DNA from: Candidatus Saccharimonadota bacterium
GTDB taxonomy: Bacteria > Patescibacteriota > Saccharimonadia > Saccharimonadales > JAGQNJ01
Reading direction: 5' to 3'
Length of the DNA: 62,959 nucleotides
NCBI GenBank assembly: GCA_036826295.1
Contig: DAISWO010000002.1
Coordinates: 159,294-222,252 of the forward strand
Shown: one piece after another, positions 1 through 62,959 of the stretch
How the letters are laid out: each line of letters begins with the position of its first letter
Position numbering within the stretch: the first letter of the stretch is position 1
The notes under the pieces: model-generated
Told to the model about the DNA's origin: nothing
Seen by the model: the letters and a program-made list of their open reading frames with translations, nothing else
Database searches by the model: none
Made by a program: the position numbers and the translations under genes

Positions 1-503
1 ATCGGTGATATGAGGTCGATTACTTTAATGCCGGTCTCTAGGATTTCAGTTTCGCCTGATTGCTCGGATAGGGCAGGGGGAGCACGGTGAATCGGCGCAG
101 TCTTACTAGTTACAGCTTTTTTGCCGTCGATTGGCTCGCCAACAACATTGAACATCCGGCCAAGCGTATCTTTACCGATCGGGACACTAATTGGCGCACC
201 GGTATCGATAACCTTCGCGCCACGCTCTAATCCATCTGTCGAGCTAAGCGAAATAGCTCTAATGCTAGTCTCGCTAAGGTGTTGAGCAACCTCAAGCACT
301 ATCTTCTTGCCATCTCCGCCAGCTGGCGGATCGATTTTTAGAGCGTTGTAGATTGCTGGCAGTTTGCCTTCGCCAAAATCAACATCTACGACCACACCTA
401 CAACCTGCGTTACCTGTCCGTCCTGTCGGCCAGACAGGCGGGCTCTTCCATTATTACTGGCTGTTGGTTGTTTATTATTCGCTGTTTTTACTGCTGTTGT
501 CAT
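1..503 (-). CDS. atpD: ATP synthase F1 beta subunit, N-terminal part (runs off the window)
   Basis: Manual translation from ATG at 503 (SD AGGAGA upstream) gives ...GQVTQVVGVVVDVDF...PIHRAPP...EILETGIKVIDLISP. Absent from the ORF track because there is no stop in the window. Confidence 0.95.
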   Translation of the reverse strand, partial: MTTAVKTANNKQPTASNNGRARLSGRQDGQVTQVVGVVVDVDFGEGKLPAIYNALKIDPPAGGDGKKIVLEVAQHLSETSIRAISLSSTDGLERGAKVIDTGAPISVPIGKDTLGRMFNVVGEPIDGKKAVTSKTAPIHRAPPALSEQSGETEILETGIKVIDLISP

Positions 504-563
504 TTATTCTCCTATTATAACTTAACTATTATTTGATCAGCACTTGGCGTATCTATACTCAAT

Positions 564-1241
564 CTATCTATTCCTCCACTCTGGATTTTCGCTAGCTTGT
601 GCTTTAAGGACAGCTCTTTTCCTTCTTTTCATAAATTCTTCAAACAATTCTCTCTCTGTATCAGGTATATACACATCCGGCAAAACGCCAGCCTCTGATA
701 AAAATCGAGAAAGCGCCGTTACTAACCCCTTACCTTCAACTAAGTTAGTATCTAAATCATCACCCCGCAAGTCTTCTGGTACTTCCTTCGAAAAAGCTAA
801 ATCATTAACTTGATCAGTCCATGCTGCCCTTAATCCTATTGCAGTTACGTTCTGTGCCGATTGCGTATATCCAAATGCCTTCTTTTCTTTGACTGGTGTA
901 AGTAGTGCGTCTTGAAGTACCGTCTCAAAACATGGTTGACTTCTAGCAATATCAATAACTCTCTCTTCTAGTAGCATATTTTGTAGAGAACTGCGGATAT
1001 CACCCCGTGTGCGCGCTCCTAGACCTTCTGCTAGATGTTCACCAACACTCGCCACACCAACACTAACCAGTGTAGTAGTAAGCTCTTGTGCAGACAGACC
1101 TTCTTTCTGCGAACACCAGAACGTTAATTCACGCGCATCTTCAGCTATCATATCTGGAATTAGTCCATACATTCCTCTCCACTCCTCATCGTGACCTGGC
1201 ATATAATAATCATCTAGCCGAAACTCTTCTGTTGTTCTCAC
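564..1241 (-). CDS. hypothetical protein within atp operon
   Basis: Long ORF. Likely start is GTG at 1241 (GTGA overlap with the upstream stop, GGAGAGG SD) rather than 1298. Confidence 0.7.
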   Translation of the reverse strand: MRTTEEFRLDDYYMPGHDEEWRGMYGLIPDMIAEDARELTFWCSQKEGLSAQELTTTLVSVGVASVGEHLAEGLGARTRGDIRSSLQNMLLEERVIDIARSQPCFETVLQDALLTPVKEKKAFGYTQSAQNVTAIGLRAAWTDQVNDLAFSKEVPEDLRGDDLDTNLVEGKGLVTALSRFLSEAGVLPDVYIPDTERELFEEFMKRRKRAVLKAQASENPEWRNR

Positions 1242-1723
1242 TTCGCCTCTCCTGATTCGGTTGGCTGGGTACTTCCCAACATACCGCCAACATACCACTG
1301 GGTAAGTTCACGATCTGGATAACTTGGGACTAAAACAGAAGAATAATCTGAGTACAAACCACTAAGCAAGTCATTATGATTCTCAACTACGATCATGGAC
1401 GCCAAAGTAGCAATATCACTACAACGAACAAAAGTATGGTCATCGGCCAAATCCCCGGCAGTAAGAGTTGCTATCGCGTAAGTATCGATTAGACTTCGAT
1501 GGAATTCTAGAGCCATGGCACCGCAAACTTCTGCAGCATCAAGTCGGGCTTTATCCCAAGCAATTTCGATTTTAGTCTCTCGCGATCCCGGCAAAGGCGC
1601 CCAATACGAATCATCATCTAATACTTGCTGTCGCCACTCTGCTGTTCCTAGACGTATTTCTTCGTGACGTATTTCCCACGCTTTGTCTAAATCTGCTGGT
1701 GATGTATCGTAATTATCTATCAT
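1238..1723 (-). CDS. hypothetical acidic protein within atp operon
   Basis: 161-aa ORF, ATGA overlap with the atpG stop. Confidence 0.7.
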   Translation of the reverse strand: MIDNYDTSPADLDKAWEIRHEEIRLGTAEWRQQVLDDDSYWAPLPGSRETKIEIAWDKARLDAAEVCGAMALEFHRSLIDTYAIATLTAGDLADDHTFVRCSDIATLASMIVVENHNDLLSGLYSDYSSVLVPSYPDRELTQWYVGGMLGSTQPTESGEAK

Positions 1724-2589
1724 TTTATGGCCTCCGCTCCGCCGGTTATTTCTGCTAATTCTTGGGTTATACCGGCTTGTCTAGCGGTGTTAAATGCCAA
1801 AGTCAGGTCATCCACCAAGTCATTGGCGTTATCTGTAGCATTTTTCATAGCCATCATACGCATAGAGTGCTCTGACGCCTGTGACTCTAAAAATGCCTGG
1901 CTCAACTGCGCTTCAACAAGGCGGACTGTAATGTTATCAAGTACTGCTTTAGGCGAAGGCTCAAATTCTGCTAGATCCATATCGCTACCCACTGGATTGT
2001 GAGTATAAGAGACGGGTAGAAGACGGTCATATTTTACTTCCTGAACAATACTAGATTTGAAGTCGGTATATAGTATGTCCGCTAGGTCAATATCCTTTTT
2101 CTCGAACTTCTCTGTAATCATGTTAAGAATTGGACGGATATCGTTAGCAGTTGGGCTCTCGGGGAAGTCACGGTACACAGCTACTACCTCAATGTCATCA
2201 AGCCTAGCGATAAATCTTGCTGCTTGTTTACCAACTACAATAACTTCGCTTTTCACTTTTTGCTCTTTATCAACTTTTAGCTCTTTGGCAAGTTGCCTTA
2301 GCACGTTACTGTTGTACGCTCCAGCTAACCCACGATCACTGGTGATTACAATATGAAGTCGAGTTTTTACAACGTGCCGAATTCTAAACAGCGGGTGCTT
2401 ATCCACGTCCGTTAGTTGTCTCAGTCGATTAAGGATTTCATTTGCTAGATTTCTAAAATCGCGGGATTTTGCAGCAGCATCTTGAGCTTTGCGCATTTTG
2501 CTGGCAGCCACAAGCTCCATAGCTTTAGTAATCTGCTTGGTGTTAGAAACACTCGTAATCCGTCGTTTTAGTTGCTGTGTACTTGCCAT
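1720..2589 (-). CDS. atpG: ATP synthase F1 gamma subunit
   Basis: KQITKAMELVAASK, SDRGLAGAYN, RMMAMKNATDNA, RQAGITQELAEI motifs. Confidence 0.98.
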   Translation of the reverse strand: MASTQQLKRRITSVSNTKQITKAMELVAASKMRKAQDAAAKSRDFRNLANEILNRLRQLTDVDKHPLFRIRHVVKTRLHIVITSDRGLAGAYNSNVLRQLAKELKVDKEQKVKSEVIVVGKQAARFIARLDDIEVVAVYRDFPESPTANDIRPILNMITEKFEKKDIDLADILYTDFKSSIVQEVKYDRLLPVSYTHNPVGSDMDLAEFEPSPKAVLDNITVRLVEAQLSQAFLESQASEHSMRMMAMKNATDNANDLVDDLTLAFNTARQAGITQELAEITGGAEAIK

Positions 2590-2592
2590 AAA

Positions 2593-2916
2593 CTACTTAT
2601 CCTCCCTTAGGGTTTCGACGGTGAATTGGTGACCTATTTTCATACCAAGTAGTACATTTGGTTGGCATTGCATACGGAGATCATCAATAACGTCAAGATC
2701 ACTGCAATCAGGTAACGTTTCGTGAGCAAGAATTGACCCTATTCTAATCATGTAGTCTTCAACGCATTGCCAGGCCGAACCTTTTTTCGGAAAAGGGTTT
2801 TCTACAGATACCTTGGGTGAAAACCCAGGTGCGGTTAGTGTTTCTAATGCATAGCCTAGCTCTCCCATTCTAAAATCAGTTGCCATAGAACCGCCTAATT
2901 CGAATATTATTGGCAT
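2593..2916 (-). CDS. hypothetical protein within atp operon
   Basis: 107-aa ORF with TAATG overlap with the atpA stop; its 3' end contains the atpG SD. Confidence 0.6.
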   Translation of the reverse strand: MPIIFELGGSMATDFRMGELGYALETLTAPGFSPKVSVENPFPKKGSAWQCVEDYMIRIGSILAHETLPDCSDLDVIDDLRMQCQPNVLLGMKIGHQFTVETLREDK

Positions 2917-4445
2917 TAGTTCTCCTGATACTCCTTGGCAATTTCATTAGCTGTATCTACGATTATCTTCTGCATTTTATCGTCTGGTTTATCGCCTTTA
3001 TCAAGAGCTGTCATTTCTTTTTTAAACTGCGAGTGAAGGGCTGAGAGTAGGGCATCTTTGGCTTTTTTGATGTTATCAATCGAAATGCCGTCAAATGCAC
3101 CTTCGTTAGCCGCCATTAGTAGGGCAGTCTGTTGCCAAACTGAAAGTGGTGAATACTGGGGTTGTTTGAGTAATTCTGTTAGACGCTGGCCGCGTTCAAT
3201 ACGTTGTTTTGTCTCTTCGTCTAAGTCTGTCGAGAACTGGCTAAAGGCCGCAAGCTCACGAAATTGCGCTAGAGACAGTCGCAAGTTACCGGCAACACTT
3301 TTAACAGCTTTAGTCTGCGCCGAACCACCCACACGCGATACCGACAAACCAACTGAGATAGCCGGTCGGATACCCTGATAGAACAAGTTTGTCTCCATGA
3401 ATATCTGTCCATCAGTAATCGAGATAACGTTAGTAGGGATGTAGGCGCTAATATCGCCAGCCTGAGTCTCGATAATCGGTAGGGCAGTAAGCGAACCTCC
3501 ACCTAATTTATCACTAAGTTTTGCTGAGCGTTCTAGCAGGCGGGAGTGAAGATAAAACACATCTCCCGGATAAGCCTCTCGACCTGGCGGACGACGGAGT
3601 AACAGCGACATCTGGCGATAAGCAACCGCATGCTTCGATAGATCATCGTAGATAATCAACGCGTGTTGAGCGTTATCGCGGAAGTATTCTCCCATTGCTG
3701 TGCCAGAATATGGTGCCAGATATTGCATACTGGCTGGGTCGGAAGCGGAAGTAGCAATAATTATCGATTGATCCATCACGCCTTCGCGCTTCAATCGTTC
3801 GGCAAGACGCGCAACTTTACTTAGTTTTTGACCTACGGCTACATAAATATTAATAACACCTGTTCCTTGTTTGTGCTGGTTAATCATAGTGTCAATAGCA
3901 ATGGCAGTTTTTCCTGTTTGTCGATCACCAATGATAAGTTCTCGCTGACCGCGTCCGATAGGGACCATGGCGTCAACTGACATCAGACCAGTCATTAATG
4001 GCTCATGGACACTTTTTCGATCCAAAACACCTGGCGCAGAACGCTCGACTGGACTAGTATTCTTCGTTTTTATCGGACCCTTATTATCCAACGGTCTACC
4101 AAGAGGGTCGACAATACGTCCGACTAATTCTGGACCTACGGGTACTTCTAGAACTTTTCCTGATAATCGCACTTTTGCACCCGCTTTGACTTCAACATCC
4201 TCGCCAAGTAGTACTAGACCAATCTCATCTTCCATTAAGTTAAGCGCAAAGGCAGGAACAGCACCGTTTAGCCCATCAATTTCAACCATTTCAGCAAAAC
4301 CACACTTGTACAAGCCGTAGACCCACGCAATGCCGTCTCCAACCCTCGTTACTACACCGACATTCTCAACTTCGGGAGTGTTTTTTAACGCCTCGATCGC
4401 TTGCCGTATATCTGATGATAATTCTTTTACTGATAAATCTTTCAC
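2916..4445 (-). CDS. atpA: ATP synthase F1 alpha subunit
   Basis: GDRQTGKT Walker [24 protein letters not shown]. Confidence 0.99.
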
Positions 4446-4834
4446 TATGCTATTACTCCTTCTCGTAACTTATTAAGTCGGTTGCGTACGGTTAGATCCA
4501 GCAACTTTGCGCTAGTCTCCACTCGAACACCACCGACGACTGATTCGTCTAGGATATTGTTAGTAACATACGAATCCGTATCTATTAATTTCATAATTTT
4601 ACTGACTGTTGATTGGTCAAGTTTCTGCGCACTAGTTAAGTTAACTTCGACAACGCCAGTTGTATCTTCTCTGATTGAGCCTATTTCTCTAACAATCGCA
4701 TCTAATTCGTTTGAGCGATGATTTTCAATCAAATATGCTGCCAGTAAAGTTGCCGACTTCTTAGTCGAGTATTTCTTAGTAAGCTCTAATGTTGCTTGGG
4801 CAATTTGTCTTTTTGTCGGTTTACTCATAATCAA
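4445..4834 (-). CDS. atpH: ATP synthase F1 delta subunit (short form)
   Basis: Position before atpA; [12 protein letters not shown]...LDLTVRNRL matches the delta C-terminal domain. Confidence 0.85.
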
Positions 4835-5196
4835 CTTAACCCCAATCTTTTATCGATTGGCCGGACATATACTAAGTACCCTAGCCATTCGACAGTAGCA
4901 TCTCTTAAAGCATCGTTGGGAGTAGCATCTGTAGACTCAACGAGACCGTCTAGCCATTCACTATAACCACGTTGCACTCGTCCTCTAAGAGTATCCAGAC
5001 CATCATATGGAAAATCATATGCCGCACCCCTAACTCCTAGATTATCTTCGTGGAGGAATCCATAGCTCCCAGTTTCCGCTCCTTGGTTAGATAATGGGAG
5101 ATAGTTCTCTCCTTCCATTAAATCTTGCGCAAGACGAAAACCCTCGCTAGAGACTAATGAAAGAATTGGCTCAACAGGCCTGCGGAACAACGTCAT
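4831..5196 (-). CDS. hypothetical protein within atp operon
   Basis: 121-aa ORF overlapping the atpF stop and the atpH start by 4 nt each. Confidence 0.6.
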   Translation of the reverse strand: MTLFRRPVEPILSLVSSEGFRLAQDLMEGENYLPLSNQGAETGSYGFLHEDNLGVRGAAYDFPYDGLDTLRGRVQRGYSEWLDGLVESTDATPNDALRDATVEWLGYLVYVRPIDKRLGLS

Positions 5197-5735
5197 GATA
5201 ATTCTTTCATTGTTTTACCCAAGAGATCAGCATCAGCCTTGGAATCTAGTTTTGTCTTAATTATCGCTTCGGTTGCTTCGGCAACAAGACCGCGCATTTC
5301 TTTCTCTAAGCCTACTCTGGCTTTATCAATGTCTTCTTCAATTTTTACGTGCGCATCAGCTAACATCATATCGGCTTTTCGATTCGCAACGTCTTCTGCT
5401 TCTTTTATCACTGATCCTGCTTCTTCGTGTGAATCGGCGATGATTTTATCAGACTCTATTCGGGCTTCTTTTAATGTAGCTTTTACTTTTTCATCTAATT
5501 GTTCTTTTTCGGCCTCCATCTCTCGACCCAAACGAATACCGTCTTCAATTGTTTTTCGCCTAGATTCTAGAGTTGTGACAATTTTTGTTAATGCAAATTT
5601 CTTAATAATGAAGAAGAGAAGGAGGAAAGTGGCAGCCTGCGCCAAAATGGCTAGTGGATCAATACCAAGCGCCCCAATACCCGACACTTCTTCAGTGCTG
5701 GCGAATATTGTTATTATTTGACTATAATCTACCAC
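5193..5735 (-). CDS. atpF: ATP synthase Fo b subunit
   Basis: One N-terminal TM helix followed by a charged coiled coil; operon position. Confidence 0.93.
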   Translation of the reverse strand: MVDYSQIITIFASTEEVSGIGALGIDPLAILAQAATFLLLFFIIKKFALTKIVTTLESRRKTIEDGIRLGREMEAEKEQLDEKVKATLKEARIESDKIIADSHEEAGSVIKEAEDVANRKADMMLADAHVKIEEDIDKARVGLEKEMRGLVAEATEAIIKTKLDSKADADLLGKTMKELS

Positions 5736-5762
5736 TTTATCTCCTTAATTGTTCTTCGTATA

Positions 5763-6011
5763 TTATGCAAGCAAGAAAGCACCTAACAAGAATGCAAGTA
5801 GCGCTGTAACTTCAATCATCGCAGCGATAATCACGATCTGACCGGCTGCTTTACCAGCTTCTGGATTGCGCCCAAGCGCTTTCATGTAATTTGCACCAAG
5901 CCAACCCAATGAGAAGGCAGCAGCACCAAGTGCTATACCAAGCATTATGCCTTTAGCCATAATGTCATTGCTGGCAGCTTCAGCTGCAAATGTTGTTAAT
6001 TGTGGAACCAT
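5763..6011 (-). CDS. atpE: ATP synthase Fo c subunit
   Basis: Helical hairpin with GRNPEA loop and essential Glu (AAMIEV). Confidence 0.95.
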   Translation of the reverse strand: MVPQLTTFAAEAASNDIMAKGIMLGIALGAAAFSLGWLGANYMKALGRNPEAGKAAGQIVIIAAMIEVTALLAFLLGAFLLA

Positions 6012-6055
6012 ATATCTTTCCCCTTAATTATTATTTGGTTTACCATTTTTCATGA

Positions 6056-6907
6056 CTAATGCGCTCCTTCGACCTGTTTAGAGGCATCAATACGGTCATG
6101 ATCTGATTCGGAGCCGTGGTCATCGGCGTGGGATATCGCAAGTCCCAGATACGTTGCTGATAATACTGTAAATACGTAGGCCTGTATACCCGCAACTAAT
6201 ACTTCGAATAAAATTATAGGTAATGCTGCAAGTGGCGTTCGACCGCCGGACAAGACAAGGGAGGTAAATACAGCTATCAAAATCTCGCCAACAGCTGTAT
6301 TCAAAAACAACCTTAAACTCAAGCTGAGTATCCTAGTTAATTCGCCAAATACTTCTAATATCCCGATAAAAAAGTTCAGAGGATTCCATGGTTTATTCGT
6401 AAAGTAATGCTGAAGGTGTTTTTTTCCACCTTGTTCTTTAATCGATAATACTTGGACCATTAAAATTGCTGCAACTGCCATTGCGATAGTTGCATTCAAA
6501 TCAGCTGTGAAAGGTCGAAACAGGGGAGTTGCGACGCCTTGATAAGATATTTCAACAGATGGCCCTACTACCGGTAATAGACCGAAAGTGTTTGTTATTA
6601 GGATGAATACAAAAAAACTCCCGAAAATAGGAGCATATTTTATGGCGCGGGCTCGAGAGCCAAAGACGCCTTCAAGCATTGAGAGAATGTAGTCCATAAT
6701 CATCTCAATAAATTGCGAAAAGCCTTTTTTTGGCTCAATCTTGATTCTTCTGGCAGCCCAAACTAATAGGCTTATGATAAAAATTGATGTCAATAGACCA
6801 TAAAGCATAGAGTTAGTAATTGTTAGCGGGCCAATTTGAGCAATCGGTTCGGCCTTTAAACTAACGTGAATGTCGCTAGGCGCAAAACGAACTAAAGAAC
6901 CTAACAT
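6056..6907 (-). CDS. atpB: ATP synthase Fo a subunit
   Basis: PFTADLN, LSLSLRLFLN (essential Arg), IQAYVFTVL. Confidence 0.96.
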   Translation of the reverse strand: MLGSLVRFAPSDIHVSLKAEPIAQIGPLTITNSMLYGLLTSIFIISLLVWAARRIKIEPKKGFSQFIEMIMDYILSMLEGVFGSRARAIKYAPIFGSFFVFILITNTFGLLPVVGPSVEISYQGVATPLFRPFTADLNATIAMAVAAILMVQVLSIKEQGGKKHLQHYFTNKPWNPLNFFIGILEVFGELTRILSLSLRLFLNTAVGEILIAVFTSLVLSGGRTPLAALPIILFEVLVAGIQAYVFTVLSATYLGLAISHADDHGSESDHDRIDASKQVEGAH

Positions 6908-7030
6908 TGTTGGTCCTCCTCATAATTCCGATTTGTCGTCGGCAAACTGTCGGCGGCTGTTTTCATTTACGTATGTTTACTATATACAAACTGGCCTCTG
7001 TACGCAAGGGGTATATAATGAAGTGTTTGT

Positions 7031-7546
7031 TTACAATTTTTCGGCTTGCTTTGCGTTGCAAAAAACTTCTACAGATTGTTCAACTGCTGTTAAGAGTCCG
7101 AGCGCCAGCTTTTCGTCAAAACCGTCATTAATTAGAGCAGGCGAGAATGATTCAACTATCGGATCTAGATGCGGTTTGACCCCAGGAAGATGACCGAATC
7201 CTTCAGGGAATTCACCAAAGCTCCATGTTGCACGCAAATATGGTCCAACAGGGTGGCTAGAAATCTGTAAATAAGTAGCGGGACTTTTTTGTCTAGCAGG
7301 TGAAACTTCAACAACATTTGTCGAAAGCTCATTTTTAATAGTTGGGACAGTATCTTTCCTGCCAGGATCATATCTTTCTTCAAAATACGGCGTGATTCTT
7401 GTAATTGCAGCATCCCAACGTTCTTGGGGTGTTAACTGGCTCTCGGATTCAACCAAATCTCTGGGGTCTCTCAACCTTATTGCCTTGGCCTCTATGCTTC
7501 TAATTGTCTTTGCTCTTTTAAGTTCCATGAAAAGTATCCTATACAA
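7031..7546 (-). CDS. hypothetical protein
   Basis: 171-aa ORF, no recognised motif. Confidence 0.55.
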   Translation of the reverse strand: MYRILFMELKRAKTIRSIEAKAIRLRDPRDLVESESQLTPQERWDAAITRITPYFEERYDPGRKDTVPTIKNELSTNVVEVSPARQKSPATYLQISSHPVGPYLRATWSFGEFPEGFGHLPGVKPHLDPIVESFSPALINDGFDEKLALGLLTAVEQSVEVFCNAKQAEKL

Positions 7547-7665
7547 ATAAATATTTCAGTGCAAGCATAACGATTATTAAATCTAAGACATACAATGCGA
7601 CTTTACAATGTATAGTTACTTTGATATTATGTTATTGCTTAACTAATTAGAAAGAGAGGCCGATA

Positions 7666-7893
7666 ATGATAACTGTATATTCAACACCAACTTGTGGTTT
7701 TTGCCACGCATTAAAATCATATTTAAAAGACAAGAAGATAGAATTCAAAGAAAAAGACCTAACCACAGATGAATCTGCCGCAAAATGGGTTTATGACCAT
7801 ACAGGGCAACTAGCCGTCCCAGTAACTGATATTGATGGCAAAATTATCGTTGGTTTTGATCGTCCTAGTATCGACGCCGCGCTAGCTGGCTAA
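7666..7893 (+). CDS. glutaredoxin / NrdH-like redoxin
   Basis: CGFC active site, GQLAVPV, IVGFD. Confidence 0.92.
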   Translation: MITVYSTPTCGFCHALKSYLKDKKIEFKEKDLTTDESAAKWVYDHTGQLAVPVTDIDGKIIVGFDRPSIDAALAG

Positions 7894-7934
7894 TGTGAGA
7901 AATATCACAGTAAATATTCACGCTTTTCTCTAAA

Positions 7935-8543
7935 ATGTTAATTATGACTGAGGCGTATTCAAACCAAATGCCAATCACACCACCCGATAATACTCAGAGG
8001 CTGCCGAATCACGGCGACACATTAGACAATGACGGCCTCCAGGGGCCGTTTTTAGTTATAGAAGGGGACCGACCGCCAGATATAGTATTTGATAATGTAA
8101 ATACTGAGCAATTCTTGCCAACTACATCAGTTATCGAGACAACTGACGATGCGCGACTTCGTACAGGACTACGAAATATTGCAGAACAAATCGATGATCC
8201 AGAAACCGCACAGACGTATTTAAGCCCGAGCCATAGAGACAAGAAACGCACGAGCGCAAAAACTTTTTTCGCTACCAAAGTACCAATCAATGAGCGGATG
8301 GTAAAACGAGAGGAGCTGATTGATCTAGACACCGCCGTCTCGCACGTGGTTGCGAGGTTAATGGACGATAACGACCCAGTAACTCAGTACATCTCTCAAT
8401 TAATTGACGAACTGAGAGAGAAAGAGGACGTCAATGTTGGGGCTTTGAATGCATTCTTAAGATCGCTCTTGATCGTTACTCACTGGACAGAATTCCGTAC
8501 GGCATGCAAGGAACAAATCGAGGACAAAAAACACGGGTTATAA
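7935..8543 (+). CDS. hypothetical protein
   Basis: 202-aa ORF, no recognised motif. Confidence 0.6.
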   Translation: MLIMTEAYSNQMPITPPDNTQRLPNHGDTLDNDGLQGPFLVIEGDRPPDIVFDNVNTEQFLPTTSVIETTDDARLRTGLRNIAEQIDDPETAQTYLSPSHRDKKRTSAKTFFATKVPINERMVKREELIDLDTAVSHVVARLMDDNDPVTQYISQLIDELREKEDVNVGALNAFLRSLLIVTHWTEFRTACKEQIEDKKHGL

Positions 8544-8566
8544 AAACGCATGATATCCTAGGTAGC

Positions 8567-9139
8567 ATGGGAACATTTGATGACTTTAAACAAAAAGATT
8601 CAGTCGTTATTGTCTACACGGGAGAAGGCAAGGGTAAGACTAGTGCTAGCATGGGGCTGATGGCCCGCGCTTTAGGCACTGGTTGGTCAGTGGCGTTCAT
8701 TCAATTTATCAAGCATTGGGAAGTTGGAGAGCACAAGTTTATCGCGGATATCCAGCCATTATACAAATCAAAACTGCTTTTTTATAAAGGCGGGAAGGGT
8801 TTTTATAACGCTGGTAAGCTTAGCGCCAAAGGAATTACGAAAGCCGAACATAAACAAGCCGCCAAAGAAACATATGATCAGGCAATGAAAGCAGCCGTCA
8901 GTGGCAAATATCAGGTAGTAATTTGTGACGAGATCAACAACGCCCTAAATGACGGATTACTGACAAAAGCTCAAGTCAAAAAACTGATAAAATCAAAGCA
9001 CGCGAATACCAGCCTGTGTCTAACTGGCCGAAACTTCCCGAACGACTTACTGCCACTCGTAGACATCGCGACTAATATGACAAAGCTAAAACATCACTTT
9101 GATGATAAATTTCTAGCCAACAAAGGTATCGACTACTGA
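8567..9139 (+). CDS. cobO: cob(I)yrinic acid a,c-diamide adenosyltransferase (CobO/BtuR family)
   Basis: YTGEGKGKT, FIQFIK, ICDEINNAL, LTGRNFP motifs; start moved to ATG at 8567. Confidence 0.88.
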   Translation: MGTFDDFKQKDSVVIVYTGEGKGKTSASMGLMARALGTGWSVAFIQFIKHWEVGEHKFIADIQPLYKSKLLFYKGGKGFYNAGKLSAKGITKAEHKQAAKETYDQAMKAAVSGKYQVVICDEINNALNDGLLTKAQVKKLIKSKHANTSLCLTGRNFPNDLLPLVDIATNMTKLKHHFDDKFLANKGIDY

Positions 9140-10023
9140 TTTTTAGCTGTTTGTTTGGCGCGAGCTCGTCTTTCCTTGCGATTCGGTGCAAAATATCTCT
9201 CTTGTTCTTCTGGTTGAGTATTTTTGTAATCTCTTAAGGCCCAAGCCGCATCTTCTTTTAGTTTCCGGTGAGTGGCAACAGGCGAGCGCTCTGTCAGATA
9301 TGTTTTCGGATCAAGATGCTTTTTTAAGTTTCGCTTAATCCTTGCCCGAGCAATACTATCTTCAGAGCTGATCGGTAGGGTTGCAAGGCCAATATTAAGT
9401 CCGACTATTCCTAGTAACACTGTTAATGGGTCTCCCCATGCGCGGTCCTTTGCGCTTTGGTCAACATAATCTTGAACAGTTGATTCCTGCAGATCTTCTA
9501 GAGATACGATTTCCATAGAGAGCCAGTTGTCTGTAGTCTTTACATCATTTACCCAGATCAATATATCACTGGCTGGGCTGTCGTAGCCGCACACACCGTT
9601 ATTTCTCGTAGTGTCTGATACTTCTGCAAGTACCACGGCTGTCTCAAAATTATCATCTGGCGTTTCTTCCAAACTATTACGGATGAGCACAAGGCAGTCA
9701 GGGGCCTCGTCAAAACGAACTTCTAACTCTTTGACAGTGGCCATTGAGATAGCTACATAATCTTCCGCTTGAGCAATATCGCCATCACGTTCAATATTTG
9801 CTTCCGCTAACGCATCGTTATATTTGTCGTCAGAATACTGATCCAACGTGTTGCCACCAGCTATGCCAGCAGCCGTAAATGCTGTCGTCCATACCGCACC
9901 CACTACGAAATTCCGTAGCCCAACAAATCGAATATCGCGTACCGCTTCAGGTACATTTAAATTTGCAGGTTCAAATCCGGACTCGTACGGATGAGCTTCA
10001 TAAACAGGGGCCTCGATAGTCAT
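9133..10023 (-). CDS. hypothetical membrane protein with two TM segments flanking an acidic domain
   Basis: Two hydrophobic stretches and a basic C-terminus; start moved to ATG at 10023. Confidence 0.65.
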   Translation of the reverse strand: MTIEAPVYEAHPYESGFEPANLNVPEAVRDIRFVGLRNFVVGAVWTTAFTAAGIAGGNTLDQYSDDKYNDALAEANIERDGDIAQAEDYVAISMATVKELEVRFDEAPDCLVLIRNSLEETPDDNFETAVVLAEVSDTTRNNGVCGYDSPASDILIWVNDVKTTDNWLSMEIVSLEDLQESTVQDYVDQSAKDRAWGDPLTVLLGIVGLNIGLATLPISSEDSIARARIKRNLKKHLDPKTYLTERSPVATHRKLKEDAAWALRDYKNTQPEEQERYFAPNRKERRARAKQTAKNQ

Positions 10024-10089
10024 ATTGCGCAATATTATGCACCTTATTCTAGATAATGCAATTCCCGTCAACAATGATAGTATTTTACT

Positions 10090-10710
10090 ATGTCGGAGTA
10101 TTTAAAGTTTGGCGATGTTCCTTTCGAGATCGAGCCACACCCCTTAATGCCTGAAGGGGTTGTTTTTGAACTATCTGACCGTCCAGTAATAACGTCGTGG
10201 GGAGATTTCCTACCGCCTGTCGATTTTTCAGCCGAGCAATATGAGCATGTACAAGATTTAGCCCGTGGCAATATTACGCTTTTTGATGGTTGGGAAGTTG
10301 TAGCGTTATCGAAATATCTGTCACCAAAGCTAGATTTCGATGATTCTCTGGGATGTTGGGAACTGCCACTTTCAACTAAACATGATGCCAAAGGGCAGAG
10401 TCGATACCCGCTTGTTAATCTTGCATGTCTAAATTACCGAAGCCAAGTAGCGCATCGCGCAACGCTAGAGACTTTTCGCGGAGTCCCTCTGCCAAGAAAC
10501 GAAGATCGAAACAAACACGTCGACCACCGCTGTCGGAACCAAGCCTGTTGCAGCCCTTATCACTTAGAGCTGGTAGAGCACGCAACTAATGTTCGCCGTG
10601 GGGCGATAGCAAGGAAACGCGACACTCAAAACGAACTGTTTCAAATGCCTCCCGAACAGAACCTTGCATTCGGCGAAATTAAGACGATTTTATTAGTTGA
10701 GTCAGTCTAG
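10090..10710 (+). CDS. HNH (His-Me finger) endonuclease, phage/homing type
   Basis: AHRA...HVDHRCRNQACCSPYHLELVEHATNVRR motif. Confidence 0.8.
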   Translation: MSEYLKFGDVPFEIEPHPLMPEGVVFELSDRPVITSWGDFLPPVDFSAEQYEHVQDLARGNITLFDGWEVVALSKYLSPKLDFDDSLGCWELPLSTKHDAKGQSRYPLVNLACLNYRSQVAHRATLETFRGVPLPRNEDRNKHVDHRCRNQACCSPYHLELVEHATNVRRGAIARKRDTQNELFQMPPEQNLAFGEIKTILLVESV

Positions 10711-11831
10711 ACAACCAGTCGTCTGGCTTCTTCTGCCAGCTCTATAGCATTTTGCCCAAACAACTCCGCTTGACCTAGCACTTCCTCGGCGTGTTGCTCT
10801 AAAATCCTTACTTCATCAGCTCTTTTACCGGCCACAGCCAACATATTTTTTTTGATTTCATCAATAAGGAACCGTTTTCGAACCGTCAACTGACGCGCAT
10901 CTTTTTCAAAAAGTGTGAAATTCTCTCCCACTTCTGTCCTATTATCTAGTTTTTTTCGTAAACCTTTGGCATGCGAGCGAATTCGACTCCGTGCCGCAGT
11001 TATATTTCTGTCGTCGGCATTGAATTGCGTGATAAACCGCCAAAGCTCTAGGACTACCAGCTGATCATAAGTCTCACTTGCTTCATCAGTCCAAATACCG
11101 TGAATCTCACTGACTTGGTTGGCCACGTCGCGTTTGATTGGCTCTAGTGCTCTAGATAGTTCGATAGCCAACGAGAAAGGCAACCCACCATCATCAGTGG
11201 CGGCTCTAATATCGTCTGGAAGCTCACAATACCTCAAAGCATCATTAAAACGCTCTCTGGGCAAGCCGAATCTTTTTGCAAAAGCTGTTTTTGTTAAATC
11301 TGGGTCGTATTCTTTTTCGTATAAAAACGCCTCAGCATATCCCCGTGCCGCACGATCTGGTGGCGGAGCAGAATGGGTGTTCTCGGCTGCCTGTATTGCT
11401 AGCATCTCGCCAATCGACGATACGGGGTGTATACGAGTAGGTAACGTAACATCCCAATGATCAGTGCCGTCCTCGTCAGCTATTATTTGGTAACTTAGAC
11501 GTCTAGAGTGCCCAGCTATAAGAGCAACGTAACAAAATGGGGCTTCTGGAATTGGCGTAAATTCATCAGGTGATTTATCTTCATGCCATGTTCTATTCGT
11601 AAAATCTAGGTATCCTTCGAGGTGGGATTGCTCTAGCAAAACTGCGTTAACCGGGTAAAGTAAGCCTAACGCCCGAATGCTCCTCGTTAAATCGTCTTGG
11701 CGTTCATTACGACCTACTCGTTGTTGAGCAAAAACATTAAGCGCTGCTAACGGAACTTCACGTGGACCCTCTTGAGATAAGGGGAAGGAATCCCTTATCT
11801 GTTCAAAACTATCATTATTCATCATCGCCAT
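10707..11831 (-). CDS. ParB/Srx N-terminal domain protein with central HTH
   Basis: SIRALGLLYPVN...LIAGHSRR...AAEN pattern, followed by an HTH-like segment (TKTAFAKRFG). Confidence 0.65.
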   Translation of the reverse strand: MAMMNNDSFEQIRDSFPLSQEGPREVPLAALNVFAQQRVGRNERQDDLTRSIRALGLLYPVNAVLLEQSHLEGYLDFTNRTWHEDKSPDEFTPIPEAPFCYVALIAGHSRRLSYQIIADEDGTDHWDVTLPTRIHPVSSIGEMLAIQAAENTHSAPPPDRAARGYAEAFLYEKEYDPDLTKTAFAKRFGLPRERFNDALRYCELPDDIRAATDDGGLPFSLAIELSRALEPIKRDVANQVSEIHGIWTDEASETYDQLVVLELWRFITQFNADDRNITAARSRIRSHAKGLRKKLDNRTEVGENFTLFEKDARQLTVRKRFLIDEIKKNMLAVAGKRADEVRILEQHAEEVLGQAELFGQNAIELAEEARRLVV

Positions 11832-11952
11832 AATGTTGTCGCCTATAATCGCTCCTTATAATATGTAGTCGTACTATAAATCATCATCAACAATTAAATC
11901 AACAGAGTTTTGCCGGAAAGAAAAAGTGATGTCATTTATACACTTATTAATT

Positions 11953-11990
11953 CTGGCACTCTTGACACGAGAGTGCCAGTTTCTTATAAT
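11953..11990 (+). promoter_or_regulatory. CIRCE (HrcA operator) overlapping a consensus sigma70 promoter of hsp20
   Basis: CTGGCACTC-N9-GAGTGCCAG perfect inverted repeat (11953-11979); TTGACA 11962-67, 17-nt spacer, TATAAT 11985-90. Confidence 0.9.
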
Positions 11991-12041
11991 TGAGTTGGTA
12001 GAGATACCACAATATCAATCTAAAAAATTGGGGGTAATATT

Positions 12042-12467
12042 ATGGCATTAATTCAATTTGACCCGTTTGATGATATGCGGGCATTACAAAAACAGTTTTT
12101 TGGTGACGACTATTGGTCGCCATCCACAACAACGGCTCAACTTCCTACTACAGACATCTATTCTGAAGACGACAAATCAATGATTGTCGAGGCTCATTTG
12201 CCACACTTCGAACAAAAAGATGTGGATGTTAGCGTCGACCGTGGCGTGCTAACAATTAGCGCCGAAAAACACGAAAAAGAAGAGGACAAAAAGAAAAAGT
12301 ACGTTATCCGCGAAAGCTCATCTAGCTTTTATCGCCGTGTAGCACTTCCAAAACACGCTGACGCTGATCACGTATCTGCACACTTCGACAAAGGCGTTCT
12401 AAAGGTCACGGTTCCATTCAAAGAGTTGCCAAAACCTAAAAAAGTCCAAATCAAAGCCAAAAATTAA
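12042..12467 (+). CDS. small heat-shock protein (Hsp20/alpha-crystallin)
   Basis: GVLTISAEK...RESSSSFYRRVALP...AHFDKGVLKVTVP. Confidence 0.95.
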   Translation: MALIQFDPFDDMRALQKQFFGDDYWSPSTTTAQLPTTDIYSEDDKSMIVEAHLPHFEQKDVDVSVDRGVLTISAEKHEKEEDKKKKYVIRESSSSFYRRVALPKHADADHVSAHFDKGVLKVTVPFKELPKPKKVQIKAKN

Positions 12468-12551
12468 CCAATTAGCTTTTGCTGGTCAAGTGGCGTAGCA
12501 TTATCACTAATATGATAGTGGTAATGCTAAATTGTTGTATTTTTATACAGG

Positions 12552-13139
12552 TTGGAATCAATAGTGACTAAACGGCAAAAGAAAAAACTAATTCAACTTA
12601 TCGTAGGTAGTTTGTTGCTCCTCGGATCATTTTTATACTCAAAGTACCAACCCGTTGCGCAAGCGCCGGTTACTCAGGCAGGTTACTATAATGTTTCTAG
12701 GTTTGATGATGGAGACACTATTGTTGTAGACATGAACGGCGTGGACGAAAAAATCCGTTTTATTGGCGTAGACACGCCAGAGACCCACGACCCGAGAAAA
12801 CCAGTGCAGTGTTTTGGAAAAGCAGCATCCGAGTTTACAAAAAACTTAATTGGAAACAATCCTGTACGCCTAGAATCAGACCCAACTAACACCAATCGAG
12901 ACAGGTACAACAGGCTACTTCGCTATGTGTACTTACCGGACGGAACACTTGTTAACCTCGAGATAATCAAACAAGGATACGGGTTTGCATATCTTAGCTT
13001 TCCAGTCCAAAAAGCCGAAGAGTTTAGATTGGCGCAAAAAACTGCTCGAGAGAACGAAAAAGGCCTTTGGTCAGCTTGTGATCCAGAAAAAAATGAATAT
13101 GGTGGATTCTCGTCACCGCCCGAGAAAACTAATCTATAA
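12552..13139 (+). CDS. thermonuclease (SNase-like), N-terminally anchored
   Basis: DDGDTI, IRFIGVDTPE, DRYNRLLRYV, LVNLEIIKQG. Confidence 0.92.
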   Translation: MESIVTKRQKKKLIQLIVGSLLLLGSFLYSKYQPVAQAPVTQAGYYNVSRFDDGDTIVVDMNGVDEKIRFIGVDTPETHDPRKPVQCFGKAASEFTKNLIGNNPVRLESDPTNTNRDRYNRLLRYVYLPDGTLVNLEIIKQGYGFAYLSFPVQKAEEFRLAQKTARENEKGLWSACDPEKNEYGGFSSPPEKTNL

Positions 13140-13146
13140 TGTCATC

Positions 13147-13416
13147 ATGAGCATAAATCCTGAGAAAAACTTAAAAGTCCGAGCAATCTTATATGTTATC
13201 GGGGTCGGCGGATTAATCCATTTAACTAGCCTGCTTATTCTAGCCATTTCTAAACAAGATCTAAATTATTTTAACCCTCTATATACTGTCGACATTGATC
13301 AACTATGGAAAGGTATAAATGATAACTACTTGATCTACGCAGGTGGCTGGATTGCTTTTGCTTTAGCAATTTTCTTCGTATATAAGATACTAGATAATGC
13401 GCATAATAAGGATTAG
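13147..13416 (+). CDS. small membrane protein
   Basis: Two TM segments; ATG at 13147 lies 6 nt after TATAAT. Confidence 0.65.
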   Translation: MSINPEKNLKVRAILYVIGVGGLIHLTSLLILAISKQDLNYFNPLYTVDIDQLWKGINDNYLIYAGGWIAFALAIFFVYKILDNAHNKD

Positions 13417-14090
13417 TGTACTAGCTTAGTTTTTAACCACATTTTCGGATAATGTGACCAATTTTTAAATCTCCGATTACAAACCGAGGCCGTAAAGTTT
13501 TTGTTGAATTTTACCGGCACACCTACGAGATTAAGATGAACAGCCAAATCCATATCTTCGTGTATATCGTTTCTTAGGCAAACCGAATTTTTCACTTTTT
13601 GCCACGCACGTCTCGTTACAAACATGTTTGACCCAAATAAGGTCTGATGCCCAAAGAGTATTCTGCTACTCCAAAAATATACAACCCTATGAGACCAAAA
13701 CGTCAAAAAATGCGGGATCTTTCCGCGAAAACTACACGGCCCAGTAACGGCAACCATATCAGGTAATTCTTGCATCTGTTCCAGTATATCTTTTACCCAG
13801 TTGTGCGGAACGATCGTATCGGCATCGATCCGCGCAATAACATCACTGCTACAAGCATTAAACCCAGCATTTCTAGCGTAAACAATACCCTGATTTCTTT
13901 CCTGGATAATTTTTACATCCGCAAAACTTTTGACTATTTTCATGGAATTATCCGAACAATTATTATCTACAACTATTACCTGATTCAGATTAACAGATTG
14001 ACGCATAATAGATTCTAAGCATTTCCCAATGTGGTCTTGGTCGTTATATACTGGAATAACAATCGATAACGTTAATGCTTTACTACTCAT
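13413..14090 (-). CDS. glycosyltransferase family 2
   Basis: SIVIPVYN, VVDNNCSD, IARIDAD, HEDMDL. Confidence 0.92.
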   Translation of the reverse strand: MSSKALTLSIVIPVYNDQDHIGKCLESIMRQSVNLNQVIVVDNNCSDNSMKIVKSFADVKIIQERNQGIVYARNAGFNACSSDVIARIDADTIVPHNWVKDILEQMQELPDMVAVTGPCSFRGKIPHFLTFWSHRVVYFWSSRILFGHQTLFGSNMFVTRRAWQKVKNSVCLRNDIHEDMDLAVHLNLVGVPVKFNKNFTASVCNRRFKNWSHYPKMWLKTKLVH

Positions 14091-14110
14091 ACTGATTCGA
14101 TACTAACAAA

Positions 14111-15346
14111 ATGGCTAGAACTAACAAGAAGAAAACTAAATCCAAGAGAAAACAACGCCTTCATACGCGTGTAGTTAATCGCACCAAAGCAACAGCAAAA
14201 ATAGGCGTCAAACACCTAAAACCCCACGCAGTAAGGACAAAACACTGGTACCAACGGAGAGGTTTTTGGCAAAAAGTCGGCATCTGGATTTCTATATTAG
14301 CGATCACTCTATTATCAACAATGTATGGGATTGCGAGGTGGTACATACAAAAACACAAGAACGAACCGCTTACTATTGGTGCGACTTTTATTCCAAATTA
14401 CGCTCGGTACTATAATCTCAGCCCAGAGAACACCATGGACGCCATGATCAACGACCTAGGGATCAGACGCTTTAGATTAGTTAGCTATTGGAGCGATATT
14501 GAGAAAAAACCAGGTAAATATGATTTTAAAGAGCTGGATTGGCAGTTCGACAAGATTGAAAAGGCCGGTGGGACCATCTCGCTAGCAATTGGATTACGAC
14601 AGCCTCGTTGGCCAGAGTGTCATTGGCCAGAATGGGCTCAGAAGATGCCCAAAGCACAGTGGCAAGGTAAGTTAAAAGACGTTATGGGTAAAGTGATTGA
14701 TAGATACAAAGATCGCGGAGTATTGCAAGATTATCAGCTAGAAAACGAATACTTTCTAGAGGTTTTTGGTGACTGTCCGGACCATACCAGAGAAAGATTA
14801 GTTGACGAATTTAATTTCGTTAAAATTAAAGACCCTAGCAGACCAGTTATAGTAACGCGCAGTAACAACGCAGTGCCTAGCTGGCCGGTTGGTGAGCCAA
14901 GAGCGGATATTAATGGCGCTTCAATCTACAAACGCGTATGGGACAGAACTGTCACGAAACGATACTTTGAATATCCTCTTCCACCTTGGTTTTACGCATT
15001 CTTAGCAGGTGGAGCAGAATTAACTACTGGGACAAATACTTTCATCCACGAAATGCAGACCGAAGCCTGGCCCCCAGTGGCAATGAAAGACACAAGTATC
15101 GAAGAACAAGACAAATCAATGCCACCCGAAAAATTACGAGATCGAATAAAATACGGCATCGATACAGGAATGAGGACTATCGACCTCTGGGGTGTCGAAT
15201 GGTGGTATTGGCGAAAAGTAGAGCTCAATGACCCGAGACTATGGGACGAGGGCAAAAAAGCTATCGAAGAATTCACCACAAGCGACAAACAATGTCCAGA
15301 GTATTATCGAAATGTCCCCAACGGTCGATCAAAAAGCCCTTGCTAA
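14111..15346 (+). CDS. membrane-anchored glycoside hydrolase (clan GH-A-like TIM barrel)
   Basis: N-terminal TM; RLVSYWSDIEKKPGKYDF; YQLENE acid/base motif; HEMQTEAW nucleophile region. Confidence 0.75.
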   Translation: MARTNKKKTKSKRKQRLHTRVVNRTKATAKIGVKHLKPHAVRTKHWYQRRGFWQKVGIWISILAITLLSTMYGIARWYIQKHKNEPLTIGATFIPNYARYYNLSPENTMDAMINDLGIRRFRLVSYWSDIEKKPGKYDFKELDWQFDKIEKAGGTISLAIGLRQPRWPECHWPEWAQKMPKAQWQGKLKDVMGKVIDRYKDRGVLQDYQLENEYFLEVFGDCPDHTRERLVDEFNFVKIKDPSRPVIVTRSNNAVPSWPVGEPRADINGASIYKRVWDRTVTKRYFEYPLPPWFYAFLAGGAELTTGTNTFIHEMQTEAWPPVAMKDTSIEEQDKSMPPEKLRDRIKYGIDTGMRTIDLWGVEWWYWRKVELNDPRLWDEGKKAIEEFTTSDKQCPEYYRNVPNGRSKSPC

Positions 15347-15391
15347 AAATACTCATCTATTACATCAAATTAACAGGTGTTATAATTGAGC

Positions 15392-15551
15392 CATGCACTT
15401 GTGCTTAAAATCTAGTTTCTTCATTTCGGCGCGCAGCGAGGCGTAGAAAACTACGTTGAAGTGAGCGACGGAAGGAAAAAGTAGATTTGAAGCCAAGAAC
15501 ATCATTAATATTTCGTAGCTTGACTGCGTAATTTTGATGATGTGGTGCATG
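15392..15551 (+). ncRNA. candidate structured 5' leader RNA of smpB
   Basis: Follows extended -10 TGtTATAAT (15378-86); closing stem CATGCAC/GTGCATG plus two long internal helices. Confidence 0.45.
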
Positions 15552-15561
15552 AGGTCAAAAA

Positions 15562-16014
15562 ATGAAAAAGAAGCATAAAGCCACTGGTAAAATTGTAAAC
15601 CGCCGCGCCAAGTTTGATTATCAACTTGGCGACAGCTTTGTCGTGGGCATTGTTTTAAATGGTCGCGAAGCTAAGTCGCTGCGCCAGGGTCATGCTCATT
15701 TACGCGGCGCTTATGTGACAGTCAAGGGTGATGAGCTGTGGCTGACCAACGCCACAATCGCCAGTGGTAAAACTTTCGTTATTCCTGAGGATGAGCAAAC
15801 CCGACCTCGAAAGTTGCTGGCTCACCGCAAAGAAATCGACACCATGATCGCGGCTCGCCAACAGGGTAATACTCTGGTGCCAACTGAATTTCATACTGGC
15901 TCAAAGCACATCAAGCTGCGGGTATCGGTGGGCAAGGGCAAAAAGAAGTACGACAAGCGCCAAACTATCAAAGAGCGCGATCAGAAGCGCGAGAACGCTC
16001 GGCTAGTCCGGTAA
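15562..16014 (+). CDS. smpB: SsrA-binding protein
   Basis: NRRAKFDY, GIVLNGREAKS, RPRKLLAHRKEI, GKGKKKYDKR. Confidence 0.97.
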   Translation: MKKKHKATGKIVNRRAKFDYQLGDSFVVGIVLNGREAKSLRQGHAHLRGAYVTVKGDELWLTNATIASGKTFVIPEDEQTRPRKLLAHRKEIDTMIAARQQGNTLVPTEFHTGSKHIKLRVSVGKGKKKYDKRQTIKERDQKRENARLVR

Positions 16015-16062
16015 TGCGGTAAAAATTACTTGCAAAATCCGCAAAAAGTTCATAACTAATTA

Positions 16063-16314
16063 ATGGTTGGGCTATATAATATGGTTATGACCAAGAATAC
16101 AGAAGTCACTATTCTTAGCTTTCTGCGCAGTATGGACAGGCGTCTCGACAAAATCGACAAAACTCTTGCTGCGCACAGTAGACTGCACAGGAAACACCAA
16201 GAAATGTTCCAGCAAATTTTCGACGCTATGGCACCAGTGATGGAGGCTCAAACCGAAAATGGGATCACACTTGAAGACCACGAAGAGAGACTAATCATGG
16301 TGGAAGCCGCCTAG
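16063..16314 (+). CDS. small coiled-coil hypothetical protein
   Basis: 83-aa ORF with heptad-like pattern; true start may be 16081 or 16087. Confidence 0.5.
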   Translation: MVGLYNMVMTKNTEVTILSFLRSMDRRLDKIDKTLAAHSRLHRKHQEMFQQIFDAMAPVMEAQTENGITLEDHEERLIMVEAA

Positions 16315-16325
16315 CAACTCCTTCC

Positions 16326-16354
16326 TTGCCAACAACAGGGGAGTCCGTTATAAT
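16326..16354 (+). promoter_or_regulatory. sigma70 promoter of tRNA-Asn
   Basis: TTGCCA-N17-TATAAT. Confidence 0.7.
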
Positions 16355-16376
16355 TTCTCGCGTATCACACCAATAT

Positions 16377-16451
16377 TCCCGGGTAGCTCAATGGTGGAGC
16401 AAGAAGCTGTTAACTTCGAGGTTGCCGGTTCGAGTCCGGCCCCGGGAGCCA
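16377..16451 (+). tRNA. tRNA-Asn(GTT)
   Basis: TCCCGGG/CCCGGGA acceptor stem, D-loop TAGCTCAATGGT, anticodon loop CT-GTT-AA, GGTTCGAGTCC T-arm, encoded CCA. Confidence 0.96.
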
Positions 16452-16748
16452 ATTTTGTGAAAGAGTGCTTTCAACGAGTACCGAGAAAGGTTTCAACAGA
16501 TTGAGTTGAAGCCTTTTTTCGTTGATTTGGCAGTTCGCAAGTAGAGCCTTCAAGATTTTGTTCTTTTGGGCAGGTTGCGAACTTTGGAAGATACTGCGGG
16601 CGTTTTGGGCTAGTTCTAACAGATGTGTAGCGGTCAAAATGAAACTTTTGTCATTGTTAGTGTATTCAACGAGCCTATACTCTAATTCTTCCTTTTCTGC
16701 TTTATATTTAGTTACGTATTTGTCATAGTCAGGCGTAGTAATACGCAA
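16410..16748 (-). pseudogene. C-terminal remnant of a large serine recombinase, reading antisense into tRNA-Asn
   Basis: Helical C-terminal region ending WLPGPDSNRQPRS; in-frame TAA directly upstream, so no catalytic domain. Confidence 0.75.
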
Positions 16749-16765
16749 TTATAACCGACGAACTA

Positions 16766-17035
16766 TTGGGTAAAATAAAGCCGTCCGCAATAGTCGTTGA
16801 TATTATTGAATTGAAGAACAAAGACAAGGTTATTGAAATGGTCAAAGATGGCAAACTATTTGGCTATGGCTTTGAAGCAGAGCCTAAAACCTTCGCAGAA
16901 TACGAAGGTAATATCTGGTCAGCACCTGCCTATGCGTGGGTAACTGACGGTTCAATGAACAACTCTATGACTAAATTGGTTGAAAATATGGTCAACGCCG
17001 TTAGTGGCAATTTCCCAAATAGGGTCAACCTGTAA
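16766..17035 (+). pseudogene. probable 5'-truncated gene fragment
   Basis: TTG start with no SD; open frame begins at 16742, back-to-back with the recombinase remnant. Confidence 0.4.
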
Positions 17036-17043
17036 ACCAACAC

Positions 17044-17277
17044 TTATAAACCAGTAAAAAAGTCCGCAACGCTAACATCTAACTGCTTTGCCAATACGAA
17101 CAAGGTAGAAAGTTTTGGGCTTCTGCGACCCTGTTCAATATAGCCAATAGAAACTCTGTCCAAGTCTGACAGATACGCAAGTTTTTCTTGCGAGTAACCT
17201 TTGGCTTCACGAAGTTCTTGTATCCTGCGACCAAGTTTTATAGTGAAGGCGTCAAATGCTTTATTAGTGTATGCCAT
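17044..17277 (-). CDS. XRE-family HTH regulator (controller C-protein-like)
   Basis: LGRRIQELREAKGYSQEKLA...IGYIEQGRRSP. Confidence 0.9.
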   Translation of the reverse strand: MAYTNKAFDAFTIKLGRRIQELREAKGYSQEKLAYLSDLDRVSIGYIEQGRRSPKLSTLFVLAKQLDVSVADFFTGL

Positions 17278-17314
17278 CGTACTCTATTTTCGTTGTCAAA
17301 AGTGCCAAACACTA

Positions 17315-17389
17315 CTAACAGAGAGTTAGCAAAACTACTTATAATTTGTTATATTTGATAACAGATGGTTTGCTAACAATGTGTTAGCA
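17315..17389. promoter_or_regulatory. repeated palindromic operators between XRE gene and mod
   Basis: CTAAC-N5-GTTAG at 17315-29 and 17373-87; degenerate ATAAC-N5-GTTTG at 17358-72 directly adjacent to the second. Confidence 0.65.
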
Positions 17390-17410
17390 CATATAAGGAA
17401 GTAACAACAA

Positions 17411-19114
17411 ATGGCACAAAAAGGCAGATATACTGAATTACCGAACAAAATTGGCTTGTATAGCACTAGCAAAGGCAGTTTTATAAAGAACGACAATGAC
17501 GTTGTTTTGAGCTTTCCGTTCAAGGACGCCGTATTAGAAGCGGGTATGAGCAAGGAAGATGTGGGGCGTGATGAACGCTTTTTACATCAGGAACTAGACA
17601 GCAAGGACATTGACACACTTGAAGAACCAAAGGTGCTTACTGACTTTCGCTATGTAGGTAAGGACGGCGAAAGACCGCTAACTGCGAGTAGCGATGTTGA
17701 GTTCTTTGACGAAGACGGTAGCCTACAACAAAACCTGCTTATCAAGGGCAACAACTTGCTGGCACTATACACTTTGCGTGAGAAGTTAGCAGGTAAGGTA
17801 AAGTTCATCTACATTGACCCGCCTTACAACACACGCACAGACGCCAATACTTTTGCCTACAACAATAATTTCAATCATAGTTCGTGGCTTACCTTTATGC
17901 GTAACAGGCTGGAAGTTGCCAAAGAGTTGCTTACCGAAGACGGTGTGATTTTCATAGACATTGACCATTACGAATTGTTTTATCTTGGCGTCTTGGCTGA
18001 TGAGATTTTTGGCTATGAAAATAGGCTTGGCGTACTTGCTGTTGTCCATAACCTAAAGGGCAGATACAACGAGTTCTTTTCGCCTGCACACGAAAACAAA
18101 ATTGTATATGCCAAAAATGCCCAATACGCTAAAATCAAAGACTTCAATTTTGACAATTCAAGTAGTTACCCGCACGAAGATGAAATAAGCCGATACAAGA
18201 GCATACCATTACAGCGTAGTGGCGATGGCTCACGGCGAGCAGACCGACCAAACCTCTTTTACCCTGTTTATTACAACCTTGATACAAAAGAGGTGTCTAT
18301 AACGAAACCTGAAAACGGTGTTGAAATGCTACCGATTGACAGCAACGGTATTGAGCGAAGATGGCGTTGGGGTAGAGATACGCTGATGGAAAAATGGAAA
18401 ACCGAAACAGAAGTAAGACAAGTCAATGGCGAATACAAGATATACACCAAACTTCGCATAAAAGGCGAGCGACCAAAATCACTTTGGTTCAGACCCGAAT
18501 ACTCTGGCACAACTGGAACTGGCGACTTGAAAGATTTGATGGGCGACAAAGTTTTTAGTTACCCGAAGTCAGTAGCTATGGTCAAAGACAGCATACAAAT
18601 CAGCACAGAGCCTAACGACATTGTGCTGGACTTCTTTGGCGGTTCAGGCACTACCGCACAGGCTGTTATGGCTCAAAATGCCGAAGATGGCGGTAACCGC
18701 AAGTTTATCTTGGTTGAGCAAATGAACTATGTGAACAATGTTACTTTCAAGCGTTTAGAAAACGCCATCAAGAAGTATTACAGCGACACATCGTTTGTTT
18801 ACTTTGAGTTGAAGAAATACAACCAAGAGTACCTTGACGCCATTATGGAAGCCACAAGTATAAAGGAACTGGAAGAATTGTATGTTGATATGCGTAACAA
18901 TGCTTTCTTGAAGTTTTGGTTTGACCGTGCCGAGTTTGAAAAAGACGAAAACTTCCGAAGCAAAGATTTAGAAGGTCGCAAACAAGCACTTGCTGACATA
19001 CTAGACGAGAACCAACTTTACCTAAACTACGCCGATATGAACGATACACGTCATACAGTGTCGTCAGACGAGAAGGCACTAACGGACAAGTTCTATGGCG
19101 AAGACGAAAACTAA
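17411..19114 (+). CDS. type III R-M methyltransferase (Mod)
   Basis: NLLIKGNNL, IYIDPPY, DFFGGSGTT. Confidence 0.9.
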   Translation: MAQKGRYTELPNKIGLYSTSKGSFIKNDNDVVLSFPFKDAVLEAGMSKEDVGRDERFLHQELDSKDIDTLEEPKVLTDFRYVGKDGERPLTASSDVEFFDEDGSLQQNLLIKGNNLLALYTLREKLAGKVKFIYIDPPYNTRTDANTFAYNNNFNHSSWLTFMRNRLEVAKELLTEDGVIFIDIDHYELFYLGVLADEIFGYENRLGVLAVVHNLKGRYNEFFSPAHENKIVYAKNAQYAKIKDFNFDNSSSYPHEDEISRYKSIPLQRSGDGSRRADRPNLFYPVYYNLDTKEVSITKPENGVEMLPIDSNGIERRWRWGRDTLMEKWKTETEVRQVNGEYKIYTKLRIKGERPKSLWFRPEYSGTTGTGDLKDLMGDKVFSYPKSVAMVKDSIQISTEPNDIVLDFFGGSGTTAQAVMAQNAEDGGNRKFILVEQMNYVNNVTFKRLENAIKKYYSDTSFVYFELKKYNQEYLDAIMEATSIKELEELYVDMRNNAFLKFWFDRAEFEKDENFRSKDLEGRKQALADILDENQLYLNYADMNDTRHTVSSDEKALTDKFYGEDEN

Positions 19115-21923
19115 AATAAATGCCACGCTCAATGACTTTCTGTTCAACCAAATAGAAAACGACCCTGCCTACATAGCGTGGCAAGCCGACTTTACTATTC
19201 CCGAATACGTTACCGACAATTTGAGTAAGACCCTGCGTGAATACCAAGTGATAGCCTTGAAGCACTTTATTTGGCTATATGAAACCGATAGAGCCAGAGC
19301 CAAGCACTTATTGTTCAATATGGCGACAGGTACAGGTAAAACGCTTGTAATGGCGTCTGTGGTGCTTTACCTGTATGCACAAGGCTATCGTAATTTCTTG
19401 TTTCTGGTTCATCAAATACAAATCAAAGACCAAGCACTAAAGAACTTTACCGATTATAAGTTTGAGAAGTACCTGTTCAATCCAAAAGGCGTAAGAATAA
19501 ACGGACGTAATGTAGCGGTCAAAGAAACAAAGAGCATAGCAGACGCAGACCGCAACGCTATAAACTTTATGTTTTTCAGCACCTCACTACTGTATAACCG
19601 ACTGCTTGAAGATAAAGAAAACGGACTTACAGCCCAAGATTTTGCCGACAATGATGTAGTGGTAATTGCCGATGAAGCCCATAGGCTCAACGTAGATACC
19701 AGAAGCAAAAAGAAAGCCGATATTGAAGAAGTACGAAACTGGGAAACTGCCGTTATGTCAGCAGTCAAAGCTCGTGAAGGAAACCTGCTACTTGAATATA
19801 CGGCAACTGTTGATTTAGCCAACCAAGCAATTCACGAAAAATACAAAGAAAAGTTAGTCCATCGCTACGACTTTTTAGAGTTCAACCGTGATGGGTATAG
19901 CAAGGACGTAAAGTTCTTATACAACAAAGAGGTTCATACCGAAGACCAAAAGCGTCTACTTATCATAAACGCCGTTGCTTTGAGCGAATATCGTAGGCTA
20001 CTTGCCGAGCGAGAGATGAAGGTAGATATGAAACCGATTGTACTTATAAAGTCAGTCAAAATTGCACAAAGCGAAGAAGACCGTGCGTTCTTTGACGCTG
20101 TTATTTCTAGCCTACGACCAGACGACTTGAACCGCTTGAAGGAACTTGCCAAGCAAAACATCAACCACGAACACGAAATACTGAACGATATGTTTGTGTG
20201 GCTAAAAGAGGCAAAAAACGGCTTTGTAACACAGGGCGACTGGGAAGGCTTGAATAAGTTTGTCAGCGAAATACGAGCCAGTTTTGCCCACGATAATACG
20301 CTCATATACAACAGCCAAAAGAAGGAAAAAGCCGAACTGTTGCCTTTGCTAGATAGCCCACGCAATACAATTCGTGCCATATTCAGTGTAAATGCCTTGA
20401 ACGAAGGTTGGGACGTATTGAGCCTATACGACATTATTCACTTTGATATTAGTGAAAGTAAAAAAGTTAGCCTTCAAGATATTCAGTTGATTGGTCGTGG
20501 TGCTAGGTATTTCCCTTATGAACTGCCACGCTCATACAAGCCAGATGATGACAGCAATAAACTATCACTTGATTTTGCCCAACGCAATTTGGAGTTTGAT
20601 ATAGACCGCCGAAAGTTTGATAATGCACCTTTTGAGCGTGGTCGTGTGCTGGAAACTTTTGTTTATCACTTCGTAAAGACTGGTATGTTCCTAGAAAACT
20701 TACAGCGTGATTTGCTTGGCGAAGGCATTATCAACGAAGGTGTTGAGCAAAAGACCATTACGCTAAAGACAAAGTTCCTTGAAAGTGAAACCTACAAAAA
20801 AGGCTTTGTATTGGTCAACCATACCATCAAGCGAACCAAGACAACCGAAGACGAGATTGACACTACTTTCAACCGCACTATCAAGGCAGGCTTGTATAAT
20901 CTACGAGCAAGAGGCTTATCTGACTATGAGCAAAATCAACAAATTGCGAGCCAGAAAACAAAAGTTATTCGTATTACCGATGAGTTTTTTGCCGAGCCTA
21001 TTATTCGCAAAGCATTGGTATCAGCCGAAGCCAACTTTTTCCGATACAACAATCTAGTTCATCACATACCCGACTTGAAGACGGTTGATGAACTGATAGA
21101 AAAGTACCTGCCGAAATACGAAATTACCTATACCTACGAAGACGGCAAAGATATTGGTCTACTGAACGCCCAAGAAAAACTACAACTACTTGTCGGTGCG
21201 ATACTGCCAGAAGTTCGCAGGCGTATAGACATTTATATGCCGAGAGAGGCAGGAAGTAACCAGTTTAGACCAGTATCGCTTTCCCAAGTGTTCGGCAAAG
21301 AAAAGAACATTTACTTGATGTCGTTCCCAAGTATTGACCTTACGACTGGCGAGAAAGTGTTCATAAGCACAGACGAGCGAGCCAAAGCTCAAAGCGACCA
21401 CGACAATCCTGATTTACAGTTCAATGTAAAAGGTGCTGATTGGTATGCGTATAGTGAAAACTATGGCACAAGCGAAGAAAAGAAGTTTGTAAAATACCTT
21501 GCAAGCCAGATTGACGACTTACACGCAAAATACAGTGGTTCGGAAGTATATCTAATTCGTAATGAACTAGACTACTGGCTATACAGTCTAAAAGATGGTC
21601 GTAGGTTCAGCCCAGACTATATGCTTATCATCAACGATGTAGTAAATCAGCAGTTGTATTACCAAGTCATTATTGAACCGAAGGGTGGACATATCATTGA
21701 ACAAGACGCTTGGAAGGAAGAAGCCTTGATAAGCCTGAACGATGACAGTGAAGTTGTGTTTGATACAAATGAAAACGACAAGCAGGCTTACAAAGAATAC
21801 TTGGCTGAAATGAGCAAGCACGGCTATAAAGAGATAAAGCCAATTGGCATAAAGTTCTATAACACTGACCCACGCCCCGAAAGCGAGTTTGCCCTAGATT
21901 TTGAGGCTAAATTGCTCGCCTAA
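19095..21923 (+). CDS. type III R-M restriction subunit (Res; SF2 helicase + nuclease)
   Basis: MATGTGKT, DEAH, EGWD, QLIGRGAR, C-terminal FSPDY...EPKG. Confidence 0.9.
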   Translation: MAKTKTKINATLNDFLFNQIENDPAYIAWQADFTIPEYVTDNLSKTLREYQVIALKHFIWLYETDRARAKHLLFNMATGTGKTLVMASVVLYLYAQGYRNFLFLVHQIQIKDQALKNFTDYKFEKYLFNPKGVRINGRNVAVKETKSIADADRNAINFMFFSTSLLYNRLLEDKENGLTAQDFADNDVVVIADEAHRLNVDTRSKKKADIEEVRNWETAVMSAVKAREGNLLLEYTATVDLANQAIHEKYKEKLVHRYDFLEFNRDGYSKDVKFLYNKEVHTEDQKRLLIINAVALSEYRRLLAEREMKVDMKPIVLIKSVKIAQSEEDRAFFDAVISSLRPDDLNRLKELAKQNINHEHEILNDMFVWLKEAKNGFVTQGDWEGLNKFVSEIRASFAHDNTLIYNSQKKEKAELLPLLDSPRNTIRAIFSVNALNEGWDVLSLYDIIHFDISESKKVSLQDIQLIGRGARYFPYELPRSYKPDDDSNKLSLDFAQRNLEFDIDRRKFDNAPFERGRVLETFVYHFVKTGMFLENLQRDLLGEGIINEGVEQKTITLKTKFLESETYKKGFVLVNHTIKRTKTTEDEIDTTFNRTIKAGLYNLRARGLSDYEQNQQIASQKTKVIRITDEFFAEPIIRKALVSAEANFFRYNNLVHHIPDLKTVDELIEKYLPKYEITYTYEDGKDIGLLNAQEKLQLLVGAILPEVRRRIDIYMPREAGSNQFRPVSLSQVFGKEKNIYLMSFPSIDLTTGEKVFISTDERAKAQSDHDNPDLQFNVKGADWYAYSENYGTSEEKKFVKYLASQIDDLHAKYSGSEVYLIRNELDYWLYSLKDGRRFSPDYMLIINDVVNQQLYYQVIIEPKGGHIIEQDAWKEEALISLNDDSEVVFDTNENDKQAYKEYLAEMSKHGYKEIKPIGIKFYNTDPRPESEFALDFEAKLLA

Positions 21924-21999
21924 AAAACGCTTGGCAAAATGACCCCCAAAAATTCGGCATTTCATATAGCGGAGTGTCAAACGGCGGAACAAAGGGCGA

Positions 22000-22911
22000 C
22001 TACCCCCCTATGTTACCTCTGTTGGTGGCGTAAGCGTAGTCTTTAGACCAACGCACAAGCAGTAAGTTACTCTGAATTATCATTTCATCGTTTGTTATAG
22101 CGTGTCGTTTCTGCTTTTTACCAGATTTTAGTGGGTCTATAAGTTCAATAAGTATTTCAGGGGTCAAAGCGAAGTAGTGTCGTCTTTGAGCTATATGGTT
22201 GCTGTACATTTTTTCAACCATTGTTTTTCCAGTATTGTTGAATACCTCAACTACTGGTGTATCAGTAGTGATGAACTTCTTTGAGCCTTTAGACAGATAG
22301 AACCGCCATTTCTTTATTACAAACCACCTATGAAACTCTTCGCAATTAGTGATGAGCTGTAAGTGATTGACGTTGTTATCAAAAGTCAGTTCGTATTCGC
22401 CACTTACAAATGTTTTTCTAGCGTCTTCAATTTGTTCATCGGTAACTTGATGTCCCTCTTCTTTCATAGCCTCTTTAGCACCGTCAGAAAAGTTCGGGTG
22501 TGAAGCCATTAGTGTAGTGATTTGTTTCATACCATCAGCCATAGTCTTGTTTATCTGTCTTCGCATATGTGGACTTCTAATCCAAAGTGAAGCCATAAAC
22601 CACGCTAAAATATCTAACTGCTGGTCTGTTAGTGGTTGGTAGTTCAATATTGCGTCAACGATGGCGTCATACTCTTTGGCAAACTTATCTTCAATTTCGC
22701 CAAAATACTGTTCAAATACTTGGCTTGTTTCATCTTCTTTACCAGTTTCAATAGCGTAGTAAAAGTCGGCATAACAAACACCACTATAAGGTCGGGCTTT
22801 TATGAGTTTGCCTTTTTGAATATCTAAAGTCTGCAACATATTATCAACAGCAAACCTTTTGAAATAAAAGCGTGGTGCGAAGTGCTGTTTCTTTGTTATC
22901 TGCTTTGTCAT
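22000..22911 (-). CDS. DUF4238-like protein
   Basis: N-terminal QHFAPRFYFKRF; FITTDTPV; YFALTPEILI. Confidence 0.7.
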   Translation of the reverse strand: MTKQITKKQHFAPRFYFKRFAVDNMLQTLDIQKGKLIKARPYSGVCYADFYYAIETGKEDETSQVFEQYFGEIEDKFAKEYDAIVDAILNYQPLTDQQLDILAWFMASLWIRSPHMRRQINKTMADGMKQITTLMASHPNFSDGAKEAMKEEGHQVTDEQIEDARKTFVSGEYELTFDNNVNHLQLITNCEEFHRWFVIKKWRFYLSKGSKKFITTDTPVVEVFNNTGKTMVEKMYSNHIAQRRHYFALTPEILIELIDPLKSGKKQKRHAITNDEMIIQSNLLLVRWSKDYAYATNRGNIGG

Positions 22912-23275
22912 ATTTCTATTTTACAGCCGTATGGGTATGTGCTGAAACATATGGTCTTTGCCAACAATTATTCCCAACAACGCTACCACTGTTAGCACGT
23001 TGGAGTTGTTGGGCTATTTCGGAAAACAAACGATTTTTTTATAGCGACACATTTTTAGGTAGTATGTGCGTTTACGAGTTTTCTAAAATATCAAGGGTCA
23101 AGGCATAGGGGGGGCTATGCCACGCTAAGTAGTAGTCCCTTGATGTTACGAACTTCGCTTTTGTCGTAGTCCATACTAGCCGTTCGCAGTTCGTTTGCCA
23201 GTGCGAGCCAAGCATAAGCGGAATGGATAACAGAGGCGAGAGGCCTCTTTTTCTTGTTTGAGGTATACTTAAAAC

Positions 23276-23974
23276 ATGAAATCCGTAAATATCTCGTGTA
23301 TTGGTTATGAAATAGCTGCTGATTGGTACGAAGGGAGTGATTGTGTATTGCTAGTTCTACCTGGCTTTACATCAAGCAAGGCAAACTACAAAGACCTGAC
23401 TGCGGCAATCATCAGTAAAACTGGAACTTCAGCACTTGTCATCGACTATTCTGGCCACGGCGAAAGCCCGTTCGATGTTCAAGACATCACCATCATGGAG
23501 AACTTCTCTGAAGTTGTAAGAGCCTATGACTGGCTCAAGAAGCATTATCCAGATAAAGCAATTAACGTTATGGGAACAAGTTACGGCGGCTTTTTTGCAG
23601 CTATGCTTGCTGGTGTGCGTGACGTAAATAAACTAGTCTTAAGAGTACCGGCGAACTACGCCCCAAAAGACCTGTATACGCCGTGGCGAGAGCTTGACAG
23701 GGAACAAATCAGAAATGAATACAGGGCCGACCCAAACAACTTCAAAGAACATCCCGTGCTTGCACATGGACAAAGTTTTAAGGGTACAGCCTACGTTTTA
23801 ACACACGAGTTGGATGAGGCCTGCCCAAAGAGCAGCACCGACCCGTATATTAAGGTGTTTGGTGCAGAAGCATGGGAAGCCAAAGGATTTGTGCATGGGC
23901 TAGCTAAAAGTAAGTTTACTCAGGCTCAGCTTGAAGAGTATCAAGATAAGATTGCTGGGTGGCTAAACAAATGA
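23276..23974 (+). CDS. alpha/beta-fold hydrolase
   Basis: LPGFTS, DYSGHGES, GTSYGG nucleophile elbow, Asp and His (FVHG). Confidence 0.85.
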   Translation: MKSVNISCIGYEIAADWYEGSDCVLLVLPGFTSSKANYKDLTAAIISKTGTSALVIDYSGHGESPFDVQDITIMENFSEVVRAYDWLKKHYPDKAINVMGTSYGGFFAAMLAGVRDVNKLVLRVPANYAPKDLYTPWRELDREQIRNEYRADPNNFKEHPVLAHGQSFKGTAYVLTHELDEACPKSSTDPYIKVFGAEAWEAKGFVHGLAKSKFTQAQLEEYQDKIAGWLNK

Positions 23975-24633
23975 AATTTGTCCTATGCTCCGAAGGGTTT
24001 AGTACACCAAACACCGTAGAAGCATGTACCAAGCTTGTAGGCAAGCCAAAAGGAGAAATAAGTATTGGCATCATTAACGAAGCCTTCGCCGTGGAGCATG
24101 GTGATAAACGGTGGGTACTCCATAACTTACAATGCGTCTTTGATAACTTCAGTGGTGAAGTGGACATCGTTAATCTATTGGCTTTATCTATTGAGGAAGT
24201 GGAAGCCAGATTAGTTAACAAGGATGTCATCTTTGTGGTCGGTGGGGATACCGACTATCTGATGGGCGTTTACGAAAAGACTGGCTTCGACAAACTACTG
24301 CCAAAGCTACTAGAAACCAAGGTCTATGTCGGTAGCAGCGCTGGCTCAATGGTGGTCGGCAGGCGCATATCAGCTGCTGCATATAGACTTATCTACGGTG
24401 AGGATAGCAAGTGGGGTATCGATGCCTACCTTGGGCTTGCCGACCTATCTGTCATGCCTCATCTTGACTCACCTGATTTTCCGAACCGTAAAGATACTCT
24501 GCTTGAAGCCGTAGGGGAGTTTGAAGTTAAAGTCTATGGCCTGCGTGATGGCAGCGCCGTGGTTATAGATGGCAACAGCGTCACCACCATTGGAAGTGAG
24601 CCACTTATTATTGAGAAAGGTAAAGTGATATGA
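23971..24633 (+). CDS. peptidase S51 (PepE-like, class I glutamine amidotransferase fold)
   Basis: VGGDT, GSSAG nucleophile, MPH; ATGA overlap with the hydrolase stop. Confidence 0.85.
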   Translation: MKFVLCSEGFSTPNTVEACTKLVGKPKGEISIGIINEAFAVEHGDKRWVLHNLQCVFDNFSGEVDIVNLLALSIEEVEARLVNKDVIFVVGGDTDYLMGVYEKTGFDKLLPKLLETKVYVGSSAGSMVVGRRISAAAYRLIYGEDSKWGIDAYLGLADLSVMPHLDSPDFPNRKDTLLEAVGEFEVKVYGLRDGSAVVIDGNSVTTIGSEPLIIEKGKVI

Positions 24634-25154
24634 GCAAACTTGCTATTGCAATCACCGGACCATCTGGAGCGGGTAAAAGCACCGTTACCGACAAAATCAT
24701 CCGACAACGTGAAAAATGTGCTCGTATTGATACAGATGACATAAAGCAGTTCCTGTTCAGCGCTTTCCGCAAAGACAGCCAGCAAGATGGTTCAACTCTC
24801 TGGACATTTGAAGATTGGGATACATTAGGTAATAGCACTGGCATTCTGGCTAAAGGCTTCCTGGACGCTGGCTATGACGTAATAATCGATGGGCATATCG
24901 ATGATACCGCCTGGAAACTTATAGAGAAGCATGTAACTCTTACACATAAGTTCCTATTGCTGCCGCATGTTGACGTCACAAAGGCTAGGGATAAAGAGCG
25001 TTCTGGCGATACTGTCATGGGCGATGAAGCAGTTACCAATTCTCATAACTACTTTGTGACTAATTACTACTATAAAGACTTCGTTACGCTAGATACCACC
25101 GACCACAGTATTGATGAGACCGTTAAGACAATTCAGGAACAGCTAGACAGCTAA
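24630..25154 (+). CDS. small P-loop kinase (nucleotide-kinase-like)
   Basis: GPSGAGKST, IDTDD, VIIDG, lid Arg (ARDKER). Confidence 0.75.
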   Translation: MSKLAIAITGPSGAGKSTVTDKIIRQREKCARIDTDDIKQFLFSAFRKDSQQDGSTLWTFEDWDTLGNSTGILAKGFLDAGYDVIIDGHIDDTAWKLIEKHVTLTHKFLLLPHVDVTKARDKERSGDTVMGDEAVTNSHNYFVTNYYYKDFVTLDTTDHSIDETVKTIQEQLDS

Positions 25155-25246
25155 GCTTATAGATTGTGCCGACTCAGCAATATCTCGAGCTAACCTCATA
25201 ATCTGAGAGTAATACTTGGTACGAAGTACGTCAGCTAGTGGGAGCC

Positions 25247-25277
25247 ATCCTTCATAGCTATGAAGGATTTTTTCTTT
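25247..25277 (+). terminator. intrinsic terminator after attR (displaced tRNA-Asn terminator)
   Basis: Palindrome ATCCTTCATAGCTATGAAGGAT followed by a T tract. Confidence 0.8.
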
Positions 25278-25470
25278 GAGGGGTATGGCTCGAACCTTGG
25301 TCGTAAATAGCCTGATGGCTGTTTACGTTTTACTTACTAGTCTGTATGCGCGTTGGCTACGCCAACTAGTCGCTAACAGAAAATGAACAGTCCGACCCCA
25401 GAAAATTCAATATATTAATGAAGTTTGTTAATTAATTGTCTTAGAGCATGATTATCGAATCAAATTACTA

Positions 25471-25710
25471 TTAACCAAGCCCTGCGGGGCCCATCAAATC
25501 CTCCATAGTTAGTGGGGTGCTCCGCGCCTCGGTATTATGATGTAGATAACTATCAATCACAGGCTGCAACATCAGTTGCATGCGATTAACCCTTTCTACT
25601 AGCTCCTCCTTTAACGCTTCATCTGGAATCTGGTCAGTTATTCTACTGAGCTCAACAAGTTCCTGAGTGTATGCACCTGTTGAAAATTCTGGTAATTCTT
25701 CTACTCCCAT
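25471..25710 (-). CDS. small hypothetical protein
   Basis: 79-aa ORF with SD-like AAGGAG upstream. Confidence 0.5.
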   Translation of the reverse strand: MGVEELPEFSTGAYTQELVELSRITDQIPDEALKEELVERVNRMQLMLQPVIDSYLHHNTEARSTPLTMEDLMGPAGLG

Positions 25711-25820
25711 ACTGCTCCTTTCAAGGATTAATAGTCATAACTATGTATCAAGTTTTCAATTATAAATTCTCTAGGTCATATTATACCTAAACCTAGTTAA
25801 TTTTCTTATTTTTTAATTGA

Positions 25821-26450
25821 TTAGGATTTTTTGTTTGCAACTACATAAAGCCGTTCGATATCCAAATACCCGGTACTCTCAATAATCGTATCTAAAACAA
25901 AATTTGCATCTCTAATTTGCTCGGCTAAACTGTCAGGTTGCCACAAGCAGAAATAACGTTCTTCATCTAGTTTGTCTGATGTCCAGTATTCGCCATCTCC
26001 ACGCCGTACACAAAATCCTAAAGTGCCGTCTTCATTAGTTGCTCCATGAACTTTATTCAATATGCCCTCAAATTGCTGCCTAGTAAAATGCTCAAAGACT
26101 GCATCGGCAAAGATAAGGTCATATTTTCCAGGAAATGGGTCCGTTAGCGCGTTAAAATACTGAGCCTTAAGACCTCTACTAGCCAGTTCACCCAAGAATC
26201 CCGGTGCTCCATCGGAGCACTGTACAGTTAGACCTCTAGATTCCATGTACTGAGCATCCCGTCCAAAACCACTTCCGATTTCAAATATATCGCTGTCAGC
26301 ATTTACCTTATCGATTAAAAGATCAAGCCATAGCTTTGTATCGCCAATAGTATCCTTCGGTGTAAGTTCTATAAATTTATCAACATTTCTTTCGTACGCA
26401 CCGAGCGTTCTTTCGTTAGGATCCATTTCGATACAATAATACTTATCCAC
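25821..26450 (-). CDS. class I SAM-dependent methyltransferase
   Basis: FEIGSGFGRDA, SDGA, YDLIFADAVFEH. Confidence 0.85.
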   Translation of the reverse strand: MDKYYCIEMDPNERTLGAYERNVDKFIELTPKDTIGDTKLWLDLLIDKVNADSDIFEIGSGFGRDAQYMESRGLTVQCSDGAPGFLGELASRGLKAQYFNALTDPFPGKYDLIFADAVFEHFTRQQFEGILNKVHGATNEDGTLGFCVRRGDGEYWTSDKLDEERYFCLWQPDSLAEQIRDANFVLDTIIESTGYLDIERLYVVANKKS

Positions 26451-26490
26451 ATATTAGTCAAACCTTAGACCGATATGTATAATTAGGCTA

Positions 26491-27123
26491 ATGTCTGGTT
26501 CAATCATCCTCTCCGGCGGTGGAGATAGTAAACAAGCGTCTGATATCAACAGGTTTCTTTACGATCAAATGAAATCTAAAACTTCATTGAGCTCGCTGTA
26601 TATACCACTCGCGCTAAAAGAAGATTATTTTGATAGTGCAGAGCAATGGTTCCGAAGTGAACACCCGTACTTGGAAAAGATCACAGTTGTTAGAAATAAA
26701 CAAGATGCTGAAAAGGCAATGAAAAAACACTATGCTTTGATATATATAGGAGGCGGCAACACAGGCAAGTTACTCTATCAACTAAAGGAGTACTCATTAG
26801 ATCAATACATAATCACTCAACTAAGTAGTGGTACTATTATTTACGGCGGTAGTGCGGGAGCGATTGTACTCGGTAAAACAATTACCACTGCCCCCGAAAA
26901 AGAATATGAGAAAGATAAAGATAATAGGGGTTTAAATCTTTTGGGGAATTACTCAATAATACCGCATTTTGAAAGCAAATTTAGTAAACATCATTTTAAC
27001 GAAGCAAAGAAGTATGGAACAAAGTTGCTAGGAATAAGTGAAAGTTCTGGTGTAATTTTTAAGGGAGGAAAGATAGTTTCTGAGGTTAATAAAAAAGGAA
27101 TCAATAAATTTATTAATTACTAG
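26491..27123 (+). CDS. peptidase S51 (PepE-like)
   Basis: IGGGNT, YGGSAG, IIPHF. Confidence 0.85.
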   Translation: MSGSIILSGGGDSKQASDINRFLYDQMKSKTSLSSLYIPLALKEDYFDSAEQWFRSEHPYLEKITVVRNKQDAEKAMKKHYALIYIGGGNTGKLLYQLKEYSLDQYIITQLSSGTIIYGGSAGAIVLGKTITTAPEKEYEKDKDNRGLNLLGNYSIIPHFESKFSKHHFNEAKKYGTKLLGISESSGVIFKGGKIVSEVNKKGINKFINY

Positions 27124-28130
27124 CCTTCTAATTGTAATGAGTAACGCTTAGCAAATAATTCGGGGTCTTCTGAAAGATTCATTTTGGCTTTTGATTTAGT
27201 GCCACTTATGCGTAGATTGTTTAAGTTTATATTGCGCCAAATTTCACTCCTCACAGTCTCTACCGTCACTCCGTTTGAAGTGATCACGCCACCCATCCGA
27301 CTCCAAAATTGATAGGTAGAGTCATCGTGTGCTAAAGCATCTAAATACAGCTCTGATTCAGGGCTAGATACTGGCAAAAGCTTAGCTAATCTTCTTAACT
27401 GATAACCCTGATTGTTATTAGAGGGTATTACTTTATTAGACGCAATTAAGACTGCCCCGCGAAATGCATCTACGCTCACTACATTATCGTCATCTATTGC
27501 GGGAATACCAGTTGTTTCTTGTAGAAAATGAGGCGAACAGCCAAACAATAAGCGCTCCAAGCCCCCACCCATTTCAGACATGGTCATACTTGATCCATCT
27601 GATAGTCGAATATCGTGGAATAACGAATCGCCGACGTCTAAGTCGTCTATTAAATAATTCTCTTGAAGAGTGGTATATTCTAGACCATCACGTAAATATG
27701 TCTCTTCTTGTCGCTCATGTCTTTCAACGTTCTTTCCCGAAACAGAGGACAATAAATCTGCGAACTCCTCTCTTGCAACATTATGATCTGGCAACGATGT
27801 ATTTAATTGCATAGAGCCGAAATTGATAAAACTGGTATACGAACCGAGCTTGACTCCTGGGAGATAGTTCATCCTAACGACTGGTTGTGAAATAACATAT
27901 GACTTATCAGTGGGCTGGAGGTCTCCAAAGATAAATTGATTCATGTATTGGATGCCCGAAGAAGTGAATAAAGTAGAGTCTCCGTCATTACGGATCAAAG
28001 GCAAGGGCTCAACATACTCGGTCTCCGGATATATACCAGCAAGACTTAGCAAAACACCACAATAGTCATCACTGAACGAGTAACAGCTAATCCTGTCTTG
28101 TAAAGCGATAAACTCTTCTTTATTATCCAT
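27120..28130 (-). CDS. truncated alanyl-tRNA synthetase-like protein (catalytic + helical domain only)
   Basis: DSTLFTSSGIQ, SQPVVR, YTSF, EMGGGLERL (motif 3), DAFRGAVLIASNKVIPSNNNQGYQLRRL; ends at 336 aa without editing or C-Ala domains. Confidence 0.8.
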   Translation of the reverse strand: MDNKEEFIALQDRISCYSFSDDYCGVLLSLAGIYPETEYVEPLPLIRNDGDSTLFTSSGIQYMNQFIFGDLQPTDKSYVISQPVVRMNYLPGVKLGSYTSFINFGSMQLNTSLPDHNVAREEFADLLSSVSGKNVERHERQEETYLRDGLEYTTLQENYLIDDLDVGDSLFHDIRLSDGSSMTMSEMGGGLERLLFGCSPHFLQETTGIPAIDDDNVVSVDAFRGAVLIASNKVIPSNNNQGYQLRRLAKLLPVSSPESELYLDALAHDDSTYQFWSRMGGVITSNGVTVETVRSEIWRNINLNNLRISGTKSKAKMNLSEDPELFAKRYSLQLEG

Positions 28131-28132
28131 AA

Positions 28133-28771
28133 TTAGCTTCTTATAGTCCTAGTATTACTCTCATTTATAGCATTTAACTCACCCGAGCCGTTGAAAATCA
28201 ATCCAGAGTCTTCGCTTAACGCAATGATCCCGATGTGATAGGCCTGTGCGAGAGTGTCCAAAGATCGATCTTCTTCTTCGGTCCCTAGATAATGTGGCCT
28301 GAAACTCCAACCATCACAAAGATCTAAACCATCATGCTGTAACGACATAAATACTTCTGGATAACGCAATACTTCTCTTGAGGAGACTAATGATTTACCA
28401 AGTACAACGCCACCTGCGCTACCACCATAAAGAACACCGCCACCTTGTAAAAACGAGCTAAGATAACCATTGTCTATGCCTAATTCGAGAAGATTGTCTC
28501 GCAACCTGTGGCAATAACCACCGCCCATGTAAATTGAGTCATAATCTCCGTCAATATCATCTTTTGTTTGCAGTAGTTTGGCTGAACTAAAAAATTTGTA
28601 AGCGCCCAAAAACCACTCGAACGCGCTGGCGTGCCTTGAAGACTCCATAGCATGGGGGATATACAAACAAGAAGAATTATAGCTACTATCAAGAACTAAC
28701 TTCTCGTATTCAGCATCTAGTAGGGCAGAGCTTTCTTTATCGCCTCCACCTCCAATGATAATACTGCCCAT
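28133..28771 (-). CDS. peptidase S51 (PepE-like)
   Basis: MGGGY, YGGSAG, FRPHY. Confidence 0.8.
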   Translation of the reverse strand: MGSIIIGGGGDKESSALLDAEYEKLVLDSSYNSSCLYIPHAMESSRHASAFEWFLGAYKFFSSAKLLQTKDDIDGDYDSIYMGGGYCHRLRDNLLELGIDNGYLSSFLQGGGVLYGGSAGGVVLGKSLVSSREVLRYPEVFMSLQHDGLDLCDGWSFRPHYLGTEEEDRSLDTLAQAYHIGIIALSEDSGLIFNGSGELNAINESNTRTIRS

Positions 28772-28775
28772 TATA

Positions 28776-30047
28776 CTATTCCGATATTTTCTTAAACTTC
28801 GTATAGTCTTGCAGAACTTCAGGTATGTCTACCGAACCATCAGGATTTTGACAGTTCTCTAAGATACAAGCCATAGTCCTACCAACAGCTACGGCAGTAC
28901 CATTTAGTGTGTGTACAAATTCTCTTTTACCAGTCACAGGGTCCTTGAACTTCATACCCATCCTTCGTGCCTGAAAGCTACCGGTATTACTGACGCTAGA
29001 TACTTCTAAATAACGATTCTGACTGGGCAACCACACTTCTAGATCTCTTGTCGATAAGGCAGCGATACCTAAGTCCCCAGTACAAAGTTCTATTGTTCTA
29101 GATGGTAACTTCAGAGCTTCGAGAACAAACTTTGCTTCATCTATCATTTCATAGTAACTCTCCCAAGAATTCTCGGGATGTGCAATTCTAACAAGCTCAA
29201 TTTTTGGAAACTGGTGATTCCTAATCAAACCCTTAGTATCCTGACCAGCTTTGCCTGCCTCTCTGCGAAAATTCTCAGAGTATCCTGTTAACTTGTAAGG
29301 TAGTTCGTCTGGAGTAAATATTTTATCCCGCAATAAGTTTGTTAGTGGGACTTCTGTCGTAGGAATTAGATACAATACATTTCCTTTGTTATCGGTAGTA
29401 GTAAACATGTCATCCTCAAACTTAGGCAACTGACCAGTACCCTGCATGATTTCTGGTCTGACTAAATACGGCACTTCAACTTCTTCGTAGCCGTTACCTG
29501 TAGATTGATCTAGCATAAAGTTAACTAAAGCTCTCTTTAGAAGCGCACCTTTATTTCTCAGAACAGAAAACTTAGTGCCCGATAAGTTTGCGGCATTTTT
29601 ATTATCAATAATGCCCAGCCTAGTACCTAGAGTTAGGTGATCAACCGTCCAACTTTCGGTACGAGGTTCGCCATGAGTTGAAATGACTTCATTATCTTCT
29701 TCACTCTCGCCTATTGGAACATGTTCAGCCGAAACATTAGGCATACTCAGCATGCGCTGATGAAACGAAGGTTCAATATCTGCCAAACTTTCCTCTAGCT
29801 CACTCATTCGAATCTCGACAGAACCAAGTACCCGCCTTAGGAGTGCCTGTTCAGCCTCTGATGAATCTCTAAACTGGGCTGATATTTGATTCTTGTCTGC
29901 TCTCAATGAATCTTGCTCGGACTGCAATGTATGTATTTGTTGGTAGATTGATTGATCAGTTTCGGTCAGACTAAAACCTCTATGATCCAACGCTTCAACG
30001 GAAGCAGGGAACTGTTCTTCAGAAAATAAAACTCGCAAATCATGCAT
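28776..30047 (-). CDS. serS: seryl-tRNA synthetase (possibly an accessory copy)
   Basis: N-terminal coiled-coil arm, GTGQLPKF, LIPTTEVP, FRREAG, GLIRNHQF, HTLNGTAVAVGR. Confidence 0.93.
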   Translation of the reverse strand: MHDLRVLFSEEQFPASVEALDHRGFSLTETDQSIYQQIHTLQSEQDSLRADKNQISAQFRDSSEAEQALLRRVLGSVEIRMSELEESLADIEPSFHQRMLSMPNVSAEHVPIGESEEDNEVISTHGEPRTESWTVDHLTLGTRLGIIDNKNAANLSGTKFSVLRNKGALLKRALVNFMLDQSTGNGYEEVEVPYLVRPEIMQGTGQLPKFEDDMFTTTDNKGNVLYLIPTTEVPLTNLLRDKIFTPDELPYKLTGYSENFRREAGKAGQDTKGLIRNHQFPKIELVRIAHPENSWESYYEMIDEAKFVLEALKLPSRTIELCTGDLGIAALSTRDLEVWLPSQNRYLEVSSVSNTGSFQARRMGMKFKDPVTGKREFVHTLNGTAVAVGRTMACILENCQNPDGSVDIPEVLQDYTKFKKISE

Positions 30048-30119
30048 ATTAAATATTATACAATATCAAAAATGTTTTACAAGTATACTTAGATACTAGC
30101 TACTTTCAACAATCTATTC

Positions 30120-31382
30120 TTAAGAAATTACTAACTCAGTATCCGCAGAAACCAGACTATCAGTAATTTCTGGGATTTCATTCAAGCAAGATGACGCAAA
30201 GGCTACTATTTCTTCTTGATTGACATCTGAAGTTTCTGAAATTTTCACAACTGTCTTCCATGGGCTAATCAATGCACGACCACTGTTACTAACTAAATAT
30301 ACCTCGTTTTGTAATCCATCAAACTTATCATATATCTTTCTAGCGATCTGGTGAGCTGCGATGTAATATAGCTTTCCAATATGATAAACAGGGTTCTTGC
30401 CACTTGCCCCTTCCATGCTCATTGGACTGTTTATAGAGATGATTTGGTTTACTCTATTTCCTCTACCAACCAGACCTTCATCGCCACTTTCGATTGAAGA
30501 TCCAGTAGCAGTCAAATAAAGCTCTTGTTTCTGAAAATCATCTCTGGTATTCAAATTAAACTTAAGCTCTTTGCCTAGGTGTTTTCTGGAGTGATCAGTT
30601 AAGTATTTTTGAGTGGTTAATAAATTGTTTTTATATTCGTCTAGAGATGCTACAAATCTCGACACTTGAGGTACACACAAAGTAACTTCAATATTCCCAT
30701 CTATTTCTGAGCCCATTATCTTTACATCTGTCCCGACCCACTTATATTTTTTCTTAAATTCATTAATTGTAATATCTTTTTCTAGTTTCAGGACATATGA
30801 TTCTATTCTTTTTAATGGATAGTAGCCACAGCCTATTGATGTATCATTCGCGAATAAACTTTTTATCTCAGGTAGGTCATTTAGATTTCTAGGCCTGAAC
30901 CAAAAATTCCTATTACCGCCATTTTTTTCATTATCTTCTGAATGGCCAGGGCTGCTGGCTGTGCTGATATTAAATATAATCGATACCATATCTGGCGGAA
31001 TTAAGTCACCGAATCTAATTTTTATGAACTCAAGGGTGGCACTTCTCAATAGTTCTTCATAAGGTATCGTATCATCGCCAAACTGGTCTGAAATTCGACC
31101 GTTAATTAGAACACGGATAGGGCTGATCATCTCACCGCTTCCGAAATCCACTATTGATTTACCGCCCAAAATACCTAACTTGTCGAAATTATGGTGCAGG
31201 ATAGCACCGAATTTGTCTAAGGTGTAACGAGAGTAAGAAGCGCTCAAAAATTCAGCTAAATTATCTGCCAACGTATCCGGGTGGCCAATGCCCTTACGCT
31301 CAACAAACACAACTTTCGGATCCTCAAATCTAGTTTTTATTATTTGTACATCCGAAGGCGAATTGTTTATTATTTTTACCAT
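30120..31382 (-). CDS. archaeal-type S-adenosylmethionine synthetase (MAT)
   Basis: [51 protein letters not shown]. Confidence 0.9.
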
Positions 31383-31687
31383 CTATATCCCCTTTATTAT
31401 AACGATATTATTACATTATTGTGTTAATAACCCAACTAAATCAGTAATAATAATTCGTTGTTCTAAACCGCGCACATAGCAAGATGACGACAAGAAACCA
31501 TGCAACCACAACAACGATCAGATTCTGGGCCATTGAATAACGAAACAAGAGGTCGTTAATTTGATTTTATCGGTCTAATCGGCAAGCCCAAGCGCACCCT
31601 GCTTCATGCCAGAAAGCATGGGTAGATTGGATTGTAATGATAACCGCTTTGACATATTATTATTCAATAAATCAATAGAGGGCACAT

Positions 31688-32500
31688 ATGTCAGAAAATG
31701 AGACAAACAATGGCTATAGGATTACACCCAGCCTTCGTAATGGATTACTTATGGCAGTTGCATACATTTTATATTTTTCGGTGGCATTGAAGATATCCGG
31801 AGTAGGCTACGAGAGCATAATAGACACTCCGAGTAATATACTGCGAGCCGTTGTTTTGCCTCTGATTGGTGGCGCGATTCTACTAACTACTTTTGCAAAA
31901 TGGAGTGGCTGGTGGAAAGACCTCTGGCGCGACAAACACAGAATTCAAGGGCACAGCTGGATGAACCTTTTTGCAATCATTATGGCTATTGGCATCGTCA
32001 CCAATCTGGTGGCCGCCAGTTCAGGAAGCTCTTCTGCACAGTTAATAAGTTACATATTTATCGGCACCGCGCTCGTAGGCTACTGCGAAGAGATTTTATT
32101 TAGAGGTATTGTGCTACGGGGCGCAAGAGGATCTGGCTTGAGCGAACTGCGAGTGATGCTGGTTGTGGCGCTCAGTTTTGGGCTATTTCACGGCGTTAAC
32201 TTCTTCTTGGGTCAAGATATTATTGCGACCATACAGCAAGTACTTTTTGCCACACTAACAGGCGCGATCTTCTATTTGATCTTCCGTAAATCTGGTCTAC
32301 TAATCGTACCGATGATTTTGCACGGGTTGTGGGATTTTACTATTTTTACCCGAGAGGCAACACTAGGCCCTGCTCCCGAACTCGCGCCAACTGTCGCAAT
32401 TATCGGAGCATTAGGGTTATATGTTCCGGTCATACTTCTACTCGCATCTCTAAGATACGTTAACATCAAAAACAGCAAAACTTCAGCCAAAGCCCACTAA
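31688..32500 (+). CDS. CPBP/CAAX-family intramembrane glutamic endopeptidase
   Basis: EEILFRG, FGLFH, HGLWD; multiple TM helices. Confidence 0.88.
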   Translation: MSENETNNGYRITPSLRNGLLMAVAYILYFSVALKISGVGYESIIDTPSNILRAVVLPLIGGAILLTTFAKWSGWWKDLWRDKHRIQGHSWMNLFAIIMAIGIVTNLVAASSGSSSAQLISYIFIGTALVGYCEEILFRGIVLRGARGSGLSELRVMLVVALSFGLFHGVNFFLGQDIIATIQQVLFATLTGAIFYLIFRKSGLLIVPMILHGLWDFTIFTREATLGPAPELAPTVAIIGALGLYVPVILLLASLRYVNIKNSKTSAKAH

Positions 32501-32529
32501 CATTAACGCTTTAGCCTCTTGTCGCTACA

Positions 32530-32991
32530 TTGATATTACCTCATAATCATACGCACAGAATGGCGAAGAAACATCCTGATAAACACTGGTTGAAAATACT
32601 TTCTACAGATACTTTAGGCGTCTTATTACTGCTCTTAGTGCCACTTTTAGGTCCGCTTCCTGGGCCCGGTGGGATACCGTTGATATTAGCTGGGTTTAGC
32701 TTATTAGCAATTAATCACGACTGGGCCGATGGAGCAATAGCCTACATAAAAAAGCATAGCGTATCACTGAGAGGCATCGTCTTTCCAGATATTCGATGGA
32801 TTAAATGGTCTTGGGATATATTCTCAATCGTGCTGCTCGTTAGCGGCACTTACTTAAATATTGTAGCCGATCATTGGCTATTACAAGCGCTAAGCTTAGG
32901 TGTCCTAGCTAGTTCAGCTACAATTTTCATGCTAAACCGGAACCGCATCAGTGTAATAGATAAATACCTCAGAAGAACCGGCAATAAATAG
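32530..32991 (+). CDS. membrane protein with PGPG motif (PGPGW-like)
   Basis: LLGPLPGPGGIPLILAG...W. Confidence 0.65.
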   Translation: MILPHNHTHRMAKKHPDKHWLKILSTDTLGVLLLLLVPLLGPLPGPGGIPLILAGFSLLAINHDWADGAIAYIKKHSVSLRGIVFPDIRWIKWSWDIFSIVLLVSGTYLNIVADHWLLQALSLGVLASSATIFMLNRNRISVIDKYLRRTGNK

Positions 32992-33071
32992 CATTAGGCC
33001 TTGGGTCAATCAATTATATGAAGCCGACCATCAAGTGAGTGATTAGTAATATGAGAAACGAGATTATTGAA

Positions 33072-33500
33072 TCAGTCGTCGGAGCCTGTGCTGATGTGTG
33101 GTATTCGTGAAATTATTACAGCGTAAAGCGCTGCAGCAATGGCAATAAAATGCATGTTGAATCCAAGCGCCATTCCAATCGCGGCCGCATACCAAATGCT
33201 AGCTGCCGTTGTCACGTTGCTGACTCTATTCTTGCTTTCGGATTTTAAAATAATGCCGGCGCCGAGAAAACCAATCCCAGATACGATCTGCGCTGCTATA
33301 CGAGTAGGATCGCCATCGCCGATTGTGCGAGACATAAACGCAAACATCATTGCCCCAGATATCACGAGTGTTTGGGTGCTGATGCCTGCGGGCTTATTCT
33401 TTAGTTCTCGCTCTACGCCGATAATTATTCCGCACAATAGAGCTAACCCGAGATCGAATAAAAACTCTAACTCTCTAGCACCTACAAGATTTTCAAACAT
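33072..33500 (-). CDS. MgtC/SapB family membrane protein
   Basis: GIIIGVERE, PAGIST, DPTRIAAQIVSGIGFLGAG, TTAASIW. Confidence 0.93.
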   Translation of the reverse strand: MFENLVGARELEFLFDLGLALLCGIIIGVERELKNKPAGISTQTLVISGAMMFAFMSRTIGDGDPTRIAAQIVSGIGFLGAGIILKSESKNRVSNVTTAASIWYAAAIGMALGFNMHFIAIAAALYAVIISRIPHISTGSDD

Positions 33501-33585
33501 TACAGCCCAGTCATTCGTTTTTGATTATTACGTTTCGATAAGCATTTTTTGAAACCTGTCTTGCTATCGCGATTAGTCACTACTC

Positions 33586-33795
33586 TTATAAACCTAGATT
33601 ATTAGTAATATCCTCTACCGCTGTTTGACCTTGTTCGGTAACGGAGGTTGTTGCATCAGATGCGCCGTCAGTGAGTGTTTGAGCCTGATCTTGAATATCT
33701 TGCACGACAGGATTATCGGTTATTCCTCCGACAGCATCTCCTATAGAACCCGTAGCTCCACCAATTAAGTTTTGTATTGAATCGAATAATCCCAT
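33586..33795 (-). CDS. small acidic hypothetical protein
   Basis: 69-aa ORF with AAGGAGG SD. Confidence 0.6.
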   Translation of the reverse strand: MGLFDSIQNLIGGATGSIGDAVGGITDNPVVQDIQDQAQTLTDGASDATTSVTEQGQTAVEDITNNLGL

Positions 33796-33804
33796 ATAAC
33801 CTCC

Positions 33805-34110
33805 TTACTTATTAATTACTAAACTTTCTATATCCTTGATGAGGGGTCGAAAGTCTTCGGACTTTTCTGAAACAAAATATCGGTTTTCTTTACCGCATTT
33901 GTGGTTGTCCACTAAACCCTCGGTTTTAAGCATCGTAAGCTTTTTTGAGAGGGTAACGGCATTAATGTCCGTCATCCTTTTTAGCTCATTGAATGATTTT
34001 TCGCCAAAGTTCATCAGCTCATAAAGAATCAACACATTACTTGCGTCACCGATAATCTTGGCGATGCCTTTAGTTTTAATAATTTGTTCTTGACTGTATA
34101 TTGTTCGCAT
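33805..34110 (-). CDS. HxlR-family winged-helix regulator
   Basis: ILYELMNFGEKSFNELKR...INAVTLSKKLTML. Confidence 0.8.
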   Translation of the reverse strand: MRTIYSQEQIIKTKGIAKIIGDASNVLILYELMNFGEKSFNELKRMTDINAVTLSKKLTMLKTEGLVDNHKCGKENRYFVSEKSEDFRPLIKDIESLVINK

Positions 34111-34125
34111 TGGTATACTTTATTT

Positions 34126-34148
34126 ACTAGTTAATAATGTTAACTAGT
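34126..34148. promoter_or_regulatory. perfect inverted repeat upstream of HxlR gene (candidate operator)
   Basis: ACTAGTTAA-N5-TTAACTAGT. Confidence 0.55.
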
Positions 34149-34192
34149 TTAGCACATTAGAAAATTCGTGCAAGTAAATTAAAGGAGGGTGA

Positions 34193-34360
34193 ATGAAATT
34201 AGCAAAACGATATAGAACAAGGAGTAAGAGACTCAGACATTTAGCTATCGAGGATATGATGTATCTACAGAAGCGAGTATCCGGAAAAAGCGTTTACAAA
34301 AGTATGCGCGCGATCTATCTTCGCAAGCCTAAACATAAAAGATTGGGGTATGAGTACTAA
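34193..34360 (+). CDS. 55-aa very basic small protein (not in ORF track)
   Basis: AAGGAGG SD; MKLAKRYRTRSKRLRHLAIEDMMYLQKRVSGKSVYKSMRAIYLRKPKHKRLGYEY. Confidence 0.6.
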   Translation: MKLAKRYRTRSKRLRHLAIEDMMYLQKRVSGKSVYKSMRAIYLRKPKHKRLGYEY

Positions 34361-34480
34361 GTTCGGCCAAATTATTAGGGGATTTTTGGAAAATCGACTG
34401 AAAGTTCAAATTTATTAAACACTACACTTTCAAGTTTTGTCCATATTGACTTTGAGATTATTGTATGGTACAATAAATTA

Positions 34481-35155
34481 ATGCTAAATCCCATTCAAGT
34501 AGGAGCAAATTCTCACCACGGACCAGTTACGAGTAGATGTGCGGATGCGCTAGCTCTGCGCTATGGCTTCGAGAACACTGAGCGTATGGCGGAGAACATT
34601 CCTGAAGATTCTCGGGTACTAGACGTAGGCGCCGGTCTTTCAAACTTAGGGAATGAAATTGCTAGCACGAGACCTGATATAAATTGGTGCAACCTTGATA
34701 TTAACTATAATAATGCTGTGTACGGACCAAGCATGAAATGGCGATTTGAAAGACTAGTAAATGACGCGCCAAATAATGTTGAGTATGTGACGGGGTCTAT
34801 CCTCAGTCCGAGCGAGTCTTTAGTGCAAATGCGATTTGCAAGAATTTTCAGCTATTATGTGTTACCACATGTTGCCCTATACAGCCCTGGTCTTGCGTTA
34901 ATAGCTATGCATAATATGCGTACTATGAGCTCGCCAGGCGGTATCATAAGCATTGGACCGATTCCTGGTGTCGGAGATCCTGCAGTCGAATTTATAGTCC
35001 CTGACTATGAAGAAGCGATTGATCTAAGTCCTATTACAAAGGCTGACTGGTATAATCAAGAAAAGGATAAATATTTCTCTGGGATGACTCAAGAAACTGC
35101 ACTTGAATTAATAGAGTCTCATGGTGGCAAGGTTCGGCTAGACACACCCAAATAA
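34481..35155 (+). CDS. SAM-dependent methyltransferase-like protein
   Basis: VLDVGAG motif I; TTGACT-N17-TACAAT promoter 6 nt before the ATG. Confidence 0.6.
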   Translation: MLNPIQVGANSHHGPVTSRCADALALRYGFENTERMAENIPEDSRVLDVGAGLSNLGNEIASTRPDINWCNLDINYNNAVYGPSMKWRFERLVNDAPNNVEYVTGSILSPSESLVQMRFARIFSYYVLPHVALYSPGLALIAMHNMRTMSSPGGIISIGPIPGVGDPAVEFIVPDYEEAIDLSPITKADWYNQEKDKYFSGMTQETALELIESHGGKVRLDTPK

Positions 35156-35263
35156 TAATCGACTTAGTTAGTGGGACAATCTGAGAGTTATTCAATAAAG
35201 TTATGCCATGAAAGACTCGACATTTGATTGACTTATGCATAAATATATGTCAAGTTAGTTGCT

Positions 35264-36250
35264 ATGGCTAATGCTCCAGTGATTGCACTTATAGGTGGCG
35301 GAACTGGTAGTTTTACTCTCTTGCAAGGATTAAAAGGTTTTACGCCGAATATTACTGCTGTTGTAAATATGAGCGATGACGGAGGCTCGTCAGGTGAGTT
35401 GCGGGACGAATTTGGGGTATTGCCGCCTGGCGATATTCGACAATGTTTAGTGGCGTTAAGTAATATGCCAGAAGTCAGAGATATATTTGCTTATCGTTAT
35501 GATATGAACAGTTCACTTCGTGGTCATAGTCTTGGCAACCTAATACTATCTGCACTTGAAATAAAACATGGCGATTTTAAGCAAGCGGTAGAGATCGCTA
35601 GCTCGATGCTCGACATAACCGGAAGGGTTGTTCCAGTAACTCTTGATAACCACAAATTAGTAATGCAAGACGGCGAAGAGAGAGTAGAGGGGGAATACCT
35701 CATTGGCCATAGACGGATTAATTCAGCAGATGCTACTGTCTCACACGAACCAACAGCGACACTCAATCCTGATGCCGCTGATGCTATAACAAATGCAGAC
35801 CTAGTAGTCGTTGCTCCCGGGAATCTTTATGGATCACTACTTCCGGCTCTGGCGGTAGATGGTATGGCTGAAGCATTCAAGAAGTCATCTGCTAAGAAGG
35901 TGGTTATCTCTAATCTAGTGACAAAACCTGGTCAAACGAATGGTTGGCACGTTACAGATTATGTCAAAGTCATTGAACACTACGTTGGAAAGGGCCAGAT
36001 TGACTTCGTGCTATTTAACCTAGATCCTCCGTCTGCCGAACTTCTGGAAAGATATGCAGCGGAGGGGGAATACCCTGTAGCTACAGACCTCAAAAAATTT
36101 GCAGATATCTCAGCGTCGCCAGTTGGCGCTAACCTCCTTGCTAAAAAACCCGCAAAACAAGACAAAAACGATACGATAATCCCTCGCACACTAATCCGCC
36201 ACGATGCACACCAAGTTGGTAGAGAATTAATGCATATCTTTTATCTATAA
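35264..36250 (+). CDS. YvcK/GlmR (UPF0052, CofD-like) UDP-GlcNAc-binding protein
   Basis: IGGGTG, SDDGGSSG, LPPGDIR, GHSLGNL, PGNLYGS, RHD. Confidence 0.92.
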   Translation: MANAPVIALIGGGTGSFTLLQGLKGFTPNITAVVNMSDDGGSSGELRDEFGVLPPGDIRQCLVALSNMPEVRDIFAYRYDMNSSLRGHSLGNLILSALEIKHGDFKQAVEIASSMLDITGRVVPVTLDNHKLVMQDGEERVEGEYLIGHRRINSADATVSHEPTATLNPDAADAITNADLVVVAPGNLYGSLLPALAVDGMAEAFKKSSAKKVVISNLVTKPGQTNGWHVTDYVKVIEHYVGKGQIDFVLFNLDPPSAELLERYAAEGEYPVATDLKKFADISASPVGANLLAKKPAKQDKNDTIIPRTLIRHDAHQVGRELMHIFYL

Positions 36251-36326
36251 GTTCGATCTGATATATAGCCTAATCTAACCTGTGAACGTTGCGTTACAAG
36301 AGTATAATATAAGTATAGGAGGAGTA

Positions 36327-36830
36327 ATGAATCTACCACTTACTTATACCGACACAAACGAAACAGGTTGCTGTGCAGTACCGAACGTCTCGGCATGGGA
36401 TGAGCAGGAAGTAGAATTCGATAATCAACACTTTATACGAATGCATACGCGTAGTTTTCTGCACATTCCTCTTAACATGTCTAAGATTATGACCGAGCTT
36501 CAGGCAGTCGCAGAAGCTGCTAGTGCCGAGATGCCACCACAGGAGGTAATGATACTCAGCCGCGAATTATCTCCATGGAAAGCAGAGCAACTTTATGCAG
36601 TAACAAAAACGATTCCAGGCATAGACTGTATAACACTTAGTGGCAAATTTATGACAAAAGTTTTTGAAGGCCCATTTCAAAATGCCAAAAAATGGTACGA
36701 AGAACTGAAAAGCTACGTTAAAAAGACAGGGCATACTCCAAAAGACACATACTTCTTCTACACAACCTGTCCAAAATGCGCCAAGCATTACGGCAAAAAC
36801 TATGTGTTTGGTCTTGCTCGTGTAGAATAG
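36327..36830 (+). CDS. conserved hypothetical protein (GyrI-like region, C-terminal CxxC)
   Basis: AGGAGGAG SD before 36327; VFEGPF...YTTCPKCAKHYGKNYV. Confidence 0.7.
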   Translation: MNLPLTYTDTNETGCCAVPNVSAWDEQEVEFDNQHFIRMHTRSFLHIPLNMSKIMTELQAVAEAASAEMPPQEVMILSRELSPWKAEQLYAVTKTIPGIDCITLSGKFMTKVFEGPFQNAKKWYEELKSYVKKTGHTPKDTYFFYTTCPKCAKHYGKNYVFGLARVE

Positions 36831-36877
36831 GCTTTGTATATAATTTAAGAGATTTTTCTTTTTGATACAATCAAGGC

Positions 36878-37186
36878 ATGGCAAATTCGCAAAAAATTTC
36901 TGACGGCGTAGTACACAAATTGCCCACTGACCTAAAAGCTGCACTTAACTCCGATGAATCTGCGCTAGAACGCTGGGAGGATTTGACGCCACTTGCTCGC
37001 AACGAATGGATTTGCTGGATTATTAGCGTTAAGCAAGGAGCAACTCGCAAAAACCACATAGAGCGCACAATAGTGGAGTTAAAAGAAGGCAAGCGCCGCC
37101 CTTGCTGTTGGATGGGGTGCGTCCACCGCACCGACAAGTCTATCAACCCCACGCAAAAATGGATTCTAGACAAACAGCCAAAGTAG
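36878..37186 (+). CDS. YdeI/OmpD-associated family protein
   Basis: LPTDLKAAL...WEDLTPLARNEWICWI...K...TR..RPCCW. Confidence 0.8.
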   Translation: MANSQKISDGVVHKLPTDLKAALNSDESALERWEDLTPLARNEWICWIISVKQGATRKNHIERTIVELKEGKRRPCCWMGCVHRTDKSINPTQKWILDKQPK

Positions 37187-37246
37187 ATAAAAGTTATGTA
37201 AAAAACTAATATCGAATTACAATAATAGTAAATAAGGAGGAATAAA

Positions 37247-37468
37247 ATGTTTTTACTTGGAATGATTCTTTGGGTTCTACTAGCACTTTGGCCAGCAATG
37301 CTGGCAAAACGTAAAGGGTACAGTTTTATTCTGTTCCTGATATTATCTTGGTTCGTATCGTTTATTATTACTCTGCTTGTGGTCCTGTTTTTAAAAGACA
37401 AGAATGAAATCTCTGTAGACCGAACAATCAATAAAACCGCGATTGATGCACAAACAAAAAAACAATAA
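37247..37468 (+). CDS. small two-TM membrane protein
   Basis: AAGGAGG SD; hydrophobic-basic-hydrophobic pattern. Confidence 0.7.
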   Translation: MFLLGMILWVLLALWPAMLAKRKGYSFILFLILSWFVSFIITLLVVLFLKDKNEISVDRTINKTAIDAQTKKQ

Positions 37469-37571
37469 TCTCTTAATAATATTAATGGCTTCAAAAATCG
37501 ATGAATTACTAAATTAAGCAATAGACATAGAGCGATAGAGCTATTATCCGTCGTGCTGTTAAAATATAAGC

Positions 37572-38783
37572 ATGAGCAGTACAGCAAGACTAAAAAGAAC
37601 ACTGGGGCTTCCTCTTGTTGTGATGTATGGGCTAGGGAACATTCTAGGAGCTGGCATATATGTGTTAATTGGGAAGGTTGCTGGATTTGCCGGCACAAGC
37701 ACCACGCTCGCATTCGTCATCGCGATGATAACCGCTGGTTTTACGGCATTTTCATATATGGAACTTGCCGGACGCTATCCTGTCAGCGCAAGCGTCTCTG
37801 TTTACTTACATAAAGCATTCGGTAAACGTTGGCTTTCGGTGCTAATCGGGCTAATGATGGTAGCTGGAGGTATTGCGTCAGCGGCGGCATTATCACAAGG
37901 TTTTGCGGGATATCTTGGCTCGTTTTTCGATATTCCTAGTTCGATTGCCAGCGTTGGTTTGATTGTGGGGCTCGGGATAATCGCGCTTAAGGGAATCAAC
38001 GAATCAGCGAAAACGGCCGCTATCTTTACGGCTGTCGAGATTCTGGGATTAATATTGGTAATATGGGCCGGCAGAAATGCTTTTAGCAATATAGAGGCGT
38101 CAAGTTTATTTTCAATTGATCCAGCCTTCGGAGTTAGTGGATTGATAGCAGGCGCATTTTTAGCCTTTTACGCGTTTATTGGATTTGAAGATATGGTTAA
38201 TATATCAGAAGAGACAAAAAATCCCCGTCGAACTATGCCCCTCGCAATACTGCTGGCCTTAATTGCCTCCACGGCCTTGTATTTATCTGTCGTAATTGTT
38301 GCTACTAATGTTATAACACCATCAGAATTATCAAGTAGTAGCGCACCGCTGACGCTCGTATTTCAGCAAAGCGGTGCCGATTATCCTAATATTTTGAGCC
38401 TAATAGGGATGATTGCCGTCGTAAATGGCGTTATCGTCCAGATAATTATGTGTTCTAGGATTCTATACGGTCTGGCCAAGCAAGGATGGCTCAGTAATCA
38501 TCTGTCAGTTGTACACCCAAAGCATAAAACACCAGTTGTTGCGACCTTAGTAGTGCTAGCATTAATGATTGCAGGGACCTTAATCTTTCCATTAGTGTCC
38601 TTAGCGCAAATTACCAGCCTATTAATACTCAGTATTTTTTCATTAGTTAACATCTCGCTTATCGTGATTAAACGACGCAAAACAAAAAACACTGGTTATA
38701 TAACTGTGCCGATAATCGTTCCATATATTGGAGCGCTTTTGTGTTGTGCGACAATTTGTTATCAAATATTTAGTTGGATATAA
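37572..38783 (+). CDS. APC-family amino acid permease
   Basis: GNILGAGIY, FYAFIGFE, EETKNPRR; many TM helices. Confidence 0.92.
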   Translation: MSSTARLKRTLGLPLVVMYGLGNILGAGIYVLIGKVAGFAGTSTTLAFVIAMITAGFTAFSYMELAGRYPVSASVSVYLHKAFGKRWLSVLIGLMMVAGGIASAAALSQGFAGYLGSFFDIPSSIASVGLIVGLGIIALKGINESAKTAAIFTAVEILGLILVIWAGRNAFSNIEASSLFSIDPAFGVSGLIAGAFLAFYAFIGFEDMVNISEETKNPRRTMPLAILLALIASTALYLSVVIVATNVITPSELSSSSAPLTLVFQQSGADYPNILSLIGMIAVVNGVIVQIIMCSRILYGLAKQGWLSNHLSVVHPKHKTPVVATLVVLALMIAGTLIFPLVSLAQITSLLILSIFSLVNISLIVIKRRKTKNTGYITVPIIVPYIGALLCCATICYQIFSWI

Positions 38784-38887
38784 AGAATATCCAGTTACAT
38801 CCGATAATTTTCACTCGCAGGCAACGTCAATTAACAAAGTTTATGTATGATACAATCTAGACTAATAAACAATAAAGAAACGATCTA

Positions 38888-40108
38888 ATGAAAATAAGCA
38901 CCGACAAACAAGCAATTGATGAAATTACTTCTCGCTCTATCGCTGAGGTATACCCCTCAAAGCAAGCGTTAGCTGAGAAATTAGCAGAGGGAAAGCAACT
39001 CACTTTCTACGTGGGTATTGACCCTACGGCAGATTATGTTCACTTAGGGCATTCTACAAACTACTTACTACTAGAGCGTCTCCACAAATTGGGCCATAAA
39101 ATTATAGTCTTAGTTGGCGATTTTACGGCGATGATCGGCGACCCTAGTGACAAAACTTCTATGAGGACGCCGTTAACTGAAGAAGATGTTAAGGCAAACC
39201 TGAAAACTTTTAAAAACCAAATCGGGAAAATACTAGATTTTGAGAGTAGAGAAAATCCAATAGAATTCAAGTTTAATTCACAGTGGCTTTCACCGCTAAC
39301 ATTCAAAGATAGTGTAGAACTTGCGTCAAACTTCACCGTACAACAGATGTTAGAGCGCGACGCGTTTGAGAAACGGATTAAACAACAAAAACCTCTGTTC
39401 GTGCATGAATTTTTCTACCCGTTAATGCAAGGTTACGATTCTGTTGCGATGGATGTCGACGGTGAAATTGGCGGGACCGACCAAACTTTTAACATGCTTG
39501 CTGGACGAACACTACTTAAAAGGTACAAGAATAAAGAGAAGTTTGTTATAACAACCACATTACTCGAAAATCCTGAGACTGGTGAAAAGATGATGAGCAA
39601 AAGTCTCGGCACGGGTATAGGCCTCAACGAAGCACCAAAAGAAATGTTCATTAAAACCATGCAACTGCCTGATGCTGGCATCCTACAAACTTTTATTGAC
39701 TGCACTCGTCTTAGTATGGACAGGATTGAAGATATAAAGAAGCGTTTGGCATCGGATGAAAATCCACGAGACATAAAAATGATTCTCGCCCGTGAAATCG
39801 TAATGATGTATCACGGCGAAGAGGCTGCAGAGCTAGCCGAGAAGCAATGGGTATCTGAGATTAGCAACAAAGAGCTAGCGAGTGATATTAAGACTATCGA
39901 ATTTGATTCGGACACTGATCTAATCGAAAAGATTGTCGAACTAGGTGTAGTCGATAGTAAGAGTAAAGCCCGACGTTTAATAACGGAAGGCGCTGTTAAA
40001 ATTAACGATAAAAAAGTCTCTATGGATAGCTATAACGATTTGATTACAAAAAAATCCATACTATCTATTGGCAAGAAGCATAAATTCAAAATAAACTTCA
40101 AAGATTAA
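38888..40108 (+). CDS. tyrS: tyrosyl-tRNA synthetase
   Basis: GIDPT..HLGH, LMQGYD, GGTDQ, MMSKS, C-terminal S4 domain. Confidence 0.97.
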   Translation: MKISTDKQAIDEITSRSIAEVYPSKQALAEKLAEGKQLTFYVGIDPTADYVHLGHSTNYLLLERLHKLGHKIIVLVGDFTAMIGDPSDKTSMRTPLTEEDVKANLKTFKNQIGKILDFESRENPIEFKFNSQWLSPLTFKDSVELASNFTVQQMLERDAFEKRIKQQKPLFVHEFFYPLMQGYDSVAMDVDGEIGGTDQTFNMLAGRTLLKRYKNKEKFVITTTLLENPETGEKMMSKSLGTGIGLNEAPKEMFIKTMQLPDAGILQTFIDCTRLSMDRIEDIKKRLASDENPRDIKMILAREIVMMYHGEEAAELAEKQWVSEISNKELASDIKTIEFDSDTDLIEKIVELGVVDSKSKARRLITEGAVKINDKKVSMDSYNDLITKKSILSIGKKHKFKINFKD

Positions 40109-40174
40109 CTAATATTCAGTAAATTATTGTTATAAGCCTAGTACTTTCGTATAGTAAAAGCATAAGAAGGTCTC

Positions 40175-41893
40175 ATGATAATGAATAACAATTCGTTTAA
40201 TTTTCTTCAGCCAAAAATACTGTTACGTAGTTGGCGAAAAAAACAATTACCGACAGATTTTTTGGCTGGGTTAACAGTGGCAGCAATCGCTATTCCACAA
40301 TCAATGGCCTATACCCAACTTGCACACGTCCCAATAAGCACTGGTCTATATACTGCGCTCGTGGCAATGATAGCGTACGGGCTGTTTACGTCATCTAAAA
40401 GGGTTATCGTTGGACCAGATACCGCAATGTCAATTATGACTGGTGCAGCGATTACTCCATTAATTGTAGGTAATCCTGAATCTGCAACATTCTATGCCGT
40501 CATTTTAGCCACTTTAGTAGGAGGCTTTTGTATCATTGGCGCAAAGTTAAAACTATATTACATTGCAGAATTTTTATCGCGTCCAATTCTTTTAGGTTAT
40601 CTTATGGGGGTAGCGATCGTAATTATATCTGATCAAATTCCAAAAATGTTCGGGCTAGCTATTGGCGGTGAAAATGCTGTACACAATCTTTACCAACTAT
40701 CCATTCAAATACCAAACGCACATACCCTAACTATGATATTAAGTATTTCATTATTAGTAATCGGCCTTTTGCTCAAAAAATTACTACCTAAAATTCCCAT
40801 AGCAATCTTATTATTAGTAATTGCTAGTGTTGCCTCGATGATATATGGTTTCGCAGAGCTCGGCGTAACTAATGTTGGAAACATCCCTGCAGGTCTTCCA
40901 AATCTTGACGTCCCAAAAATGAGCTTTGATTCAATGCAGACATTATTATTTCCTGCTGGAGCCATTGCCTTAGTCTCATTTGCTGACACTATTGCGACTG
41001 CTCGATCATTTGCTTCGAAAAACCATGAAGATGTATCGACAAATCAAGAATTAACAAGCCTAGGGATAGCTAATTTGGCGGTCGTTCCAGTAGGCGGTAT
41101 GCCAGTCTCGGCTAGCGGATCAAGGACAGCAGTTAACGACAACTTAAAAGCCAAGTCACAATTCTCTCAACTATACGCATCAGGGATTATTGCTCTTGTA
41201 TTAATCGCATTCTCGGAGTACCTCAGCTATATTCCAAAATTTGCCCTTGCTGTAATCATAATCTTGTCAGCATATACTTTATTTGACTTTAAAGAAGTTA
41301 AATCTATTTGGAGAGGGTGGAGAAGTGAAGCTATCTTGGCTTTTATCACAGCTGGAGGCGTAGCATTTTTAGGCATTCTACCTGGCCTAGGTCTAGCTAT
41401 TGCACTAGCTGTAGCTAATCTAGTAAGGCGTTCCGCTTTTCCGCACGATGCAGTGCTTGGGGTTAGTGAAGACGGGCTGACTTTTCGCGATAGGTCTAGA
41501 CCACCGAAGACATTTGATATTCCTGGACTAATTATTTATCGATTTGATGCGCCACTTTATTTTGGAAATGCTAATTACTTCAAAAACAGAATTCTTGATC
41601 TAGTTAACGAATCAAGCGAAAAAATTAATTGGTTTTTGCTGGACGCAGAATCTATTTCGAGCATAGACTCTACGGGAGCGAAAACGATCAAATCAATACT
41701 ACACGAACTCAATCATAGAGACATTGGTTTTGCTACAGCGAGGCTAAAAGGCCCGATAAGAGACACCCTGCGGTCCACTCACCTTGGAACAAAGATAGAA
41801 AATCGACCTCATTTTCCTTCAATAGGTAAGGCCTATGAAGAGTACTGTGAAAAATTCGAAGTACCATCAAGGCGGCACACCAAAGCTAATTGA
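40175..41893 (+). CDS. SulP/SLC26 anion permease with STAS domain
   Basis: DFLAGLTVAAIAIPQSMAY, SASGSRT, YRFDAPLYFGNA. Confidence 0.93.
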   Translation: MIMNNNSFNFLQPKILLRSWRKKQLPTDFLAGLTVAAIAIPQSMAYTQLAHVPISTGLYTALVAMIAYGLFTSSKRVIVGPDTAMSIMTGAAITPLIVGNPESATFYAVILATLVGGFCIIGAKLKLYYIAEFLSRPILLGYLMGVAIVIISDQIPKMFGLAIGGENAVHNLYQLSIQIPNAHTLTMILSISLLVIGLLLKKLLPKIPIAILLLVIASVASMIYGFAELGVTNVGNIPAGLPNLDVPKMSFDSMQTLLFPAGAIALVSFADTIATARSFASKNHEDVSTNQELTSLGIANLAVVPVGGMPVSASGSRTAVNDNLKAKSQFSQLYASGIIALVLIAFSEYLSYIPKFALAVIIILSAYTLFDFKEVKSIWRGWRSEAILAFITAGGVAFLGILPGLGLAIALAVANLVRRSAFPHDAVLGVSEDGLTFRDRSRPPKTFDIPGLIIYRFDAPLYFGNANYFKNRILDLVNESSEKINWFLLDAESISSIDSTGAKTIKSILHELNHRDIGFATARLKGPIRDTLRSTHLGTKIENRPHFPSIGKAYEEYCEKFEVPSRRHTKAN

Positions 41894-41905
41894 ATAAACA
41901 TCTGT

Positions 41906-42805
41906 CTATTTATAATCCATGAATTTCATGCTGGTTGGTTTTATACAGATAACGACAAACTCACCTGCAATCAATAGAGACACCGGCGGCCATCCAATAT
42001 CTCCAGCATAAACTCTAGGCTTTATCAGTTTTGTAGTCACTGATTTGATATTATTTTTATCGGTTATCACTTCGGCGACCCCTTCGAGCTGAACTGTTTT
42101 GCGATCTTGTTCATCGAAAATGGTAAGCGCAACCGCTGGATTGATAGCAATGTTCTGAGCTTTATCGGTCTGACTCTTCGAAACAACATAAAAATAATTT
42201 TCTTCTCCAAGCAGATAATACACAGCCGAGCCACTAACAGACCCACGCCTATTGATAGTTGAAAGAACAGCAATATCATGCCCGACTAAAAAGTCTCTGA
42301 CTTCACTGGAAATCGGCTTTTGAGATGCTGGCTCTACTGGCTCCACTTCTTCTGATTCGATCTTGGGAGTGACCTCGGAACTTACAGGTTTTTTTATTGG
42401 TCCGACTGAGCGGTTCTTTAAATGTTCAATGCCTCTTGATTCAATGTATTGAACAAAAATCTTTGCGCATTCTGTGTTCACAAAACGCAAATTATAATCC
42501 CCAGCCCGAGTGTGGATTATTACACCCGAAAAACGTCCCTGGGCATTATGACTAATTCCGCTTACAAAATCGTATGATATCTCGTCATTTATCCGGAAAA
42601 ACGGTTTGTGGTCCATGTATATTAGGCGTCTGTCGGTAGCAACGATAGTTGCAGTGTTTTTATCTCGCCAACCATAGATTACACCTTTGATGTGTTCATC
42701 TGGATGAATAACAGAGGGAAGGTTATGGATTGTCGGCTTCCTTAGACCGTAGCTAGTTACTCCGACTTCTATCAGTTCATGTCTAATTCGAGTCTTGTGG
42801 TCCAT
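41906..42805 (-). CDS. bacterial PH-domain + pyridoxamine 5'-phosphate oxidase-like fusion
   Basis: N-terminal IVATDRRLIY PH-like segment; C-terminal VLSTIN...K..NIAINPAVAL..VQLEG split-barrel. Confidence 0.65.
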   Translation of the reverse strand: MDHKTRIRHELIEVGVTSYGLRKPTIHNLPSVIHPDEHIKGVIYGWRDKNTATIVATDRRLIYMDHKPFFRINDEISYDFVSGISHNAQGRFSGVIIHTRAGDYNLRFVNTECAKIFVQYIESRGIEHLKNRSVGPIKKPVSSEVTPKIESEEVEPVEPASQKPISSEVRDFLVGHDIAVLSTINRRGSVSGSAVYYLLGEENYFYVVSKSQTDKAQNIAINPAVALTIFDEQDRKTVQLEGVAEVITDKNNIKSVTTKLIKPRVYAGDIGWPPVSLLIAGEFVVICIKPTSMKFMDYK

Positions 42806-42960
42806 GACAATCAGCTCCTACACAATAAATTATAACACTGGGATAAATTTCTCCCTATAATTTACCCCAGCAACACTTCATCTAAAACAATCCAAAGGGA
42901 ATTGACTATTACACAAAATTAGCGCAATAATATATTTAGTTACTAATAAAGGAGGTTATT

Positions 42961-43497
42961 GTGAGTGAAAAACTTAAACCAATGTGGGAATTATTGGTAG
43001 TGAGGGGTGTAGCAGGGATACTTTTTGGTATTGCGGCAGTTTTTTGGCCAGGATTAACACTAACAACTCTGGTATACATAGTTAGTATATATATTCTCCT
43101 GATGGGTGTAGTTAGTCTAGTCGAAGCAGTTATGAGCCTAACAAGAGGCGATAACTGGTTCCTAAGAATGATTGCAGGAATTGTGCAACTAGGTGTCGGA
43201 CTTTATCTAGTCAGACACCCGCTCGTAACATTCGCTACGTTCATCTTGCTTTTCGGGTTTGTATTTATTGCTAGTGGGGTCTTAGAAGTTGTCGGTTCCT
43301 TAATTGATGAGTCTAGCGCAACTCATAAAATGCTAGGTATCATCAGCGGTGCATTAGCAGTACTTGTAGGAGTGATCCTATTGATGCAACCGGCAAGCGC
43401 GGGGGTAGCTTTTGTTTGGGTCGTTGGTCTTTACGCACTAATAACAGGCCCAATCTTAATTGCGCTTGGGATGGACATCAAAAAAGCAACAAAATAG
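42961..43497 (+). CDS. HdeD/DUF308 membrane protein
   Basis: Two repeats of G...G..ILFG..AVFWP-type TM motif. Confidence 0.85.
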   Translation: MSEKLKPMWELLVVRGVAGILFGIAAVFWPGLTLTTLVYIVSIYILLMGVVSLVEAVMSLTRGDNWFLRMIAGIVQLGVGLYLVRHPLVTFATFILLFGFVFIASGVLEVVGSLIDESSATHKMLGIISGALAVLVGVILLMQPASAGVAFVWVVGLYALITGPILIALGMDIKKATK

Positions 43498-43516
43498 AAA
43501 ACAAAAGTAATAAATT

Positions 43517-43555
43517 AGCTCCTGATCTTTCTAGTAGGTATCGGGGGCTTTTTTA
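43517..43555 (+). terminator. intrinsic terminator between convergent genes
   Basis: AGCTCCTGAT...ATCGGGGGCT followed by T6. Confidence 0.6.
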
Positions 43556-44782
43556 TTCGTTACGAAGAGCATCAATTGGATTCTTTTTTGATGCATTAAC
43601 GGCTGGGATTACACCAAAGAATATACCAACTATTAACGATATCAATACCGCCAACACGCAAACTTGAACGGTGATTATTGGCTGCATCTCTGTGAAAATC
43701 CTAATAGCAAAATTCACGAGTAGAGCCATGAATAATCCTATTAAGCCTCCGAGCACGCTCAATACTACTGCTTCTGACACAAACTGCCCTAGTATTTGTT
43801 TATCCGTCGCTCCGACAGCTTTTCGAATTCCGATTTCGCGCGTTCTTTCCGTAACAGAAACAATCATTACATTCATAACCCCGATGCCACCCACAACAAT
43901 CGAAATAGCGGCAATTGTAGCTACAAGACCGGTCAATACTTTCAGTACGTTATTTGCTATAGCTAAAGTATCTTCTTGTTTGAGCACAGTGTAATCACTA
44001 CTCGATTCGTTAACTTTAATCAGATTTTGCTCTATAGACCGCTGAACTTCGTCAACCTTGTCTTCATCTGTAGGTTTAGCTAGAATCTGGAACACCTGAG
44101 CCGAGCCCTCATTAATAGACTTGCCGGTAACGTATGGTATAAAAATTGCATTATTGTAGTTGGCGCCAAAGTTTAATGGAATCTCGTCAAACTCTGAAAA
44201 AACACCCTTTACAATAAATGTCTGACCTCGAAAGGTAAGGGCTCGACCAATCGGGGCGCTGTCATTAAACAGCTGTCTGGCAACGGTGGATCCAACTACG
44301 GCAAAATTCTTGCCTTCATCTGTATCAGATAAAAACTGGCCGAACTCTATGTCGTGATTTATCAAATCTTTAAAAGTGTTGGTTGTAGCAATAACTTGCC
44401 CAGATTTATACTCTTCGCCATCATATTCAATATTCCCACTCACTAAGGATAACGGCGCAACCGAAGCGACGTCCTTAGAACTTGATACAGCTTCAATATC
44501 GCTATCAGCTAAGGTGGTCGAGTTATTAAAAACCGAGAAAACATCAACGCCTATGATATTGCCGTTATCATCTTTTTCAACATATTTTCCTGGGCGGATA
44601 ATGAGTAGGTCACTGCCGAATTCTTTTATCTGTGCCTCGACTTGACGTTTTACACCCTCACCTAGACTAATCGTGGTAACCACAGAAACAACACCAATAA
44701 TTATTCCTAGCATGGTCAAAAAACTTCTGAGTTTCGTAGCCTTAACTGTCCGATACGCTAGTTTTAAATTCGACCTTATCAT
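43553..44782 (-). CDS. ABC transporter permease (MacB/FtsX type)
   Basis: RSFLTMLGIIIGV, GGIGVMN..VSVTERTREIGIRKAVGA. Confidence 0.93.
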   Translation of the reverse strand: MIRSNLKLAYRTVKATKLRSFLTMLGIIIGVVSVVTTISLGEGVKRQVEAQIKEFGSDLLIIRPGKYVEKDDNGNIIGVDVFSVFNNSTTLADSDIEAVSSSKDVASVAPLSLVSGNIEYDGEEYKSGQVIATTNTFKDLINHDIEFGQFLSDTDEGKNFAVVGSTVARQLFNDSAPIGRALTFRGQTFIVKGVFSEFDEIPLNFGANYNNAIFIPYVTGKSINEGSAQVFQILAKPTDEDKVDEVQRSIEQNLIKVNESSSDYTVLKQEDTLAIANNVLKVLTGLVATIAAISIVVGGIGVMNVMIVSVTERTREIGIRKAVGATDKQILGQFVSEAVVLSVLGGLIGLFMALLVNFAIRIFTEMQPIITVQVCVLAVLISLIVGIFFGVIPAVNASKKNPIDALRNE

Positions 44783-45648
44783 TTTGATTTAACCCTACTT
44801 TTTGTACTTTTGGATCTGCGTCTACTGCGTTTTTTCGGTTTCTTTTTTTCATTAAGATCACCAGGTATATTTTTCATTAATGCGGAAACGCCTGCGGCAT
44901 CATCCTCGGTCGTTTTTTTGCTGACAAAATACATACTGCGTTTTAATATCTCTGGTATGTCGCCAATCTTGTTCTTTTCATCATGGATTATTCTGCCGTC
45001 ATGTACATACACGACACGGTTAGCATATTTTGTTAGAGCAGGGTTGTGCGTAACCATTAACACTGTATTTCCGGCTTTGTGAATTTCACTTAGTAACTCC
45101 ATCACGACTTTACTAGACTCGCTATCGAGATTTCCCGTCGGCTCATCCGCAATAATTAGTTTAGGGTCGTTGATTAAAGCCCTGGCAATAGCCACACGTT
45201 GAATTTCGCCACCACTCAGTTGACGAGGATAAAAATACTCGCGGTGCGCCAAACCCATGCGATCCAATATCTCGCCGGCCCGACGCATTTGAGTAATTGG
45301 CGATAGACCTTTGTAAGCTAATGGCAAAGCGACATTTTCTAGTATTGTCATTTTGGGAAGTAAGTTAGAAGTCTGAAAAACAAAACCAACAGTATCTCGA
45401 CGTAATCTAGCTTTTTGATTATTGCTGAGTTTTGAAGTCATTCGTCCATTCAGCTTGTAGTCACCGTGCGTCGGCTCATCCAAAAACCCAATAATATTCA
45501 TTAGTGTAGACTTACCGGAACCACTAGGACCCATAACTGCAATAAATTCATTTTCTTCCACTACAAAATTAACTTCGTCGAGCGCTATAGTCGCTGCCTC
45601 ACCGAAGCCATATAGTTTTGAGACGTCGTTAATATCAATAAGTGGCAT
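44779..45648 (-). CDS. ABC transporter ATP-binding protein (LolD/MacB type)
   Basis: GPSGSGKST, LSGGE, ADEPTGNLD, VTH. Confidence 0.95.
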   Translation of the reverse strand: MPLIDINDVSKLYGFGEAATIALDEVNFVVEENEFIAVMGPSGSGKSTLMNIIGFLDEPTHGDYKLNGRMTSKLSNNQKARLRRDTVGFVFQTSNLLPKMTILENVALPLAYKGLSPITQMRRAGEILDRMGLAHREYFYPRQLSGGEIQRVAIARALINDPKLIIADEPTGNLDSESSKVVMELLSEIHKAGNTVLMVTHNPALTKYANRVVYVHDGRIIHDEKNKIGDIPEILKRSMYFVSKKTTEDDAAGVSALMKNIPGDLNEKKKPKKRSRRRSKSTKSRVKSK

Positions 45649-45951
45649 ATTTTCCTTAAAAAGTTTTGGTTAAAAAAAAGAGGTCCGATTAATCCGACCC
45701 TCCTCGTTGACCAATTTTCAATGGCTATTAATAATATACGCTAGACGACAGATGTAAATCAAGAAAACCGTCTATATTGCTGGTTTGGTTTTGTATATAC
45801 TGTTGTTAGTGTTTCTGTGTTAGCAGTTTTTTATTCTAAAGAGTCGATTTATTCGTCTCGAATGGATAAAAAACTATGAGGAAGAAACGACAAGAAGATG
45901 CAATACAATCAACAGCTTGATTGTACGAAATCTGACGGTCGATTCTGACGA

Positions 45952-46043
45952 GGAGAGGTGTCCGAGTGGTTGAAGGAGCACGCTTGGAAAGCGTGTATGT
46001 GAGGCAACTTGCATCGAGGGTTCGAATCCCTCTCTCTCCGCCA
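45952..46043 (+). tRNA. tRNA-Ser(GGA)
   Basis: GGAGAGG/TCTCTCC acceptor, CACGC-TT-GGA-AA-GCGTG anticodon arm, long variable arm, GGTTCGAATCC, encoded CCA. Confidence 0.97.
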
Positions 46044-46066
46044 AGAATAAAGTTCTTTTTTGACCC

Positions 46067-46109
46067 GTTCACCTAATGCCCTATATAGGGTAGGGTGAAC
46101 TTTTATTTT
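46067..46109 (+). terminator. element-supplied terminator for tRNA-Ser
   Basis: GTTCACC..TGCCCTA-TA-TAGGGTA-GGGTGAAC hairpin followed by TTTTATTTT. Confidence 0.7.
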
Positions 46110-46179
46110 CGGCTAAAATGTTATCTAAACGACGAAAAAAGCCATTCCCGTTCACATGGGCAGTAGGATTCGAACTTTA

Positions 46180-47478
46180 TTAGCTCAACTTTTTAGACCT
46201 ACGAGATCTTGCTACATATACCTTCTGATCTTCGAGGAATATTTCGCCAGTTACATATTGCAGAATCTCTCGTTTTTCTTCTTTAGACCCATGCTCTAGG
46301 ACATACTTTGCATACATTTTTAGATCTATGGCAGGTTTAGTTGTTGAGCCTTCTTTGTGTCCCAGAACTATGTTGAATCTGTCATATCGTTCTAATTCAT
46401 CCTTGAATTGCTTTTGGGCACCAATCTCATCAATTTCTAGGTTATCCACTAGAGCAAGGAGCTCTCGCATGAGATCAGCTTCTCTAACGTATGGCTGAAT
46501 GCAGTCGAGATCATTTGCTCTACCACAGTGATAGTAGACATAACGTCTGATCTCACCGGATTTAAGCTGTTTGATCTTTTCCTCGGCCGTAACACCTGTT
46601 TTACATACACCACACTTCAGCATCTTAGTGAAGCTGAACTCTTTACTACCTGCTGGTGCTTTCGGGGCTACGGTTAGCTGGATCTGCACTTTATCGAATA
46701 ATTCACGACTTATTAGGGGCTTGTGCTTGCCTTGATGCATTGTTGGCTTAGTTTTAGGGTATTTAAACTCTCCGTAATAAAAGGGGTTTCGAAGTGCCCG
46801 GAAAATGTGGCTAAGTACCAGACGTTTACCTTGCTTAGAGCGGAAATCAATATCATCTAGCCATCTTTTAACATCACGTCCTGTATAGGCGTTATTAGCA
46901 ACTCGTTCAAACATTTCCGTTATGATTGGCGCACGTTCATCGTCAATAATTATCTTTTCTTCGCCAAGACCATTGTTTAGGTATCCTATCGGAGCTTGAC
47001 CAGGACGCCAGCCGTTGGCTGCTTTATTGTGAAGCCCTCGAATAACATTCAGACCTCTGTTATCATTCTCTAGTTTTGCTTGTGATCCTAGAATCATTAG
47101 CAAGAATTTCTCATTTGGTGAGTTTGTGAAGGTCTGCCCGTGTGTTCTTATCTCAATAAGCTTGCCTTGATCCATCAAATCTACCAATATGCCTAGGTCT
47201 CCTGCGTTTCTGCTGAGTCTATCGGGAGCCCATGTCACAATTCCGTTGAAATATCCAAGTTGTATGTCTTTTATCAGTCGATTATAAACAGGTCTAGTGC
47301 CTGATTCTTTGGAAGAGTGGCTTTCTTTGCGAACTTCAACAATTTTTATGCCCCAGTGATCGGCCAGTAGCTCCATTTCTTTAATCTGTTGCTCGATTGA
47401 GAGAGCTTGACGTTCGTCTTGTTCTGACGATTTTCTGGCGTACAAACAGTACTTAAGTGGTTTCAGCTGGGGTGACAT
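46180..47478 (-). CDS. large serine recombinase (integrase)
   Basis: YARKSSE catalytic Ser, DRLSRN, recombinase domain, Zn ribbon CGVC...HC...C. Confidence 0.93.
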   Translation of the reverse strand: MSPQLKPLKYCLYARKSSEQDERQALSIEQQIKEMELLADHWGIKIVEVRKESHSSKESGTRPVYNRLIKDIQLGYFNGIVTWAPDRLSRNAGDLGILVDLMDQGKLIEIRTHGQTFTNSPNEKFLLMILGSQAKLENDNRGLNVIRGLHNKAANGWRPGQAPIGYLNNGLGEEKIIIDDERAPIITEMFERVANNAYTGRDVKRWLDDIDFRSKQGKRLVLSHIFRALRNPFYYGEFKYPKTKPTMHQGKHKPLISRELFDKVQIQLTVAPKAPAGSKEFSFTKMLKCGVCKTGVTAEEKIKQLKSGEIRRYVYYHCGRANDLDCIQPYVREADLMRELLALVDNLEIDEIGAQKQFKDELERYDRFNIVLGHKEGSTTKPAIDLKMYAKYVLEHGSKEEKREILQYVTGEIFLEDQKVYVARSRRSKKLS

Positions 47479-47578
47479 AGTAGTACAAAGGTACCAGTAA
47501 GTGTCACAAAGTCTAGGCCTATTTCACTTCCGCTTTGGATATTCTGATTGCTTGGTAAATAATGTATATGGAGGATAT

Positions 47579-48142
47579 ATGAAAACTATAACAATACAGA
47601 CAACAGTGTACGGTGAACCATCAACCCTAGAACTTATGGAGTTTGATGAGCTTGATAAGTTAAAATGGAAAGAACTCTTTGATTCTTGGAAAAAACTTAA
47701 ACTGGGAATGCGTGATTATAAATCACGAGAGCCAAACTTTCCTGAAGGCCTAAGTGAAAGTGCTTATTGTATCTGGTCTGGCTCGAAAAGATTTATTAAA
47801 GCTAGCGCAGGGACAAACGCATCATTTGTCACCTTCAATACCCAGACAAAAGAAGCTGAACAAATAAAAGCATGTAGCATTGATTCAGACTTAACTTCAT
47901 TTGGACCGACCTCAAAATGGGACAAATTAATATTCATGGATTTCTATGCTGACGGACTAGTAGATGGGTCCTTTAACGCGTACCAAATCCCAGACGAGTT
48001 AATCTACAATCACCAGATAAATAGAACTCAAACATTTAAAGATCAACAATTACAGGGAAGAAGACCAAGGCTATCTCTAAAAGATGTTATTGCTGAGAAT
48101 GATATTGAACCTATAGGAAAGAATGTAAAAATCTGGCTATAG
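47579..48142 (+). CDS. type II restriction endonuclease, Bsp6I-like
   Basis: REPNFPEGLSE, EQIKACSIDSDLTSFGP, QQLQGRRPR resemble the Bsp6I family as recalled; GGAGGA SD before 47579; faces a C5 MTase. Confidence 0.7.
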   Translation: MKTITIQTTVYGEPSTLELMEFDELDKLKWKELFDSWKKLKLGMRDYKSREPNFPEGLSESAYCIWSGSKRFIKASAGTNASFVTFNTQTKEAEQIKACSIDSDLTSFGPTSKWDKLIFMDFYADGLVDGSFNAYQIPDELIYNHQINRTQTFKDQQLQGRRPRLSLKDVIAENDIEPIGKNVKIWL

Positions 48143-49696
48143 GACTTTTAGCATTTGCTTCGCAATTCTCTTAATAACAGGGACAGTAACCGAATTACCA
48201 ACTTGTTTATATAGAGCCGAGTCAGCGATATCAGGTAGAACATAATTCTTTGGGTAGCCCTGTATTCTTAGGCATTCTTTTGGCGTTAGTTTTCTGATCC
48301 CTTTGCCGTCAAATATTATCGGTACGTTGTGTCCGCCCATCCCCATATTTGCAGTTAATGTTGGACAAACACCCTTTTTGTTTTTCCTTACATATTTTCT
48401 ACGCCACTGGTAAACTTCATTCTGCTCTGTAACATCATCCTTGATCTTTTCATATAGAGGTTTTCCATTGTAGTAATATTTTTCATCAACTTTTTTTTCA
48501 AGAATATCTTTAATGCTTTTTTCTAGTTTAATTGGGTCGGGGAACTCAAACGCTTCAGTTTTATTATGGTCTTTGAAGCCTACAATATAAATTCTCTCTC
48601 TGTTTTGAGGAACATTACCGTATTCCATGCTGTTCATAATTTTGTGTTTAATTGAATAGCCTAGATCTTTTAATGTTTCTTCAATAACTTTGAATGTATT
48701 CCCGCCATCGTGAGATTTAAGATTTTTTACGTTTTCCAATAAAAACCCTTCGGGTTTTCTTGCTTCGATAATTCTAGCTATATCAAAGAATAAATTACCT
48801 CTACCTTTTTTATCATCGAATCCGTGTCTGTATCCTGCTATCGAAAATGCCTGGCACGGAAAACCACCAAGCAGAAAATCAAATTCAGGCAAATCATCCA
48901 CTTTTATTTTGGTGATATCTTCTACAACTAATTTAGAATCCTTGAAATTCATATCATAGGTATATTTACATTTATCATCAAAGTCATTTGCGAATACTGT
49001 TTTAAATCCTTCATTTTCAAATCCAATCCTGATTCCACCAATACCTGCAAACAAATCCAATGTTCGCCACGTTTTTGTTCTCAATTGATCTTCCTTATCA
49101 TCATCTTGTTTATAATTCCTTCTTACTGACCAGACAACTCCCCTTACTTCAACTTCATTTCTGAATAAAGGCAATAGTTTTTGATTTGCTGGTTGAAGCT
49201 TAAATCTATTACCATCTCGATATAGTTTTTTGAGTGTGGCCCGATTATCATCGATTACTGCAACTACTGTTTGGCCATTTTGGGCTGATGTTTGTTTTTT
49301 TATAACCACAGTGTCGCCATCAAAAATGCCTTCGTCTATCATGCTATCGCCCTTAACCTTCAAAGCATAGAAAGTTCCTGAAGCAGGTAGTCCGGCCACT
49401 GCTACTTGCTCCTGATCAACTTCCTCGATCGCCTCAATAGGTTGCCCAGCTGTAATAGTACCTACGATTGGCACTTTGTCGCTCCTAGGACGATTGTCAG
49501 ACAGTTCGTATCCTTGGTAATTTTCAGACTTTTCTAGAAAACCTTGCCCTACTAATTTAGACAGGTGGCTATGTATTGTAGAGACTGACTTAAGACCTAG
49601 TCCCGATGATATTTCTGATAAAGTAGGGAATTCACCGTATTGATCCTTGTGCTTTTTAATAAAGTCTAAAACTTGGGTTTGTCTATTTGTGCTCAT
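48137..49696 (-). CDS. LexA repressor fused to C5-cytosine DNA methyltransferase
   Basis: Residues 1-~196: wHTH, Ala83-Gly84 cleavage site, Ser118 (GDSM), Lys156. Residues ~205-519: DLFAGIGG, GFPCQ, ENV, QNRER, GNSV. One uninterrupted frame. Confidence 0.9.
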   Translation of the reverse strand: MSTNRQTQVLDFIKKHKDQYGEFPTLSEISSGLGLKSVSTIHSHLSKLVGQGFLEKSENYQGYELSDNRPRSDKVPIVGTITAGQPIEAIEEVDQEQVAVAGLPASGTFYALKVKGDSMIDEGIFDGDTVVIKKQTSAQNGQTVVAVIDDNRATLKKLYRDGNRFKLQPANQKLLPLFRNEVEVRGVVWSVRRNYKQDDDKEDQLRTKTWRTLDLFAGIGGIRIGFENEGFKTVFANDFDDKCKYTYDMNFKDSKLVVEDITKIKVDDLPEFDFLLGGFPCQAFSIAGYRHGFDDKKGRGNLFFDIARIIEARKPEGFLLENVKNLKSHDGGNTFKVIEETLKDLGYSIKHKIMNSMEYGNVPQNRERIYIVGFKDHNKTEAFEFPDPIKLEKSIKDILEKKVDEKYYYNGKPLYEKIKDDVTEQNEVYQWRRKYVRKNKKGVCPTLTANMGMGGHNVPIIFDGKGIRKLTPKECLRIQGYPKNYVLPDIADSALYKQVGNSVTVPVIKRIAKQMLKVL

Positions 49697-49709
49697 ATTA
49701 TTAATATAT

Positions 49710-49727
49710 ACGAAAATACACGAAAAT
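49710..49727 (-). promoter_or_regulatory. direct repeat in lexA-MTase promoter (candidate operator)
   Basis: ACGAAAAT twice with 10-bp period, 13 nt upstream of the start codon. Confidence 0.45.
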
Positions 49728-49901
49728 GTAAGCTTTTCTATAATTCTATTGCTTTAGAGGAATTGAAAATAATTGCTATAGAAACAAAGAACAAGGTTTC
49801 ACAAAAACCTGAAATTTTCTTTAAGTAGTATAATTACACTCGAGGAGTACAGAAGAGCGGAGCAAATAGTTTATCAATAGCTCTAATTTACAAATTTACG
49901 T

Positions 49902-52022
49902 ATGAGAATCGATCTACACGCGCACACACAAAATTGTAAGGTTGGCGACGGAGATAAAAGGAATATCAGCCCTGAGCAATTCGTTAATAAAATGAAAAGC
50001 AACGGTGTTGGCATTTGCTCTATAACAAACCATAACAAATTCGACAATGATGAATACAAAAAAGTAATTGGTGCTGCTGGTGACTTAGTCGTGTTCCCTG
50101 GGATTGAGCTGGATGTGATGTTCGAAGGTGAAGAACGGCAAATAATCGTTGTAGCCAACCCCGAATTAGCGGATAAGTTCTACTCAGTTTTTGATGACGA
50201 ACCGGAGCGAGATCTTGATAATCACGTCCTGGAGTACGATGATTTCTTAGAAAAAGTAAATGAGTTTACTAACGACGAGATAGTAATTATTGCGCACTTC
50301 ATGAATAAAGCTAAGGGTTTCAAAGTTGAAGAAAGAAGCACCCTGTATTCTGACCTGTCTGACTATTCCCTCGTACTTGAAACAAGCAATTTACGATCTA
50401 TGGGTTTTGTAAACGGTCATATGGAAAAAATTTGCTTGATTGGCAGTGATGTAAAAGATTGGGATAAGTACAGCGGAGATGAGTTGCCAGAAATTAAATT
50501 TGGAATTGATTCCTTTGGTAAATTTTACGAACTTGCTAGTGACCCTGTAAACTTTGTTAAAAATTGTCTCGACGGCGCTCCTAAGCATGCGGTTTCTGTA
50601 GACGATGATGGCTCGTTAATAGATATATTCGAGGACGTAAATGTTATTTTTGGAGAGAAGGGCTCTGGGAAAACAGTCCTACTCAAGGATCGCATCCATC
50701 CGGGATTAAAAAGAATTGGCAAGAATACCGTGCTTCACCTCGGCGAACGATATGAAGAATACTATGAAAATATTATCAAAGATCATTCCACTGCCATTGA
50801 AATTGACTCAGAACTCCAATCGGAGATTTTGACCGAATTTGATAGCATTGTGGACTATCAAGAAGAGCCACACGATAATTTTATCAAAGACTATTTAGCA
50901 TATAAAAAGGATGATAATAAAAATAAACAAGCTAAGACAATAAATAAGAGAAATGCTTCCTTCTCAAGTGGTATTGGTGAAACCATTGAAAGACGAATCA
51001 GACAGGCTCAAAGTAACATCACGAGTATATCTGAAGTATCTGATATAAATCGTAAAATCGACAGAAGTCAGGAACTCAGAAGAGAAGCACTGGAGACAGA
51101 GCTTGTAGTCTTAAAAGAAGATGTACAAAGTAATGTGACAAGCTTCTTTAGAAATTACTTTGTTAATAACGGTACAGAAAGTTTACTTAGAGCCATTAAA
51201 GAAACAGTAAGAAAAGAAAGTGGCGTAATCTCGAAACCTACAAATATTGGCTTTTCGAAACTGGTCTCAAAGCGACTTGAAAGAACAAGATCTAACTTAT
51301 ATTTAACAAAGTCGTTAGAGGCCATAGGGCACAAGACATCTGTGCTCATTGGTGAATTACCAAAAAAAGGTAAGGTGCGTCTTGAAATTGAAATACAAGT
51401 TATGCCCCAAGGGTTTATTTGGTCTTCCGACTCTGTATTTGATAAAAATACAGTGAGAGAAAATAGAGAAATCTTAAGTAGAATCCATCAATTTTCACCC
51501 AATAATTTTCCAAACATTAATGATCACTTCAATAGTGAACATATATCGGGCGAACTTACCGGTGAAGATTTCGTAGATCAAGTAGTCAGAAAGAGTACCA
51601 AAATAAAGATTAAGAATAATGGTAGTTATCACCCCTCACCTGGAGAGAAGGCGATCCTCTCCATCACCGGTACGCTAGAATCCTACGATTATTCGTGTTA
51701 CCTTTTTGACGAGATCGAGAAAGGCTTAGGACACAAATACATAGCTGAGTACTTAATCCCACAAATCAAAAAACTCAGAGACAGGGGCAAAACTATCATA
51801 TTAACAACCCATGATGCGAACATAGCTGTTAGTACACTACCGAGCCAAACAATCTACTGTTCATATCCAGATGAAGAAATATACTATGAAGGCAACATGT
51901 ATTCAAATGAGCTAATCGGTATTAAGAGTGGCTCCAAGCTGAATTGGCTTGATGAAGCTATAGTTCACCTTGAAGGTGGTAATAAAATGTTTAGTAAACG
52001 GAGGAATATTTATGGAGCCTGA
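49902..52022 (+). CDS. PHP-domain phosphoesterase + ABC-type ATPase (Ppl-like defence protein)
   Basis: DLHAHT, TNHN, GIE, IAH, GSD; GEKGSGKT, SPGEK, LFDEIE, TTHDAN. Confidence 0.8.
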   Translation: MRIDLHAHTQNCKVGDGDKRNISPEQFVNKMKSNGVGICSITNHNKFDNDEYKKVIGAAGDLVVFPGIELDVMFEGEERQIIVVANPELADKFYSVFDDEPERDLDNHVLEYDDFLEKVNEFTNDEIVIIAHFMNKAKGFKVEERSTLYSDLSDYSLVLETSNLRSMGFVNGHMEKICLIGSDVKDWDKYSGDELPEIKFGIDSFGKFYELASDPVNFVKNCLDGAPKHAVSVDDDGSLIDIFEDVNVIFGEKGSGKTVLLKDRIHPGLKRIGKNTVLHLGERYEEYYENIIKDHSTAIEIDSELQSEILTEFDSIVDYQEEPHDNFIKDYLAYKKDDNKNKQAKTINKRNASFSSGIGETIERRIRQAQSNITSISEVSDINRKIDRSQELRREALETELVVLKEDVQSNVTSFFRNYFVNNGTESLLRAIKETVRKESGVISKPTNIGFSKLVSKRLERTRSNLYLTKSLEAIGHKTSVLIGELPKKGKVRLEIEIQVMPQGFIWSSDSVFDKNTVRENREILSRIHQFSPNNFPNINDHFNSEHISGELTGEDFVDQVVRKSTKIKIKNNGSYHPSPGEKAILSITGTLESYDYSCYLFDEIEKGLGHKYIAEYLIPQIKKLRDRGKTIILTTHDANIAVSTLPSQTIYCSYPDEEIYYEGNMYSNELIGIKSGSKLNWLDEAIVHLEGGNKMFSKRRNIYGA

Positions 52023-52368
52023 TGATGAATTAGAAACCAAGAAAATACTAGTAAAAATTAAGAGGCAGAGTCAAGGAGAGGAAGACGAAGCTGTTCAATT
52101 AGTTTTTGAAAAGATCGATGACAACAAGGATGTGGAGGTTGATTTATCAGATAGTGGCGTCGATGACATAAAGAAGCTTTTTGATTCAGTCTTTACGCTC
52201 ATAAATGACTCTAAGCAGTTATTAGAGTTTCAGCTTTCTGATGCGGAAAACGATTTATACTTTCAAGTTTCTCAGGAAGTTGTTTCACAGCTAAACACTG
52301 AAGTACAGGAATCTGAAGCTCACTTTAGAGAAATCTGGAACCTAACAGAAGAATTACAAGAAGACTGA
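52012..52368 (+). CDS. small acidic protein coupled to the PHP-ATPase
   Basis: GGAGGA SD, ATG at 52012 overlapping the upstream stop; 118 aa. Confidence 0.7.
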   Translation: MEPDDELETKKILVKIKRQSQGEEDEAVQLVFEKIDDNKDVEVDLSDSGVDDIKKLFDSVFTLINDSKQLLEFQLSDAENDLYFQVSQEVVSQLNTEVQESEAHFREIWNLTEELQED

Positions 52369-52394
52369 TTAGAAAAGTAGCTTCGCAACAGAGG

Positions 52395-52422
52395 TTAGAC
52401 CTGCTATACTGAGCAGGTCTAA
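52395..52422. terminator. hairpin after PHP-ATPase operon
   Basis: TTAGACCTGCT-N6-AGCAGGTCTAA perfect 11-bp stem; weak T tract. Confidence 0.5.
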
Positions 52423-52570
52423 ACCAATTATTGAGATATGAAAATATCTTGTTTTGAACAGATAAACCCATAAATGGGCATCCGTTCAAAAGCTATTTGG
52501 GTTTATCTCAGTAGTTGGTTTAGACACCTAGAGCGGGTGTCCTTTTATTTTCCCGCAGGAAGGATAAATA

Positions 52571-53668
52571 ATGGCAATAATAATTTCCGAAAACGGCAAG
52601 AACGCAAAGAAACTAGAATCTGCTGGCTTTGGACCAGAAGACAATCTCCAGAAGTTTATTACAGATAATCCTGAGACTGTTCCGGTATACGATATCCGTG
52701 AAGATATCCGGCTATTGATTCTGGCTCGTGAATTTCCAACTAACAGCGGACCAATAGACGCACTTGGAGTCGACCAAGACGGCACAATCTACATCATTGA
52801 GACCAAACTCTATAAAAACCCCGACAAACGCCTCGTAATAGCTCAGGCCTTAGACTATGGAGCATCAATGTGGCGACATGTTACAGATTTCGATGACTTT
52901 ACTCATAGACTAGAAGGCAAGGTACAGCAACAGTTCAACATGAGCCTGCGAGACAAATTAGAAGATTTCTTTGGCATCGATGACGAAGCCGTCTCTACGC
53001 TATTACAAAACGTTCAAGATAATCTCAGTGCTGGCAAATTCAAATTCGTAGTTTTAATGGACCAACTGCACGATCGGCTCAAAGACCTGATCGTCTTTAT
53101 TAACCAGAACAGTCAGTTTGATGTATTTGCCGTAGAACTAAAGTACTACAAACACGAAAAATATGAGATCACTATCCCTAAGCTATTTGGGGCTGAAGTT
53201 AAGAAAGATGTGGTTTCTACTAAGTCTAGTTCTGGTAAACGTCGCAAGTGGGACGAACAGTCATACTGGGAGGAAGTAGCGAACAATCTTGATGCTCAGA
53301 AAGCCAAAGCACTAAGAACCTTTTACGATTGGTCACTCGCTAAAGCTGATAAAGTTACGTGGGGTACAGGTGCTTCCAGGGGCTCTTTCAACCCAATATT
53401 CGAGCGCATATCTCCAATATCCTTCTGCTCCGTTTTTACTGATGGTTCAGTTCAAATAAGCTACGGCTATCTACCGGCAGAAGAAGATATTGAAATTCGT
53501 AAACGCTTGCGCGATACGTTGGCAAAACATGTAACTGTTCCTGAAGTTACAGACGTAAAAGATGAAGCTCTGAAATCTACCTACAAATCGATACCAGCCG
53601 AATACGTTGAAAAGAACGTAGACAAAATCATTGCGGCACTCGAAGAATTTACAGGTAAAACCCTGTAG
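52571..53668 (+). CDS. NucS/EndoMS-like PD-(D/E)xK endonuclease domain protein
   Basis: E..LQ..I, GPIDALGVD..GTIYIIETK, QALDY; separate C-terminal domain. Confidence 0.7.
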   Translation: MAIIISENGKNAKKLESAGFGPEDNLQKFITDNPETVPVYDIREDIRLLILAREFPTNSGPIDALGVDQDGTIYIIETKLYKNPDKRLVIAQALDYGASMWRHVTDFDDFTHRLEGKVQQQFNMSLRDKLEDFFGIDDEAVSTLLQNVQDNLSAGKFKFVVLMDQLHDRLKDLIVFINQNSQFDVFAVELKYYKHEKYEITIPKLFGAEVKKDVVSTKSSSGKRRKWDEQSYWEEVANNLDAQKAKALRTFYDWSLAKADKVTWGTGASRGSFNPIFERISPISFCSVFTDGSVQISYGYLPAEEDIEIRKRLRDTLAKHVTVPEVTDVKDEALKSTYKSIPAEYVEKNVDKIIAALEEFTGKTL

Positions 53669-55193
53669 ACGAACCGAAGAACTCGTCATCCGAGGCTGTC
53701 GCTACGTTGTAACGGCGACTTCTGGTGCGAGGGCTGCGATCGAAAACAGAGCCTTTTACAGGTCCCGTATGAAAGCCAGGGATATTGTTTTTCTGTTCCA
53801 TCATGTAGATGATACCTAGTGTTAAAGCATCAAGCAGATCGTCTCGTTCTACTCCGAAGCCAATAACTTGTTGCAGCAACTTTTTACAACCCTCTTGAGG
53901 GAACTGGACTGTTCCGTTAAGGATCCAAAAAGATGCTACCTGTAGGCGCTCTTCTTTATCCCGACCATTGAGTGGTATAGCTTCGGCTCGCATATTCTCT
54001 TGGCTTAACATTTCGATGATTGCTCGTTGCATACCAACATCTTCAATGTAGATATCGGCAGAGGTATGGCGTGACTTAAGCGAAACGATGTCCTTAACGG
54101 TTTCGCTGTAAAGGTTACGTTTGTTGATCGGGTAAGGGTAAACGTAGATCTTGGCATCTTTGCCGTAACCGTGTTTTTCCATTACAACAATGGCTGTATA
54201 GTCGGCGGACGTTTTCTTGGAGATTGCTAGGTCTACACAAATGGCAATGCGATATGAACCACCAACCAGTTGTGGCGGTATTGCTTCGTAGTAGGTGATG
54301 TTCTCGGGTTTAACGATCTGCATGTTGTCTGGCAAGATTTTCAGTAGGTACTCTCGGTAGTAGGCACGTTCGCTGGGGGCTTCCTTTTTTTCTCGTTCAA
54401 CAGCTTCGGGTGTTGGATACTTTCCAGGCCAGATGCATACGCCAGCATCGTTAATCAGGGGGTATTCTTTGAACACGAACCGCTCGGGTTGTCTTTCACT
54501 AAAAGCTTTCATCCGCATCATTAGTGAATCGGTGTGTAGTAGGTTTCCGATCAGTACAAACTTAGTGCTCTGATCACCAACAGGTAGTATCTCACTGGTG
54601 TACCAATCAAAGGTTTTCTCTCGACCTTCACTAGTTTTTACCGACTGTAAGTCCTCCACATCGTCAGCAATTACTAGGTCTGGACGGTGTGACCCATGAC
54701 GGGTGCCACGAATACTTTGCTCGCTAGATACAGCACTGATACGAGCACCGTATTTTGGTAACACCAGCGACATCGAACCCCATTCGTCGCTAGTTTCTTT
54801 TAGTGGCCCGAAATCATTACGTAATAATTCGTTACTGTCGAACTCTTGTTTAGCGTTGGCGAGGTGTTTTCGGGCTTGGACTTGGGTTTGGCTAGCAATC
54901 AGGGCGTATTTCTTTTCTTGTTTGCCTAGAATTGCCCACATTAGAAAGAAGGTGGTTACAATGCTACTTTTGCCACTACCTCTAAAGCTAACAATGCCGA
55001 GGTGTCGTATAGACGGATCTTCTAACATCGCATACATCTGTTGCTGAAAAGGGGCAGTTTGGTACTCAAAATAGTCCGGGAAGTAGATGTGGGCAAAGTT
55101 ATAGACGCTTTCGCGGGCTAGCTTGACGCGAACACTGCGTTTAGTTTGAATCTCTTGCCATAGCTTTGGTGAAAAGGGTGATTCGGGATTCAT
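53649..55193 (-). CDS. phage terminase large subunit
   Basis: FRGSGKSS Walker A, IRGTRH..RPDLVIADDVED, VDLA..ADYTA and RDDLLDAL nuclease aspartates. Confidence 0.88.
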   Translation of the reverse strand: MNPESPFSPKLWQEIQTKRSVRVKLARESVYNFAHIYFPDYFEYQTAPFQQQMYAMLEDPSIRHLGIVSFRGSGKSSIVTTFFLMWAILGKQEKKYALIASQTQVQARKHLANAKQEFDSNELLRNDFGPLKETSDEWGSMSLVLPKYGARISAVSSEQSIRGTRHGSHRPDLVIADDVEDLQSVKTSEGREKTFDWYTSEILPVGDQSTKFVLIGNLLHTDSLMMRMKAFSERQPERFVFKEYPLINDAGVCIWPGKYPTPEAVEREKKEAPSERAYYREYLLKILPDNMQIVKPENITYYEAIPPQLVGGSYRIAICVDLAISKKTSADYTAIVVMEKHGYGKDAKIYVYPYPINKRNLYSETVKDIVSLKSRHTSADIYIEDVGMQRAIIEMLSQENMRAEAIPLNGRDKEERLQVASFWILNGTVQFPQEGCKKLLQQVIGFGVERDDLLDALTLGIIYMMEQKNNIPGFHTGPVKGSVFDRSPRTRSRRYNVATASDDEFFGSSTGFYL

Positions 55194-55597
55194 TGCGATA
55201 CCTCGCTCTTACTAAGTAACAATCCAGCATTCTTTAGAGCCTTTTCAACTAACTCCGTCTGTTCTGTAGTTAGCTCTTCGGTTTTATGGGTAATCCGACC
55301 ATCGACTCTAATACGTGCCTCGTAGGCAGGGTGGTGGTGCTTGAGCCAAAAGATTATCGCTGTCATGTTCTGGTCTTTTATGGCTGCGATTAACTGGCTC
55401 TCGGCCATATCATTAATCCGGCCAGCACTTTCTACGATGGCTTCATCACAAGCTGTAGCAAAATCTTCATCATCCTTGCGCCACCTATAGTAGGTGGCGC
55501 GCGACATGCCTATTTGTTTGCAAACAACTTCAACAATCGGGGTTTTTTGCAGACGTTCGATCATTTCCTTCTTAGTCTTTTCTTGGTTACGACTCAT
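55190..55597 (-). CDS. putative terminase small subunit (HTH)
   Basis: CKQIGMSRATYYRWRKDDEDF, AIIFWLKHH; overlaps the terL start. Confidence 0.72.
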   Translation of the reverse strand: MSRNQEKTKKEMIERLQKTPIVEVVCKQIGMSRATYYRWRKDDEDFATACDEAIVESAGRINDMAESQLIAAIKDQNMTAIIFWLKHHHPAYEARIRVDGRITHKTEELTTEQTELVEKALKNAGLLLSKSEVSQ

Positions 55598-56919
55598 GAC
55601 AACTTCTCCCGCTTAAGACCAGTTAGTTTTTCCCAGCGTTTCATGATTACCTCCGCGTACACCGGGCTTTTCTCCATTAAATAGCAACGACGTTTGAGTA
55701 TTGTTGCTCCAATCAACGTAGACCCTGAGCCCCCAAAAGTCTCTATTACAATATCTCCCCGTTTAGTCAATACCTTTATGTAGGGAATCAGGATGGGAAC
55801 GGGCTTAGTACCGAAAATTATGCCTTGCCCGCTGTGCTTTTCATCTTCGGCTGAGTGTTCAATGAAATCAGTCGGCTGATACTTCTTGCCCTTAGCATGC
55901 GGCTCCCACTGTGGTTTACCGGAAATAGCATACAGAGCTGTTTCGTACTCCTCTTGCAGTCCGTCCGGCTCTTTATCGTGGTTGTAGGGCACTGTACCTT
56001 TTGCACCAACAACTGCAATATCGTACTTCGAAAAAAATTTGTACTTTGCAGCGAAGTTTTGATGCCTGTTGGCCAAATGCCAGACGATCATGTTTTTTAC
56101 TTTCCAGTGTTTTTCCATCTCGCCCCATATAGTCCGTAAATTTTTCCAATTTTCGTAGACTATGATGCTGAAATCTTCTTTAGCTACTTTGGCAACGTTT
56201 GCCATCCAAAGTTCGGTGAAGTTGTCTGGCAGTTCGTCAGTTTCTAGGTAGCGACGGTTGCGCTTAGCACCAAAGCCAGTTACGGCTTTTCCGTGTCGTT
56301 TAGCACCTAGATAATCCAAAATGTAGGGTGGGTCGCACAGGCAAAGTGATGCTTGTTCGCCGTTCATGAGTTTCAGAACGTCTGCTTCAACTGTGGAATC
56401 ACCAACCATAAGACGGCTATCGCCTAATTTGTAGATATCACCTTTTTTGGCGGTGATTTTCTTGATATCGAGTTTCTTTAGCTCTTTATCAAGATCGAAT
56501 GTCTCTGGCTCCACCAGATCGACGTCGAAGATGGTGTCTAGCTCTTCACTGGTGAATCCAACATCATCGAGCAGTTTTTCATCGAACTGACCAAGTAACT
56601 CCCAGTTCCATTCGCCTTGATTGCGGTTCAATCGAAGATTGAGTTCTTTTTCCTTGGCTTCGTCCGGAATGTTGATATAGACCACCGGAACTTCCTTGAA
56701 GCCCAAGTCTTTGGCTACTCTGAGCCTAAAGTGACCGCCAATCACAATGTTTTTTCGGCTCTTAGCGCTGTTTACCAAAAGTGGGTCAACTAGACCAAAG
56801 CGTTTGATACTCTCCGTTAATCCTTCTATTGCTTCTGTGCTCCAGCTACGAGGGTTGTACTTCGAGGCTTTGAGCTCACTGATCTTTATTTGTTTGATAT
56901 TTAGTTGTTCTTGAGACAT
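55594..56919 (-). CDS. ParB-like domain + N4/N6 DNA methyltransferase
   Basis: YNPR...FGLVDPL...GGHFR; CDPPY; ETFGGSGSTL. Confidence 0.88.
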   Translation of the reverse strand: MSQEQLNIKQIKISELKASKYNPRSWSTEAIEGLTESIKRFGLVDPLLVNSAKSRKNIVIGGHFRLRVAKDLGFKEVPVVYINIPDEAKEKELNLRLNRNQGEWNWELLGQFDEKLLDDVGFTSEELDTIFDVDLVEPETFDLDKELKKLDIKKITAKKGDIYKLGDSRLMVGDSTVEADVLKLMNGEQASLCLCDPPYILDYLGAKRHGKAVTGFGAKRNRRYLETDELPDNFTELWMANVAKVAKEDFSIIVYENWKNLRTIWGEMEKHWKVKNMIVWHLANRHQNFAAKYKFFSKYDIAVVGAKGTVPYNHDKEPDGLQEEYETALYAISGKPQWEPHAKGKKYQPTDFIEHSAEDEKHSGQGIIFGTKPVPILIPYIKVLTKRGDIVIETFGGSGSTLIGATILKRRCYLMEKSPVYAEVIMKRWEKLTGLKREKLS

Positions 56920-56978
56920 GGTTTTCTCCTTCCGTCTCGTGGTTTATCCCACGATACGTCCAGAGTTTTTGTTAAAAC

Positions 56979-57036
56979 AAAAAGACGACCATGAGAAATA
57001 AACCGTTAATGATTTATTTCCTTGAGTCGTCTTTTT
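56979..57036 (-). terminator. long hairpin in the leader of the ParB-MTase/terS/terL operon
   Basis: AAAAAGACGAC/GTCGTCTTTTT outer stem, GAAATAAA/TTTATTTC inner stem; followed by T-rich run on the minus strand. Confidence 0.6.
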
Positions 57037-57192
57037 AAGCAGACTTATTTATTCTCTTAGAAATTGCTGTTAATTAAATGTTCGAGCGTGTGCTCACTGA
57101 AAGAGTAACACACCTAAAACCTACAATGCAATATTACAAACTCTTGTAAACCCTAGCAAACTCTATCTGTTATTGAGCTATAATAAGACATT

Positions 57193-57549
57193 ATGAGAAC
57201 AAAATTTGGCATTCCTCAAGATCAACTAGATGAAATTGTAACTCGCGATATTGATTGCATTTACTGCCACAAAACCATGATTCTACCCTATGACGTTAAT
57301 AACCGTTCCGATTCTGCCACTATAGAGCACCTGAACCATCGAGCAGATTGGGATAGTGTTAGGGATTTCGTTAGCAATGGGAAGCAAGTACATTCAATTA
57401 TTGGGTTATGCTGCGGGGGTTGCAACTCAAGTCGAAGGGATCTGCCGCTTCTTGCTTGGTTTAACGCCGAATATTGTAAATCCAGAAAGATTGATGAAGA
57501 CACGGTGTCCGATGTGGTTCGTAGTTATATCTCAGAATACGAAAAGTAA
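57193..57549 (+). CDS. small HNH endonuclease
   Basis: CIYC...ATIEHL...CCGGCNSSR. Confidence 0.8.
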   Translation: MRTKFGIPQDQLDEIVTRDIDCIYCHKTMILPYDVNNRSDSATIEHLNHRADWDSVRDFVSNGKQVHSIIGLCCGGCNSSRRDLPLLAWFNAEYCKSRKIDEDTVSDVVRSYISEYEK

Positions 57550-57597
57550 TCCTGCTTGGAAATCTAGAAACGAACTCTGAAGATGTAAAATTAGGTT

Positions 57598-58791
57598 ATG
57601 TACACTCACCTTAAAGAACGTCAATTATACGAAGACATTTATGATCGCCACACTGTGGAAGATGCCCGGCGAGGTATGGTTCATTACGAAAAGTTCCACG
57701 CTGATTTTGAAAAGAAACTCCCGAAAGACGACAAGATTGACCGACCCGGTAATGCACTTCTGCTGAATGTGTTTTACATGCAAACAGTCGGTAATGGCTT
57801 ACTCGATCGCTACGAAAAACGAGAGCAAAGTATCAACGACTGGATGGCAAAAGACGAAGCCAAAGACGAGCAGATTGCTGGTGCTAGGTTGGGACAAGAA
57901 CCATACTGCCACCACTGTAAAAAGCAAGGTCTGCGGATTACTGATAAGTCCCTCATGCACCGTGGCAAAACCTACAACATCGGTGACCCCGAAGAAGTGC
58001 TCTTTATGCTCCACTGTACACACTGCGACAAGAACAGCGCTATTTGGGAAGACGGCACCGCTTGGAAGCCAAGGCCAACGCTTTGCCCGAAGTGTAAAGC
58101 TGAAATGAAGCACAAGGTAACCAAATCAAAGAAAGCGCTGACTTTTACCTATACCTGCCCATCGTGTAGCCATAGCTATAAGGACAGAACTGATCTTAGT
58201 GACAAGAAAGAAAAACCAGATCCTGAATACGACCAAGACAAAGTGACTTATTGCCTTTTAGATAAAGAGTTTCGCGATAGGATGATAGCTATCAAGCAAG
58301 GTTTTGAGGATATGGCTCGGCTCGGTAAAGAGGTTAAGGAAAAGGAAGATAACAAGCACATATACGATGCGGTGAAGGAGCTTAAGAAGCCAAAGATCGC
58401 CGAGCTTACACCATTGCTTGCTCCAACTCTCGAAAAAGCTGGTTATATTGAGTTCCACCTAGATAAACCGGAAATAGGTCGTGATGTCTTCATTGGTTTT
58501 AGCTGCTTAGATAGTAAATCCGACCGTGAAGACTACGACAGTAGAAAAACTCTCCAGAAGCTAGTTAAAAAGACTCTGGAGGATACCAATTGGCGGTTGA
58601 TGAGTGATGGAGTGTCCTATCGGCTTGGTTATTTGAATGGCAGGCTCCGAGCTTACGAACGAAAGGACGATTTAAAGGAGTTAGTTATCAAGAGCAAGAA
58701 GTTGAAACCCAAGCAAGAACCTAGCAAGGCTGACCTAAAAAAGAACGCCTACACCATCAAAGACAAAGATGGCAACGACATACTCCTATGA
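57598..58791 (+). CDS. hypothetical multi-zinc-ribbon protein
   Basis: Four CxxC pairs: CHHC, CTHC, CPKC, CPSC. Confidence 0.75.
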   Translation: MYTHLKERQLYEDIYDRHTVEDARRGMVHYEKFHADFEKKLPKDDKIDRPGNALLLNVFYMQTVGNGLLDRYEKREQSINDWMAKDEAKDEQIAGARLGQEPYCHHCKKQGLRITDKSLMHRGKTYNIGDPEEVLFMLHCTHCDKNSAIWEDGTAWKPRPTLCPKCKAEMKHKVTKSKKALTFTYTCPSCSHSYKDRTDLSDKKEKPDPEYDQDKVTYCLLDKEFRDRMIAIKQGFEDMARLGKEVKEKEDNKHIYDAVKELKKPKIAELTPLLAPTLEKAGYIEFHLDKPEIGRDVFIGFSCLDSKSDREDYDSRKTLQKLVKKTLEDTNWRLMSDGVSYRLGYLNGRLRAYERKDDLKELVIKSKKLKPKQEPSKADLKKNAYTIKDKDGNDILL

Positions 58792-58966
58792 TGTTACCCC
58801 TGTTAGCGACAAAATAATGCGACACGGTCATTTATGGTGTGCCGTGTCTCATTTGTCTCGTTTTTATCTGTAAAGTGCTAAAATATGAGACAAGGTCTGA
58901 GTTCCAGACCCGTGTGTTCCGCCAAACTATGACAGCCATTTGTGGCTGTTTTAGTTTGGCGTAACA

Positions 58967-59101
58967 GGAGGTGGGTTCGAACCCGATAGGGTGAGAAATG
59001 CCCAGAATGGCATTTCGCAAGGAAATCTTCTGATGGCAACTTGTTGCCAATCATGAAGTTTCGGGCCTGCGGAACGTAGGCGAATCCCTCTCTCTCCGCC
59101 A
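58967..59101 (+). other. multi-hairpin element closed by the attR tRNA 3' end
   Basis: GGAGGTGGGTTCG (58967-79) pairs with 59081-93; three internal hairpins; ends CCA. Confidence 0.45.
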
Positions 59102-59140
59102 ATAAAATACCCCCATCTGACTAGGTGGGGTTATTTTATT
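59101..59140 (+). terminator. native tRNA-Ser terminator after attR
   Basis: AATAAAATACCCCCATCT/AGGTGGGGTTATTTTATT hairpin. Confidence 0.75.
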
Positions 59141-59163
59141 GATAGAGTTCAAAGCCAACTGCT

Positions 59164-59290
59164 TGGCTTTGAAGGGATTCGAACAGTCGGAACGTAGTTT
59201 GCCGGTACTCGGCAAACCGTGAGACGAGCTCACGAGCAAATATATGGAGTAATTTGACTTGGGAGTCGTATATCCCTGTCCGTCAGGCCA
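59164..59290. other. second tRNA-end-like multi-hairpin element
   Basis: TGGCTTTGA-AGGGAT...ATCCCT-TCAGGCCA closing stem; internal GTTTGCCG/CGGCAAAC and CGTGAG/CTCACG hairpins. Confidence 0.45.
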
Positions 59291-59330
59291 ACTATTCAAT
59301 TGATATTTTACCCGATAGAAACCAAACTAA

Positions 59331-60113
59331 TTATTTCTTAGTAGGCAAGGGGATTAGTGCGCTTGTGCGGAGTTTGTATTTTTGATACTCAGGATTATTT
59401 GAGTATTTTGCTTCTAGTAGTGGAATGCCGGACACTTTAACTATGAGAAAAGTAATTACGGCTGGGCCAATTAATCCTAGCCAACCATAGCTGAATGTCA
59501 GCGCAATAACGCCAATCGCCCACCACTGAGTAACTTCGCCAAAGTAATTTGGGTGCCGGGTGTATTGCCAAAGTCCTTTATTCATAACATGGCCCTTGTT
59601 CTTAGGACTTGCGATAAATTGACGAAGCTGTTTGTCGCCAATACTTTCAAACACAAAGCCGAACACCCAGAGGAATGCCCCAATAATAACCAGAGGATAA
59701 ATCCCATCAATCGAGTAAGCATAGATGAGTAGTGCCGGAGACACGATTAAGAGCATGAATAATCCTTGTAGCATAAATATCTGCATATAAGACCGCAGGA
59801 CAAACCATTTACCCCAGCTGTCTCGCCAAGCTTTGTAGCGGTAATCTTCTGGCTTCTTTATATTCCGACGCGCAATGTGCGAACTGAGTCTAAGCCCCCA
59901 GATTAATATTAATATTGTCACTAATATTGCGGCGAAAGAATAGTTTTCTGTTTTTAATAAAGTTGCAATACTTGCGACAACAAAACCCAAGCCCCAAGCG
60001 ATATCAGCGACATCATTTCGCTTAGTATATAGCGCAACTAAAAACCAAGCTGACATGTAAGACCAAATTACAATGGCTGCAAAACCGAGTGTATCAAGTA
60101 GTTCGGTTTGCAT
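59331..60113 (-). CDS. DUF1295 (steroid 5-alpha-reductase-like) membrane protein
   Basis: DIAWG, WGLRL, EDYRY, GDKQL, GLWQYTRHPNYFGE. Confidence 0.9.
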   Translation of the reverse strand: MQTELLDTLGFAAIVIWSYMSAWFLVALYTKRNDVADIAWGLGFVVASIATLLKTENYSFAAILVTILILIWGLRLSSHIARRNIKKPEDYRYKAWRDSWGKWFVLRSYMQIFMLQGLFMLLIVSPALLIYAYSIDGIYPLVIIGAFLWVFGFVFESIGDKQLRQFIASPKNKGHVMNKGLWQYTRHPNYFGEVTQWWAIGVIALTFSYGWLGLIGPAVITFLIVKVSGIPLLEAKYSNNPEYQKYKLRTSALIPLPTKK

Positions 60114-60117
60114 AGGG

Positions 60118-60525
60118 CTATTTTATGACGGCCTTAAGTATGGATACGGCAACCACCGATACACTAGCGGTTAGTAAAGTGCCCCAGATGAGATCAACAA
60201 TAGTAACGATATACGGCCAGTTTTTTAAGGTTGCTTGGTTGGTTAGGTCGTATGTTGCATAGGTTACTAGGCCAAAGAGCGCGCCGAGCAGTCCAATCTT
60301 AATTAAACTATACGATTCTTTCCAGCCTGGATAGACAACAAATATCGTTAGCCCTGCGATAAATATCAAATAGAATGCTATGGCTGCCAACCAGTTTGGT
60401 TTGTCTGTCATAATAAAACCAATGTGCTTTTTGTAAAATGACGGGGCTATAAAACCAAGCCAAGCAGCATCAAGTACGGCCATTGTGCCTAGTGAAGTCA
60501 AGAACGCGTAAAGGTAATTCATCAT
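60118..60525 (-). CDS. DUF2177 membrane protein
   Basis: LDAAWLG, YATYDLTNQATLKNW, DLIWG. Confidence 0.88.
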   Translation of the reverse strand: MMNYLYAFLTSLGTMAVLDAAWLGFIAPSFYKKHIGFIMTDKPNWLAAIAFYLIFIAGLTIFVVYPGWKESYSLIKIGLLGALFGLVTYATYDLTNQATLKNWPYIVTIVDLIWGTLLTASVSVVAVSILKAVIK

Positions 60526-60616
60526 GGCTTCAATTATACCAAAAGATTTGGTAAACGGTTAAGCATAATCAGTTTCGAGAAAGGTAAGCCCATAAGCCAA
60601 GAGATTCGGTATCTAT

Positions 60617-61333
60617 TTAAGAAATTGTAGTGCCGATCTGTTCGCCATTTACGACTTTTAACAAATTGTCTTCCTTGAAGGCATTGAAGACAATTGTGGG
60701 CATGCCGTGCTCCATAGCAAGTCCTAGCGCTGCTTTATCCATAACTTTGACATCGCTATTTTCAACAGCACTCTGAAAGGCCAAGTGTGTATGCATTTTG
60801 GCATCATCATGCTTCATTGGATCTTTATCGAAAACTCCATCAACTTTTGTAGCTTTTAGTACTATGTCGCACTGGAGTTCAAGACCAGTCAAAATAGCGG
60901 CAGTGTCGTGGGTAGAATACGGCCTACCGGTACCGCCCGCGACTAGCAATACTCGATTATTCTGTAGATGCTTTTCAGCGAGTCTGAAAGTAAAACTTTC
61001 AGCTACTTGCTCAGCGAAGATATTACTAAGACACCTAGTATTTAGTCCTTCAGCTTCAAAAAGATCTGTTAGTGCCATTGCATTCATTAGCCCCGACAAC
61101 ATACCCATTTGATCTGCCGTAACCCTTTTTATACCACTCTCACCAGCCAATTTTTCGCCTCTTACCATGTTGCCGCCACCTACGATGATTACAATTTGTA
61201 CTCCGATATCCTGGATTTTTTTGATTTCATTAGCTAGATATTTTGCAACTTCAGGATCGATTCCATATTCGTGTTTTCCGGCTAGTTGCTCACCAGAGAG
61301 TTTTAGTAGCACTCTTTTATATTTCGCGCTCAT
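60617..61333 (-). CDS. pyrH: UMP kinase
   Basis: RVLLKLSGE, VGGGN, DQMGML, GTGRPYSTHD, VDGVFDKDP. Confidence 0.96.
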   Translation of the reverse strand: MSAKYKRVLLKLSGEQLAGKHEYGIDPEVAKYLANEIKKIQDIGVQIVIIVGGGNMVRGEKLAGESGIKRVTADQMGMLSGLMNAMALTDLFEAEGLNTRCLSNIFAEQVAESFTFRLAEKHLQNNRVLLVAGGTGRPYSTHDTAAILTGLELQCDIVLKATKVDGVFDKDPMKHDDAKMHTHLAFQSAVENSDVKVMDKAALGLAMEHGMPTIVFNAFKEDNLLKVVNGEQIGTTIS

Positions 61334-61384
61334 CTAAAAGACAAGTCTAGCAGATAATCCCAGATACGGCTATACTAATATAAG

Positions 61385-62182
61385 ATGAAGTTGTATAGCT
61401 GGAACGTCAACGGAATACGCTCGGTTTGGAACAAAGGTGCCTTGCAAGAATTTATAAAAATTTATCAACCCGATATTTTGTGCATTCAAGAGACAAAATC
61501 TATGCGAGACCAAGCAGAAGTAGAATTGCCTGGTTATGAGGAATATTGGAACTCTGCCGAGAGAAAAGGGCATTTTGGGACGGCAATTGTTACGAAAGTT
61601 AAGCCGCTAAATGTAGTTAACAATTTCCCTCCGCACATAATAAAGAAGTACAAAGTAGTAGGCGACAAATACGGAGACCCCACTAAAGAGGGTAGAGTGA
61701 TGGCGGCAGAATTTGATGATTTCTTTATCGTCACCTCCTACACCCCTAACTCTAAAGGCGACTTATCCAGAATCCCTCTCCGCCATCAACAATGGGATAA
61801 GGCCTTTCTGGCTTACTGCAAAGAGCTCGAAAAAACAAAACCAGTACTAATTAGCGGAGACCTAAATGTTGCGCACACCGAAGATGACTTAGCCAGACCT
61901 AAAGAAAACGTTGGCAAGCATGGCTTTACAGACGAAGAACGCGAGGGCTTTCAAAACATGATTGACGCAGGATTCATTGACACTTTTCGGGTATTTACAA
62001 AAGGCAATGGTCATTACAGCTGGTGGACACATTGGGCGAAAGCCAGAGAACGTAACGTTGGTTGGCGCATAGATTACTGGTTAGCTAGCAATAGTCTAAA
62101 AGACAAAATCGTTGATTCCAAAATTCACCCAGAAGTGATGGGCTCAGACCATTGTCCAGTCAGCATTAATTGCAAATTTTAA
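61385..62182 (+). CDS. xth: exodeoxyribonuclease III (AP endonuclease)
   Basis: SWNVNGIR, CIQETK, YTPNS, GDLNVAH, WRIDY, SDHCP. Confidence 0.96.
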   Translation: MKLYSWNVNGIRSVWNKGALQEFIKIYQPDILCIQETKSMRDQAEVELPGYEEYWNSAERKGHFGTAIVTKVKPLNVVNNFPPHIIKKYKVVGDKYGDPTKEGRVMAAEFDDFFIVTSYTPNSKGDLSRIPLRHQQWDKAFLAYCKELEKTKPVLISGDLNVAHTEDDLARPKENVGKHGFTDEEREGFQNMIDAGFIDTFRVFTKGNGHYSWWTHWAKARERNVGWRIDYWLASNSLKDKIVDSKIHPEVMGSDHCPVSINCKF

Positions 62183-62370
62183 AAAACTGTTGATAGGTTG
62201 CGAGCTAAATAATATTTAGTCAGTATTATTAATATTATGTCACGTTAATCTAGAAAAGTATCTGAGATATGCGCGGATTTTTATTGAAAATTTTTCTGCC
62301 ATATTGCCATGTAGTTAATGTTAATGCTAATATGAAAAGTGATTAATTAAATACATAAAGGATTATGTTT

Positions 62371-62959
62371 ATGAAAAGCAAAAAAAGAAAGAAAAAAGTT
62401 AATAAGAGAATAAAATTTGATAAGGTATTACTTCTCGTTTTTATTATCTCAGTAATCAGCTCTGCGCTAATTTTTGCCTGGATTAAAGTATTCCAAGTCA
62501 AAACTTCAGAAGCTGAGACAGAATCAAGCTGTGATGTAACTGTTGTGGATGGTATATCCAATAACGCCCTAAAGGTCTCTGATGATGGGCGGTCAATTTC
62601 TACGAGATTAATTGTTACTGGTAGTAATAGAAACTGTGACCGATACGCTACTATTGCAGTATGGAAGCTAAGAAACTCAACCGGGCTTCCATTATCATCA
62701 CAAGAATTTTTTAGTTCCAATACGGATCACATACAAAGAACTGGCACATATAACCTTTCAGCTAGTCTACCCGCTTGCGGATACTGGCAAGCTGACTTAC
62801 TTGGTCAACAACGCCCAACATCCATAAATGGTGATGCTAACTATCAAATACCTCAGGACATACTCGTCAATTATAAATTGGGTGGAACGCCGTGTTCTAC
62901 ACCAACACCAACACCAACACCAACACCAACACCAACACCAACACCAACACCAACACCAA
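62371..62959 (+). CDS. membrane-anchored surface protein with Thr-Pro linker (runs off the window)
   Basis: Manual translation: basic N-terminus MKSKKRKKK, TM helix, domain with 4 Cys, then (TP)n; open to the window end. Confidence 0.8.
   Translation, partial: MKSKKRKKKVNKRIKFDKVLLLVFIISVISSALIFAWIKVFQVKTSEAETESSCDVTVVDGISNNALKVSDDGRSISTRLIVTGSNRNCDRYATIAVWKLRNSTGLPLSSQEFFSSNTDHIQRTGTYNLSASLPACGYWQADLLGQQRPTSINGDANYQIPQDILVNYKLGGTPCSTPTPTPTPTPTPTPTPTPTP
62899..62959 (+). repeat. perfect (ACACCA)n hexamer tract
   Basis: 10 identical copies plus 1 nt to the window end. Confidence 0.95.

What the first reader, a model, noticed from the sequence alone, without database searches (positions are those of the whole stretch)
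47579..49696. LexA-C5 methyltransferase fusion paired with a Bsp6I-like endonuclease: a possible SOS-switchable R-M system
Seen: one 519-aa frame joins a complete LexA (wHTH, Ala83-Gly84, Ser118, Lys156) to a full C5 MTase. It is convergent with, and overlaps by 6 nt, a type II REase; there is no C-protein gene. Established: LexA self-cleaves on RecA-ssDNA filaments. Some C5 MTases (M.SsoII) autoregulate through an N-terminal DNA-binding domain, but these are not self-cleaving peptidase repressors. Inference: DNA damage, including self-restriction, would cleave the fusion, derepress it and release an S24-MTase fragment, giving feedback that raises methylation. The fusion could also act as the element's induction repressor.
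Basis: partly seen in the sequence, partly recalled or inferred. Interest (0 to 1): 0.8.

Follow-up and report, generated by a model that had tools for sequence, protein, structure and literature searches.

The report
LexA repressor fused to restriction-modification methyltransferase
A DNA-protecting methyltransferase of a restriction-modification system carries a complete, apparently cleavable LexA DNA-damage repressor at its front end. The same design recurs in dozens of unrelated restriction-modification systems of Patescibacteria, which suggests a so far undescribed way of tying self-protection to DNA damage.

Summary
Window 48137-49696(-) is one uninterrupted 519-aa ORF with a LexA winged helix, an S24 domain (Ala83-Gly84, Ser118, Lys156) and a complete C5 methyltransferase. 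It overlaps tail-to-tail by 6 nt a Bsp6I-like endonuclease gene (47579-48142+), and there is no C-protein gene.

It is not a one-off. More than 120 protein clusters share the architecture at 66-75% identity. In a metagenome sample, all 51 complete long LexA ORFs were fused to a DNA methyltransferase of one of four unrelated classes. In 46 of 47 loci a convergent gene follows, from at least nine endonuclease families.

Each fusion promoter carries a tandem direct repeat between -35 and -10 (window 49708-49727). The repeat is strongly enriched over controls, and its half-site co-varies with the LexA recognition helix. Endonuclease promoters lack it.

Best reading: the fusion represses its own promoter, and DNA damage cleaves it and raises methyltransferase expression. 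Cleavage and its net effect are untested. I found no description of such fusions in the searchable literature, but one key 2017 paper could not be read.

The parts
48137..49696 (-). 519-aa LexA-C5 DNA methyltransferase fusion gene (whole ORF including stop)
49526..49690 (-). LexA winged-helix DNA-binding domain (aa 3-57); recognition helix reads ..KSVSTIHSHLSKL..
   Evidence: Pfam PF01726; aligned to LexA structures; helix/half-site covariation
49445..49450 (-). Codons for Ala83-Gly84, the predicted LexA self-cleavage bond
   Evidence: Aligned to E. coli A84-G85. A83 is nearly invariant (at least 90%) and G84 invariant in the 30 C5 fusions; both are invariant in the 51 mixed-class fusions
49133..49471 (-). 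Peptidase S24 catalytic and dimerisation domain (aa 76-188), with Ser118 (49343-49345) and Lys156 (49229-49231)
   Evidence: Pfam PF00717; S118 and K156 invariant; alignment
49067..49126 (-). Poorly conserved, charged junction linker (aa 191-210) between LexA and the MTase. It holds no in-frame Met, so no ATG start for a separate MTase
   Evidence: Column identity 0.43; AF2 pLDDT below 50 at aa 196-206
48149..49066 (-). C5 cytosine DNA methyltransferase domain (aa 211-516), catalytic Cys281 in the PCQ motif (48854-48856)
   Evidence: Pfam PF00145 E=1e-93; full-length match to M.HhaI structures, E=8e-62; motifs invariant
49708..49727 (-). Predicted LexA operator: tandem direct repeat ATTTTCGTGT|ATTTTCGTAT with a 10-bp period, filling the promoter spacer and touching the -10 hexamer
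   Evidence: It is the only such tandem in the 63-kb window. The same element is found in L001, L002 and L004.
49703..49732 (-). Sigma-70-like promoter of the fusion gene: -35 CTTACA (49727-49732), 18-nt spacer, -10 TATATT (49703-49708). The ATG lies 6 nt after the -10, so the mRNA is probably leaderless
   Evidence: The same spacing is seen in L001, L002 and L004. The leaderless reading is inference
47579..48142 (+). Bsp6I-family type II restriction endonuclease gene (187 aa). It is convergent with the fusion gene and overlaps it by 6 nt
   Evidence: PF09504 and PADLOC REase_II; 49-61% identical partners beside fusions in L006-L009
47536..47563 (+). Promoter-like site for the REase gene (TGGATA-16-AATAAT), with no LexA-box repeat
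   Evidence: the box is absent from R upstream regions family-wide
46023..59105 (.). About 13-kb integrated island that carries the R-M module. It is bounded by a 25-nt direct repeat of the tRNA-Ser 3' end (46023-46047 and 59081-59105, 24 of 25 identical)
   Evidence: Contents: large serine recombinase 46180-47478(-), terminase-like 53649-55597(-), ParB-N6/N4 MTase 55594-56919(-), and candidate defence genes 49902-52022 and 52571-53668

Best explanation
This is a type II restriction-modification system with a Bsp6I-family endonuclease and a probable GCNGC specificity. Its controller is a complete LexA repressor fused to the N-terminus of the C5 methyltransferase.

Proposed mechanism:
- The fusion dimerises through its S24 domain (inferred).
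- It binds the tandem repeat ATTTTCGTGT/ATTTTCGTAT inside its own promoter and represses its own transcription. This keeps the MTase at a set level.
- The endonuclease gene has a separate promoter without the box. It is transcribed head-on into the MTase gene with no terminator between them.
- When RecA-ssDNA filaments form, whether from external damage or from self-restriction of under-methylated sites, the fusion cleaves itself at Ala83-Gly84 and the DNA-binding domain is released.
- The promoter is then derepressed and more MTase is made. Stronger convergent transcription may also dampen endonuclease expression.
- The net effect would be a damage-triggered rise in the methylation-to-restriction ratio. 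This would be a type II counterpart of restriction alleviation.

Shown by sequence and comparison: the domain architecture, conservation of the catalytic and cleavage residues, the operator and its covariation with the recognition helix, the convergent endonuclease partners, and the recurrence across MTase classes.

Inferred: DNA binding, RecA-dependent cleavage, activity and stability of the S24-MTase fragment, and the direction of the physiological effect.
For: - Architecture and catalytic residues are confirmed and aligned to solved LexA and M.HhaI structures.
- Selection on cleavage competence: Gly84, Ser118 and Lys156 are invariant and Ala83 nearly so in the 120 C5 homologues, and all four are invariant in 51 of 51 fusions to four unrelated MTase classes.
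- Operator: an 8-mer direct repeat at an 11-bp period occurs within 90 nt upstream in 43 of 64 fused loci, plus 6 at a 10-bp period, including the window's subgroup. Shuffles give 2.7, and coding and far-upstream controls give 0-2. It lies between -35 and -10.
- Half-site variants follow the recognition helix. STAH[FYH] helices go with TTTCTA in 13 of 16 cases and never with TTCGG. ST[VI]H[QE]H helices go with TTCGG about 30 times and never with TTCTA. The window group goes with TTTCGTA.
- Standalone CPR LexA genes carry the same kind of repeat. LexA direct-repeat boxes are precedented (PMC8565304).
- R-M context: 41 of 47 fusions have an immediately convergent downstream gene, and 5 of the other 6 have a second MTase and then a convergent gene. 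The partners match Bsp6I, NgoFVII, MvaI/BcnI, BsaWI, TaqI, EcoRV, Tsp45I, R.Pab1, Alw26I and HNH or EndoVII families.
- Endonuclease upstream regions lack the repeat: 6 of 50 have one, which is background.
- Close MTase-only relatives pair with the same REase families. Five of the six whose partner was identified (L014, L017, L086-L088) are in co-directional operons; the sixth, L018, is convergent.
- Split forms keep the linkage: lexA, then a few nt, then the MTase gene, then a convergent REase (L066, L192, L175).
- The AF2 model shows three modules joined by low-confidence linkers.
- SOS induction by self-restriction and unbalanced R-M is established (PMC3874152).
Against: - No biochemical or expression evidence exists.
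- The fate of the S24-MTase fragment is unknown. In E. coli, LexA fragments are degraded after cleavage, so damage could lower rather than raise MTase activity.
- Raising methylation during phage-induced SOS would help the phage, which is a cost to a defence system.
- I could not determine whether the same genomes also carry a standalone LexA, so crosstalk with a host SOS regulon is unresolved.
- GCNGC avoidance in the window is only mild.
- Convergent-transcription interference is inferred only from the lack of a terminator and the overlapping 3' ends.
- The locus samples were capped at 600 candidate stretches and chosen by similarity, so the proportions are not prevalence estimates.
Confidence: 0.55

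Rival explanations
1. Damage-triggered suicide or abortive-infection switch. Self-cleavage marks the S24-MTase fragment for degradation or inactivation. Sustained RecA activation, for example by phage replication, then removes protection while the stable endonuclease persists, and the infected or damaged cell kills itself.
For: - The cleavage machinery is strictly conserved.
- The endonuclease is independently transcribed and not under the LexA box.
- R-M systems behave as toxin-antitoxin-like addiction modules, and loss of MTase causes killing with SOS induction (PMC3874152).
- In the window and in L004 the module lies among other defence candidates.
Against: - Cleavage also derepresses the promoter, so synthesis of new fusion rises. 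Net loss of MTase would need fast fragment turnover, for which there is no evidence.
- Existing methylation persists until replication dilutes it, so killing would be slow.
- A flexible linker separates S24 from the MTase, so cleavage 130 residues upstream need not affect catalysis.
Confidence: 0.15
2. The fusion is the cell's general SOS repressor, and perhaps the only LexA in Saccharibacteria. The MTase is a passenger, or the R-M system has captured the host's damage regulator to make itself indispensable. The operator type would then also sit upstream of recA, uvr and similar genes.
For: - NCBI annotates these proteins simply as the LexA repressor.
- The operator is of the same kind as that of standalone CPR LexA genes.
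- No second LexA or S24 ORF lies in the 63-kb window.
- No standalone LexA named as Saccharibacteria appeared among the top 120 relatives of a CPR standalone LexA.
Against: - In the window the gene lies on a 13-kb integrated island, and elsewhere in unrelated neighbourhoods. This is patchy and mobile, not core.
- Close MTase-only relatives exist in Saccharibacteria without any LexA within 6 kb.
- Fused LexAs form their own clade apart from housekeeping-context standalone LexAs.
- No second operator occurs in the window, though 63 kb is too little to judge a regulon.
Confidence: 0.15
3. The LexA part serves only as a dimeric DNA-binding autorepressor, a functional analogue of the M.SsoII or M.Ecl18kI N-terminal domain. 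Self-cleavage plays no physiological role.
For: - MTase-fused repressor domains that autoregulate are established (PMC12707154 section 11; PMC3874152).
- The operator lies in the MTase gene's own promoter.
Against: Ala-Gly, Ser and Lys are invariant in all 51 mixed-class fusions, and Gly84, Ser118 and Lys156 are invariant with Ala83 nearly so in the 120 C5 homologues, whereas the DNA-binding domain itself is the least conserved module (0.59 against 0.77 mean column identity). Non-cleaving S24 relatives usually lose these residues.
Confidence: 0.1
4. The fusion is the immunity or induction repressor of the 13-kb integrated element, in the manner of CI or SetR. It would hold the recombinase and other element genes off until SOS.
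For: - The gene lies 0.7 kb from the island's large serine recombinase.
- The island carries terminase-like and ParB-MTase genes.
- S24 repressors commonly control prophages and ICEs (established knowledge).
Against: - The window has only one tandem operator, at the fusion's own promoter, and none lies before the recombinase or terminase genes.
- The same LexA-MTase-REase module occurs without any island or recombinase in L001, L002 and many metagenomic loci.
Confidence: 0.05

Closest known systems
MTase-fused autorepressors of type II R-M systems (M.SsoII, M.Ecl18kI, M.EcoRII, M.MspI)
   Same: A C5 methyltransferase carries an N-terminal DNA-binding domain on a flexible linker. That domain binds the MTase gene's own promoter and sets the MTase level, so no separate C protein is needed (PMC12707154 section 11; PMC3874152).
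   Different: Those domains are small HTH modules with no peptidase and no known signal input. Their M and R genes are divergent with competing promoters. Here the fused module is a full LexA (winged helix plus self-cleaving S24 domain), the operator is a tandem direct repeat, and R is convergent in 46 of 47 loci. The same module is attached to four unrelated MTase classes.
Canonical LexA / SOS repressor (MEROPS S24)
   Same: It has the same two-domain fold signatures, the same Ala-Gly bond and Ser/Lys dyad, and self-regulation through a box in its own promoter. Standalone Patescibacteria LexA genes carry the same kind of 11-bp-period repeat.
   Different: It is about 200 aa longer because a complete DNA methyltransferase is fused to the C-terminus. 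It is encoded in mobile R-M modules rather than a housekeeping context. No regulon beyond its own gene was seen.
Damage-induced restriction alleviation of type I R-M systems (ClpXP degradation of HsdR; assembly control in type IC)
   Same: The proposed outcome is the same. After DNA damage the balance is shifted away from restriction, so that unmodified self DNA survives (PMC12707154 sections 25-26).
   Different: The known mechanism is post-translational, host-protease dependent and limited to type I enzymes. Here the proposal is transcriptional, built into the MTase itself, and applies to type II systems. It is inferred, not shown.
C-protein (controller) regulated R-M systems
   Same: A dedicated R-M-encoded transcription factor times and balances M and R. 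C transcripts are often leaderless, as the window's fusion mRNA seems to be (the latter point is from my own knowledge and is inference).
   Different: There is no separate C gene and no C-box palindrome. The regulator sits on the M gene rather than the R gene, and it carries a signal-sensing peptidase.
LexA-repressed toxin-antitoxin modules (symE, tisB, dinJ-yafQ, yafNO)
   Same: An addiction-type module is wired to the SOS response (PMC3874152).
   Different: Those modules use the host LexA acting in trans on a toxin or operon promoter. Here the module brings its own LexA, fused to the antitoxin-like component.

Membership tests
LexA repressor family (S24 self-cleaving repressors) | N-terminal LexA-type winged-helix DNA-binding domain | tested here: met
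   PF01726 E=3e-12 at aa 3-57; aligned over aa 3-191 to T. maritima LexA and aa 3-178 to E. coli LexA
LexA repressor family (S24 self-cleaving repressors) | S24 domain with a Ser-Lys dyad and an Ala-Gly scissile bond in the right register | tested here: met
   A83-G84, S118 and K156 align to E. coli A84-G85, S119 and K156. G84, S118 and K156 are invariant and A83 nearly so in the C5 homologues; all four are invariant in the 51 mixed-class fusions
LexA repressor family (S24 self-cleaving repressors) | Binding site in its own promoter (autoregulation) | tested here: met
   Computational only. A tandem repeat lies in the promoter spacer, is enriched 16-fold over shuffles, and co-varies with the recognition helix. 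No binding assay was possible
LexA repressor family (S24 self-cleaving repressors) | RecA*-stimulated or alkaline self-cleavage | not testable with these tools
   Needs purified protein
LexA repressor family (S24 self-cleaving repressors) | Control of a DNA-damage regulon (recA, uvr, translesion polymerases) | tested here: inconclusive
   No second operator occurs in the 63-kb window, but the window holds no recA or uvr genes. The rest of the genome could not be reached
Type II restriction-modification system (Bsp6I/Fnu4HI-like, GCNGC) | C5 MTase with the conserved motifs I, IV (PCQ), VI (ENV) and X, plus a target-recognition domain | tested here: met
   PF00145 covers positions 2-323 of 324; full-length alignment to M.HhaI; motifs invariant
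Type II restriction-modification system (Bsp6I/Fnu4HI-like, GCNGC) | Adjacent cognate restriction endonuclease gene | tested here: met
   PF09504 RE_Bsp6I E=5e-12 and PADLOC REase_II E=1e-25; orthologous partners lie beside fusions in 5 other loci
Type II restriction-modification system (Bsp6I/Fnu4HI-like, GCNGC) | Recognition of GCNGC by both enzymes | tested here: inconclusive
   Specificity is inferred from the REase family names only. GCSGC O/E is 0.64 and GCWGC O/E is 0.72, both among the lowest 5-mers but modest. Methylome or cleavage data are needed
MTase-fused repressor systems (SsoII/Ecl18kI type) | N-terminal DNA-binding domain on a C5 MTase that binds the M promoter | tested here: met
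   Architecture and operator in the M promoter. Binding itself is inferred
MTase-fused repressor systems (SsoII/Ecl18kI type) | Small Cro/Xre-type HTH homologous to the SsoII N-terminal region, and divergent M/R genes with overlapping competing promoters | tested here: not met
   The fused domain is LexA winged helix plus S24. The genes are convergent with overlapping 3' ends. It therefore works like this class but is not a member
C-protein controlled R-M systems | Separate small HTH controller gene with a C-box upstream of C/R | tested here: not met
   No such ORF lies in 47479-49901. The R upstream region has no repeat or palindrome of the operator type
Prophage/ICE immunity repressors of the CI/SetR type | Operators at the element's lytic, excision or transfer promoters | tested here: not met
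   The island holds only one tandem operator, at the fusion's own promoter. The module occurs outside mobile elements elsewhere

The most novel reading that the evidence does not exclude
LexA-methyltransferase fusions are a phylum-wide, modular and previously undescribed class of R-M controller in Patescibacteria. A portable cassette made of a promoter, a LexA box and a cleavable LexA has been joined to C5, N6/N4, Dam-class and Eco57I/TaqI-class MTases. It would give type II systems a built-in, RecA-sensed restriction alleviation that raises the MTase whenever the chromosome is being cut or damaged. In most lineages the same promoter also carries a consensus DnaA box, which would tie MTase supply to replication initiation. 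In Saccharibacteria the fusion might additionally be the only LexA in the cell.
Probability: 0.4. Interest if true: 0.9.

Novelty: new variant of a known kind. Interest (0 to 1): 0.8.

Why it matters
- How type II R-M systems avoid killing their own host when methylation lags has no known damage-sensing solution. The known damage-induced restriction alleviation is limited to type I enzymes. A self-cleaving LexA built into the MTase would be such a solution, and it is directly testable.
- The work shows LexA used as a portable, module-private sensor rather than a global regulator. It also gives a large natural set of LexA helix and operator pairs that co-vary, which is useful for the recognition code of LexA.
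- It bears on the biology of Patescibacteria and Saccharibacteria, which largely lack CRISPR and are thought to rely on R-M. It also bears on efforts to transform these organisms genetically, where MTase and REase levels matter.
- The DnaA-box association, if real, would link R-M control to the replication cycle.

Tried and rejected
- Palindromic reading of the operator (TACG-N4-CGTA in L001). It is not conserved in the window, L002 or L004, whereas the direct repeat is.
- A LexA box at endonuclease promoters. It is at background frequency, 6 of 50.
- A regulon in the window. A tandem-repeat search found only the fusion's own promoter, and single half-sites are near chance at 14 against 8.4 expected.
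- A second LexA or S24 gene in the window: none.
- Fusions on viral contigs. None were among the best 80 MTase relatives in IMG/VR.
- Strong GCNGC avoidance as proof of specificity. The depletion is only mild. The 3 kb around the R-M genes has no GCNGC site, but about 3 are expected there, so this is not significant.
- Whether Saccharibacteria have a standalone LexA. A search with a CPR standalone LexA returned many Parcubacteria-type names and none named Saccharibacteria, which settles nothing.
- Literature. Nine full-text searches found no description of LexA-MTase fusions. The one directly relevant paper could not be opened. It is Sanchez-Osuna, Barbe and Erill 2017, Environ Microbiol 19:3465, on the Patescibacteria SOS network. 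It may already describe the direct-repeat LexA box and could mention the fusions.
- A Foldseek search of the AF2 model was not run, because sequence matches to solved LexA and M.HhaI structures were already unambiguous.
Full report
**1. What is in the window**

- The ORF at 48137-49696(-) encodes 519 aa without interruption.
- Pfam places LexA_DNA_bind at aa 3-57, Peptidase_S24 at aa 76-188 and the C5 DNA_methylase family at aa 211-516, covering profile positions 2-323 of 324.
- Against solved structures, the C-terminal 300 residues align end to end with M.HhaI (E=8e-62). The N-terminal 190 align with Thermotoga and E. coli LexA (E about 1e-24).
- In those alignments the window's PIVGTITAGQPI, KGDSM and ATLKKL match E. 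coli's PLVGRVAAGEPL, SGMSM and VTVKRL. So A83-G84, S118 and K156 are the cleavage bond and the catalytic dyad.
- A 187-aa ORF at 47579-48142(+) is preceded by GGAGG and matches the Bsp6I endonuclease family. It converges on the fusion gene and shares 6 nt with it.
- There is no C-protein ORF.
- An AlphaFold2 model (mean pLDDT 80.6) shows three folded modules. Low-confidence linkers lie at aa 68-72 and 196-206, and the usual floppy catalytic loop of C5 MTases lies at aa 282-300.

**2. The fusion is real and common**

- A search of 5.8 billion proteins returned more than 120 clusters at 66-75% identity with the same three-domain architecture. Many sit on contigs of 0.2-0.8 Mb.
- Those that carry names are Saccharibacteria (TM7), Nomurabacteria or soil Patescibacteria, and are annotated simply as "transcriptional repressor LexA".
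- Across these 120, G84, S118, K156 and the MTase motifs are invariant and A83 nearly so. The winged helix is the least conserved module (mean column identity 0.59, against 0.77 for S24 and 0.85 for the MTase).
- Sixteen loci with DNA were fetched. They come from Saccharibacteria, Paceibacterota, Nomurabacteria and Staskawiczbacteria MAGs, and their neighbourhoods are unrelated to one another.

**3. The partner gene changes but the layout does not**

- Right after the fusion's stop codon there is always another gene, nearly always convergent with a gap of 0 to -11 nt. It belongs to at least five unrelated families:
  - Bsp6I-like (window, L004, L006-L009)
  - NgoFVII-like (L001, L013, L015)
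  - a 271-277-aa family without a Pfam match (L002, L011, L012)
  - two singletons (L010, L020)
- Close MTase-only relatives (up to 72% identity, some in Saccharibacteria and some on viral contigs) pair with the same endonuclease families. Five of the six whose partner was identified are in co-directional M-R or R-M operons; the sixth, L018, is convergent. None has a LexA within the fetched flanks.
- One Saccharibacteria locus (L066) has the unfused arrangement. A 219-aa lexA is followed 12 nt later by a C5 MTase gene and then by a convergent LlaMI-family endonuclease.

**4. The design is general across methyltransferase classes**

- I searched 1.84 billion cluster representatives with the LexA part alone (aa 1-205). 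The roughly 60 closest hits are mostly 280-890 aa long with LexA at the N-terminus. Ordinary 200-aa LexA proteins begin only at about 41-47% identity.
- Ten long hits were checked, and all are LexA fused to a DNA MTase. The classes are N6_N4, N6_Mtase/Eco57I, TaqI-type, and a double C5 plus Eco57I protein.
- A metagenome scan with a LexA-part alignment gave 80 loci. All 51 complete ORFs of 400 aa or more carry S24 together with a DNA MTase: 30 N6_N4, 10 C5, 7 D12/Dam-class and 4 Eco57I/N6_Mtase. Ala-Gly, Ser and Lys are invariant in all 51.
- In 41 of 47 of these loci the next gene is directly convergent. In 5 of the other 6 it is a second MTase followed by a convergent gene.
- The downstream genes hit the Bsp6I, MvaI/BcnI, BsaWI, TaqI, EcoRV, Tsp45I, R.Pab1 and EndoVII/HNH endonuclease families.
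- One named Patescibacteria locus (L166) is a typical type IIS set. It has a LexA-m6A MTase, a C5 MTase and a convergent Alw26I-family endonuclease.
- In a rough neighbour-joining tree of the LexA parts, housekeeping-context standalone LexAs are basal. The fused LexAs form one large clade in which MTase classes are intermixed. The few "solo" members inside it include split forms (L192 and L175: lexA immediately followed by an MTase gene); others (L170, L194, L228) have no MTase gene detected next to them. This pattern suggests a portable LexA-plus-promoter cassette that has been recombined with different MTases.

**5. The operator**

- The four Saccharibacteria-type loci, including the window, share the promoter layout GCTTAC(A) / ATTTTCGTAT ATTTTCGTAT / TATAAT. 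The ATG follows 6-8 nt after the -10, which suggests a leaderless mRNA.
- In the window the repeat is at 49708-49727. It is the only such tandem in 63 kb.
- Other clades have the same layout with other units, usually at an 11-bp period: TTCGGT, TTTCTAT, TTCGGG and TTTCGTA.
- Counts are as follows. 43 of 64 fused loci have an 8-mer repeat (at most 1 mismatch) at exactly an 11-bp period in the 90 nt upstream, and 6 more have one at a 10-bp period. Shuffles give 2.7 per period, and coding and far-upstream controls give 0-2 at those periods.
- The half-site follows the recognition helix:
  - Helices reading STAH[F/Y/H] go with TTTCTA in 13 of 16 cases and never with TTCGG.
  - Helices reading ST[V/I]H[Q/E]H go with TTCGG about 30 times and never with TTCTA.
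  - The STAH type occurs in two separate parts of the tree.
- Standalone CPR lexA genes show the same kind of repeat with TTTCGCC units. Direct-repeat LexA boxes are known from Alphaproteobacteria (PMC8565304).
- I therefore take these repeats as the LexA operators.
- Endonuclease upstream regions do not carry them: 6 of 50 do, which is background.

**6. Mechanism**

- The shown facts fit a self-repressing MTase whose repressor module is built to be cleaved when RecA filaments form.
- Because only the M promoter carries the box, damage should raise M. Because R is transcribed head-on with no terminator between the genes, damage may also lower R by transcriptional interference.
- Self-restriction and unbalanced R-M are known to induce SOS (PMC3874152). 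The loop would therefore be homeostatic: cuts lead to RecA activation, then to more MTase, then to fewer cuts.
- Damage-induced restriction alleviation is so far described only for type I systems and works through proteolysis. A 2025 review of R-M biology does not mention LexA at all (PMC12707154).
- The main uncertainty is the fate of the S24-MTase fragment. If it is unstable, the same wiring becomes a suicide switch.
- It is also open whether the fusion talks to a host SOS regulon or is the only LexA in Saccharibacteria.

**7. Genomic setting in the window**

- The module lies in an island of about 13 kb. The island is bounded by a 24-of-25-nt repeat of the tRNA-Ser(gga) 3' end, at 46023-46047 and 59081-59105.
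- The island holds the following:
  - a large serine recombinase
  - the R-M pair
  - a PHP-AAA protein resembling the PADLOC candidate PDC-M49A
  - a PDC-S11-like protein
  - small and large terminase-like genes
  - a ParB-N6/N4 MTase
- The flanks are housekeeping genes such as a MacB-type ABC transporter, SerS, TyrS, ATP synthase and an archaeal-type SAM synthetase.

**8. Novelty and limits**

- Nine full-text searches found no description of LexA-MTase fusions.
- The 2017 paper on the Patescibacteria SOS network could not be read, and it may already contain the LexA box.
- The locus samples are capped and similarity-driven, the metagenomic loci have no taxonomy, and the tree is rough.
- Nothing here is biochemical.
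- I class the finding as a new variant of a known kind, namely MTase-fused R-M autoregulators. The new features are a signal-sensing, self-cleaving repressor and its recurrence across MTase classes.

Noticed in passing
Related loci, e.g. L006 -76, L166 -83, L171 -85 relative to the fusion ATG. Absent from the window's own promoter: A consensus DnaA box (TGTGGATAA / TTATCCACA, at most 1 mismatch, either orientation) lies within 120 nt upstream of 44 of 66 LexA-MTase genes, usually 15-25 nt upstream of the LexA box. About 2.6 are expected from the background rate in the same loci. It occurs in 4 of 21 solo lexA loci, all of them in the fused clade of the tree (L066 and L192 are split forms with an MTase gene next to lexA), and in no basal standalone lexA. 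This suggests a replication-initiator input into MTase expression.
   Followed up: partly
window 46023-59105: A 13-kb island is integrated at tRNA-Ser(gga), with a 25-nt att-like direct repeat (24 of 25 identical). It carries a large serine recombinase, the R-M pair, two candidate defence genes (PDC-M49A-like PHP-AAA at 49902-52022 and PDC-S11-like at 52571-53668), small and large terminase-like genes (55190-55597 and 53649-55193) and a ParB-N6/N4 MTase (55594-56919). It looks like a prophage remnant or a satellite-like defence island.
   Followed up: partly
window 17411-21923, next to tRNA-Asn 16377-16451: A 567-aa protein has a CcrM or beta-class adenine MTase region. It overlaps the start of a 942-aa ORF that has a faint restriction-endonuclease hit. 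This may be a second R-M-like pair beside another tRNA gene.
   Followed up: no
window 49694-49708; L001, L002, L004: In the Saccharibacteria subgroup the fusion's ATG lies 6-8 nt after the -10 hexamer and has no Shine-Dalgarno sequence. The mRNA is therefore probably leaderless, as reported for many R-M controller genes. Other subgroups have leaders of 30-40 nt.
   Followed up: no
window 49708-49727, compared with other loci: The operator period is 10 bp in the window's subgroup (also L001, L002, L004, L012) but 11 bp in nearly all other fused and standalone loci. No explanation was found.
   Followed up: no
L066 1716-4108; L192 773-5079; L175 445-1821: Split versions of the design exist. A 196-219-aa lexA is followed 4-36 nt later by an MTase gene (C5, C5+Eco57I double, or N6_N4). 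In L066 and L192 a convergent gene then follows (a LlaMI-family endonuclease in L066). These look like pre-fusion or post-fission states.
   Followed up: partly
L018 5794-7988 (contig labelled uncultured archaeon): An MTase-only close relative (64% identity) has a 70-aa N-terminal extension instead of LexA. It has a convergent partner 38% identical to the L020 endonuclease candidate. This may be a different fused regulator in the same layout.
   Followed up: no
window 47019-50072: No GCNGC site occurs in the 3 kb spanning the endonuclease gene, the fusion gene and their promoters. About 3 are expected at the local GC content, so this is not significant on its own.
   Followed up: yes
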